A program made the position numbers and the translations under genes. Positions 1 through 64,000 of a stretch of 64,000 bases of DNA are shown here, in pieces; position 1 is the stretch's first letter, and each line of letters starts with the position of its first letter. The notes under the pieces are model-generated. The model had not been told where the DNA came from. It saw only the letters and a list, made by a program, of their open reading frames with translations, and ran no database searches. The stretch is from Eledone cirrhosa (taxonomy: Eukaryota), in assembly GCA_964016885.1 (NCBI GenBank), contig OZ024740.1:63054001-63118000 (forward strand), read 5' to 3'.

Positions 1-45
1 GAATTATAACATTACTTATGTCATTATCTGTAAACCAATTATTGT

Positions 46-104
46 ATTTTATCTGACGATAGCGTACCAAAATACTGGTACCCTTGAAATATATATAATA
101 AAAT
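46..104 (+). ncRNA. Minimal type I hammerhead ribozyme motif in a PLE pseudo-LTR (family A)
   Basis: attttat-CTGACGA-(gtacca/tggtac stem II)-GAAA-tatata-TA-ataaaat; stem I pairs and loop 3 is palindromic. Confidence 0.75.
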
Positions 105-137
105 AAATATGTTTTTTATAAAGATAGTTTCCATTTA

Positions 138-286
<149 letters not shown>

Positions 287-334
287 ACACACACACATAC
301 ATACACACACACATATATATATATATGTATATGT

Positions 335-515
335 AGGAGGTGAGTTTTATTGTAGTACAATAAAGCAATGCAGATATCGGATAAGAAGCACTCTACAGTT
401 TGTGGGACTGGAGTATGCATAATATAAGATCAAAAGATGGTTAAAGGAGTTCAATATATTTTATTATGCGCATTTCAAAAACAAACATCATCAAACAATA
501 ATATTTGTGTTTTCA
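335..515 (-). mobile_element. PLE pseudo-LTR fragment with variant HHR (TTGATGA...GAAA-TGCGCA-TA) and 3' tail
   Basis: Minus strand 503-457 reads attattgtTTGATGAtgtttgtttttGAAATGCGCATAataaaat; flanked by (TA)n; stem II weak. Confidence 0.5.
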
Positions 516-541
516 TTATATATATATGTATATATATATAT

Positions 542-738
542 AAGTTCATCTCGGGTGTTCAATCGGGGGTAACCACAGTAAGTAAGGTACTCAATACATA
601 GCAGAGTATAAATATTTGATATAGAAAGGCTTCTATAGGACTATAACTGTTTCATTCGGTAGAAATCATCAGGAAGCCCTGGCTCCCTGATGATTTCTAC
701 CGAATGAAACAGTTACAGTACTGTAGAAGCCTTTCTAT
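542..738. mobile_element. Inverted PLE pseudo-LTR pair with two HHRs (628-678 minus, 681-731 plus); tail on left arm
   Basis: ggct(t/c)c-CTGATGA-tttctaccgaat-GAAACAGT..ACTG-TA-gaagcc; arms are reverse complements; (TA)n on both sides; tail recurs at about 55824-55904. Confidence 0.8.
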
Positions 739-797
739 ATATATATATATATATTAATAATATACGTGAAGACTAAAATCTGAAGGAGGCTTGATGA

Positions 798-890
<93 letters not shown>

Positions 891-895
<5 letters not shown>

Positions 896-1153
896 ATACT
901 TTGGGAGGGTCATGTTGCCAATAAGAAACACACGCACCAGTTGCTTTCACTTCAATTTATTATAATAAATTTATAAATTTAAGAATTTATAAATTTATAA
1001 ATTCCTAAATTTATAAATTTATTATAATAAATTGAAGTGAAAGCAACTGGTGCGTGTGTTTCTTATTGGCAACATGACCCTCCCAAAGTATAACAATATC
1101 GGTTTCAACACACGATTTCAGATAAAGAATCTTGCTAAACAAATTCAGAAACG

Positions 1154-1156
<3 letters not shown>
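891..1156. mobile_element. Inverted pair of 3' ends of the autonomous PLE family
   Basis: Arms match 13107-13171 and 13107-13234 of the tandem element; the two outward-facing ends are ...aagtataacaa and ...cagaaacgaaa, each abutting (TA)n. Confidence 0.9.
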
Positions 1157-1217
<61 letters not shown>

Positions 1218-1371
1218 CCCGTAGAGCAAATATTTATCATAAGAATAGATTAAAGTATAAACAAAGAATCGCTACTTATAATAAATATTTACTCTATGGG
1301 TTTCCCCCATGTTCTTCCTCCATTTCCTCTCTTTCCTTTTCTCTCTCCTTTTTTCTCTCTTTCTCTCTCCT

Positions 1372-1487
1372 TTTCCACCTGGCCGTTTGATTAATAAAAG
1401 GCCTCGGGCGCACCCAAACTACACCGATGTCCTGTAATTCAGCGCCGAAACATCGGTTCAGGATACATTTACAGCTGACGATGGGAA
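1372..1487 (+). ncRNA. Candidate strand-permuted (pseudoknotted) hammerhead ribozyme, family 1 copy 1
   Basis: GGCGC/GCGCC (II), ACCGATGT/ACATCGGT (III), GTC site, CTGTAA/TTACAG (I); GAAA lies upstream of CTGACGA. Confidence 0.65.
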
Positions 1488-2162
1488 CTTCCTTTCTCCT
1501 CCTGTTCCGTCCTAACCACCATCCTAAACATTGTTTTTAGTAACCACACAGCTCCTTTCGTTTCATAACTTTTTGTATTTACTGCTGTGACCCTACCTAC
1601 TTTGTTCGACCTGTGTACCCTCCACACTTTCTCATCGACCCTCCTTTTTCTCTTCCCTTCTCCTCCTCACTCTCGTTTTTATTCTCTCTCCCTCTCTCTC
1701 TCTATCCATCCGTTCGGTTTTGATTGTTGACATGTTTACATGTGCCGTGGTGGCCTCTCTGTCCGCAATCTTTGCGGCACGTTTTTACCACCGTCGTAAA
1801 TAAACCCTTCTGGATTATCTCCCTTTCCCTTCTCCTCCTCATTTTTGGTTGCCCGTGTCTCTCTCTCACTTTCTCCTGTTTATGTGAGAGGCAGCACGAT
1901 TATACCAGCTCTGAGTCGTAACTGACCACCAGGCTAAAGTCTCCCAGGTTGGCCACAACTTACTTTCCCAATTTTTCCACGGTTGCTTTTTTTGCCTGTT
2001 TCTTTCACCTGTGTCTTCCTACGATATGATCTGTACACTTATTTTTCTTCTATTCCTTTCCTATTTTTCCCCTTCTTCCTCTCACCTCACCCCCCCCCCT
2101 GTTCTTCCTCCTTTCCATCTCTTTCCTTTTCTCTCTCCTTTTTTTCTCTCTTTCTCTCTCCT

Positions 2163-2276
2163 TTTCCACCTGGCCTTTTGATTAATAAAAGGCCTCGGGC
2201 GCACCCAAACTACACCGATGTCCTGTAATTCAGCGCCGAAACATCGGTTCGGGATACATTTACAGCTGATGATGGA
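2163..2276 (+). ncRNA. Candidate strand-permuted hammerhead ribozyme, family 1 copy 2
   Basis: Same helices; core CTGATGA 2266-2272, GAAA 2238-2241, GTC 2220-2222. Confidence 0.65.
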
Positions 2277-2540
2277 CACTCCTTTCTTCCTTTCTCCTCC
2301 TGTTCCGTCCTAACCACCATCCTAAACCTTGTTTTTAGTAACCACAGAGCTCCTTTCGTTTCATAACTTTATATATACAGTATATAGATATAGATATATA
2401 TATATAAATATAATCCTCGTCGAGCCCTCTTCGGATTTTAGTCTTCACACTTCTGAAACTCAGATGATCCCGTTAAGGGTGAAAGCAGCGATTCTTTTGC
2501 TTAAACATTAATCTGTTCTTTTAATATATATATATATATA

Positions 2541-4478
2541 TTTAATTATTTAGTTTTGTTGGTTTACCATTGGATAGAATTATTCATTCTGTATAGTCAA
2601 CATCGATGTAATATTATGGAGAGCACTTAACGTAATGCAACTCACCCGTCTTCGTTTGTGTAGTTGGTGGTGCGAGTACGGAGTTAATTATTATAAAATA
2701 ACAGGAGGCTGGACTGGTGTAATTCCTTGAAAGGTTTATTATACTATGATCATTTCAATGACCGGGTTCAGTATGAATCCGGTGACATCATCAGGTATAT
2801 AAAATATAACAAAGGAATATAATAGACAAAATCCATGGGGCTGAAAATCAGAGGCATGAGGGCGACCGAACATTTAGCAGCTTCTACCCCGGTCGGCCGC
2901 CCTCAAGTGGTGATTATTAAGCCTACTTATGTCCATCTGGTGAAGAGGCGTAGGCTTATAATGTACTACTACCACCCCGTCAAAGACATAGGCAAGCGTT
3001 GAGATCAGGTTACAATCAAGCTGGTCAAGCGTGCTAGAAAGTGCCGCGAAAAATATTATTTTAAAGAACATATATCTCTTCAACAAAGCTACATATAGTA
3101 ATATATAGTGGGAGTCTGCATGGTATAATGTATGGACAGAAATTACGATTAACAATTAGAAGCATTAAATTTATGTTTAGGTTTAGAAGATGCCATTTAA
3201 GATGAAATTATAAAAATAAGGTTTCGGTTTAAAGCTAAGAGATTAAGTTAAAGGAATTTACAGAAGGAGGCTTTTATGAAAAAGTTAAAGTATATTATAG
3301 ATAGTCACGATAAAGTTTCAGGGTAGAATATAGAGTAAAGATTAAGCCCATGCTTATCGGTCAATAATCAGCGACGTTACAGACCACCGGCCAGCCCGGG
3401 GCCCAACGTCGTGCAGCCGTTCCGAGTATTATCGTCTAGCGAAAGAAATGGAAATTTATTTTTCGGAGAACTCCAGGAATGTAACTGTCTTAAGCGACCC
3501 GAATGTAACTGTCTTAAGCGACCCGAGCGCCTGACGTGCAGACGGGAAAGCCACCACATCCGTCAGATCATCACGTGTACCAAACGATTATTAGTTATTC
3601 ACACCCGTGATGTGAAGTTGAAAGTGGTAAAATCTGATGAAATGTGCAAATAGACTATAATTAGGCCCCAATTAGTCCGGGTTATATGTAGTGTGATTCT
3701 TGGGTGGGTAGGGGGAGTGTATAAAGATAAACAGATACAAGGGTACAGAGAGTAATATTCTAGGGTCGTGTGCTAATGAGTACAATGATAAGTATATAAT
3801 GATAGTAAAGCGAGTAAATAAATACATATTGACCGCTAAGCATGGGCTTAATCTTTACTTTATATTCTACCCTGAAACTTTATCGTGACTATCTATAATA
3901 CATTTAAACTTTTTCACAAAAGCCCCCTTCTGTAAATTCATTTAACTTAATCTCTTAGCTTTAAACCTAAACCTTATTTTTATAATTTCATCTTAAATGG
4001 CATCTTCTAACGCTTCTAATTGTTAATCGTAATTTCTGTCCATACATTACACCATGCAGACTCCCACTATATATTACTATATGTAGCTTTGTTGAAGAGA
4101 TATATGTTCTTTGAAATAATATTTTTCGCGGCACTTTCTAGCACTCATGACCAGCTTGATTGTAACCTGATCTCAACGCTTGCCTATGTCTTTGACGGGG
4201 TGGTAGTAGTACATTATAAGCCTACGCCCCTTCACCAGATGGACATAAGTAGGCTTAATAATCAACACTTGAGGGCGGCCGACTGGGGTAGAAGCTGCTA
4301 ATTGTTCGGTCGCCCACATGTCTCTGATTTTCAGCCCCATGGATTTTGTCTATTATATTCCTTTGCTATATTTTATATACCTGATGATGTCACCAGATTC
4401 ATACTGAACCCGGTCATTGAAATAATCATTGTATAATAAACCTTTCAAGGAATTACACCAGTCCAGCCTCCTGTTATT

Positions 4479-4484
<6 letters not shown>
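2541..4484. mobile_element. Large inverted PLE pseudo-LTR insertion (arms about 2690-3365 and 3828-4484) with HHRs at 2740-2798 (-) and 4376-4435 (+)
   Basis: tatac-CTGATGA-tgtcaccggattca..tgaacccggtcatt-GAAA-tgatca-TA-gtata; arms are reverse complements; left arm has an extra tail. Confidence 0.8.
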
Positions 4485-4553
<69 letters not shown>

Positions 4554-6661
4554 GTTATATAGTAAGGTGTATTATTGGTTGTGTCAAACGGTCCAATAAT
4601 TTTTTGTTAGCAATATTAAGTTCTCCATGCTTTTGTATATCTCCAATTCCATTTATGGGAACAGCTAGATGATGTAAAACGGAGTATTTGTATCAAAATA
4701 AGGATCCGAAGGCATGGTATAAATTTCCAATCATTTTAATTGTTATACTCTATATCACGCTGAATCTCCCTAAGAACTACGTTAAAGATATGAATGTATT
4801 TGAGATCCTCAGCTTCTTGTACGTTTATTTCATTCAGAACCGACGGAGGACCAACATACACGTGCACACATCACAATTGAGCAGGGAATATTGATTACTT
4901 AATCACATAATTGATTTATATATATTGTTAACATGCCGTTTAAAGTAACGTTTGAGATCAAATGAAAATATAACGCTTCATCGCGAGAGGGAATTTTTAT
5001 TGCATTCACCAGAGTGTTTTAACTTAATTAGAGTATCAGGCGAATAGGTCAATTGAGAAATAGTGCTTAAATTTTGATTAAGAAGCAATGTTCTAATTTT
5101 AGTTGAGCAGTGCTCTAGTTTTAAAACCAACAGACTATTAATTAATAGAAGAGATGCAGAAGAAAGGAAATTATGCATATCATTTCCTATTGATGAACGT
5201 CCAGAAATAGGACAAATGGTATTTCATTGAATGAGCATACACATTGTACTCTCATACATCCTTTTGACATATTTACTACATTTTGAAAATATTTCATTTG
5301 TTTTTAGAGGAAATGTAACAGCCGAACCTCATGTTGAAAATATTTAGGATTGATTTCTAACTTTGGTTCAGCTTTACAAAAGGTGTGAATGAAGCTAACC
5401 CAATATATTAATGACAGTTTTATGATAGACCAAGAGGTGAAATCAATATTGGTTGTTTTGCTGATTTCTGAACGTATAGAAACCTAACTAAATAGCGCTA
5501 GTATTAAGTATGACATTATTCTCCCTCGGGGCTCTTAGGGGATAGTTGTATTAATTGATAAAGTATCTCGAATATTGATTTTAAGTGAATATGGATTGTA
5601 AGGAAAGTATTATTTGAACTCAAAATTGCCTTCATGTTTGCTGAACCCGTGACATTTACCTCTTTTGAAATCATGTGAGTTAGAGAACAAAGAATCTTCG
5701 GACGCAGCTGCAAAATATTTGCTTTACTTGGCACTACTCCTCATGCTCTAAACAAACGACTTATTCGTTGTCATTTCTTTAGTGAATACATTCTAAAAAC
5801 ACGAGTTTTGATTTTTCTCGTGTGACTATGTCTTGTCTCACAAAAAGCATAATCAATCCATTGGTTTTATTAACCTCTAACTATTCTTTCTCGTTTTTCT
5901 TCCCTTTCTTCCCTATCTAAAAACGAATATGTGCATTCACATTCTTACATCTCCCGAAAAAACAAAACAAAACAGTTTAACATAACAACAACTAAGTGCA
6001 GATTTATTGCTCTCACCTTCAACAACTTTAAGAGGATGATGACAAATGTAAAATATTATTAGATTATTACGTAACGAGCTCCCTTCCGGTGCAGCTAATA
6101 ACACGCAAAAATAAAGAGGGTGTCCCCCCAAAAAATGTATATACACTTTCATTACCTGTACCGGCAATATTTATTAGAACGAACTGCCTTTGTGTATACA
6201 TTTTTGGGACCTTGTATATCAAAGAGAATTACCTTAAATAACAGGTAATAGTCTAGGAATATCTGAAATGCATCAACTTCTTAAAATGAAAACATTTTGT
6301 CATTATAATTTTCTATTATAATTTTCTATTCCCATGCACTGGAATATCCTCTAAACGTATTCTCATCCAATAAATCATTTCATAACCATGGTGTCATATT
6401 CTGTTGTAATGCTTTCTCTTCTAAATGTTTGAGTATCTTATAACATAAATGAGAATGCAAATTAGGAAACCTTCTAATATTTTACTTTTAAATCAATTAC
6501 ACAGACATCTCTGGCGTGCTGATATGTACGAATGACGAGTGATTGCATTCTTATTTTTAATTAAATGTGATCAATGAACTGTGATGATACTTTATATCGA
6601 TTTACAAAATTGTATAATCAACTTCATAAGTTAAAAGAATTATTCTGAACCTGCTATATGG

Positions 6662-6816
6662 AATAAGACAAAATGCAAGAGGTGCAAGTCTGATAATGTC
6701 AGAAAACAGCAAAACATCAAAGGAAACAGCAAAACATCAAAGGAAACAAGATAAATGTTATCAGTTTAACGCTTGATGGAAATAAAGGAGTGCCTTTTCA
6801 TCTCTCTTTCTCTCTC

Positions 6817-6848
<32 letters not shown>

Positions 6849-6968
6849 GGATGAAAAGGCACTCCATTATTTCCATAAAGCGTTAAACTGTTGACATTTA
6901 TCTTGTTTCCTTTGACGTTTTGCTGTTTTCTGACATTATCAGACTTGCACTACCTGCATTGTGTCTTA
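6662..6968. repeat. Inverted repeat centred on (CT)n/(GA)n
   Basis: 6662-6816 is the reverse complement of about 6835-6968, with a small internal duplication. Confidence 0.7.
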
Positions 6969-7062
6969 TATATATATAAATATGAAAATATACAGGACCT
7001 CGATGGCTGAGCTCCGGCCGTTTCGACTCTTAGATCCGAACACACACCCACACACACAGAGA

Positions 7063-7114
<52 letters not shown>

Positions 7115-7135
7115 TATATTGGTAAAAGGAAATAT

Positions 7136-7223
<88 letters not shown>

Positions 7224-7228
<5 letters not shown>

Positions 7229-7343
7229 TAAAAGGAAAAGAAAATGCTGACAAATTGTTCCCAGTGAAAAATAGTTTTGTCAGCATTTTCTTTTCCTTTT
7301 ACCAATATATCATAACTCGTGTGTTACACCTCTATTCTTTTAA
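7224..7343. mobile_element. Short inverted pseudo-LTR pair with tail (same family as 31556-31986 and 54266-54454)
   Basis: ttggtaaaaggaaaagaaaatgctgacaaa / tttgtcagcattttcttttccttttaccaa plus tail aactcgtgtgttacacctctattc. Confidence 0.75.
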
Positions 7344-7367
7344 ATATATATATATATATATATATAT

Positions 7368-7999
7368 ATCTTTAAAGCGAAGAAATACCAAGGAAAGCTG
7401 GAGGATCACTGATGAAGGACTTATTTTATTTCTATGTAACCCATGTGCAGCCACGCAGCACGCCATTTTTCATATATTTATATTTTTTCCTCCGCTGCAA
7501 CCTGTCTGTTTCTTTCTTACTGCTTCCCCTTTCTCTGTATCTCTCACCTTCTTTTTACCCCCTCTGCCAGTCACTCTCTCTCCGCTGGCCTCTTCCTCAC
7601 ACTTTCACTCACTCACTCTCTGCTTCTCCCTCTCTCACTTCCTCCCGTTTAACCTGTGTGAAATCCTTTTCTCGCTCACATCTCACACAGGTGGGATGGT
7701 CTTTATCTCTCCTCGTCTAAGATTTCACCGAACTTAAGTTCACAGATATTACGGACTTGTTTCTCCTCTTCCTATCTTTCCGTTGCATTACCATCTATGT
7801 TTGTTTACATGTCTCGCTCGCTTCACCCTATTTTACGTGTCCCAATAACTTTCTTTAGTTATTGCTCGCACCAACCAGAGGTATATGATCTTTAAAGCGA
7901 AGAAATACCAATGAAGGCTGGAAGATCACTGATGAAGGACTAATTTTATTCATATGTAACCCATGTGCAACGACGCAGCACGCCATTTTTCATATTTAT
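7368..7999 (+). mobile_element. Non-autonomous retrozyme/PLE-like element with direct repeats (period 520 bp)
   Basis: 7368-7480 repeated at 7888-7999; pyrimidine-rich interior; (TA)n flanks. Confidence 0.7.
7839..7940 (+). ncRNA. Candidate strand-permuted hammerhead ribozyme, family 2
   Basis: GTCC/GGAC, hairpin CAATAACT/AGTTATTG, TCGC/GCGA (II), GGTAT/ATACC (III), ATA site, TGATCTT/AAGATCA (I); GAAA lies upstream of CTGATGA. Confidence 0.65.
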
Positions 8000-8018
8000 A
8001 TATATATATATATATATA

Positions 8019-8290
8019 TAAGGAAAAAAGATGAAATCGAAAATGCAACAGTAGTCTTTTTTTTTTTAAATATATATATTTATTTGGTTCCTTTACCATC
8101 TCAACTCTACTTTTGAAAAGCAGAAGAACTGCGAAACCGGTAAAGGAACCAAATAAATATATATATTAAAAAAAAAAAAGACTCCAGTTGTATTTTCAAT
8201 TTCATCTTTTTTCCTTATACTTTCACTCGTGTAGGACACCTCGGTTATTTTTCATTTTGTGAAAAAAAAAATACCTCACTTTCTAATTTA
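8019..8290. mobile_element. Inverted pseudo-LTR pair with U3-A8 variant HHR at 8110-8145 (+)
   Basis: ctt-TTGAAAA-gcag aagaa ctgc-GAAA-CCGG-TA-aag; homologous copy at 48915-49040 (-). Confidence 0.65.
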
Positions 8291-8311
8291 TATCCACCAC
8301 CATAAAAATAA

Positions 8312-8500
8312 TAATTGTTTCTACTATTGGCACAAGGCCACCGATTATCCAGTACATTACTGGTACTTTATTTTATCGACCCCATAAGGATGAAAGGCAA
8401 AGTTAACCTCGGCGGGATTTGAACTCAGAATGGCAAGGGCCGTAACTCTATGCATCAAAGCATGGTGTCCGACCCTCTACCGATACTGGCAATCCACCGG
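8312..8500 (-). mobile_element. tRNA-derived SINE
   Basis: A/B-box-like tggcagtatcgg / gagttcaaatccc and central domain ctttgcctttcatcctt..gggtcgataaaataaagtaccagt; further copies at 41.6 and 58.9 kb. Confidence 0.75.
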
Positions 8501-9503
8501 CATGGAAGAAAATATAATATATCAACAGCAACCTCATCATCGTTATTGTTTTTACATCTGTTCCTTGTTTAGCAGGATTCTCCAGCCAGATGCTAGAGAA
8601 ACTTGCCAGAAAAAGATCCTCCTTAATGTCAACCTATTATTAATTTTAAGTATGTTACATGCTGCAGATACTCATCAAATTGCTACATTACACGATATAT
8701 TGTTTATGGGGGACATACGCAACGGTATTTACAGGCATTATAAGCAGTGTCAATATGACATTAACCGTGACTGACATATACTCACACATTTCATCATCAT
8801 CATCATGTTATGTCGGTTGTCCATATTGGTGTGGGTTAGACAGGTTATCACGGTCTAGGTCGGTTCTTATTCAGAGTTACTGACCTCGTAGATGAGTTGG
8901 GACAATGCGAAATAGATTATACAAATATTAAACCAAACTTTAAGAAGATAGCGGCGTCTAATAAGTGGCAACATTCTGCATGAATTTAATTTTATCATTT
9001 TCTTTCACAAGCATTACAAATTTATATCAATTTTAAAAAAAAAAACATTGACCTTTGCCTTCCCCTGGGAAAGCAGCTGTGATGTGGAAAGCAGAGATTA
9101 GTTTGCATGGGCGACAGAGGGTCTTCCTCAAAAAGCCTTGCCAAGTCTCACACTATTTAGATGAACGTTTCAGTTGCTTCATTCATCAAAGAAGAATGGT
9201 TCCTCATATGATCCTGTTACAGGCCATAGCACATATACACTTTAGGAATGGCTGTAATATGCTCTACTGTGGAATGTGGAGTTTGTGTTCACTGGTCTTT
9301 CGCAAACATGGAAGCTTTTGCCTGCGACATATCTACTCACTTACATAATGGTGTTAACGTCTGATGACGTCACACCGGTGCCAGTTGGTATTGCAATGAT
9401 TTGCTAATAGTTGCACACTGATGTCACTGAAATACGTATATTCCAATAGCTATAATTATGTAATATCTGCCGAAACGTTTCATTCATATATATATATATA
9501 TAT

Positions 9504-9929
9504 ATTACAAAATAACAGGAGGTATGTTCTGGTGTAAATCCTTGAAAGGTTTATTTTACTATGATCATTTCAATGACCGGGTTCAGTATGAAAATAGCTG
9601 CTAAAATACCGGCCACCCTCTTGTCTCTGATTTAAAAACCAAGGATTTTTATCTGCTATATTCCTTCGTTATATTTTGAATTACCTGATGATGTCACCGG
9701 ATTCATACTGAACCGGTCATTGAAATGATCATGGTATAATAAACCTTTCAAGGATTTACACCAGAACATGCCTCCTGTTATTTTGTAATAATTAACTCCG
9801 TACTCGCACCACCATCTACACAAACGAAGACGGGGGGTTGCATTACGTTGAGTGCTTTCCATAACATTACATCGTGGCTGACCACACAGAATGATCAGTT
9901 CTATCCAGTGGTGAACCAACAAACCCAAA
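9504..9929. mobile_element. Inverted pseudo-LTR pair, HHR at 9681-9737 (+), tail on right arm (related to 2541-4484)
   Basis: tac-CTGATGA-..-GAAA-TGATCA-t; homologous to 2541-2800. Confidence 0.8.
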
Positions 9930-9968
9930 TATATATATATATATGTGTGTGTGTATATATATATATAT

Positions 9969-10617
9969 AGAAGTGTGCTAAGCAGCCGAAGTGGACGATA
10001 AAGTTATATCTGTATAATCGGACGGTGCCAATCTGCACATAAATATACATATTTTCTTTAATATGTAGATATGTAAACATCCTAGAAAATACGAATTTCC
10101 CTGTCAATTAAAAATATTATATATATATATATATATATATAATATTTTTAATTGACAGGGAAATTCGTATTTTCTAGGATGTTTACATATCTACATATTA
10201 AAGAAAATATGTATATTTATGTGCAGATTGGCACCGTCCGATTATACAGATATAACTTTATCGTCCACTTCGGCTGCTTAGCACACTTCTTAATTAGCTA
10301 CCAACAAAAGCACTAATTATATGCAAAATAGCACGCCCATTTTAGAATACTACTGAGTGCGAGTGGGTATTTAAACTAAGCAAATACGTGTTTCCTTGTG
10401 GTTGTTTATAAAATATACACACCTCCTCATGAAGACCCAAGTGGGTCTGAAAATCGATTACAGGGGAATCGTATTTTCTGGCATGTTTATATGTCTACAT
10501 ATTAATAAAAATGTGTATTTATATACACATTGGCGCAATCTTAGTTACTCACCCTATATATATATATATGGAAATATAACTTTATCGTACAATTCAACTG
10601 CTTAGCGCACTTCTTTC
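9969..10617. mobile_element. Inverted plus direct pseudo-LTR copies; decayed HHR at 10422-10466
   Basis: 9970-10118 is the reverse complement of 10141-10290; diverged direct copy to 10614; CTCATGA-agaccc aagt gggtct-GAAA-ATCGAT-TA. Confidence 0.65.
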
Positions 10618-10640
10618 TATATATATATATATATATATAT

Positions 10641-10769
10641 GAATGAAAAATAGGGAGCTGTGTTGTTGCAAATAGGATATATATAATAAATAAAGAATTA
10701 GAAATAGAAGCCAGGAATATCCGTCATCAGTAGATATTCCTGGCTTCTATTTCTAATTCTTCATTTATT
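10641..10769. mobile_element. Short inverted pair whose minus arm starts at CTGATGA-CGGA and ends in the tail shared with the permuted-HHR families
   Basis: Minus strand: taCTGATGAcggat...caacaacacagctccctatttttcat. Confidence 0.6.
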
Positions 10770-10825
10770 ATATATATATATATATATATATATTTCGTTT
10801 CTGAATTTGTTTAGCAAGATTCTTT

Positions 10826-12685
10826 TGGGACCCTGTCGCGGGACCACCAACACGGCCAGTCTGTGGGGCTAACATTGCTAGTAACTACAGACTGTCCTAC
10901 TTCCTCTCCCTGATCATACGCCCCATCATTGAGATGTCCCCAGATGTGTGTGACAGCACGGAGGACCTCCTCAGCAGAATCGACGCGGGTAACCGATCTG
11001 GAGACCTAACAAACTGCATAATAGGCAGTATGGATGTTGTGTCCCTGTATCCATCTATTGACGTGGATTTTGCTGTGGAGAAATGCGTCGAAATGATCAG
11101 CGAGAGCAAGGTTGAGTTCCGTGGGATTGATACCAGTGAGCTGGGACTTCTACTTAAGCTTACCCATAGTAATAGTTACCTAGACACTTATGACCTTAGC
11201 AACCTGTGCCCTACAAGACCAGCAAGAGGCAGACCACCTACCATTACCTCAATGGCCAAGAAAACCCACACAGATAGATGGAACGGGTGGACCAGAGCCA
11301 TACGGACACCCGAAAACCACGATGAACTGAAGAAAATGATTGCACATGCGGTAGGGGCCAGCATAAAATTAACCCTTAAGGAACATATGTTCAAATTTAA
11401 TGGTAAAACATATGCCCAAGAGGAAGGAGCAGCCATTGGTGTTAGCATTGCAGGCGACATAGCTAACTTGTTCATGGTATGGTGGGACAGTAGACTTAAA
11501 CAAAAACTTAAAGAACAATTAGAAGACAGATTAACCCTGATAATGTACTCCCGCTACGTAGATGATATAAACATCGTAGTTAAGACACCCCCACTAAAGA
11601 ACAGTCAGGAACCTGAGAAAAACACAATGGAAAGCATCCAGCAAATAGCAAACTCCATCCACCAGAGCATTAGAGTTACTATAGACTACCCAAGTAGACA
11701 CCCCAACCATCGATTACCTGTACTAGACACAGAGCTCTGGTTAGATACTATTAACAACCAAAAACAAATCCTCCATTCCCATTATGCCAAACCCATGACT
11801 TCCAAACATCTGATCCACCGAAACTCGGCCATTTCGGACCATACCAAAATCAACATACTGATTGCGGATTTGATACGGGTGATGAGAAATGTGTCCCGCA
11901 TGTGCAACCCCGAAGAACTAGAGAGACACATACAACACTTCATCCACCGTATGCAGTTCTCTGGCTACAATCAGAGAGATAGAATCAGAGTGTATAAAGG
12001 AGCCAGAACCAAATGGGAAAAAATGGTAAATAATGACATAAATGGGACCTGCCCCTTGTATAGGAGCAAATTTTGGAATAGAATAGAAAGAACTAAGAAC
12101 AAGGCCAATAGAATAAACTCATGGTATGATAGCAATAAATACCAGAGTGTAATGTTCATCAACACAACCCCTAGAGGTGAACTAGCCTACAAATTTAGAA
12201 GGGCCCTAAAGAAACATAATCTCAATATTAAGATAGTAGAAAGACCTGGTACCTCCGTAAAAACACTTATTAGCAAGACATACCCGTTCCAAAGACCCTC
12301 ATGTATAGATAAGAAATGTATAACCTGTAAAATAAGCCCCCATATTAACTGTAAAACTAGAAATGTAGTATATAGCATAAGATGTACTGAGGGACAATGT
12401 AGAGACAAAAATATAGTGTACATAGGTGAGACAGCTCGTAGTATAGGGGAACGAATAAATGAACACTGGCGAGACCTCCAAGATAGTAAAGAATCATCTG
12501 TGCTCTACCAACATGCTAAGATAGAACACAGGGGTAAATTAGAGAGCATAGAAATAAAAATAGAATCCACACACAAGAAAGACGCAATGTTTAGGCAAAT
12601 TACAGAGGCAGTAAGCATAAAAGAATTAAAACCAAAATTAAATAGAAAATATGAGTGGAACAGCAACATCACAACCTACAATTAA
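10826..12685 (+). pseudogene. 5'-truncated PLE RT/GIY-YIG ORF (first partial unit)
   Basis: Identical in protein to the C-terminal half of 13128-17108; starts mid-ORF. Confidence 0.9.
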
Positions 12686-12973
12686 GGACAAAATGAAAAC
12701 ACACACACACATATATAAACAACTTACAATTGAAAACACACACAAAATGAAAACACACACATGAAAACACACACACACATAGAACAAACAACCAACCAAC
12801 AATAAATAAATAAATAAACAAACAAATATAAATAGAAAAATAGAAAAATGAACACAAACACACACAGACACCCGGATGTGGCGCATGCGCAAACTGAGCA
12901 CGCAACCCACACACAAACAAAATGGCGTAGGATAGAAGAAAGGAAAGGCACAGAAACGAAGAAAGAAATCCCC

Positions 12974-13018
12974 AGTCACTGAAGAGGTCACAGAGTGTGT
13001 GACGAAAGAACTATGACT
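12974..13018 (+). ncRNA. Minimal type I hammerhead ribozyme in the pLTR of the autonomous PLE
   Basis: agtca-CTGAAGA-g-gtcaca gagtg tgtgac-GAAA-gaac-TA-tgact. Confidence 0.8.
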
Positions 13019-13127
13019 ATATATATATAAACAACTATCTGGTTGTGGAACCAACCAACCAACCAGAAATTTATAAATTTGTAAATTTATAAATATATAT
13101 TAAATTAAATTGAAGTGAAAGCAACTG

Positions 13128-16100
13128 GTGCGTGTGTTTCTTATTGGCAACATGGCCCTCCCAAAGTATAACAATATCGGTTTCAACACACGATTTCAGA
13201 TAAAGAATCTTGCTAAACAAATTCAGAAACGAAATATCGTAAGCCTTAGCCAGGCTAACAAGATACTGAAAACCACCATGTTCTGTTGTCTACGAAAAAC
13301 CATAACATCTCGACAACTACACTTCATAAAACTGTGCACCACTTCTAGAATCTACACCAACACCATCAATACCGACGTTAGAAGATTACAACTCACCAAA
13401 AAACAAGCAGATGGGCTAAAACGAACTTTAATTCTAAACATAAAAAAGAAGATCTATAGAGAATTAAGTCATCAAGAAAAACTAAAGCGTAACCTAATAG
13501 ATGAAATATCTAAAATCACCACACCAGCAGAAAAACTAACATTTATAAGCCTTATACGCCCCGAAGAACAGTACATTACTCAAGAATGTAATAAGCACTT
13601 TAACAGAAAATTAAAGTGGCTTAAACAGGCAAAGCTAAATCGGGATACTATAGAGTATACCAATAGATATCCCGACAAAATTGACGGTATCAACATGGCC
13701 GACACCTCATTATCTGAAGAGTTCAACAATGAAAATACCAACATTTATGGAAACACGAAAATAGATAGTAATGAAATGTCTGTGTTAAGTCTGCCACCCA
13801 AATTTGCGACATTTAAGAAGGTAAATATGATTAGTTGTCTGTCAGAAATAGAAAAATCATTTACGAAACTACGCTGGAGCATCAAAAACAAAAACAAAAG
13901 CAACAATATACGCACACACATATACAACACACATCCCAACAACAACAGACACACAGACACAAACAACAATAACAACAACAATAGCAACATACCCAGATAC
14001 AATAACAACAATAGCAACATACCCAGATACAACAGACACGCAGACACAAACAACAATAACAACAACACACACATCAACAACAACAACAGCAACATACCCA
14101 GATACAACAACAACAGACACGCAAACACAAACAACAATAACAACACACACAACAACGATAACACACACACACACGGAGACAACAGACACGCAGACACAAA
14201 CAACAATAACAACACACACGGAGACAACAATAACAACAACACACACATCAACAACAACAACAACAGCAACATACCCAGATACAACAACAACAGACACGCA
14301 AACACAAACAACAATAACAACACACACAACAACGATAACACACACACACACGGAGACAACAACACACATCAACAACAACACACATCAACAACAACAACAC
14401 ACACACATTCAATGCCTCTCACCACCACTACAATCTTAACAAACACACAGACACAGAAAACAAGTAATGACAGTAGCACAGAAATCAGAGAAATAAGAGA
14501 AAGTAATAGGATTAAAAGGAGTAGGGAGACTAAGGACAAAGAGAATAACCAAGACGAACACACAGACACACAAAATAGGGTAGATAACAACATTGAGCCA
14601 GTGGAAAGAGATAGGAGTAATTATGAGAGACATAGAAACAACCATGAAGCTGAGGCTGCTGCTGTTGGTGGAAATAGAAACAACACAACTAACAATAGCG
14701 CAAGTACACATAAAGCAGCAGCCTGGAACTCTCCGTTTTATAACCCCTCCGATAAATCATTCGACCTACGACGAGTCCACGCCACGACTTTGCCATTTAA
14801 CAAACGCACGCAGTTGCCGTCGCAGGTCGATGAACAAACAGAAGCACAATTTAGTATAGCTAAATCCGAACTTAGAAATATTATAGAACAGTATAGCAAG
14901 AAGCATAATAGAATAGAGGCCCAGCAACTGGGAGAAGAATCTGCAAATGGCTTGCGTAAGCTCATGCAGCGCTCGCGTAATGGAGAGATAGCATGCTTTC
15001 CAACAGACAAGTCCGGCAGAATGTCGGTTGACAGCCTGCCAAACTACATCCAGGCAATGCAACCCCACATCACTAACACAAGAGAGGTAACACCACAGGA
15101 GCATGAGGACAGAGAAAAAACCCTCAATGCCCATATGGTGATGTGGACAAATATAATGCAGCCCAACAAAAGGACTGCCAACAACTTCCAGGCCTGGAAC
15201 AATGACGTGCCGGCGTTGTATGGGCTTCGAAAAGACCATAAAACGGGCTGGGACCCTGTCGCGGGACCACCAACACGGCCAGTCTGTGGGGCTAACATTG
15301 CTAGTAACTACAGACTGTCCTACTTCCTCTCCCTGATCATACGCCCCATCATTGAGATGTCCCCAGATGTGTGTGACAGCACGGAGGACCTCCTCAGCAG
15401 AATCGACGCGGGTAACCGATCTGGGGACCTAACAAACTGCATAATAGGCAGTATGGATGTTGTGTCCCTGTATCCATCTATTGACGTGGATTTTGCTGTG
15501 GAGAAATGCGTCGAAATGATCAGCGAGAGCAAGGTTGAGTTCCGTGGGATTGATACCAGTGAGCTGGGACTTCTACTTAAGCTTACCCATAGTAATAGTT
15601 ACCTAGACACTTATGACCTTAGCAACCTGTGCCCTACAAGACCAGCAAGAGGCAGACCACCTACCATTACCTCAATGGCCAAGAAAACCCACACAGATAG
15701 ATGGAACGGGTGGACCAGAGCCATACGGACACCCGAAAACCACGATGAACTGAAGAAAATGATTGCACATGCGGTAGGGGCCAGCATAAAATTAACCCTT
15801 AAGGAACATATGTTCAAATTTAATGGTAAAACATATGCCCAAGAGGAAGGAGCAGCCATTGGTGTTAGCATTGCAGGCGACATAGCTAACTTGTTCATGG
15901 TATGGTGGGACAGTAGACTTAAACAAAAACTTAAAGAACAATTAGAAGACAGATTAACCCTGATAATGTACTCCCGCTACGTAGATGATATAAACATCGT
16001 AGTTAAGACACCCCCACTAAAGAACAGTCAGGAACCTGAGAAAAACACAATGGAAAGCATCCAGCAAATAGCAAACTCCATCCACCAGAGCATTAGAGTT

Positions 16101-17108
16101 ACTATAGACTACCCAAGTAGACACCCCAACCATCGATTACCTGTACTAGACACAGAGCTCTGGTTAGATACTATTAACAACCAAAAACAAATCCTCCATT
16201 CCCATTATGCCAAACCCATGACTTCCAAACATCTGATCCACCGAAACTCGGCCATTTCGGACCATACCAAAATCAACATACTGATTGCGGATTTGATACG
16301 GGTGATGAGAAATGTGTCCCGCATGTGCAACCCCGAAGAACTAGAGAGACACATACAACACTTCATCCACCGTATGCAGTTCTCTGGCTACAATCAGAGA
16401 GATAGAATCAGAGTGTATAAAGGAGCCAGAACCAAATGGGAAAAAATGGTAAATAATGACATAAATGGGACCTGCCCCTTGTATAGGAGCAAATTTTGGA
16501 ATAGAATAGAAAGAACTAAGAACAAGGCCAATAGAATAAACTCATGGTATGATAGCAATAAATACCAGAGTGTAATGTTCATCAACACAACCCCTAGAGG
16601 TGAACTAGCCTACAAATTTAGAAGGGCCCTAAAGAAACATAATCTCAATATTAAGATAGTAGAAAGACCTGGTACCTCCGTAAAAACACTTATTAGCAAG
16701 ACATACCCGTTCCAAAGACCCTCATGTATAGATAAGAAATGTATAACCTGTAAAATAAGCCCCCATATTAACTGTAAAACTAGAAATGTAGTATATAGCA
16801 TAAGATGTACTGAGGGACAATGTAGAGACAAAAATATAGTGTACATAGGTGAGACAGCTCGTAGTATAGGGGAACGAATAAATGAACACTGGCGAGACCT
16901 CCAAGATAGTAAAGAATCATCTGTGCTCTACCAACATGCTAAGATAGAACACAGGGGTAAATTAGAGAGCATAGAAATAAAAATAGAATCCACACACAAG
17001 AAAGACGCAATGTTTAGGCAAATTACAGAGGCAGTAAGCATAAAAGAATTAAAACCAAAATTAAATAGAAAATATGAGTGGAACAGCAACATCACAACCT
17101 ACAATTAA
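13128..17108 (+). CDS. Penelope-like element polyprotein: reverse transcriptase plus C-terminal GIY-YIG endonuclease (likely ATG 13152), with a Cys-rich linker as in Neptune-type PLEs
   Basis: RT motifs GSMDVVSLYPSI, QEEGAAIG..IANLFM, RYVDD; linker C-x4-CxxC-x7-C; GIY-YIG NVVYSIRC..YIGET.R...R..EH..E..LN. Confidence 0.95.
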   Translation: MRVFLIGNMALPKYNNIGFNTRFQIKNLAKQIQKRNIVSLSQANKILKTTMFCCLRKTITSRQLHFIKLCTTSRIYTNTINTDVRRLQLTKKQADGLKRTLILNIKKKIYRELSHQEKLKRNLIDEISKITTPAEKLTFISLIRPEEQYITQECNKHFNRKLKWLKQAKLNRDTIEYTNRYPDKIDGINMADTSLSEEFNNENTNIYGNTKIDSNEMSVLSLPPKFATFKKVNMISCLSEIEKSFTKLRWSIKNKNKSNNIRTHIYNTHPNNNRHTDTNNNNNNNSNIPRYNNNNSNIPRYNRHADTNNNNNNTHINNNNSNIPRYNNNRHANTNNNNNTHNNDNTHTHGDNRHADTNNNNNTHGDNNNNNTHINNNNNSNIPRYNNNRHANTNNNNNTHNNDNTHTHGDNNTHQQQHTSTTTTHTHSMPLTTTTILTNTQTQKTSNDSSTEIREIRESNRIKRSRETKDKENNQDEHTDTQNRVDNNIEPVERDRSNYERHRNNHEAEAAAVGGNRNNTTNNSASTHKAAAWNSPFYNPSDKSFDLRRVHATTLPFNKRTQLPSQVDEQTEAQFSIAKSELRNIIEQYSKKHNRIEAQQLGEESANGLRKLMQRSRNGEIACFPTDKSGRMSVDSLPNYIQAMQPHITNTREVTPQEHEDREKTLNAHMVMWTNIMQPNKRTANNFQAWNNDVPALYGLRKDHKTGWDPVAGPPTRPVCGANIASNYRLSYFLSLIIRPIIEMSPDVCDSTEDLLSRIDAGNRSGDLTNCIIGSMDVVSLYPSIDVDFAVEKCVEMISESKVEFRGIDTSELGLLLKLTHSNSYLDTYDLSNLCPTRPARGRPPTITSMAKKTHTDRWNGWTRAIRTPENHDELKKMIAHAVGASIKLTLKEHMFKFNGKTYAQEEGAAIGVSIAGDIANLFMVWWDSRLKQKLKEQLEDRLTLIMYSRYVDDINIVVKTPPLKNSQEPEKNTMESIQQIANSIHQSIRVTIDYPSRHPNHRLPVLDTELWLDTINNQKQILHSHYAKPMTSKHLIHRNSAISDHTKINILIADLIRVMRNVSRMCNPEELERHIQHFIHRMQFSGYNQRDRIRVYKGARTKWEKMVNNDINGTCPLYRSKFWNRIERTKNKANRINSWYDSNKYQSVMFINTTPRGELAYKFRRALKKHNLNIKIVERPGTSVKTLISKTYPFQRPSCIDKKCITCKISPHINCKTRNVVYSIRCTEGQCRDKNIVYIGETARSIGERINEHWRDLQDSKESSVLYQHAKIEHRGKLESIEIKIESTHKKDAMFRQITEAVSIKELKPKLNRKYEWNSNITTYN

Positions 17109-17396
17109 GGACAAAATGAAAACACACACACACATATATAAACAACTTACAATTGAAAACACACACAAAATGAAAACACACACATGAAAACACACACACA
17201 CATAGAACAAACAACCAACCAACAATAAATAAATAAATAAACAAACAAATATAAATAGAAAAATAGAAAAATGAACACAAACACACACAGACACCCGGAT
17301 GTGGCGCATGCGCAAACTGAGCACGCAACCCACACACAAACAAAATGGCGTAGGATAGAAGAAAGGAAAGGCACAGAAACGAAGAAAGAAATCCCC

Positions 17397-17441
17397 AGTC
17401 ACTGAAGAGGTCACAGAGTGTGTGACGAAAGAACTATGACT
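17397..17441 (+). ncRNA. Minimal type I hammerhead ribozyme (unit 2 pLTR)
   Basis: Identical to 12974-13018. Confidence 0.8.
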
Positions 17442-17550
17442 ATATATATATAAACAACTATCTGGTTGTGGAACCAACCAACCAACCAGAAATTTATAAA
17501 TTTGTAAATTTATAAATATATATTAAATTAAATTGAAGTGAAAGCAACTG

Positions 17551-20500
17551 GTGCGTGTGTTTCTTATTGGCAACATGGCCCTCCCAAAGTATAACAATAT
17601 CGGTTTCAACACACGATTTCAGATAAAGAATCTTGCTAAACAAATTCAGAAACGAAATATCGTAAGCCTTAGCCAGGCTAACAAGATACTGAAAACCACC
17701 ATGTTCTGTTGTCTACGAAAAACCATAACATCTCGACAACTACACTTCATAAAACTGTGCACCACTTCTAGAATCTACACCAACACCATCAATACCGACG
17801 TTAGAAGATTACAACTCACCAAAAAACAAGCAGATGGGCTAAAACGAACTTTAATTCTAAACATAAAAAAGAAGATCTATAGAGAATTAAGTCATCAAGA
17901 AAAACTAAAGCGTAACCTAATAGATGAAATATCTAAAATCACCACACCAGCAGAAAAACTAACATTTATAAGCCTTATACGCCCCGAAGAACAGTACATT
18001 ACTCAAGAATGTAATAAGCACTTTAACAGAAAATTAAAGTGGCTTAAACAGGCAAAGCTAAATCGGGATACTATAGAGTATACCAATAGATATCCCGACA
18101 AAATTGACGGTATCAACATGGCCGACACCTCATTATCTGAAGAGTTCAACAATGAAAATACCAACATTTATGGAAACACGAAAATAGATAGTAATGAAAT
18201 GTCTGTGTTAAGTCTGCCACCCAAATTTGCGACATTTAAGAAGGTAAATATGATTAGTTGTCTGTCAGAAATAGAAAAATCATTTACGAAACTACGCTGG
18301 AGCATCAAAAACAAAAACAAAAGCAACAATATACGCACACACATATACAACACACATCCCAACAACAACAGACACACAGACACAAACAACAATAACAACA
18401 ACAATAGCAACATACCCAGATACAATAACAACAATAGCAACATACCCAGATACAACAGACACGCAGACACAAACAACAATAACAACAACACACACATCAA
18501 CAACAACAACAGCAACATACCCAGATACAACAACAACAGACACGCAAACACAAACAACAATAACAACACACACAACAACGATAACACACACACACACGGA
18601 GACAACAGACACGCAGACACAAACAACAATAACAACACACACGGAGACAACAATAACAACAACACACACATCAACAACAACAACAACAGCAACATACCCA
18701 GATACAACAACAACAGACACGCAAACACAAACAACAATAACAACACACACAACAACGATAACACACACACACACGGAGACAACAACACACATCAACAACA
18801 ACACACATCAACAACAACAACACACACACATTCAATGCCTCTCACCACCACTACAATCTTAACAAACACACAGACACAGAAAACAAGTAATGACAGTAGC
18901 ACAGAAATCAGAGAAATAAGAGAAAGTAATAGGATTAAAAGGAGTAGGGAGACTAAGGACAAAGAGAATAACCAAGACGAACACACAGACACACAAAATA
19001 GGGTAGATAACAACATTGAGCCAGTGGAAAGAGATAGGAGTAATTATGAGAGACATAGAAACAACCATGAAGCTGAGGCTGCTGCTGTTGGTGGAAATAG
19101 AAACAACACAACTAACAATAGCGCAAGTACACATAAAGCAGCAGCCTGGAACTCTCCGTTTTATAACCCCTCCGATAAATCATTCGACCTACGACGAGTC
19201 CACGCCACGACTTTGCCATTTAACAAACGCACGCAGTTGCCGTCGCAGGTCGATGAACAAACAGAAGCACAATTTAGTATAGCTAAATCCGAACTTAGAA
19301 ATATTATAGAACAGTATAGCAAGAAGCATAATAGAATAGAGGCCCAGCAACTGGGAGAAGAATCTGCAAATGGCTTGCGTAAGCTCATGCAGCGCTCGCG
19401 TAATGGAGAGATAGCATGCTTTCCAACAGACAAGTCCGGCAGAATGTCGGTTGACAGCCTGCCAAACTACATCCAGGCAATGCAACCCCACATCACTAAC
19501 ACAAGAGAGGTAACACCACAGGAGCATGAGGACAGAGAAAAAACCCTCAATGCCCATATGGTGATGTGGACAAATATAATGCAGCCCAACAAAAGGACTG
19601 CCAACAACTTCCAGGCCTGGAACAATGACGTGCCGGCGTTGTATGGGCTTCGAAAAGACCATAAAACGGGCTGGGACCCTGTCGCGGGACCACCAACACG
19701 GCCAGTCTGTGGGGCTAACATTGCTAGTAACTACAGACTGTCCTACTTCCTCTCCCTGATCATACGCCCCATCATTGAGATGTCCCCAGATGTGTGTGAC
19801 AGCACGGAGGACCTCCTCAGCAGAATCGACGCGGGTAACCGATCTGGGGACCTAACAAACTGCATAATAGGCAGTATGGATGTTGTGTCCCTGTATCCAT
19901 CTATTGACGTGGATTTTGCTGTGGAGAAATGCGTCGAAATGATCAGCGAGAGCAAGGTTGAGTTCCGTGGGATTGATACCAGTGAGCTGGGACTTCTACT
20001 TAAGCTTACCCATAGTAATAGTTACCTAGACACTTATGACCTTAGCAACCTGTGCCCTACAAGACCAGCAAGAGGCAGACCACCTACCATTACCTCAATG
20101 GCCAAGAAAACCCACACAGATAGATGGAACGGGTGGACCAGAGCCATACGGACACCCGAAAACCACGATGAACTGAAGAAAATGATTGCACATGCGGTAG
20201 GGGCCAGCATAAAATTAACCCTTAAGGAACATATGTTCAAATTTAATGGTAAAACATATGCCCAAGAGGAAGGAGCAGCCATTGGTGTTAGCATTGCAGG
20301 CGACATAGCTAACTTGTTCATGGTATGGTGGGACAGTAGACTTAAACAAAAACTTAAAGAACAATTAGAAGACAGATTAACCCTGATAATGTACTCCCGC
20401 TACGTAGATGATATAAACATCGTAGTTAAGACACCCCCACTAAAGAACAGTCAGGAACCTGAGAAAAACACAATGGAAAGCATCCAGCAAATAGCAAACT

Positions 20501-21531
20501 CCATCCACCAGAGCATTAGAGTTACTATAGACTACCCAAGTAGACACCCCAACCATCGATTACCTGTACTAGACACAGAGCTCTGGTTAGATACTATTAA
20601 CAACCAAAAACAAATCCTCCATTCCCATTATGCCAAACCCATGACTTCCAAACATCTGATCCACCGAAACTCGGCCTTTTCGGACCATACCAAAATCAAC
20701 ATACTGATTGCGGATTTGATACGGGTGATGAGAAATGTGTCCCGCATGTGCAACCCCGAAGAACTAGAGAGACACATACAACACTTCATCCACCGTATGC
20801 AGTTCTCTGGCTACAATCAGAGAGATAGAATCAGAGTGTATAAAGGAGCCAGAACCAAATGGGAAAAAATGGTAAATAATGACATAAATGGGACCTGCCC
20901 CTTGTATAGGAGCAAATTTTGGAATAGAATAGAAAGAACTAAGAACAAGGCCAATAGAATAAACTCATGGTATGATAGCAATAAATACCAGAGTGTAATG
21001 TTCATCAACACAACCCCTAGAGGTGAACTAGCCTACAAATTTAGAAGGGCCCTAAAGAAACATAATCTCAATATTAAGATAGTAGAAAGACCTGGTACCT
21101 CCGTAAAAACACTTATTAGCAAGACATACCCGTTCCAAAGACCCTCATGTATAGATAAGAAATGTATAACCTGTAAAATAAGCCCCCATATTAACTGTAA
21201 AACTAGAAATGTAGTATATAGCATAAGATGTACTGAGGGACAATGTAGAGACAAAAATATAGTGTACATAGGTGAGACAGCTCGTAGTATAGGGGAACGA
21301 ATAAATGAACACTGGCGAGACCTCCAAGATAGTAAAGAATCATCTGTGCTCTACCAACATGCTAAGATAGAACACAGGGGTAAATTAGAGAGCATAGAAA
21401 TAAAAATAGAATCCACACACAAGAAAGACGCAATGTTTAGGCAAATTACAGAGGCAGTAAGCATAAAAGAATTAAAACCAAAATTAAATAGAAAATATGA
21501 GTGGAACAGCAACATCACAACCTACAATTAA
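17551..21531 (+). CDS. Penelope-like element RT/GIY-YIG polyprotein, second full copy
   Basis: 1326 aa; differs from the first copy by one residue (SAIS to SAFS). Confidence 0.95.
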   Translation: MRVFLIGNMALPKYNNIGFNTRFQIKNLAKQIQKRNIVSLSQANKILKTTMFCCLRKTITSRQLHFIKLCTTSRIYTNTINTDVRRLQLTKKQADGLKRTLILNIKKKIYRELSHQEKLKRNLIDEISKITTPAEKLTFISLIRPEEQYITQECNKHFNRKLKWLKQAKLNRDTIEYTNRYPDKIDGINMADTSLSEEFNNENTNIYGNTKIDSNEMSVLSLPPKFATFKKVNMISCLSEIEKSFTKLRWSIKNKNKSNNIRTHIYNTHPNNNRHTDTNNNNNNNSNIPRYNNNNSNIPRYNRHADTNNNNNNTHINNNNSNIPRYNNNRHANTNNNNNTHNNDNTHTHGDNRHADTNNNNNTHGDNNNNNTHINNNNNSNIPRYNNNRHANTNNNNNTHNNDNTHTHGDNNTHQQQHTSTTTTHTHSMPLTTTTILTNTQTQKTSNDSSTEIREIRESNRIKRSRETKDKENNQDEHTDTQNRVDNNIEPVERDRSNYERHRNNHEAEAAAVGGNRNNTTNNSASTHKAAAWNSPFYNPSDKSFDLRRVHATTLPFNKRTQLPSQVDEQTEAQFSIAKSELRNIIEQYSKKHNRIEAQQLGEESANGLRKLMQRSRNGEIACFPTDKSGRMSVDSLPNYIQAMQPHITNTREVTPQEHEDREKTLNAHMVMWTNIMQPNKRTANNFQAWNNDVPALYGLRKDHKTGWDPVAGPPTRPVCGANIASNYRLSYFLSLIIRPIIEMSPDVCDSTEDLLSRIDAGNRSGDLTNCIIGSMDVVSLYPSIDVDFAVEKCVEMISESKVEFRGIDTSELGLLLKLTHSNSYLDTYDLSNLCPTRPARGRPPTITSMAKKTHTDRWNGWTRAIRTPENHDELKKMIAHAVGASIKLTLKEHMFKFNGKTYAQEEGAAIGVSIAGDIANLFMVWWDSRLKQKLKEQLEDRLTLIMYSRYVDDINIVVKTPPLKNSQEPEKNTMESIQQIANSIHQSIRVTIDYPSRHPNHRLPVLDTELWLDTINNQKQILHSHYAKPMTSKHLIHRNSAFSDHTKINILIADLIRVMRNVSRMCNPEELERHIQHFIHRMQFSGYNQRDRIRVYKGARTKWEKMVNNDINGTCPLYRSKFWNRIERTKNKANRINSWYDSNKYQSVMFINTTPRGELAYKFRRALKKHNLNIKIVERPGTSVKTLISKTYPFQRPSCIDKKCITCKISPHINCKTRNVVYSIRCTEGQCRDKNIVYIGETARSIGERINEHWRDLQDSKESSVLYQHAKIEHRGKLESIEIKIESTHKKDAMFRQITEAVSIKELKPKLNRKYEWNSNITTYN

Positions 21532-21819
21532 GGACAAAATGAAAACACACACACACATATATAAACAACTTACAATTGAAAACACACACAAAATGAAAAC
21601 ACACACATGAAAACACACACACACATAGAACAAACAACCAACCAACAATAAATAAATAAATAAACAAACAAATATAAATAGAAAAATAGAAAAATGAACA
21701 CAAACACACACAGACACCCGGATGTGGCGCATGCGCAAACTGAGCACGCAACCCACACACAAACAAAATGGCGTAGGATAGAAGAAAGGAAAGGCACAGA
21801 AACGAAGAAAGAAATCCCC

Positions 21820-21864
21820 AGTCACTGAAGAGGTCACAGAGTGTGTGACGAAAGAACTATGACT
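21820..21864 (+). ncRNA. Minimal type I hammerhead ribozyme (terminal pLTR)
   Basis: Identical to 12974-13018. Confidence 0.8.
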
Positions 21865-22202
21865 ATATATATATAAACAACTATCTGGTTGTGGAACCAA
21901 CCAACCAACCAGAAATTTATAAATTTGTAAATTTATAAATATATATTAAATTAAATTGAAGTGAAAGCAACTGGTGCGTGTGTTTCTTATTGGCAACATG
22001 GCCCTCCCAAAGTATAACAATATATATATATATATATATATTTAATAGATTTAATAGATTAACAGAGAAAGCTTTAAGCGATACTCTGACCAACTCCATC
22101 TCATTCAACAAACATTAGGATATATCTGAGTATAATCCAAATTATGTGTTTGGGGTGCTAACTATATAGTATTCTGTGAATAATTGGTTGTATTATTTTA
22201 TA

Positions 22203-22790
22203 CTAGCAGTGGTACCCGGCGTTGCACGGGATAGGGTATTTTGGAACGCGGGTCGCCAATAAACCTAAAATCTGCATGCCTGGACAATATGTAAAGAAAA
22301 TAAACCGAATACTCAGATGGTTGGATAATCTTTAAGATTTTCCTCGATGAAGCAGGAAAAATGCAGATTTTCACCTAATGCGGGCCTTAAGGGATCAAGA
22401 AAATGAATTTTTTGTATGTGCATAATATGCCTTGAAATTTCGGGAAAATCGGCTAACGTAAAGCCTCCATAAAGCCATAAGAAGCTGAAAAAATGAAGTT
22501 TTTCAACTAATGCGGGCCCTAGGCCATAAGGAAGTTGGATTTTCTTTGCTTAAGGTATGAAGAAGTGACTGACTAATACATAGTTACAATTTCAAGGAAA
22601 TCGGTCTGACGTAACGCCTCAAAAAAACCCTAAAAAGATTAAAAAACGCAGTTTTTCACCTAATGCGGGCCCTAGGAGATACAAAACATGAATTTATTTT
22701 ATGTGCATAACACTCCCTGAAACATAAGTAATACACATGTAAAGTTTGAAAAAAATCGGTTGGGTACTTCTCGAGTTTTAGGGATTCAAA

Positions 22791-22830
<40 letters not shown>

Positions 22831-23132
22831 TCCTCAAGGAAGTGACGTTATGCAGACAGCAGACATATAGACAGATATTATAAGGGCGCGACGTTATAAG
22901 TATGTATCTATCTAAAAAGAGAAAGACTGAGAATTATAGAGCGAGATCGCTAAATCGCCTAATGTGGTCCCTGGGGCATAGAAAATTTGAAATTTGTTTT
23001 GCTCAGAACACTCCCTGAAACATAAGTATTACATGTGTAAAGTTTGAAAACAGTCGCTTGGGTGGTTCTTGAGTTTTAGGGATTCGAACTCACACACACA
23101 CAGACAGACATCCTCAGTTTTATATATATAGA
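22203..23132 (-). mobile_element. Non-autonomous Helitron
   Basis: Minus strand begins TCtatatatataaaactgaggatg and ends cccgtgcaacgccggg-taccactg-CTAG|t; internal subrepeats. Confidence 0.75.
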
Positions 23133-23593
23133 CTAGCAGAAAACCAGCCGGTGGGTGGTTTTCTGCTAGTCGATATATATTTAACACACACACAAACACA
23201 GACACATACACACATACATATATATATATATACACCCATGTTCATATTTTGAGATGCATTATTCTCAAATCAGATTATTATCTCTGACAGGAAGAACCAG
23301 TTTATAATTTTTAAGAAAAATTAAGCATACAGACATATTTTAGGAAACTTATGAATTCCTGTACACACACACACACACAAACACTTACACAGATACACAC
23401 AGACACACGCACAGACAGACACACACGCATACAGACACATACGCTAACACACACATACCATACACACACTTATACATACGCACATATGTACACACGCTAA
23501 CACAAACATACACACGCACATACACACTTAAACCTATATATATATAGAGAGAGAGAGAGAGACACATAATATACATATATAATATATATATAT

Positions 23594-23625
<32 letters not shown>

Positions 23626-23626
<1 letters not shown>

Positions 23627-24036
23627 CGATATTAAATAAATGGAAACTATATTTATAAAACCATATTTATTTCATTATATATATTTCAGGGATATCATAT
23701 TAACAATATGTTATGCCTTCTTCAGACAAAATACAATATAGACAGTTTTATAGATAAATAGATTTGACATACCGTTCAACATCGACTTGTATTTGAAAAA
23801 GTTGATTTGGCAAATCTATTTATCTATAAAACTGTCTATATTGTATTTTGTCTGAAGAAGGCATAACATATTGTTAATATGATATCCCTGAAATATATAT
23901 AATGAAATAAATATGGTTTTATAAATATAGTTTCCATTTATTTAATATCGTAAATATACTCCAAATACTTGTTGAGTGCTTTTATATCAGTTATAAATAT
24001 TTACTAGTTGTAACCCAACAATTTAAATATAACTTT

Positions 24037-24039
<3 letters not shown>
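23626..24039. mobile_element. Inverted family-A pseudo-LTR pair with HHRs (23668-23732 -, 23845-23908 +) and tail
   Basis: CTGAAGA..GAAA-tatata-TA; arms are reverse complements; (TA)n flanks. Confidence 0.8.
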
Positions 24040-24081
<42 letters not shown>

Positions 24082-24579
24082 ATATATATTATATACACAC
24101 ACACACACACATATAACACACACCCATATATAAAACACACACACGCACACACATACACACATACACACACACACACGCACACACATACACACACACATAT
24201 AACACACACATATATAACACACACACATACACACACATACACACACACATACACACACACATATAACACACACACATATAGTACACACACACACGCATAC
24301 ACACACATATAACACACACACACACACACGCATACACACACATATATATATATATTATATGCTCAGCCCCAGTGAGTTGGTTAAAACACAAAAGCCAGTC
24401 TTAAAGTTGTCGTCTGTAAATTCAAAGAACTCGGCTGTGTCTGGCTAGATCTCCATGGTAACTACTCCAAGGTTGCGCGTGCCATGGCTGGGAACGCAGG
24501 TGTCACGTGCTGGCCTGGAACGCTGGTTGTTGGAATCAGTGGTCGACGACAGGGAGTGAGATATATATATATATATATA

Positions 24580-25183
24580 TCTACTATATAAATTGGAAGT
24601 GGTCGGACATTGTATATTTAAGTAAGTAGGTGTAATCGGATAAACGTCGAAACGGCTTGGTGGAATGCAGCGAAATTTTCATAGTTATGCAGAATGGCCC
24701 GAGGAGGCATTGGGTCGACTTTCAAGCTACAAGCTTCCATGATTACGGAGAACATCGATGAAACAGGAATTTCCTATTCAAATTGAACTGAGAGTAGTCT
24801 GTGGACGCAGAAGTAAATATTTCGAGAAACGTTGCAACCGAACGGAAACAGGAAGACGATATTTTGGTTCGTGAAGACGTTCCCTGGCAATGAACGGTAA
24901 AAAAGTGAGGATAATACGTCGTTATGTGGAGCGTGAAGAACAATTTCATGCAAAGACAAGACCAAGATTATGGTATAAATGGAGCCGTTAGACTAATATT
25001 CAATTTAAAATAACAGAATGATTTCCAGCCCCGGAGTTTAAGAATGATGTAAATAAAATTGAAAACGAAAATGACAGAGGTTATTAAAATAGTAAAAGTA
25101 AATAGTGAAGATTTAGGCCAGTACATACGTATGCTCCGACGGACATACACATACATACGCACACACAAATACATACACACCCA

Positions 25184-25214
<31 letters not shown>

Positions 25215-25680
25215 GCGCGCGCGCACTCGCACGCACGCACGCGTATGTATAAACCTTATGCATTTCTACAGTATTTTTACCAAACTTAAGACATAGGTTA
25301 CTTATGTACTCCGGATGGTCATGGGCACTTTCATTTTTCCAGATATTGATTATAGGGCCTCCCGGCAGATAACCCCCTTTAACCACTTTCTTGGAGTCGA
25401 CTGAAACACTGCAGTGCAATGCAACAAAACGTCATAACTTCTGGAGTTCGCAACCGATTTTCACAAAACTTGACACATGGGCTACGTTTGTCCTACAGAT
25501 GAATGTGAACTCTCAGAATTGGCACATATGAGTAGGGGACCCCTGGGGGCAGGAACCCTCTTTTGGAAAAAGCCGATGATTTTGTAAAAGTATAGTTTTC
25601 GAAGCAGCACTGAAGTATTGACATAAATGGTATACACATCTGCTATTTAATACCCGAGCAACGCCGGGTACCTCTGCTAG
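24580..25680 (+). mobile_element. Non-autonomous Helitron
   Basis: 5' a|TCtactatataaa; 3' hairpin cccgagcaacgccggg then CTAG|t. Confidence 0.75.
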
Positions 25681-25814
<134 letters not shown>

Positions 25815-26188
25815 TGTGTATGTGTGTGTATAATTTTGCTTTACAAATCTGCCGAAGAGTATAAATATTTGTCTAAAGTAAAAAGCAATAAAAATAAAAA
25901 TAAAATGAAATAACATAGGAGGAAAGTGAAAGATGATAACCATTTAATGATAAGAAAATTGATAGGGAAGTTTCAGTCTCTTGATCTAATAACTGCCACT
26001 GGCTTTTCGATTGCTAACTCTTTATCTTCTTCATTCATTTCCTTTGTCTTTCGATTTCTTTCAACCATTTTTTATATCGTACTGTTCTGTTAAAGATATA
26101 TAAGATATCTATTCTATTGATCTACTATATTTAGTTTCTTCTGAATAGACCGAAAATCTTAAACAAATGGTTAGTTTATTAGTTTATT

Positions 26189-26223
<35 letters not shown>

Positions 26224-26273
26224 CATACATACATACATACATACATACATACATACATACATACATACATACA

Positions 26274-26304
<31 letters not shown>

Positions 26305-26476
26305 GTATATATATATATATATAACGAAAGAATTGTGGTAAGGAACCTGATGGATCATAACGCACCAGAGTACTCAATACTTAGGGTAGTAGAGTGGGTC
26401 ATGGGAAAAAGTATGACCCCGACGAGAGCTCAAGCCGTTTCGACGGCTATTTCTATTATCGGGGGTCATACTTTTT

Positions 26477-26530
<54 letters not shown>

Positions 26531-26543
26531 CATACATATATTG

Positions 26544-26627
<84 letters not shown>

Positions 26628-26635
26628 TGTATATA

Positions 26636-26674
<39 letters not shown>

Positions 26675-26684
26675 TCTCATTCTT

Positions 26685-26720
26685 TCTTCTGATGAAGGAC
26701 TAGCGTCCGAAATGTTAAGA
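26685..26720 (+). ncRNA. Minimal hammerhead motif
   Basis: tctt-CTGATGA-a-ggac tagc gtcc-GAAA-tgtt-aaga. Confidence 0.65.
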
Positions 26721-26890
26721 CCCTCTACCTGCTATATCAAGCGTTAACCTAATATATACCTTCCATATACTGTACCGATTGTGTTGTTATTTCTGTTTAC
26801 CTCTTACATATATATATATAATCAAGGTTTAGCAAATAAGAAAAAGTTTCAAAATCAATTTTAAAAAATTAACTTTACTTACTACGGTTA

Positions 26891-26972
26891 CCTTTACCGA
26901 ATCGGTTTCGAGTCTCAAAAATAAACGGAGTCCTTACGGCATCCGTTGCAAAGATAAACACTCGTCAGAAGG
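26891..26972 (-). ncRNA. Type I hammerhead motif
   Basis: cctt-CTGACGA-long stem II-GAAA-CCG att CGG-TA-aagg. Confidence 0.65.
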
Positions 26973-27305
26973 ATCTTTTCACTCAGAGAATATCAAATTC
27001 CCGAGTTCAAATTACGAACTGGCGCTATTCAAAATTGTTCCCGAGATGAGAGAAAATGAAGTGGAATCAATTCTTTCAAGTGCCGTGTGTAAAGATAGAG
27101 GCAGAGGCAGAGGCAGGGAGGTCAATCGGCTCCCGCTATAGCTAGCAGCAGTCAGAGCGACCAAATTTTTTTTTTCTCTCAACCAAGAGGAGAATAGTAA
27201 TAATAGAGTATATGTTCCTACACGCACAAGGCGCTAAGGGACACATGTATTGTCCAACCATATGCCAATGTGGTTCAATGGCAGGTTAATAAATTAACGA
27301 GCCAG

Positions 27306-27390
<85 letters not shown>

Positions 27391-27392
<2 letters not shown>

Positions 27393-27623
27393 AGTAAGAA
27401 TATTTTCGAAACAGCGAGTGGGTTTGAAATTATTAGAAATGCAAGCTATCACCGTATTTTGACTAAAGAAATTAAAGAAATTATTTAGCCTGATAGTGGG
27501 GTTAAGAACCCTCGGAGAAATGTACGTCAATACTCATCTTTTTCCATTTCTCCGAGGGTTCTTAACCCCGCTATCAGGCTAAATAATTTCTTTAATTTCT
27601 TTAGTCAAAATACGGCGATAGCT

Positions 27624-27626
<3 letters not shown>
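27391..27626. mobile_element. Inverted repeat insertion with one-sided tail in (TA)n
   Basis: 27442-27522 is the reverse complement of 27545-27625. Confidence 0.7.
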
Positions 27627-27676
<50 letters not shown>

Positions 27677-27921
27677 AAGTAAAAAACAAAAACAATAACA
27701 AAGAGTGCAGCTACGAACAGTGTTGGTATTAGGTTCACGGTTGAGAGTGAGGGGGGGGTGATATATATATATCTTTGATTTTCCATTAGAAATCCATTGG
27801 ATTTTTTGGTGTTTTACAAAGCGAAACCGATCGGTAAGGGCCAAAAGAATAGGTAAATATTTAAATTATATTTTTTAATTTATTTTTAAAAGTTGGTTGA
27901 ATTTTGCTTGTTCTGCTTATC

Positions 27922-27974
<53 letters not shown>

Positions 27975-29358
27975 TTCAACAAGAGCACGGGAGAACAATA
28001 AGGCGCAAGGATAATATATATTAGTTTAACCCTTGCTATAGTAGGAAATAGGTGGTAAATTGTCAGTGATTAGAACGTCGGATAGTATGTTTGACGGTAT
28101 CCGCTGTGGCTTTCTGCTCTCTTATTTCATCCAGTCGAAATCGATAAAAAGGTATCAGTCTACTACTGGCGTTGATTCTTCCTCTATATTTCTTTCCCAA
28201 TTCTCTTCTCTCACTCTGTCCTTCTGTGGATGAATTCTGTTGTATTCATACCCAGAGAGGGGATGGGGTCCGGCAGGTTTTAAAATGACCTGGAAATGCT
28301 GTTTATCAATATCGTGTACCCAAGACTCCCTCTGGAGATACCGGACAATGCCATAAAAAGAAAAATTCTTAGCGGCTTTCAGCGGATGATAGTATGAAAG
28401 TAAGAAAAGTAAGAAACGGATTTATATATATATAACAAATTTAATCTGAGTTTTTCGAATATTAATAATAATATTCGATTCGTTTGGAATTGTAGTGACC
28501 TACATTCCGCGGGCTCACATACATTCTCTGTGCGTGATTTGGCTCAGCTCAGCCAATCAGCGCCAGTAGAAGAGGATGTATCCCTACGCGTTCTGAGGGA
28601 GAAATAGCCCGCAAAGATTTGAGGACGCCATCACTTCCAGGCTAGAGGACTTCCAGGCTTCAGGACTCGCAGCTGGACCATGCTAAAGTAATCACCGCTT
28701 GTTCTTTTGCTCCGTAAGCACAAACAATATGTAACGACAAAACATTACCTACGAGCCTGGCCAAACGCCTTCAGCCAGTCGCCCGTATTTGCTCTTGTAA
28801 TCTTAATTGAATTATTTCATTTCTCTTGGCATGCCAGCTCAACCTATGTTAATAAATAATGTAAAAACAAGCTAAAAGTCGTTGTCGATATACGCTATCA
28901 TATCTTTCTACCAAACCTGGTTCCTCGTGGCAACCTTACCAACTTCTAAATACTTCTCCGCTAAATTGGAATTTACATCTTCAAACAAATTGGTGACAAA
29001 AACAAATCTTTCAAACAAGCCTCTTTTTAAGCCGTGTCAGTAGAATGAGCCCCTCGTTTTTTGCTCTTGTGTTGGCATGTAAACAGAACTGCAGACACTT
29101 ATTGTATTCAGCCATGTAGAGTGGTAACTTCTTGTTAGTTATTTGAACATGGCAAAATCGGCCATTAATCGCGCGTATGCATGAAACTGACTGGCCTATC
29201 TGATAATATGCAAACATGGCTGATCAGTGGTTCTGCTAATATGCAGATCTGACTGATCAGCTAGTCTGCTAATATGCAAATCCGGCCGATCCGTCACTGC
29301 ATTGTTTAGAAAATATCATATATTTTCACTAGCTCTGACAGTTGGCAGGTGAACAGTA

Positions 29359-29407
29359 AATTGCACTGATGAAAGGTAATCACCCAGAAACATTAATGTC
29401 TGCAGTT
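29359..29407 (+). ncRNA. Canonical type I hammerhead (GUC site) within a nested inverted element (about 28430-29580)
   Basis: aattgca-CTGATGA-aa ggt aatc acc ca-GAAA-CATTAATG-TC-tgcagtt. Confidence 0.8.
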
Positions 29408-29575
29408 CTGTTTACATGCCAACACAGGAGCAAGAATGAGGGGGCTCATTTTACTGACACGGCTTAAAAAGAGACTTGTTTGCATAATTGCGAACGAATC
29501 GAATATTATTATTAATATTCGAAAAGTTCGGATTACATTTATTGTATTCAGCCATGTAGAGCGATAACTTTTTTG

Positions 29576-29658
<83 letters not shown>

Positions 29659-30165
29659 TAAAGCTGACGGCCGTATGTATGTAACAAACTTTTGGCAAAA
29701 CGGCTGGACCAAACAGCGCCAAATTTGCACCATAGATGTAACTTTTTCCAAGTAAGAAAGTGAGGGCATTTTAGTCTACTAAATTTTGTTATTATTGATT
29801 AAAGATATTTTGTTTATGTTAAAATTTTCAAACGTCAATACTTCCGGTTAGCGATCGCTTAAATAAACATTCATATATTTTGCAGTTTATATATAATATC
29901 ATCTTTTTTTTAAAAGTATCATGGATTAAATTTCTGTGTATATTGTCAATCTCTATCTATATTAATAAAGCTGACGACATTACTGGTACTTTATTATATA
30001 TAATATATATATAATACGACATTCCTCTCTCTTTCTTATTCTGTCTTTTTAGATAGATACATAGCTATAACTCTCTGTATGTCTGCATTGACTTCGCTTC
30101 TAACCAACTTTTAATTAATTATATATATATAATTATATATTCGTGTACATATTTTCAATAGTAAT

Positions 30166-31443
30166 ACTGTACTATATATTTTCAACAGTAATACTATACT
30201 ATATATTTTCAACAGTAATACTATACTATATATTTTCAACAGCAATACTGTACTACACTATATATTTTCAACAGTAATACTGTACTATACTATATATTTT
30301 CAACAGTAATACTGTACTGTACTATATATTTTCAACATTAATACTACACTATACTATATATTTTCAACAGTAATACCATACTATATATTTTCAACAGTGA
30401 TACTATACTATCTATACATATATATAAAACTGAAATTGTCTCTGAGTGTGTGTGTCCTAATTTTGTCAAAGTCTATACAAAACCACATTTCTACTCCGAT
30501 TGACTTCAAACTTGCATTTATATATTCCTTGCGGTCTAAAGATATTAACTGCAGTTTTCATTTTTCAATTTTCTGTTGTTAAAGGCGTTTTTTCACTAAA
30601 ACTTTAAGCCCTTTTTGTCATTTCAGTTCGGCAATTTTGTCTACAATGTTCAAGAGAGACAACTCTTTAGTATTTTGAAAGAGTTACCCCTCTTTATAGA
30701 CTATATTATGCCTACTTAAACGTACATCCCTTGAAATTGTTGATGGTGACCCCAATAATAATTCCGAAGCGTTCGGCATCCGATATAACAGTTGAGTCTA
30801 TATCAGATTGGATAGATTTTTGTAACCTTAAAAGTACCCAACTAAATTACTTCATGCTCTCCACCACTGCAGTCCCACATGCTTACTGCTCTAAAACTTT
30901 CATTGTACCATAGAACAACAAATACATGTTCGGTTTGTCGAATGCCTTTTTACTTAACCCTATCGTCTTGGCTTTCGTGGGTTGAACATTTTACTCTCAG
31001 GCACCCAATTAAGTTAAACACCTGGTAATCTACGACGAATTTCTTTTATAAACACAAAATGTAGACAACATCACCAGGCCGAGGTATTCCGTACTTCTCT
31101 GTACTGTTTCAGAAAGGAGGTATAAACATGCCAATCTATGTTTAGAAGCCCGAGCAACGCCGGGCCATTCTGCTAGTACTATATATTTTCAACAGTAATA
31201 CTATACTATACTATATATTTTCAACAGTAATACTGTACAGTACTATATATTTTCAACAGTAATACTGTACTATATATTTTCAACAGTAATACTGTACTAT
31301 ATATTTTCAACAGTAATACTGTACAGTACTATATATTTTCAACAGTAATACTATATATTTTCAACAGTAATAATATATATTTTCAACAGTAATACTATAT
31401 GTTTTCAACAGTCATACTATACATTTTCAACAGTAATACTATA
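30166..31443. repeat. Minisatellite (about 21-31 bp, tactatatattttcaacagtaatac) split by a Helitron
   Basis: Units at 30166-30410 and 31177-31443. Confidence 0.85.
30411..31176 (+). mobile_element. Non-autonomous Helitron
   Basis: a|TCtatacatatatataaaactg ... cccgagcaacgccggg ccattctg CTAG|t; interrupts the minisatellite without a target-site duplication. Confidence 0.85.
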
Positions 31444-31494
31444 CAACACAGAAGGCTTATCGTCTGTTTATCCAATAGAAGCTTGGTACGTTAG

Positions 31495-32083
<589 letters not shown>

Positions 32084-32144
32084 ATGCGGTAGAACACGCC
32101 AATGGTAGCCGGGCGCCAGCCGCACGGGCCAGCTAGTATATATA

Positions 32145-32232
<88 letters not shown>

Positions 32233-32240
<8 letters not shown>

Positions 32241-33479
32241 TAAAAAAATAATGAATAAAACAATGAAACAGTTCCTTATATTAAACAAAAAAAGTTCATT
32301 ATTTAACGATCGTTTCTAGGATATATATGTGTTAGAATTGGCATGCATATTCAACAGATCTATGTACAAAATTATACAAAATTATACAAACTATCAAAAT
32401 TAAATATACATACCAAACACATATATATGCCGTCTTCAGAAATAATGAAATATATTTATTGATAATAACAACAATTCAAAATTTCAGGTCCGTTTGGGAA
32501 CAGAGTTCAAATTGACCAATGAAAATACAAAAAATTTTATGCAGATAGGTGTGTGTATATACATGTAATTAACTTCGTACACATATTTACATAAAGATAT
32601 ATGTTCACATGCATACGCATGCCAAAAAGATGTATGTAAATACAAAAATTCAAGGCTAATGTCTCTGTAAGTTTATAATCTACAGATAAAATGCGTATAG
32701 ACACATAAATATGAAATAAATGTATACACACATTCATATACTCACACATATTCGTACACTCACACACACACGCGCGTATATGCATAAACATACACATAAC
32801 TACGAACATACATACACACACACACCCCCACACACATATATATGTGCATATAGTATTATCATAAGCATATGGACATTAATGCACGCACATAAACACTGCC
32901 ACACATATTTAGATCAGGATACAGAAATTAGGTGGGAGGGGGGGGAGAGGTCTGTATTCAACGGTTTCGGCAGACTGCTTATTTATAAATGTATCTATAA
33001 ACTTAGAAATAAAAAGAAAAGAAAAAGAAAAAAGAAAAAAGAAATATATCAAGAAAATATATATATATATATATATATACATCCACACATACACACACAC
33101 ACACACACATATACATATACATATATATATACACATATATACACACATATATATATATATACACATATATATACACATATATACACACACATATACACAC
33201 ACATATATATATACACATATACATACACATACATATATATATACAAACAAGTAAAATATAAAATATACATCGATATACATACATATAGACATATAAATAA
33301 ATACACACGCATACACACACATACATATACATACATATACATACACATATATACAAACACATACATACACATACATATACATACACATACCATATAAATA
33401 CACATACACATACACACACGCATACATATAGAGACACATACATATACACATATAAATACATAGACACATACACACATAA

Positions 33480-33511
<32 letters not shown>

Positions 33512-33536
33512 TTTTACACACATATACACATACACG

Positions 33537-33585
<49 letters not shown>

Positions 33586-33622
33586 TCACAACACTCGTAT
33601 ATATATACACACTCATACATAT

Positions 33623-33711
<89 letters not shown>

Positions 33712-33846
33712 CAGTCACATCTACATACATATATATATATAAAAATACACTCATATATATACACACATACACATACATACCCACATATAAATATATATAT
33801 ATATATATATAAATATATATATATACACACATACACACATACACAT

Positions 33847-33889
<43 letters not shown>

Positions 33890-34003
33890 CACACACATAC
33901 ACATATACACACATACATATATACACACACACACACACACCTACACATACATACACATACACATATATAAAGATATATATACACACGCACACACACACAT
34001 ATA

Positions 34004-34040
<37 letters not shown>

Positions 34041-34049
34041 CATATATAC

Positions 34050-34080
<31 letters not shown>

Positions 34081-35999
34081 CACACATATACATACACACA
34101 TACACACATAATGCTCCATTTAATTTACAAATTAAGGATAATATTGCTAAAAATTTTTTTTATATTCTAGAGAAAAACTTCCCGCCAAACCACAAATACC
34201 ATCAAATCTTAAATAGGTCTACAGTTAAATTCTCATACTCAACAACAAATAACATAAAACAAAATATAAGTGCCTATAATGCATATAAATGTAAGAAAAC
34301 CATAAGTATACCACCAATACATCAAACTAACCATAATATCTCCTCAAATACAGAATTAACGAAAGGTTGTAACTGTAGAAACAAAGCAAACTGCCCATTA
34401 AAAGGAAATTGTCTTGTTAACAACATAGTTTATAAATGTAATGTTAAAACTAAAGATTCTATTTGCTCATATATAGGAGCTACTTCTAACAATTTTAAGA
34501 CAAGGTTTAATACCCACAAACATAGTTTTAAAAATGCCGCACTGGCTAATACAACATCTCTAGCAGAAAAAATCAATAGTTATAAAAATAAGAATATAGA
34601 ATATGATTTGACCTGGAGTGTGCTCAAAAGAGCCACCCCTTATCAAAATAATAGAAATGAATGTAGATTATGTTCCCAAGAACTATTTGAAATAATGAAA
34701 TCTAAGGATATCCTATTAAATAAACGACAGGAATTAATTATATCGTGTAATCATAAACTAAAAAAAACATTTAAATATTATAAACCTAATTAATAACATT
34801 ATTTTAGAAATTAATATATAATTTAATTTAAATGTTAGTTAACCTATAAATTTAATTTAATTAAAATTCTACTACAGATGAGAATATAAAATATTGTGTA
34901 ATCATAAATTGTGAAAAACCTTTAAATATTACTAATATATACTTAGTAATTTAATTTATAGATTAATTTTAATTTATTTAACCCTTTATTAAAATTCCTT
35001 TACAGATAAAATATAACAAAATATCGTGTATTCAATGACAGAGAAATAATTTTTAGTATTATAGACCTAATTAATATACATTTTAGAAATATATTTATAA
35101 TTTGGTTTTAAATTTGGTCAACCTAAAAATTTAATTTAATTGGCTTAAAAATAGTATCCTAATACAGATGGATTGTCATATATACAGAGTGTCATGTAAT
35201 CATAGAATGGGATAGGTTTTGGATGTATACCTAGTTAATATATTCTTTGCAATTTTTGAAAAAATATGTATATGTATGTATATATATGTATGTGTATATA
35301 TGTATATATATGTGTATATATATATGTATGTATATGTATATGTGTATGTATTAATTTTAATTTCTGTTTACCTATAATTATATTCTACTATTGATAAAAT
35401 ACAATATCTGTTTTATTTATTATATACCTAATTAACATATACTATAGAAATTAATATATAATTTTTAATTTAGTTAACCTATAATTTATATTCTACTACC
35501 GATGTAATACTTTATTTGTTTTTTCCCTATTACTAAATTCATTTCCTAATATTGATACCATAACGTTAATAATTTTAATTTAGTTATACTATAATTAATA
35601 CTCTACTACTATTTAACTTCAAAATTCTGCTTCAAATATTATAAACCTAAGTAATTTACACCTTAGAAATCAATATATTAACTATCTTTAGTTTAGTTAA
35701 CCTATAATTAATGGTATACTTATATTGAAATGCATAGTTTTGCCTTCTTTCTTGCATTTCCTAATACTGAAACTATGTAAACACATATTGTGATCTAAAT
35801 GCAGATTAATATTCTATGTTTCTTGAAACATATATTTACTATAATCCCCTTCTCCCCCCCCCCTTCCCCCACTACTATTATTATTTGTATTTGTAAGCGT
35901 GTATGTATGTATGTATATGTAGGTAGGTGTATATATGTTTGGGTGTTTATATGTAAGTATAAAAATACATATATGCGCATGCAAATAAGGGTGTATGAT

Positions 36000-36070
<71 letters not shown>

Positions 36071-36314
36071 ATGTATATATATGTGTGTATATATGTGTGT
36101 GTATATATGTGTGTGTATATGTATGTCTCTCTATATATATGTGTATCTTTGTATCTATCTGGGTATATGTGTGTATGTACATGTATGCACATGTATATGT
36201 CTATGTGTATATGTGTGTATGTGTATATGTGTACGTATGTGCGCATATATATGTGAGTGTGTGTGTATATATATGTATGTCTGTATATATATATATATAT
36301 ATATATTATTTATT

Positions 36315-36352
<38 letters not shown>

Positions 36353-36363
36353 ATATGTATATA

Positions 36364-36403
<40 letters not shown>

Positions 36404-36666
36404 TTGTAGTTGATGTGTGTATATGTATGTATATATATGTGTGTGTGTATGTATGTGTATATATATGTATGTGTGTGTGTATATGTGTGTGTGTATATAT
36501 ATATATACATATATGTATATGTATGTGTGTGCATATTTGTCTGACTGTGTGTATTAATTTATTTATTTTTTTATTTATCTTATTTCTTTATTTTTTTATA
36601 TATATGTATGTGTATGTGTATGTATGTATGTATGTATGTGTGTGCATGTGTATATATATGTATGTG

Positions 36667-36721
<55 letters not shown>

Positions 36722-36724
36722 CTT

Positions 36725-36785
<61 letters not shown>

Positions 36786-36862
36786 CTTTGTGTGTGTGTA
36801 TATATATATATGTATGTGTGTATGTATGTGTTTGTATGTGTGTTTATGTGTGTACGTGTGTG

Positions 36863-36897
<35 letters not shown>

Positions 36898-37151
36898 GTA
36901 TATGTATCTCTATTTATATGTGTATATATGTGTATGTATATACCTTTTTCTTTGTATGTCTGAGTTGTGTGAGCGTGTAGTGGTGTTTGTATGTATATAC
37001 GCATATATGGATGTGTATGTATTTGTATATATGCGTATATGTAAGTGCGTATGTGTGTGTGAGTATATATCTATGTCTATGTATGAGTATGTATGTGTGT
37101 GTATGTATGTGTGTATGTATGTATGTGTGTATGTGTGTATGTATATGTGTG

Positions 37152-37182
<31 letters not shown>

Positions 37183-37334
37183 GTATATATGTATGTATAT
37201 ATATATATATATATATATTTATTATATGTGTGTGTGTGTGTGTGTATATATATCTTTATATATGTGTATGTGTATGTATGTGTAGGTGTGTGTGTGTGTG
37301 TATATATGTATGTGTGTATATGTGTATGTGTGTG

Positions 37335-37379
<45 letters not shown>

Positions 37380-37503
37380 ATGTGTATGTGTGTATGTGTG
37401 TATATATATATTTATATATATATATATATTTATATGTGGGTATGTATGTGTATGTGTGTATATATATGAGTGTATTTATATATATATATGTATGTAGATG
37501 TGA

Positions 37504-37571
<68 letters not shown>

Positions 37572-37620
37572 GTATATATGTGTATATGTATGAGTGTGTA
37601 TATATATACGAGTGTTGTGA

Positions 37621-37677
<57 letters not shown>

Positions 37678-37699
37678 CGTGTATGTGTATATGTGTGTA

Positions 37700-37736
<37 letters not shown>

Positions 37737-39123
37737 TTATGTGTGTATGTGTCTATGTATTTATATGTGTATATGTATGTGTCTCTATATGTATGCGTGT
37801 GTGTATGTGTATGTGTATTTATATGGTATGTGTATGTATATGTATGTGTATGTATGTGTTTGTATATATGTGTATGTATATGTATGTATATGTATGTGTG
37901 TGTATGCGTGTGTATTTATTTATATGTCTATATGTATGTATATCGATGTATATTTTATATTTTACTTGTTTGTATATATATATGTATGTGTATGTATATG
38001 TGTATATATATATGTGTGTGTATATGTGTGTGTATATATGTGTATATATATGTGTATATATATATATATGTGTGTATATATGTGTATATATATATGTATA
38101 TGTATATGTGTGTGTGTGTGTGTGTGTATGTGTGGATGTATATATATATATATATATATTTTCTTGATATATTTCTTTTTTTCTTTTTTCTTTTTTCTTT
38201 TTCTTTTCTTTTTATTTCTAAGTTTATAGATACATTTATAAATAGGCAGTCTGCCGAAACCGTTGAATACTGACCTCTCCCCCCCCTCCCACCTAATTTC
38301 TGTATCCTGATCTAAATATGTGTGGCAGTGTTTATGTGCGTGCATTAATGTCCATATGCTTATGATAATACTATATGCACATATATATGTGTGTGGGGGT
38401 GTGTGTGTGTATGTATGTTCGTAGTTATGTGTATGTTTATGCATATACGCGCGTGTGTGTGTGAGTGTACGAATATGTGTGAGTATATGAATGTGTGTAT
38501 ACATTTATTTCATATTTATGTGTCTATACGCATTTTATCTGTAGATTATAAACTTACAGAGACATTAGCCTTGAATTTTTGTATTTACATACATCTTTTT
38601 GGCATGCGTATGCATGTGAACATATATCTTTATGTAAATATGTGTACGAAGTTAATTACATGTATATACACACACCTAACTGCATAACATTTTTTGTATT
38701 TTCATTGGTCAATTTGAACTCTGTTCCCAAACGGACCTGAAATTTTGAATTGTTGTTATCAATAAATATATTTCATTATTTCTGAAAACGGCATATATAT
38801 GTGTTTGGTATGTATATTTAATTTTGATAGTTTGTATAATTTTGTATAATTTTGTACATAGATCTGTTGAATATGCATGCCAATTCTAACACATATATAT
38901 CCTAGAAACGATCGTTAAATAATGAACTTTTTTTGTTTAATATAAGGAACTGTTTCATTGTTTTATTCATTATTTTTTAAATATTTTATCTTGACTCTGT
39001 ATTCCGTTTATCTTTCACCGAAAGTGATTTTTCATTGCATCTCTTCTTTCCATGATATCCGGATTACATTGAGTTCTTCATACGGATTGGACACTACCGT
39101 AAACTCTTGGTAGATTTATCTAC
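32233..39123 (+). mobile_element. 5'-truncated PLE with inverted 1.9-kb 3'UTR copy, long microsatellite-rich 3'UTR, HHRs (32295-32449 -, 38772-38926 +) and tail
   Basis: 32233-34109 is the reverse complement of about 37125-38989; GIY-YIG frame at 34110-34793. Confidence 0.85.
34110..34793 (+). pseudogene. Open, 5'-truncated PLE thumb/GIY-YIG endonuclease frame (second PLE lineage)
   Basis: Translates without stops: [87 protein letters not shown]. Confidence 0.85.
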
Positions 39124-39167
<44 letters not shown>

Positions 39168-39189
39168 GTGTGTGTGAGCGTGTGTGTAA

Positions 39190-39220
<31 letters not shown>

Positions 39221-40595
39221 CGTGTGTGTGTGTGTGTAGGTATATGTACATATATATGCATACAGTTAAATACACATATACATATATGTGTGTGTAGATA
39301 TAGTGTAGATATATAAATAACCATACATATAATCCCGTTGTGTGTATTTTTTAAGCTTTGATCAGTACCGGGCTGGGAGCGCGATATACATGTACTTCAG
39401 AATTAGCAACTACTAACGCCAACAAAACCGGGCAGATTTCACGGTAGACGCTAGACGAAAAGCAAACACTAGCTCTCTAAGTCGCAGAGGGTTTGATGTG
39501 AAGATAACAAATCCAATTCATAAAATATTTTCCTGTTGCAGAACCAAAGGGAATCAGATAGCCGCATACTTATGTTTCACGGAGAACGAAGACATTTCAG
39601 TAAATACATACAGCAAATATTAGTAGATCTATTTATATAGCCAAACGCTGCATAGACGCTTATATAGGAAGCTGGGTAATAAAAATCAGTGCTAGCATGC
39701 AATGGTCAAAACCTTTGCTAGCATTTACACACATACCCACGTGCACACAATGAAATATATTGCAGACACATTTGACATCTTTTCACAATATATCACTGAC
39801 ATATATTTATATATATAGCTTGTTCTGTCCACATAATCTATATGCTTGTTTCACTATTCTTTCTTGAAAAATTGATTAGTTTTGCAAGCCTCTGCTCTGC
39901 GTGCGCGCGCGCGCGCGTGTGTGTGTGTTTGTGTGTGTGTATGCGTGTATGTGTATTTGTGTTTGTGTTTCTCTTATATATACATACACATATACATATT
40001 TATAGACACATACACACACACACGTATAAATATGTATATATATATATATATATTTATATCCAATTGAGTTCTTCACGCATGGTTAAAATCCTTGACAGAA
40101 TTAATTGACCTGCGTGCATATTATCTTATCCTTTTATGTTTTGCGATGACCTCCCCTTCCCGCTTGGTGACGGTGTGAGATTTCTCTTTGTGAGACTGCT
40201 GGAATTCCAAATTTGGCCGTCACTCTAACACTGACGGGTACCATCGCTGAATGTTAATATCGGTAGGGGTTTTTTTTTATATCGATATTGTCGCGCATCC
40301 ACTGATGATTTATAAGTGCCCACCTACATATATTCCTATAGACTATGTGTAGGCTTCTACAAAACCTGAACATTATTTACCCAACTTGTAGAAAACTTAT
40401 AATGAAACGATCGTTTGGAAAGAGGGATGTATTTAATTATGTCTCATATAAAATAATACAACTGGCTATCCGCAAAATACGTATAGTTAACACCCCAAAC
40501 GTATAATTGGGATTATACTAAGGTATATCCTAATGTTTGTTCAGTGAGACGGAAGTTGGTCGGAGTATTGCTTAAAGCTTTCTCTGTTAATGAAT

Positions 40596-40662
<67 letters not shown>

Positions 40663-40668
<6 letters not shown>

Positions 40669-41011
40669 ATAGTAAATAAATGGAAACTATATTTATAAAA
40701 CCATATTTATTTTATTATATATATTTCAAGGGTACCAAGACAACATTGGTACACTTTCATCAGATAAAATACAAAGTTTGTTTTATAAATAGAGACATAC
40801 CCATGAAAATCATACCTTATCGGTTGGAAATTCACTAGATAGCCAGTGAATTTCCAACCGATAAGGTATGGTTTTCATGGGTATGTCTCTATTTATAAAA
40901 CAAACTTTGTATTTTATCTGATGAAAGTGTACCAATGTTGTCTTGGTACCCTTGAAATATATATATAAAATAAATATGGTTTTATAAATATAGTTTCCAT
41001 TTATTTACTAT

Positions 41012-41018
<7 letters not shown>
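40663..41018. mobile_element. Near-perfect inverted family-A pseudo-LTR pair with HHRs (40709-40770 -, 40911-40971 +)
   Basis: attttat-CTGATGA..gtaccaa/ttggtac..GAAA-tatata-t-ataaaat. Confidence 0.8.
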
Positions 41019-41067
<49 letters not shown>

Positions 41068-41555
41068 ATGAGGTTGACGGCTGAGAGAAAAAAGCACTCA
41101 ATAGACGAGACGCCTCTTATGCAAAATTAAATAAACCCAACTAATATCTTGAACTCTCGATAGGAAACACTGATCTAATGCTTACCCACAAAAAATTCCG
41201 CTTGCGTCGCTTCAAATATATCTACTCACTGGACAGTACACTGGATAACACACTACTCCATGGATTACCCACTACCCTATTGATTACCCATCAAATAACG
41301 ATGTGTACCGGATTGTGTAAATGCTGTAAGGCACCCTCACCCCGTCTCTACTCTCTATCTCGAAAACCACCACCACTCTCTAAGCAGCACTAACTGCAGG
41401 TCACCCAGCATCAAAACCAATTTGTTTCATATATTTCACCTCTCTTATGTGTTATATATCATATGCAATCTATTATATTCCATAATCCCATATTCTATGA
41501 CCTCTACCATTCTAATATTTTTCTAATTTTATTTTACTTCATATTATGTTGATTA

Positions 41556-41942
41556 ACAGAATTGGTAGAGCGTCACACACCATGCTCTGCAGCATAGAGT
41601 TATGGCTCCTTACGTTTTGAGTTAAAATCCCGCCGAGGTGGATAAAATAAAATACCTGTTATCGGGGTCGTTAAAATAAAATACCAGTTATGCACTGAGG
41701 TCGATTCAATCGAGTTTCTCGCCCCTAAAATCGCTGGCCTTGTGCCTAAAGTAGGCGGTGGATTGGCAGTATCGGTAGAGGGTCGGACGCATGCTTTGCA
41801 AGCGAAGAATTACGGCCCTTTATGGTCTGAGTTCAAATCCCGCCGATGTTAACTTTGCCTTTCATCCTATGAGGTAGATAAAATAAAGTACCAGTAATAC
41901 ACTGGGATAATTGCTGGCCTTGTACCAAAAGTAGAAATAATT
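41556..41942 (+). mobile_element. Two tandem tRNA-derived SINE copies
   Basis: Homologous to 8312-8500 and 58927-59292. Confidence 0.75.
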
Positions 41943-42431
41943 ATTATAATTTTCAATCATAATTTTTTTTTGATTTTAGGTTTTAAGTTTAAAGTTTTTA
42001 AATTTGAAATTATTTTTTTAATTTAAATTTTTGTCATTTTGCCATTTCGTTTTTTCCGTCCTCTTTCCTACTTTTCTATAATTATATATTCCCAAAATAG
42101 TCATCGTACTTAATTCATGAATTTTAAAGTACGGCGCTTTATATCCTTTACTCATTACCATTACACCAGCACCAACGTCGTCACACCAATATCACCCAAC
42201 ATCTTCCACCTGTCATATATATATATATGCATGCATTTGAACTTGAATATTCATATTCATATCTGTATGTATGATATATATATATGCATGTTTCTGTGTA
42301 GGCAAGTATTTCTTTACATATGTGCACGTATTTTTATATGTGTATATGTATCTACACATATCTGTATGTATATATGGACATTCATATGTATATGTGTATA
42401 TATGTGTATGTATATATGTATGTACGTGTGT

Positions 42432-43345
42432 GCAAAACAACTCTTTTATGGAGAGTTGGTTAAAGGAAAACGACCGCCACATAAACCAAAAAAGAGGTAT
42501 AAGGATTCCTTGAAAGCGTCTCTAAAACACGCTAACATCTCTGCTGATACATGGGAGAATATTGCTGCTGATCATAATAAATGGAGAAAGACTGTATATG
42601 AGGGAAAAGTTGCCTTTGAGGCATCTCGAATCGCATACGAGAAAGTAAAGCGGGATGTGAGGAAGGGCATTGCTGTTGCACTTCCAGACGGCGAGGGTCC
42701 TCCTATGGTGCTGACATGCAGCGTATGTGCGAGACTCTGCCTAAGCAAAGCTGGACTCGAAAGTCATCTTCGCAGTCATAAAGTAAGACCAGTGGTTGAC
42801 TACCAGGCTGCTGTTGGAGATGCTACTCATCATGCTTGCCAAACATGTGGTAGAGAATGTAAATCAGGAGGAGGGCTCAAGCGACATGCAAAAGTACACG
42901 AACTCCAACCACAGCCGACTATTTCCAGTGAATGTTTTGGTTGCCGACTCTGTGCAAGACATTTTAGATCATTGGCTGGGCTAAAAAGCCACATTCGATC
43001 GCAGCGCTGTTAGTTGCTATCGTGTGTGTGTCTGTGTAGATATGCTTATGTGTGTGCGTGTGTGTGTGTATATATATGTATATGTATATTATTATTGTTG
43101 TTGTCGTTATTATTATTGTTGTTATTATTATTATTATTATTATTGTTATTAATGTATGTGTGTTTGTATATATGTGTGTGTGCGTGTGTATGTGTATGTA
43201 TATGTATATATATATATATATTCCTTTTTTTTTTTTTCTTTTTAATTTTCATTTTCTTTTTATTTATTTATTATTATTTTTTATTTATTTTTTTTTTCTT
43301 CTCGTGCAATGGCCATAATCGATAACGAGGGGGCAGCCATCATCA
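42432..43345 (+). pseudogene. 3' fragment of an RTE-type non-LTR retrotransposon with three C2H2 zinc fingers
   Basis: KQLFYGEL..GKR....PKKRYKDSLK..WE..A.D...WR followed by CxxC..SxxGLxxH repeats; ends ..gcagccatcatca. Confidence 0.75.
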
Positions 43346-43579
43346 CGTGTGTGCATATGTCTATCTTTCACTAACTTCCTATACACCCATCTTCTCATTC
43401 ATTAACTGACTCCCACTGACCAGTTAACATTTAATGGCTTCTTTCCATTATCCCCCATTATCATCTTCTTCACACAATCCCATCCACACTATCTTAATTA
43501 GCTCTCCACGATTAAGTCCCCCCCCCCCCATCCTCCCTCATGTCTTCCTTTATTTATACTGTTTCTATCGAAACATTAG

Positions 43580-43631
43580 TTCTTGTCTGATGACCCTTTG
43601 ATAAAAAGCCGAAACTCCAAAGAATCAAGAC
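43580..43631 (+). ncRNA. Degenerate hammerhead motif
   Basis: tcttgt-CTGATGA..GAAA..tcaaga; stems imperfect. Confidence 0.4.
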
Positions 43632-43884
43632 TCACTATTTAACATTAATAAAATGAATACATATATATAGGAAAAGGTTCAGGACCCCGACGGCAGAGCT
43701 CAAGCCATTTCGACGAATTATATATATATATATATAATTACAACAACAGTGACATAAACAGGTGACATGAACTCATTCAGCCTGTCACAAGATAAAGAAA
43801 AATGATAATATATGTATATATATATAGATATATACACATACATCTATATCTATATATATATGTATATATATATATATATATAAA

Positions 43885-44445
43885 TAGTGGTAGAACACTG
43901 AAAGGTAATATCCGTAGTGGTAGAGCACTCAGTCCATGGGACGAGTTAGGTAGAAGTGGTTACACAACAGTTAGTTCACCATACTGAGAACAATTGTTTC
44001 ACCTTAGCGGATCCTCAGCTGGTAATGGGCATGGTTATACGAAACAGGAAGGACAACCGTACGAACGCGCATGCGCAGAAACCCGTCACTTCACACAGGC
44101 AATACTAAAATGCGTGCGAGAGGTGTAAGGGAGATAACTGCGAAAGTCCGAAAAGTGTTTAGTTGATAAGAAAAAATATTGATGTTGTTACAATAATTCA
44201 TTCAATCCGGAGCCTTGTAGTTATGCAATAGGTGTTTCGAGACGTGTGGACAACGTGTGAAAATTTCATTTCTCGTGTTTAGGCAATCACTATTGCATAA
44301 TCTCTTTAGAATATTTATTCGTTCGTCAATACACAGTTCACACGACGGATTTCCCCTTGCGTATGGCTTGGACTTAGTGATGGCTTTCCATTGAATGGAG
44401 TTGTCTATACTTGAGTCCTTGAGGGACCATACGTGGCTCGCGATA
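43885..44445 (-). mobile_element. PLE 3' end: GIY-YIG C-terminus (44202-44445), HHR (43987-44021) and tail
   Basis: CELCIDE..LNTRNEIFTRCPH; CTGAGGA-tcc gcta aggt-GAAA-CAATTG-TT. Confidence 0.75.
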
Positions 44446-44853
44446 ATGGTCAAGAGAAATGGGATGGGAGAATTTTTCTGGTTCAGTGAATATGGTTAGT
44501 TCGCTGGGGTGTCAGAATTCAGATTTTCTATTGTAATAAAGAAAGTAAAGATATGTATGTTTATTTGTGTGCTTGTGTGTGTGTGTATAGGAAGATGATT
44601 CTATTAGTAGAAATGGGGGAGGGAGTTGTGTGTGTGTGTATATGGGTGTTATGTGTGTGTGTATGGGGGGAGTATGTTAAGATGGAGAGAATATATATAT
44701 TTTGTGTGTGTGTATATATGTGTGTAGGAAAGTGATTATATTAGTAGAAATGGGGGAGGGAGTTGTGTGTGTGGGGGGGGTTATGTGTGTGTATGGGTGT
44801 TATATGTGTGTGGGAGTATGGTTAGCATGTTAAGATGAAGAGAATATAAATAT

Positions 44854-44908
<55 letters not shown>

Positions 44909-47900
44909 GAAAATGATTCCGTTAGTAGGAATATTTTTGAATTAACATATTTTCCCTACTTATTCGTATTTGTTCTGTTGTATTGTCAGCGCAAACGTAT
45001 GTTAAGGTTTATTTAATTCGGGTTTTTATTTTCTAAAGTAGCAGGTGTTATGTGTGTGTGTATGTGTCTGTTTAGATGGTTAGCATGTTATGGTGTTGAC
45101 ATAATGTATATTAAACCATATTTAATGCTGGTCTATATTTTTGAATAAACATATTTTCCTTATTTATTCGTATTTGTTCTGTTGTATTATCAGCGCAAAG
45201 GTAAAATGGGAAGACTTTGAATTTGGGTGTCTTATTACTTGCGCAAATGTCTAGATGTGCGCTTAGTGGTATCTGTCTCGTGGTTGGATCTCGTAATTGT
45301 TGGCGATGAACTGTCATTCTGTTTTTGAGTGTGAGTTTAGTTTGTCCTATGTAATCTTCATTGCATCCTTTATATTTAATGGCATAAAGTAGATTTTTTG
45401 ATGAGCAGTGAAGTGATTTTTTATAGCAAAATTTTGTCCTGATTTAAATGTATACATGTTGCCTTCAAAGAGGTGAGTGCGGGTTCCACAATTAGAGAGA
45501 CCACATTTTTTGACAGTTGGTTGTGGGTTTGTGGTAGGTAATTTGGCATTGGTGAGTAATGTTTTCAGTGATTTCGGTTGTCTTTTGCTTTTGATTATTT
45601 TGTGTGTTTCAAGGGCTTTTTTCATTCTTGGGTCTTGTTTTAGTAGTGGGATGTTCTTGTGAATAGTGTTGTAAGCTTCCGCATTTCTTGGGTTGTGTGT
45701 TGAGATATATGATAGAATATTGGACGTACCTTGAATTTGTTTCTGTTTTCGTAATTCATCAATGTCTATTGCTCTAGCCCTTTCTATTCCATTATTAGTA
45801 ATGGTGGGTACTCTCTTTCGAGTAGAATTTCCTTTAATTCTTGAAGTCTTTTATTTCGCGTTTCATAATTGGAGACAATTGTGCAGATTCTTCTTTCTAG
45901 GTTAAAAGGAATGTTCGTCTTCGTGTGCTTTGGATTGTTGGAGGTGAATAGCAGGTATTGTTTGGAATCTGTTGGTTTGTAGTGTATGTCAGTTTCAATA
46001 GTTGTGTCTTTTTTTAAGATTAAGATGTCCAGAAATGGGAGTTGATCTTGGCTGTATTCCATTGTCAATTGGATGTGGTTATTGATGCCGTTTATTAAGT
46101 TTTTGAAATCCTTCAGTTGGTCGAGTGTGTGGGACCAAAGAATGAGACAATCATCCAAGTAGCGTTTCCAATTCTCTGATAAATATTTGTGGAAGTTCAA
46201 TCCGTATTTTGATTTGGACTGTTCATATATCTGGACTTCTAAGTATGCCATGACTAAGTTGACATAAGTTGGAGCGGCTTTTGTACCCATCGCAGTCCCC
46301 GATATTTGCTTGTAAGTACTGCCATCGAAATCAAAAAAGTTGTTTTGTGAGATAAATTTTAATCATTCAGTGATGAAGCTTTTTTCTATTCTGCCAGGTA
46401 TCTCATTGGGATATTTCTCTAGCCAGAATCCTATTACTTCTAGTCCGTATTGGTGTGGGATCGTTATGTAGAGATTCAATACATCGAAAGACACAATAAT
46501 AGTGTCGTTGTTGACATGTTTAGGGGGGTGGTTTAAGAGGTCCAGATCGTCTCTTACAAGGCTTGGTATGTGTTTGAGAATTGGTTTTAGTAGTATGTCT
46601 ATAAAGTTGCTCAGTCTGTGTGTTTCACATTGTGGGCCCGCTACAATTGGTCTTAATTTAAGGTCTGTGGGGGTATTGTGTGTTCACGCAGGCTGAGCTG
46701 GATTGTTTACAGGCATCGTTAATTATTTTACACTTGTGGATCTTCAGAAGTCCGTAAAGGTTGCTGGTTTTGTATTCAAAATGTGTTAAATAATCGCGTT
46801 CTTTTTTAGTTAGGTCTTCCTGGTATCGACAAATCAGTGTGTTTAATCTGGTCATTGTTTTTGATTGCTGGTAGATTTTTACTCTTTCATCGTAATTAGT
46901 ATTTTGTAAGAGAGAGAACATAGAATTTTTTTATTTTTCAGCATCCATAATGATGACAGTACTTCCCTTGTCCGCTCCTTAATTATAATGTCCGTATTGT
47001 TTTTTAGTTCATGGATAATCTCCCATTCCCTTCGACTCGTGTTGGGGTTGGGCTTAGGTTGCGGTAGTTCATGGTATGGGAAAGTAGCTATGTGGTCACA
47101 AAATTTGTCCAGAACTCTGTTTCTACCTTTTGTTGGGTTGTAGCTGCTTTTATTCTGTACAATTGATTGGTCGTTATTCTCCTTGTCAAAGAATTCCTCT
47201 GTGAAACGTAATTTTCTACAGAAGTGTGAGATATCGTCATTTATCTCATTGAGGTTAGAGTATTGTGGTGTTGGTGTGAATTTCAGTCCTTTGGAGAGAA
47301 TTTTTACTTGTTGGGCTGAGAGGTTTGTATTTGAAAGGTTGATTATTTTCGGTTTTTCAAAATCGGTTTGTGCCACCGGGTATCGTGGGTCCTGTAGCCT
47401 TGGTCTAAAAAATGATTTTTCTGGAATGTTTTTTCAATGGTATTATTATATGTAATGGTATTTCCCCTGTTGTTGTGTGGTCTTGTGTAGAAGTTTCGGA
47501 CGTATTGAGGTTCGGTTTGTTGATAGTCCATGTTGTAGATTTTGTTCCTTTGTGTGGGTTGGGATCTACGATTTTGGAACAGGCTCTGTGTGGGCAGTGG
47601 TCTACGGTTTTGGAATAGGTTTTGTGTGGGTTGTGATCTGCGGATCGGGTCCTGTCTTGTGTTGGGGAATCTTCGGTTTTGTTAGTAGGGTTATAGTTTT
47701 GTCTATGAGTTCTGGGATTATCGTTATAGTTTTGCTGGAGGTATGTTGGGCGATTTGTTACTTTTTTGTTATTTGATGTGCATGTTTTGTTACTTTTTTT
47801 GTTATTTGTTGTGCATGTGGTGTGTGAGTTTTAGTTTGTTTTAAAAATGGGTTACCTGTTTATTGTTCATTTTTGAAGTCCATTTCGTAGTTGTTGAACC

Positions 47901-48724
47901 AGGTGGCGTTTTTTTCCCATCGCTGGAGGGATGTTAGTTCTTCATCCTCACAATTTTCTTTCCAAAGTTTTAAGGTTTTTTCGTAGCGTTGGCCTTCAGA
48001 GTGCTTTGAAATTTCTGTGTCGAGTGACTTGAATTTTTCTTCGTTTATTCAAAAATATAGACCAGCATTAAATATGGTTTAATATACATTATGTCAACAC
48101 CATAACATGCTAACCATCTAAACAGACACATACACACACATATAACACCTGCTACTTTAGAAAATAAAAACCCGAATTAAATAAACCTTAACATACGTTT
48201 GCGCTGACAATACAACAGAACAAATACGAATAAGTAAGGAAAATATGTTAATTCAAAAATATTCCTACTAACGGAATCATTTTCCTACACACACACGCAC
48301 ACAATATATATATATTCTCTTCATCTTAACATGCTAACCATACTCCCACACACACATAACACCCATGCACACACATAACAACACCCCCACACACAACTCC
48401 CTCCCCCATTTCTACTAATAGAATCACTTTCCTACACACATATATACACACAAAATATATATATTCTCTCCATCGTAACATACCCCCCCCCCCCCACACA
48501 CACACATAACCCCCATATACACACACACAACTCCCTCCCCCATTTCTACTAATAGAATCATCTTCCTATATACACACACACACACACACACAAGCACACA
48601 AATAAACATACATATCTTTACTTTCTTTATTTCAATAGAAAATCTGAATTCTGACACCCCAGCGAACTAACCATATTCACTGAACCAGAAAAATTCTCCC
48701 ATCCCATTTCTCTTGACCATTATC
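44441..48724 (-). mobile_element. Degenerate near-full-length PLE (third lineage) with inverted 3'UTR copy at 48045-48724
   Basis: Frameshifted ORFs with LSKGLKFTPTP, MGTKAAPTYVNL, RYLDD, FLDI, YKPTD and a GIY-YIG tail; 44441-45150 is the reverse complement of 48045-48724. Confidence 0.85.
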
Positions 48725-49079
48725 TTTTGCTTGTCATAAAATTCTCTAAAAAGGCTACAAAATAAATTTGCAAATACGGGCGCGAAATTTAATGAAAACG
48801 TGACAGCCATAATTTCATTTATAACCAATCAAATTACGTTTATTAAAGAAAAGCCTTCGTGAGCCCCTTTTTTTAAGTAAAAAGAAATTCAAACAACCTG
48901 TCCTACACCATTGAAAGTATAAGGAAAAAAGTTGAAATCGAAAATGCAACTGGAGTCTTTTTAAGAATATTTATTTGGTTCCTTTACCGGTTTCGCAGTT
49001 CTTGTGCTTTTCAAAAGTAGAATTGAGATGGAGGGTTTGTGGTTTTTATATATATCTATGTTAGGTAATTCCGAAGGAA

Positions 49080-49292
49080 AAATCAAAGGAATAAAGAGTG
49101 CTCTATGTATAGAACAGAGCTATTTAATTAGAAAGTGAACAACACAAAATATAACTACTCCATTACCAAAAGTTTCTGGATCTCAGACAATGTTAATATA
49201 CGTCTGAATCGGTCATCATCATCAGAAAGAGATGTTATCATCTCTGTCTGGTCTGATGACAGAGTAGTTATATTTTGAGTTCACTTTCTAAT

Positions 49293-49297
<5 letters not shown>
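49080..49297. mobile_element. Inverted pseudo-LTR pair with HHR motif (about 49158-49230 -)
   Basis: Minus strand: CTGATGA..tcagac/gtctga..GAAA-cttttgg-TA. Confidence 0.55.
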
Positions 49298-49339
<42 letters not shown>

Positions 49340-49346
49340 ATATATA

Positions 49347-51173
49347 TTGTTATACTTTGGGAGGGTCATGTTGCCAATAAGAAACACATGCACCAGTTGC
49401 TTTCACTTCAATTTATTATAAATTAAATTTATAAATTTATAAATTTCCGGTTGGTTGGTTGGTTCCACAACCAGACGATTGTTCATATATTGTCAAAGTT
49501 CTTTCGTCACACATTCTGTGACCTCTTCAGTGACTGGGGATTCTTTTCTTTGTTTTTGTGCCTCTCCTTTGTTCTGTCCTACGCAATCTTGTTTTTGTGT
49601 GTGTTGTGTGCTTAGTTTGCGCATGTGTTACATCCGGGTGTCTGTGTGTGTTTATATTTGTTACTGGTTGGTTGTTTGTTCTATGTGTGTATGTGTTTTC
49701 ATTTTGTCCTTAATTGTAAGTTGTGATGTTGCTATTCCACTCATGTTTTCTATTTAATTTTGGTTGGAGTTCATTTATGTTTATTGCCTCTGTGACTTGT
49801 CTAAACATTGCGTCTTTTCTGTGTGTAGATTCTATTTTTATTTCTATGTTCTCTAATTTACCCTTATGTTCTATTTTAGCATGTTGGTGGAGTACAGATG
49901 AATCTTTTCTATCTTGAAGCTCTCGCCAGTGTTCATTTATCCGTTCTCCTATACTACGAGCTGTCTCACCTATGTACACTATATTCTTATCTCTAAATTG
50001 TCCTTCAGTACATCTTATGCTATATACTACATTTCTAGTTTTACAGTTAATATAGGGGCTTAGTTTACAGATTATACATTTCTTATGTATACAGGGAGGT
50101 CTTTGACAATGGTATGTATTGCTAATAAGTGTTTTTATGGAGGTACCTGGTCTTTCTACTATCTTAATATTGAGTTCATGTTTATCTAGGGCCCTTCTAA
50201 ATTTGTAAGCTAATTCACCTCTAGGGGTTGTGTTGATGAACATTACACTCTGGTATGTATTGCTATCATACCATGAGTTTATTCTATTAACCTTATTCCT
50301 AGTTCTTTCTATTCTATTCCAAAATGTGCTCCTATACAAGGGGCAGGTCCCATTTGTATCATTATTTACTATTTTCTCCCATTTGGTTCTGGCTCCTCTA
50401 TATACTCTGATTTTATCTCTCTGATTGTAACCAGAGAACTGCATACGGTGGATGAAGTGTTGTATGTGTCTCTCTAGTTCTTTGGGGTTGCACATGCGGG
50501 ACACGTTTCTCATCACCCGTACCAAATCCGCAATCAGTATGTTGATTTTGGTGTGGTCCGAAACAGCTGAGCTTCGGTGGATCAGATATTTGGAAGTCAT
50601 GGGTTTGGCATAATGGGAATGGATGATTTGTTTTTTGTTATTAATGGTTTCTAACCAGAGCTCTGTGTCTAGTACAAGTAATCGATGGTTGGGGTGTTTG
50701 CTTGGGTAGTCTATAGTAACTCTAATACACTGGTGGATGGAGTAGCTATTTGCTGGATGCTTCCATGGTGTTTTTCTCTAATTCCTGACTGTTCTCTAGT
50801 GAGGGTATTTTTACTACGATGTTTATATCATCAACGTAGCGGGAGTACATTATCAGGGTTAAGAGGTTGCTGACTTCTAATTGTTCTTTAAGTTTAAGTT
50901 TAAGTCTATTGTCCCACCATACCATGAATAGGTTAGCTATGTCACCTGCAATGCTAACACTAATGGCTGCTTCCTCCCCTTGGGCATACGTTTTTCCATT
51001 AAATTTGAACATATGTTCCTTAAGGGTTAATTTTATACTGGCCCCCACCGCATGTGCAATCATTTTCTTTAGTTCATCGTGATTTTCGGGGGTCCGTATG
51101 GCTCTGGTCCACCCGTTCCATCTATCTGTGTGGGTTTTCTTGGCCATTGAGGTAATGGAAGGTTGTCTGCCTC
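49347..51173 (-). mobile_element. Diverged, 5'-truncated, frameshifted relative of the tandem PLE; HHR at 49492-49535
   Basis: ORFs 50746-51147 and 49710-50600 align to the 1326-aa protein; same 3' terminus aagtataacaa(TA)n. Confidence 0.9.
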
Positions 51174-52920
51174 GACGGCTATTTCTGGAACGGCTATTTC
51201 CAGAAATAGCTGTCTAAACGGCTTGAAATTAAAATTAAAATTAAAATCAACATTACAATTAAGCCGTTAATATACACACGCACACAACGCATGCCTCTGG
51301 CACATTACAATCATACATACAATCCACGTGCATTCCATATATATTGTTATGAAACACATACCCTTTATATTCCATGTATACATCAAACCCATGCACATCT
51401 CATATATACTTTTATGAAATGGATGTTACTCATAACCACAATATATATAACTTGTTTGTGCACGCACGCACGGCCCATATCTATCCACAAGCAACGAGAC
51501 CTTCATCATGCGCAGGCTCCCACCCAGTGCCTTAGACCACCAGCCCCCATGTATATCATATAAACATTTGCACCACAGCCCCCAACTATTGTATGCAACT
51601 TTACGCACACCCTGATAATGCCCGGTCCCCCTCTGCATCCTTGTCATGTATGCATTCTCTTTTTCCAGCATTTTATTTTATTGTATTTTATCTTATTTTA
51701 TTTTATTATTGTATATTATTTCATTATTTTATGTTATGTAATTACATTTTTTTTATATATATGCCACCCACGCTATATGCAATTAGTGCAGGCATATTGT
51801 GCTGCCGTAACATTTAGGCATATTGTGCAGGCACCTTCGAACTCACACCGCCACGTGATCGGCTTGGATGAAAGCCTCAAAAGCATTGTCTCATACAATA
51901 CTGTGTGCACCATCTGCGCAGGAAGACGGGTGAGGAGGTACTCATCAAGTATATGCCTCCGGTGTGGGAGCACGCGGGTGCATGTACGTATGTGTGTCCA
52001 CACAGACATGCATGATCACGGATGTGCGCATGCGTGGGTCGATGTATTTTTCTGAGTATGTCTGCGTGGGGGTACGGATGACTTTCCATGGATTTTTCTT
52101 TTCTCTTCTGTCTATATATGTGCGGCGTCTGGGCTATGCGCGCTCCCACTCCCCTGGGTCCAGTGTATGAGTCTAGAATTGGGTGTATTTGTTGAAAACA
52201 CTTTTGATATAGTCTTCCTGTTTGAAAGGCTGTTGAAAGCTTTCTTTTAAAAACGTTCTTAACACGGGTTTTTTCTTTTTCTTTTTCTTTTTGAAATATG
52301 TATGGTGGAGGGCATTCTAAGCTGTGTCCTACAAATGTTATGCTAAATATCCCTATGATTTGTTTTTTTTTAAATTCCCGCCAAGCATTATTTATGATGA
52401 CTGCCGCATACAGCATAATTGCGGGTATGTACCTGACCGATGGGCAATGAAGACGTCGAAGTGATGCCAGCCGTTCAAGATTACAGCCCCTCTCCCACCA
52501 CAGTAGTAATTCTGATACACGAAGAAATTTTGATTGACAGGTGGAGAACGAGAAGAATCAATAAGTGGGCAACCATGAGTGGCTAGAAATACCGGTGACG
52601 TGTACAATTCTTGACCACTTATGGAATGAGAACAACAGGATCTAAATCAACAAACGAAGAAATTCGATGTTAAAGGACAATAGAAAAATCTGCTTCGTAG
52701 AATCAAGACGTATCTGAGGACCGCGCGATTTCGGAGTCAAGTTTGATCACCATATCAATTGTAATATGTCCAATAAATTCCTTTCGACGCAACACTGATT
52801 CTCTTTTTTCTGTGATATCATACTCTGCTCTACGAGGGCATTGAGAGCTCATGCGGCCTACTGCATACGGACGCTTTAAGCATCCAACACCAATTATATA
52901 TATATATATATATATATATA

Positions 52921-53720
52921 TGCAAAGGTTTTATTTAAAATTGTTGGGTTACAACAAGTAAATATTTTATAACTGATATAAAGCACTCGACAAGTTTTTG
53001 GAGTATATATACGATATTAAACAAATGGAAACTATATTTATAAAACCATATTTATTTCATTATACATATTTCAGGGATACCATATTAAAAATATGGCATG
53101 CCTTCGTCAGATAAAATACAATATATAAACAGTTTTATAAATAATTTTGACGTACCATATTATAAGCGACCATTAAATTAGGAAGCTCTCTGGGTAGTGA
53201 TTTGTTTATACTGTTTTTTCTTTTTCTTTATCTCCAGTTTTTTCTTTCTCTCCGTCTTTTTTCTAACTGTGCATAACACTATAACTAAATAATTATTATC
53301 CTTCTCTCTCTATATAGTACTCCCTCTCTCTTGAGTTGTTCTATATGTATGGTGAATTATTATTTATCTGTTGCTTTCGTTTGCCTCTCTTATTTCTTCC
53401 TTGTTCTTTTTCACCTCCTCCTTTCTTTCTCTCCCCTCTATTTCTCTGTTTTTTCTTTATCTCCGTTTCTTCTTTCTCTCCGTCTTTTTTCTAACTGTGC
53501 TTAACACTATAACTAAATAAGTATAAACAAATCACTACCCAGACAGCTTCCTAATTTAATGGTCACTTATAATATGGTACGTCAAAATTATTTATAAAAC
53601 TGTTTATATATTGTATTTTATCTGACGAAGGCATGCCATATTTTTAATATGGTATCCCTGAAATATGTATAATGAAATAAATATGGTTTTATAAATATAG
53701 TTTCCATTTGTTTAATATCG
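52921..53720. mobile_element. Inverted family-A pseudo-LTR pair with HHRs (53054-53117 -, 53615-53678 +); tail on left arm
   Basis: CTGACGA..GAAA-tatgta-TA; homologous to 23626-24039. Confidence 0.8.
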
Positions 53721-53738
53721 TATATATATATATATATA

Positions 53739-54191
53739 GAATAAGGAAAAGCGAAGTAGTTTCAGATGTTCAAATGTTCAAGTCCTTTAATAATAATGCT
53801 GTGATATATATTTCAGTGACGACACTGGCCACACTGTTCTGTGTGCGAGTGTCGTGTCATCATCAGACAGCTTGTTACATAATAAGGTTATGTTTCCGAG
53901 GCAATCCAAACTGGCTCGACAAGGGAACGGATGAATTGCGTGTTCTTGGGTTTTTCATTGCCTCGGAAACATAACCTTATTATGTAACAAGCTATCTGAT
54001 GATGACACGACACTCGCACACAGAACAGTGTGGCCAGTGTTGTCACTGAAATAAATATATATCACAGCATTATTATTAAAGGACTTGAACATCTGAAACT
54101 ACTTCGCTTTTCCTTATTCGATATTTACTCCGTCACTCCTATGTGGAAAAAGTACGTTGAGTGCTTGAATTGAATTAGATCAATATTTACC

Positions 54192-54195
<4 letters not shown>
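53739..54195. mobile_element. Inverted pseudo-LTR pair with HHRs (53798-53870 -, 53991-54068 +) and tail
   Basis: gctgt-CTGATGA-tgacacgacact..agtgtcgtcact-GAAA-TATATA-TC-acagc. Confidence 0.8.
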
Positions 54196-54269
<74 letters not shown>

Positions 54270-54677
54270 TAAAAGGAAAAGAAAATGCTGACAAATTGTT
54301 CCCAGTGAAAAATAGTTTAATTAGGAATAAGTAAAAATTAGTAATAGTATTGGTTAGTATTCAGTTTTGGTTTTAAGTTTTACCGGTTGCGCATTTCTAA
54401 TGCTTTTCAAAAATAATTTTGAGATAGAGCGCCCGTGATGTTTGCTCTGATCTGTATATATATATATATATATATAGATATAGATATATATATATATTAA
54501 AATAATAGATTAAAGTTTAAGCAAAGAATCGCTGCTTTCACCCTTAACGGATCTTCTGCAACTCACTTTAATCTGTTATTTTAATAAATATTTGCTCTAC
54601 GTTTCTTATGTATTTGATATATATTTATCCTTATCGAGCCCTCTTTGGATTTTAGTCTTCAAATTTATTATTATTAC

Positions 54678-54729
<52 letters not shown>

Positions 54730-54730
<1 letters not shown>

Positions 54731-55138
54731 CACTTTTGAGCTGACGTTTGGGATGCTCCCATACAGCTCTGAGTTTTTCATCCTCAGTGTATACTGATTA
54801 ATGTTCAAAGCCATCCTCAGCATTCTCGTGTAGCACCCATCCACCATCTGAGTGAGTTTCTTGGTCAGTGTCCAAGTCTCAGACTCAAAAGTGACACAGA
54901 GGAGACTGAGGTTAGCTGGACATGCTCACCGACATCCAGAGTTGACATTGCACTCAGTGCTCCTTTGGGAGCCCCTACATGGACACACTAGAAGAGGAAG
55001 ACCAAGGTTAACGTATGTTGATGCCCTAAGGACAGACACTGGTTTGTTGGAGACGCAGGACATGGCAGCGATAATGAGGGACAGAGACCGCTGGAGAGAA
55101 CTCGTCCATGGATCTCGGAAATTTTACCCGCCTTAGAC
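54730..55138 (+). pseudogene. RTE-like LINE 3' fragment with inverted 5' part
   Basis: QRRLRLAGH..LLWEP.HG...RGRP..TYVD.L; 54730-54883 minus encodes the upstream VDGCYTRMLRMALN..NSELYG. Confidence 0.75.
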
Positions 55139-55465
55139 ATATATATATATATTGATAACAACAAACAGCGGAGGACGCGTTTCGCACCTGTCCGACAGAC
55201 AACCTTTACCCCGGAAAAAAAGCCCAGTTGATGGATGTGAATCCGAAATATATAGGGACTATTAAATCTCTCCCAAGGTAACTCTCTCTTGTGTTGTTAT
55301 TTTAATGTTATCCTTTATACTCTTCCCTTCTTTCTTCTACACATTTACACATCTTTACACACCACGCATCTCAACGTACACCCACTTATATCTCTCTCTC
55401 CACCACCGGATCTTGTTACGCGGAGATTTACCCATTTGCATTGTCGAGGCTTCCAAACGACTTAA

Positions 55466-55525
<60 letters not shown>

Positions 55526-55744
55526 TTGATTATACGCCATTTTTCTATATAAGTCTTGCCTCGAGTGAATTATTTTCATAGCTACATACTCTGATGTGTG
55601 ACCAGATGTAAATAATGTATTGGAGATCGAATGACGCAACCTCAGGCGATTACCGAACTCTAGACTCACCTAATCAACGAAACAATTGTCAGTACTTTAA
55701 ATAAAGCCCTTATTGTACAGCCAACTATGTTACACTTCATTCTT

Positions 55745-55826
<82 letters not shown>

Positions 55827-55904
55827 TTTATCCCGGGTTCAATCAGGCGTAACCACAGTAAGTAAGGTACTCAATACAAAGCAGAGTATAAATATTTAAT
55901 ATAG

Positions 55905-56395
55905 ATGAGGATTTTTCTGCGCTGCAGTGAAGCTTTTATTGTTCCGATAGCAAATGAAGAACTGAAACTGGTTCAGCTGTTTCAAAAACAGCTCTTATGT
56001 GACGTGGTTACGGAGACCTATCAAGAAGCGTACTCAGTTATGCGACAGTGGTCGAGAAAGGAATATAACAAGAGTAAAAAGAAAAGGAAAGAAGACATGT
56101 ATATATATAAAATAAAAATGGCGTAGACATACAATAGAACAGGTGGAAACATAATAGTTTCCACTGATGATGTTGCAGATGTGCAACGAAAGAACTTTGA
56201 TAGACTATATATATATATATATTTATATCTGTATTTTTAACCGTTGGTCAATCAATGATAAACGTTGATTGCCAAATAAATTAACTATCGAGATATAAAA
56301 GATACAGAAGCGAAAACCAACCAAACAGTGAGTGTGTTCTGTTATTATTTCTGGCAATATTATTACAACAATATAACCCTCCCCAAGTATAACAA
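55905..56395 (+). mobile_element. 3' end of a PLE related to the tandem element; HHR at about 56155-56208
   Basis: CTGATGA-t-gttgca gatg tgcaac-GAAA-gaactt; terminus ccctccccaagtataacaa(TA)n. Confidence 0.7.
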
Positions 56396-56899
56396 TATAT
56401 ATATATGTATATATATCACCAGTAGCACTTACAGCTTCGTTTATAATAGGTATATATAATCATGTTTAGGTACAATAAACATGCAAAACTCTCGTTATAT
56501 TCTAAACTGTCGTCACGTCAGTGTTATCTCAGTAGCTGGGGAGAATGTCAGCAAAGTCCTTCTAGTTTTTCTCCGATATCGACAACTATACGCTAAAAGC
56601 TAATATGCATTTTCGCGTATGAAATATTAGCTGGGGATGCTCATTTGCATATAGTGCGAACCGGAATGGCTACAATTAATCGGCTGTACCACTAACATAT
56701 CGTTGTTCATTATGAAGGTGTATATGAAGACATATAAGGTTTGGTTATTTATAATGAACATATAAGACTCTCACTGGGAATGATTTCACTGACAACCATT
56801 CTCCCTCAATTACCACACTTTGTTTCTCCAGATGGAGATCTGCTGTTTCTTTTGCCAACTTAAGTTGGATTGCTCCACATCCCCCACATTTCGCCTTCC

Positions 56900-57760
56900 A
56901 CACTTCTCCAATAAATACGTACGAAATTTTAGGAATCTCCTTGTTCGAAGTTCCCTTATCGTACTCACCGTGTCATTTTATCAGCAACACCACCACCCTC
57001 ATTGGACCAAACGGTCGTTTTTTCAAAATTAGGGATCCCTTTTGCTGTACCTTGACGAGTCGCGTCTACGGCCTTCGGTGTAAGCTAAGCGAGGCCGTCT
57101 ACATCGGCCAAACTGGTCGTCAACAGGCGGACAGCTTTGCTGAGCATCATCTTCAGGATATGTGATTCCTCAATCTCTGGTTGCCTGACATTTCCTTTCC
57201 GCCGGTCATTCCACACACCGTGTTACTGCATCATTTCTTGTAGCGAACACACGAATTTGTGCCTTCCAGAGGGAGCAGCTCCTCATCTTCTCTTACTAAA
57301 TCATTATCCTATTAACCATATGCATCACCCCTTTTCCTCTAGTCTGCTTTCGTCATACCCACCCACACACATCCCATTTACTTGCACATCGATACACATG
57401 AAATATCCTCAGCACAAAATAGCAATTTTCACCACCATATCCCCCTCACGCATGCCCCAACACACTCATTAGCGTACATTTGAATATTTACACACATCTA
57501 AACACACGTATACACATAGAAAAACGCACACAGTCATTGAAAAATACACATAGATACGCAGCTAAACCACTACACACAGATGCGGACATAGACTAAGTAC
57601 ACACGCGCACGAGCAGAAGGACGTGTTTTTCCTACCGGCGGCATATCACAAAATCAAATTTCATCTGAGGATGCCGTTCTCATAACAACAACAAATGCAT
57701 GAATTGCATCTTGATTGCATGGGAGAAGCGTTGAAATAATCATCTTTATTAATGCTATTA
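56900..57760 (+). pseudogene. Decayed PLE GIY-YIG fragment followed by an HHR-like motif (57665-57743)
   Basis: FCC..SRVYGLRC....VYIGQTGR....FAEH; CTGAGGA..GAAA-taatca-TC. Confidence 0.6.
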
Positions 57761-57846
57761 TGGCACTGAATCTCGTAACTACAAACTAAGAATGTTGAGA
57801 GCTTTCTCCTGCTTGCTCCTGTTTTTTACCAAAACAATGTCTTCGG

Positions 57847-57963
<117 letters not shown>

Positions 57964-58399
57964 GCACATCTACAAGCTCACACATTCGTATATATATTAG
58001 CGTTAAATCTGCCTAACAATGAATATGGTTTCTTGATTGATCAAAGGTAGTTTAACGAGGTGAAGGAGAGTAGGTGGTATTGAGAAGGTTACTAGCAAAA
58101 AAGGTAACGCAAAATCAATCACAATTACGACGGCAGACTCTATTGTGGATCCCATATAACATATTCTGTTTGTCTGCAGAAATTTAATAAAAGTGCCAAC
58201 ATCAAGCCTCTTGTAACCAAAATAGCTATCTTCCTCGTGTACTTGAAGCATCCACTGAACCAATTGATGAAGTAGAACTAAAGAAAGTAACAAGTGCATC
58301 CGTTTGTTTGAAAGGCTGCTGAACTAAACAACATTTGTTAGAATCTGCTAGAGTTTTTCTCAATGCCAAACTTTTCTTGCCAATTATGTATTTCGTAAT

Positions 58400-58800
58400 T
58401 AGAGGAAAGGACGCAGAAGAAATTCTATAATGGCAGCAATGTCAAAGAAAAGAAACAACTTTATTATCACTCATGTGCACCAGAGCAAATCTTCTTTAAC
58501 CGAATTTTACTCATGAGACTATGAACAAGAATAGAGGAATTACTTCTAAGAACAAGAATAGAGGAATCATTTCTCAGTTGTCAGTCTGGCTTCGTTCCTA
58601 ATAGAGATACTAATTAAAGTTATTATAATAGGGAGTTTCAGATAACTCTGAACCAGTACAGTGAGCTCGTTTTAAATTTTAATAATTATTAGGAGTATAA
58701 TGTATGGACAGTCGTCTTTTAAGTAAACTCATTCTTCTGGTAACCTTTGTGGACTTTCCTAAAGACATTGATTATGTTATGTATGAAGGACAGCAATTTA
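58400..58800 (+). pseudogene. Highly decayed LINE reverse transcriptase remnant
   Basis: Remnant motifs QSGFVPNRDT (58582-58611) and FVDFPKDIDYV (DFxKAFDxV-like). Confidence 0.4.
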
Positions 58801-58925
58801 AGTTATCCTAAATTTCTCTGACTCGCCAAATACATTCATTAACTATGTTTTTGTACACTTATATCAATGGTAGCAGATTATCTTTTTATAATTATGTATA
58901 CATTATTTGATGGATACATTATTTA

Positions 58926-59292
58926 GGGCGGTGGATTGGCAATATCGGTAGAGGGGCGGACGCCATGCTTTGCAGCATAGAGTTACGGCCCTTTATGATC
59001 TGAGTTTAAATCCCGCCGAGGTTAAGTTTGCCTTTCATCCTTTCAGGGTCGATAAAATAAAGTGCCAGTCACACACTGGGTCGATTTAATCGACTCCCCC
59101 ACCCACCCCCCCAAAAAAAAAATTGCTGGCCTTGTGCCTATATAATAAATCATTATAAAGGGCGGTGGATTGGCAGTATCATTAGAGGGTCGGACGCCAT
59201 TATTTACAGCATAGAGTTACGCCTCTTTACGGTCTGAGTTCAAATCCAGCCGAGGTTAGCTTTGCCTTTCATCCTTACGGGGTCGATAAAAC
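58926..59292 (+). mobile_element. Two tandem tRNA-derived SINE copies
   Basis: ggcggtggattggca..gagttcaaatcc..gcctttcatcctt..gtcgataaaa. Confidence 0.75.
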
Positions 59293-61046
59293 AATTATTA
59301 AGAGAAAACCATCCACTAAATTTCCGATTGTAAATTTTCCGGTGATAGCCTTTTGTTGATGGCTCAACAATTTTAAGTGACAACCCTTTGATTGTTGAAA
59401 GATAAGTGGCAATTTTCGAAATGCACCTAGAACTCCAAGCTTTTTATTTTAGAATATTATATCTATCTAAAACCTATCATAATTTTATTTAAGAACCATT
59501 GTTAAGCTATGCTCCAAACACTAGATAAATACTGTGAATGCTAATCATTATACTAAATCCCTTCAACTTTTCGACTATATTAAAGCAGATTTAAAATTTA
59601 GAGACCACGTTTTTCATTAAAAATATCTTAAAAAGCAAAATAATGTTTGTTCGCTACCTGAACCCAACATTTATGTATATATTCTCAGGAGTTTAATTGT
59701 TTTCTCTTTGGTGTGACATGGCTAAATACTCTTAGACAAAAACGCCAAATAGCACATGTTACTTCATTGGAAATTGTTTCAACTTGTATTGAAATAGTTT
59801 TCTTTTGTAGAAGAGAGGCCAGTGCAAATAAAATAACTGTTGCATATCACAGTATTTCACGATTTACATTTGGAGTTCATTTTCTACAAAAAAACAACAT
59901 GAAGAATCTAAAAATCAAAGAGCGGTTAGTCTGTGTTTTATGTTAAAAAAGATGGGTTTTAATAGGCCATGCTTTGAAGCTATATACCGTTATTATGTTT
60001 ACTGAGACATTACCTTTTGAAGAAAGGTTGAGTAAAAAGTATTGCTTGGACAACAGAGATGGTTTATAGGTAGGAGCTTAGAAATGTATGTCTCTGTGGG
60101 GAATAAGCGGTGGTGTTTGTTTGGTAGAAAGAGAATGTGTGGGGAATAGGCTGGGAGGTATGTTAGAAAAGAAGAGGGGGGTATATTTCAGCGAGTATAT
60201 AGGATGATGGTGCGTCCTGTGGCCACAGAAGTACCAGAATACTTTCAACAGATGCGCCACTGCTAAAGACATCCATGAGATATATGGTGGTGTTAGACTG
60301 GAAAACGTGATGTGCCTACTACCTAGAAAAAAGGAATAATTCTACTTCATTTATAACGGGATTAATCTAAATATCTAAATGAGTGGTGATCGATAGACCA
60401 TGAGGTTAGATCTGAAGGTGAGAAGATGTAAGTATAGTCCTGATTTGTTGAAAGATGCTTATTTATTCAGATATTCAGGCAACAGAACGTCGACAGATTG
60501 TATTGAGTGCTAGAGGGAGAAAAGAAAACAGTAGAAAGAGTTGGAAGTAGTAACTACTTTCAAACTAAGTCACGAAATATTTTAGAAGCTCAAAAGTATC
60601 AAAGAAAAATCTTTTAATGGTGTTTTTCAGTGTCTGTCTTCTACAGGTTTTATTAATATCGCTTACCAATTATTTAGATTTTTTGGTATGGTTGTGAATA
60701 AGCACGATTTGTTAAGACAATCCATATATCAGTAAATAATAGAATGACGCTGTTGCTAGTCAGGGTTTGGTTGTGTTTATTTTATTGATAGTTTTTGTGG
60801 AACTGATCTTCTATGAACTTGACATATTTTCCTACACAGTTGCTGTTTTCTTTCTGTCTAAAAAATGTATCGATTGAATTGGTAAGCAGGATCAAGTATG
60901 TCTCAGAACAGGAAAGAGGAATGGAATTTTGTCGATTTCAATTTTCATTCACCACGTTCGGAATGTGAAACTCTAATTATATATATGCGCGTCATGTAAC
61001 AATGCTAGACTCAACCCTATATATATATATCAACTAGAAATTGATT

Positions 61047-61112
<66 letters not shown>

Positions 61113-61117
<5 letters not shown>

Positions 61118-61846
61118 GAATGATCGAGAATCGGAATATCGGCCCACGAAATCACGATAAACAATATCCGACATGTGTGGCAGAGGGCTCAATAGTTTGG
61201 AAAAACCAGAGCTATAACTATCGTTAAAATACCAACACACAGAGATCATGCCTAAAATCACCCGTGCAGCCGAAAAAGAACGACCAGGAAGATTCGGGTC
61301 ACTCAAATAAAATATCAATAAATTAATAAATTAAATGAATGTAAAAAACTCACCCGGACCCGCTAGAAGGATGTTAAAATCTAGCTTAATGGGTTTCTGC
61401 AATTCCTTAATCAAATCACTATCAGCCCACATAAAAAATATATATGACTTCTAGTGAGGAGACGAACGAGAAAAGGCTTCTTCAACGAGTTTCCGTTCAA
61501 AAATACAGGGGGACCCACAGCCAAAAACGCACATGGTATTCAGCAAGGGAGGGAACCCCTATATTAGCGAAAGAATTCGATGATGTGTAAAATATGTAAA
61601 AATACAAAGTATCTCATATCGAATCAGAGTACTCAACATACGTGTTAAAATAAACAAGAGCTATTCATCAGTCAATAAGATCAACAAAAAATCATCAATA
61701 AAATTAACTGGTCAATAGCTAAAGACTGGAGCTAAATACAGTAGAATGATCGAGAATCGGAATATCGGCCCACAAAATCACGATAAACAATATCCGACAT
61801 GTGTGGCAGAGGGCTCAATAGTTTGGAAAAACCAGAGCTATAACTA
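61113..61846. repeat. Direct repeats (61113-61220, 61740-61846) bounding a (TA)n-flanked insertion
   Basis: About 107-bp near-identical copies. Confidence 0.7.
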
Positions 61847-62198
61847 TATATATATATATATAAAATAAACATATGAATTTCTCTCAGACATGACACCCTT
61901 AATTTAATTTTGGATATATATATATATTAATATCTATTTCTTTGCCGGAACGAAACCGATCTCATAAGAGAGTATCATTATGTTTCCGAGGAAATCCAAT
62001 ATAAAGACGCCGGTTGTGGTGAGTTATGCTTCTCTGCGGCCCTAGCTGCTGGCATGGAATTGGGTGGTAGACGGATGGTCAGCCAGTCCTCCACCTCTAT
62101 GCCTGCGCAAAGCTGTAGAGTGGATCTAAAGTTCACAAGAGAGTGAACACCGGCTATGAAAACATCCTTTTTGTCTGTTCCCTTGTCGTTAGATTGGA

Positions 62199-63848
62199 CT
62201 AGCAGATTTACCCGGCGTTGCTCGGGGTTTGAAATTATGCTAAGAATATACAGCTAGTTAGTAAAAGAAAAACATTATTTGTCCTCAACCTGTCAAAATA
62301 AGCAGAAGTCTTCAATAATTAATGCAAACGAATATTTAGTGCAATCTTTGTACACATAAAACTATGCTGGTAATGAAGGAAAACACTGAACAGGATGTAA
62401 TTATATAAATTATTAAAGACAATACACGTTGCAAATCTGTAAAAAAACAGGCAGTTTTGCTAAAGTACAAAAAGTTGTAATGAAAGCAGAGTTGTATACA
62501 AACACAAAAACAATGAGAGTAGAATAAGAGAAAATCTATTCTTTGAGAGCATCCTTTGCTGTGTATGGTTAAATTTTTAACTTATAATCCAAAATATCCT
62601 GCATGACATATTCATTGGTATGTTTTGTAATGAGTAAGGTGAAGTCAAGGCAGAGCTGTAATAAGTTTTTTTTGTTAACACTAAAGCACTTCAGGATAGA
62701 CGATATTCTTTGTTTTTCTTTTCGGAACAAACGCAAAGAGATTATCTCGACTGCCAACTCATGAGCAGGCAACGTAGAATTGTCCGTGCGAAAAGCAAGG
62801 TTCATCCAAGTGAATTCCAGCGACGGGCAGAGTTTGACCTTGCGACTTGTTTATGGACATCGCAAAGGCAATACGAAGGGGAAATTGGGTTCGGCGAAAG
62901 GAGATGGGAGTATCCACGCCTGATGTAGTCAGACTAATTTTTGTTATTATCACATCCTCGCCTTTTCCACATCCGGCTAGAATGGTAGCGTCAATACTAA
63001 GTGGAGACACTTTTTTAACCACAAGGCATAGTTTTGGAGGAGGGATATTTCTCAGCAAAATAACTGGTGTTCCCTCTTTCAGAACCAATGTATTAGGAGG
63101 TAAACCAGGAGAATTTAAAGAATTTAGAAAGTCAACTGGATAATCGTCATTTACACGCATTGTTTTCTTCGACTGATAGCCAATATGTGCATACTTTCTT
63201 TTACGGGGCATATTTGGTGAAAAGTTGTAAAGTCAAAATGTATGAATTGAAGCGTTACAGTTAACTTTGAAAGTGCAACAAATTTTTGTTTTTTGTATCA
63301 ACACGGTTTATGAAAGTTTAAAAAATGTAAAAGTTGTAGGTCCCAATGGTTTGAATGGAAAGTCCCATAACGATTGTTCTAAAAATAAACAAACCATCAT
63401 CAAAATCTCGTCAATTCGAGACTGCTGCGAGATTAGGCCCTTAACGCGAAAATTAACACTTAATATACTGAAACAAGTTAAAACAAGTGCTTTTTTAACT
63501 TTTAAAGTGCAACAAAGAATAAACAAGAAACAAACGATAATATTAGTGATTTATTTTCAAATGAATGTGATGTTTATATTTCTGAAAAGTTGGTTATCTT
63601 CCTTTTTTATAAGGATTGTCAATAAAGTTGGTTATCTCCCTTACATCAATTTTGCTACCGATAATTTTGATATCGATTTTTTATTGTTCAACGTGGATCG
63701 ATTTGAAAAATGTTTGTGATGTCACAATCTTAGCGACCTGTGCAACGTGCACAGAAAATTTGGTCAAATTCAGTTGGTAATTGTAAAAGCCTTAAGTATG
63801 CAAAGTTGTACACAGACACACACATCCTCGCTTTTATATATATAAAGA
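62199..63848 (-). mobile_element. Helitron deletion derivative
   Basis: Minus strand a|TCtttatatatataaaagcgaggatg ... cccgagcaacgccggg taaatctg CTAG|t; contains a helicase fragment. Confidence 0.85.
62759..63150 (-). pseudogene. Helitron PIF1-like helicase C-terminal fragment
   Basis: FLNSL...GLPP..L.LK.G.P..LLRN, QFPLR.AFAMSINKSQGQTL, FSHGQ.YVACS. Confidence 0.85.
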
Positions 63849-63882
63849 TTGCCTTGGAAACGCAACCTTATTACATAATAAT

Positions 63883-63935
63883 GCTGTCTGATGAGGTCGC
63901 GTGGCCACCATCGTCATTGAAATATGTATCACAGC
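63883..63935 (+). ncRNA. Type I hammerhead motif (family of 53739-54195)
   Basis: gctgt-CTGATGA..GAAA-tatgta-TC-acagc. Confidence 0.65.
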
Positions 63936-64000
63936 TTTGTTAATAAAGGACTCTAGCATCAACACAGAACTTTGCATTTTCCTTATTCTATATATACTGC

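Follow-up and report, generated by a model that had tools for sequence, protein, structure and literature searches.

A candidate hammerhead ribozyme with a detached stem II strand in a dispersed non-coding repeat of Eledone cirrhosa

A 64,000-nt stretch of the Eledone cirrhosa genome (GCA_964016885.1, contig OZ024740.1, forward strand, positions 63,054,001 to 63,118,000; hereafter the window) contains, at 7839-7940, a sequence that a first-pass annotation had read as a permuted hammerhead. The locus raises the question of whether a hammerhead core whose stem II strand lies apart from CUGAUGA can be a genuine ribozyme and, if so, which element carries it. We consider it likely that the carrier is a tandem retroelement unit, non-coding and present in many copies, and that its RNA, by prediction a split S-G-C hammerhead opened between A9 and stem II, cuts itself after A7885.

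Every element that the annotation had placed within 7839-7940 lies where it was reported (Table 1). The core motifs CUGAnGA, GAAA and UH stand in register with stems I and III, and every invariant hammerhead core nucleotide is present. The elements run in the order helix A, hairpin H, B, 1 nt, T, 2-5 nt, III-H17-I, 3-5 nt, B'-GAA-III', ~6 nt, T', 1 nt, I'-CUGAnGA, 0-1 nt and A', where B/B' is stem II and T/T' is the tertiary helix. Here, 10 nt separate cTCGC (7865-69) from GGTAT (7880-84), and 12 nt separate ATACC (7905-09) from AAGATCA (7922-28); at full length the latter forms stem I with TGATCTT (7886-92), which is followed by TAAA and GCGAa. The motif CGCACC(C)AA, which the annotation had described as shared by two families after helix II, is present and actually spans two elements: helix II, which ends in it, and a sixth helix, T, which begins in it. 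Helix T of this copy has one A-C mismatch, and a perfect GGTTGG is found in 28 of 33 junction-locus copies. At the level of sequence, these features confirm 7839-7940 as a hammerhead core in non-circular S-G-C order, with the 5' strand of stem II upstream and split from CUGAUGA, and we infer that the closing helix and hairpin would clamp that strand to CUGAUGA. The order and fold given by the annotation stand; it had overlooked the published type SGC order (PMC10085705), the tertiary helix and the membership of the sequence in retroelements.

Table 1. Coordinates of the repeat units, the hammerhead elements and the related copies (window positions, except for the LINE copies, which are given by locus).
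Feature	Position	Strand	Remarks
Family-2 non-coding repeat unit, period 520 nt, unit positions 1-526	7470-7995	+	High copy number, dispersed
5'-truncated upstream copy of the family-2 unit (unit ~413/420-526)	7363-7475	+	Without block S; starts in an (AT)n run a few nt past the predicted cut
Family-2 3' tail, 37 nt	7959-7995	+	Absent from inverted copies; runs into (AT)n
Unit position 97 (GCCAG...)	7566	+	5' end joined to the predicted scissile nucleotide in 51 other genomic copies
Helix A (clamp), 5' strand GUCC	7839-7842	+	Pairs with 7937-7940
Hairpin H, 8 bp: CAATAACT 7843-50 / AGTTATTG 7857-64	7843-7864	+	Abuts helix A on one side and the stem II 5' strand on the other
Helix B = stem II 5' strand, cUCGC	7865-7869	+	Detached from CUGAUGA; C7865 mismatches A7901
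Tertiary helix T, 5' strand CCAACC	7871-7876	+	Stem I-II interaction helix
Block S	7880-7891	+	Stem III 5' GGUAU 7880-84, predicted scissile A7885, stem I 5' UGAUCU 7886-91
Block G	7897-7909	+	Stem II 3' GCGAa 7897-7901, GAA 7902-04, stem III 3' AUACC 7905-09
Tertiary helix T, 3' strand GG(C)UGG	7916-7921	+	C7918 is U in most unselected copies
Block C, first half	7923-7935	+	Stem I 3' AGAUCA 7923-28, CUGAUGA 7929-35
Extra A7936, then helix A 3' strand GGAC	7936-7940	+	
Family-1 split-hammerhead copy	1374-1490	+	Predicted scissile C1431; outer ends approximate
Family-1 split-hammerhead copy	2165-2280	+	Predicted scissile C2222, 791 nt beyond the first; outer ends approximate
R2-superfamily LINE copies	L438 6099-9700; L439; L442		Split hammerhead in 3' UTR

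A descriptor of the S-G-C order (stem III-UH-stem I ... GAA-stem III' ... stem I'-CUGAnGA) matches three complete copies in the window, with scissile sites at 1431, 2222 and 7885. Dinucleotide shuffles of the window gave no match with stem III of at least 5 and stem I of at least 6 (0 of 100), and loose matches averaged 0.04 per window. The genome, that of an animal, measures 3.0 Gb and contains many AT microsatellites. A first look at it yielded 2,786 candidates for family 2, 1,132 for family 1 and 2,234 for a third family, with 40 of each scored. When blocks G and C were searched with a pattern that leaves out the family-2 majority, 2,748 matches were found genome-wide compared with 184 for a reversed control pattern, and the loci from the copy searches resolve into at least nine subfamilies. 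A strict scan of 60 unselected stretches of DNA, 600 kb in all, found 12 canonical type I hammerheads and a single S-G-C copy, the latter itself a family member; one shuffle gave one match of each kind. Viral contigs contained 38 pattern loci, two of them with weak 4-5 bp descriptor matches. Rfam gave no match in the window at the gathering threshold, and at E<=10 neither 7400-8050 nor the LINE 3' UTR described below matched a hammerhead family, the matches being chance ones such as snR66 (23.6 of 65 bits). Of the features of Rfam hammerhead types I-III, 7839-7940 has neither the circularly permuted order nor the nested three-way junction nor the Rfam score.

The annotation had argued that covarying helices point to a selected RNA fold. 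This claim was supported by alignment of genomic copies, in which all six helices covary. Over 12 families, comprising nine non-coding repeat families of this genome and three unrelated families, the percentages of pairing between matched and swapped strands were 98/55 for A, 93/54 for H, 85/65 for B (p 3.5e-4), 100/61 for T, 97/76 for III and 98/62 for I, with p values here and below that are optimistic because helix registers were set by hand for each family and the families are related. Within the nine repeat families, the corresponding values were 93/71 (A), 92/71 (H), 98/59 (T), 96/86 (III) and 98/73 (I), with permutation p<=0.0013; stem II alone was not significant there (80/74%, p 0.17), because its CGC/GCG is invariant. 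A MAFFT alignment of 13 copies further supported the fold: 94% of cells are paired, slid partners pair in 25-47%, and 17 of 33 pairs change on both sides compared with 9.2 after shuffling, a value that 0 of 500 shuffles reached. Helix T contributes two-sided change in five of its six pairs, and the count of further pair types on this alignment was not above shuffles (117/500). The alignment left out L163, L066, L170, L156, L121, L159, L152 and L182 and added L185, which is mis-windowed and lacks A and H. Nested folding displays only A, H and I (MFE z-score -1.8), as would be expected if the other helices cross.

The detached strand raises the issue of which nucleotide serves as position 10.1. 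Five of the 12 families, including both coding LINEs and the coral-Naiad-type family, have a perfect 5-bp stem II in which the upstream strand supplies the G10.1-C11.1 pair, and in these the nucleotide after CUGAnGA cannot pair with 11.1. In four others (F2b, F4, F5 and F7) that nucleotide could pair with 11.1 and the upstream alternative is mismatched, and in the last three, family 2 among them, neither candidate pairs with 11.1 (C-A or A-A in family 2). A canonical stem II, with its strand directly after CUGAnGA, has a median of 0-2 bp in 9/9 repeat families and 0 in LINE and coral-type copies. The C-A mismatch beside GAAA, which had been flagged as a flaw of the 7839-7940 copy, is indeed present there and is not peculiar to it: A occupies 11.1 in 31 of 33 family-2 copies chosen solely by their junction and in all 34 top-match copies. 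Since this mismatch is the norm for family 2, the 7839-7940 copy may cut weakly. A weak core-proximal pair presumably need not abolish activity, and family 2, having lost the 10.1-11.1 pair, is likely slower than the versions in coding elements. Taken together, we regard the fold as almost certainly real and the class as very probably catalytic, and the chances that the 7839-7940 copy would cut well as about even.

Genomic junctions coincide with the predicted cut. Three loci first showed unit position 416 (A7885) joined to unit position 97 without microhomology, and across the genome 56 copies depart from the unit sequence immediately after the scissile nucleotide: 51 have the 416|97 junction, likewise without microhomology, four have insertions of 1-3 nt at the bond, and one has a deletion starting there. 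A control pattern placed 3 nt downstream had two matches, with no such junction or insertion. The pattern is blind to junctions with T as the next base, and none of these occurred among the loci examined. Some loci contain 320- or 840-nt units bounded by two junctions. The junction-bearing copies (50 loci) fall into about three haplotype lineages, most with a common junction-proximal marker, which implies that the 51 junctions may stem from one to three events. Junctions at the cut were absent from 10 matches of family 1 and four of family 3, no family-1 copy starts at the cut among 100 of 303, and all of 16 LINE copies continue past it. Splicing was rejected as the origin of the 416|97 junction, since GTATA is kept and the nearest CAG lies 5 nt downstream of the junction. 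These junctions lend modest support to the idea that a free RNA end may once have existed at the predicted bond. At unit position 97 a 6-bp hairpin (GCCAG../..CTGGC; 7566-7589) starts, preceded by a pyrimidine tract, and the site resembles an initiator.

Family-2 copies are often partial tandems with an inverted 5' part. Among 29 loci chosen by similarity, 12 contain both orientations, and 36 segments end at unit position 526 and nine at 489, 37 nt short. The tail at 7979-7988 ends in CGCCATTTT, whose reverse complement, AAAATGGCG, occurs also in the repeat of the window's Penelope-like element (PLE); we take this end to resemble a YY1 site. The sections of PMC8557442 covered name as Penelope-like features a partial tandem arrangement, inversion of 5' copies, a tail of 30-40 bp and insertion into (TA)n; as judged from its genomic copies, the family-2 unit has this Penelope-like insertion anatomy in all four respects. 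No ORF is linked to the non-coding units in the genomic copies examined, narrow searches found no homology of the unit to an autonomous PLE of the genome, and two narrow motif searches of low sensitivity found no Naiad in the genome. A 5.2-kb repeat was rejected as the autonomous element, being a tandem segmental duplication, and the window's tandem PLE was rejected as a partner, having no link to the family-2 unit.

That tandem PLE occupies 10805-21531 with a period of 4,423 bp and has two intact 1,329-aa frames and a truncated one. A hammerhead core of canonical order (CTGAAGA at 12979, 17402 and 21825) lies ahead of each frame, and an older inverted relative of the element is located at 49710-51213. 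Canonical type I (C-G-S) minimal hammerheads occur in the window at 53, 2794, 23725/23852, 40763, 53110, 53622 and 63888, several as inverted pairs, and are typical of PLE pseudo-LTR remnants. Mobile-element fragments at 34008-34793 and 45347-47433 include a GIY-YIG end and a second PLE reverse transcriptase (RT). The piece at 42114-43013 is presumably the end of a zinc-finger-rich LINE, and that at 62759-63232 presumably part of a Helitron-like helicase.

The same architecture is found in coding elements. Naiads are described as lacking canonical hammerheads, with eight flagged 'HHR_half_core', in the portions of Craig et al. (2021; PMC8557442) covered. By eye, the full A|H|B..T..S..G..T'..C..A' layout is present at the 3' end of 7 of 54 Naiad consensus entries in its supplement, a reading that covered CTGATGA places 13-62, CTGACGA places 2-23 unbroken by a line end, and FASTA parts 1 and 19. 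These seven are three Acropora entries that are nearly identical (their names were inferred from the headers that follow), one part-12 entry, Naiad_EuTe, Naiad_Obim and Naiad_Ovul, the last of which is flagged 'HHR_half_core'. In the same partial material, a ctenophore Naiad entry has a variant of the split layout. The split layout may be the ribozyme reported missing from Naiads. Other 3' ends in parts 13-19 of the supplement, also read by eye, include a long-loop C-G-S form in nematode entries, an unsplit SGC form in part 17, and others in parts 17-19.

A metagenome scan found at least 119 loci, with 24 descriptor matches among the matches listed. Of these 24, 19 belong to the coral-Naiad-type family, 14 of which are in the 12-family profile, and no Naiad ORF motif was found beside the coral-Naiad-type matches among those listed. 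Also among the matches listed, L349 (-) and L373 (+), on metagenome contigs, are of the unsplit SGC form with a 5-bp stem II, and by their motifs are further members of the type SGC of Eckert et al.; L296 and L298 have the split form, and L295, one of the 24, was left unparsed. In L298 the split hammerhead follows, by 42 nt, an ORF for a 994-aa RT plus RLE-type protein (RVT_1, zf-RVT) whose best solved relatives are R2 proteins. The C-terminus of this protein has 151 matches in the E. cirrhosa genome, and 26 of 30 loci examined reach the C-terminus. In 16 of these 26, GAAA..CUGAnGA lies within 330 nt, and 10 entered the profile. This LINE family of the genome is 3.6 kb long and belongs to the R2 superfamily; we take its clade to be HERO. 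The predicted cut lies ~90 nt inside its 3' end, within the 3' UTR. In this ribozyme helix A spans 12 bp, H 8 bp and the perfectly paired B 5 bp, and the linkers resemble those of family 2. Two LINE loci are partial tandems in which a 5'-truncated copy runs straight into a full-length one, the junction being the same in both. The LINE 3' region aligns to family 2, core included, with a score of 80 versus 51.7 +/- 5.5, above all 500 shuffles. Because the two 3' ends resemble each other, the LINE remains an alternative partner of the family-2 unit.

Three other explanations were weighed against these data. One holds that the pairings are a by-product of low-complexity repeats and alignment by hand, with no selected RNA structure. 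The hand-set registers, the non-independence of related families and the unremarkable z-score of a nested fold limited to A, H and I speak for it, but a nested folding program cannot display crossing helices, and the shuffles of the window, the pattern counts (2,748 versus 184) and the slid controls all argue against chance. The scan of unselected DNA, with one S-G-C match, a family member, against one in a single shuffle, counts on the same side. The spacing and the helices recur in unrelated coding elements and other phyla, and covariation across unrelated elements already contradicts such an artefact; we regard this explanation as close to untenable. A second explanation accepts the fold but reads it as an ordinary type SGC hammerhead whose stem II is a single base pair, formed by the nucleotide after CUGAUGA and the nucleotide before GAA and opening into a peripheral junction, so that block C is unsplit. 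Such a pair is possible in the four families whose upstream alternative is mismatched, and L349 and L373 demonstrate that unsplit SGC forms with a 5-bp stem II exist among the metagenome matches. In the five families with a perfect stem II, however, 10.1 is available from the upstream strand only; the canonical stem II has a median of 0-2 bp in all nine repeat families, and the remainder of stem II would still derive from upstream. We therefore consider the single-pair stem II distinctly unlikely. A canonical type I fold formed across tandem units was rejected as well, since stem II still cannot form after CUGAUGA.

The third explanation also takes the fold as real and inherited from an active ribozyme, and proposes that family 2 has lost cleavage, the fold being retained as a 3' recognition structure for the reverse transcriptase. 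It is consistent with the loss of the 10.1-11.1 pair from family 2, with the A-C mismatch in helix T of the 7839-7940 copy, and with new insertions that reach past the cut in nearly all copies. Against it, CUGAnGA, GAAA and UH (H never G) are kept in 12/12 family profiles while the helices drift, and the scissile-bond junctions occur in family 2 itself. We judge an inactive family 2 to be unlikely.

In the self-cutting hammerhead that we prefer, helix A and hairpin H would stack with no unpaired nucleotides and place A9 and 10.1 side by side, so that this clamp would keep CUGAUGA beside the upstream stem II strand, and helix T with its 4-5 nt linker would dock stems I and II. Standard hammerhead chemistry would then cut at AUA^U to leave 2',3'-cyclic phosphate and 5'-OH ends. 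Four helices (A, B, T and III, about 19 bp) bridge the two predicted products, which implies that a single cut would be a reversible nick. Such a nick may re-ligate or be crossed by reverse transcriptase; R2-type enzymes are capable of end-to-end jumping. A nick that can be re-ligated or crossed would explain why the element keeps a ribozyme astride its own cut. Two cuts in a tandem transcript, by contrast with a single one, would release a 520-nt monomer. An RtcB-type ligase could close this monomer into a circle, by analogy with animal retrozymes, and a reverse transcriptase/endonuclease borrowed from another element could then copy it into (AT)n, beginning about 110 nt past the cut. The tail and the inversions point to a Penelope-like (Naiad-type) element as the most likely source of this enzyme.

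On balance we favour, with some reserve, a broader interpretation, namely that a hammerhead of four blocks, clamped by a helix and a hairpin where it is open between A9 and stem II, is a widespread, overlooked ribozyme of animal retroelements. Both R2-superfamily LINEs and Naiads, from cnidarians to crustaceans and cephalopods, would have it at their 3' ends; it would be the ribozyme that Naiads reportedly lack, would have seeded thousands of retrozyme-like repeats, and would make a reversible nick with paired products, not a release cut. A split core breaks the assumption behind the catalogue of six permutations, that CUGAnGA is inseparable from its stem II strand, and brings non-circular RNA permutations, described from metatranscriptome contigs, into animal genomes, where copies number in the thousands. 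It also offers a testable answer to why Naiads seemed to be without hammerheads, and Naiads may be a reservoir of hammerhead permutations. Within a LINE 3' UTR, cutting should matter for reverse transcription. Because standard descriptors and Rfam miss the split form entirely, censuses of animal hammerheads are probably incomplete. We found no prior description of the split core, of non-circular animal hammerheads, or of the motif in Naiads or LINE 3' UTRs in the literature covered, outside which lie most subscription journals and the Repbase reports.

The closest known system is the type SGC (the HRIMA-1 motif and variants) that Eckert, Friedrich, Weinberg and Weinberg (2023; PMC10085705) validated and for which they defined blocks S, G and C. 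In the passages of that paper covered, type SGC has a ~3-nt linker between stems I and II and an I-II helix, and the authors assume that at most 1-2 nt can separate CUGAnGA from its stem II strand. The split form shares the S-G-C order, the short I-II linker (typically 3 nt there, 3-5 nt here), full core conservation and a helix that links stems I and II on their other sides. In contrast, block C is intact in type SGC, whereas here the stem II strand lies upstream of block S, clamped by A and H; moreover, that motif came from metatranscriptome contigs, and the split form comes from animal retroelements in thousands of copies. The parts of the PMC10085705 supplement covered contain no octopus, and the terms penelope and eukaryot occur in references only. 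Judged by its sequence, the split hammerhead should work like type SGC but lacks the intact block C of that type.

Like the minimal type I hammerheads of Penelope-like pseudo-LTRs (Cervera and de la Pena, 2014; PMC4209133), the split form lies near the 3' end of tandem or inverted insertions, and an unpaired nucleotide after CUGAnGA is tolerated in both. Those hammerheads follow the C-G-S order, their stem III is palindromic and weak, and they are thought to function as dimers; the split form, by contrast, combines a tertiary helix and crossing helices with a full stem III of 5-8 bp. Animal non-coding hammerhead tandems are expressed as circles, and RtcB ligates them in vitro, according to the parts of PMC7229834 covered. 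A 2026 preprint (bioRxiv 10.64898/2026.07.22.740005) ties such non-LTR retrozymes to PLEs; it searched type I motifs only and, in the passages covered, contains nothing on permuted motifs. As far as these two sources were covered, non-LTR retrozymes resemble the present repeats in being dispersed non-coding tandem units of a few hundred nt with one hammerhead each, and a PLE origin has been proposed for them. Retrozymes are defined by type I hammerheads and their circular RNA has been shown, whereas the present units, of 520-790 nt, contain split S-G-C hammerheads.

With Naiads, as described in the covered part of PMC8557442, family 2 shares (TA)n targets, a 30-40 bp tail and inverted 5'-truncated copies; Naiads encode GIY-YIG and RT, whereas the family-2 unit encodes nothing. 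Among R2-superfamily (RLE) non-LTR retrotransposons, the E. cirrhosa LINE and L298 have the split hammerhead in the 3' UTR with near-identical linkers. The ribozyme at the 5' end of R2 is HDV-like. Unlike that 5' ribozyme, which R2 itself uses according to the part of PMC3414825 covered, the LINE hammerhead lies near the opposite end, ~90 nt inside the 3' end.
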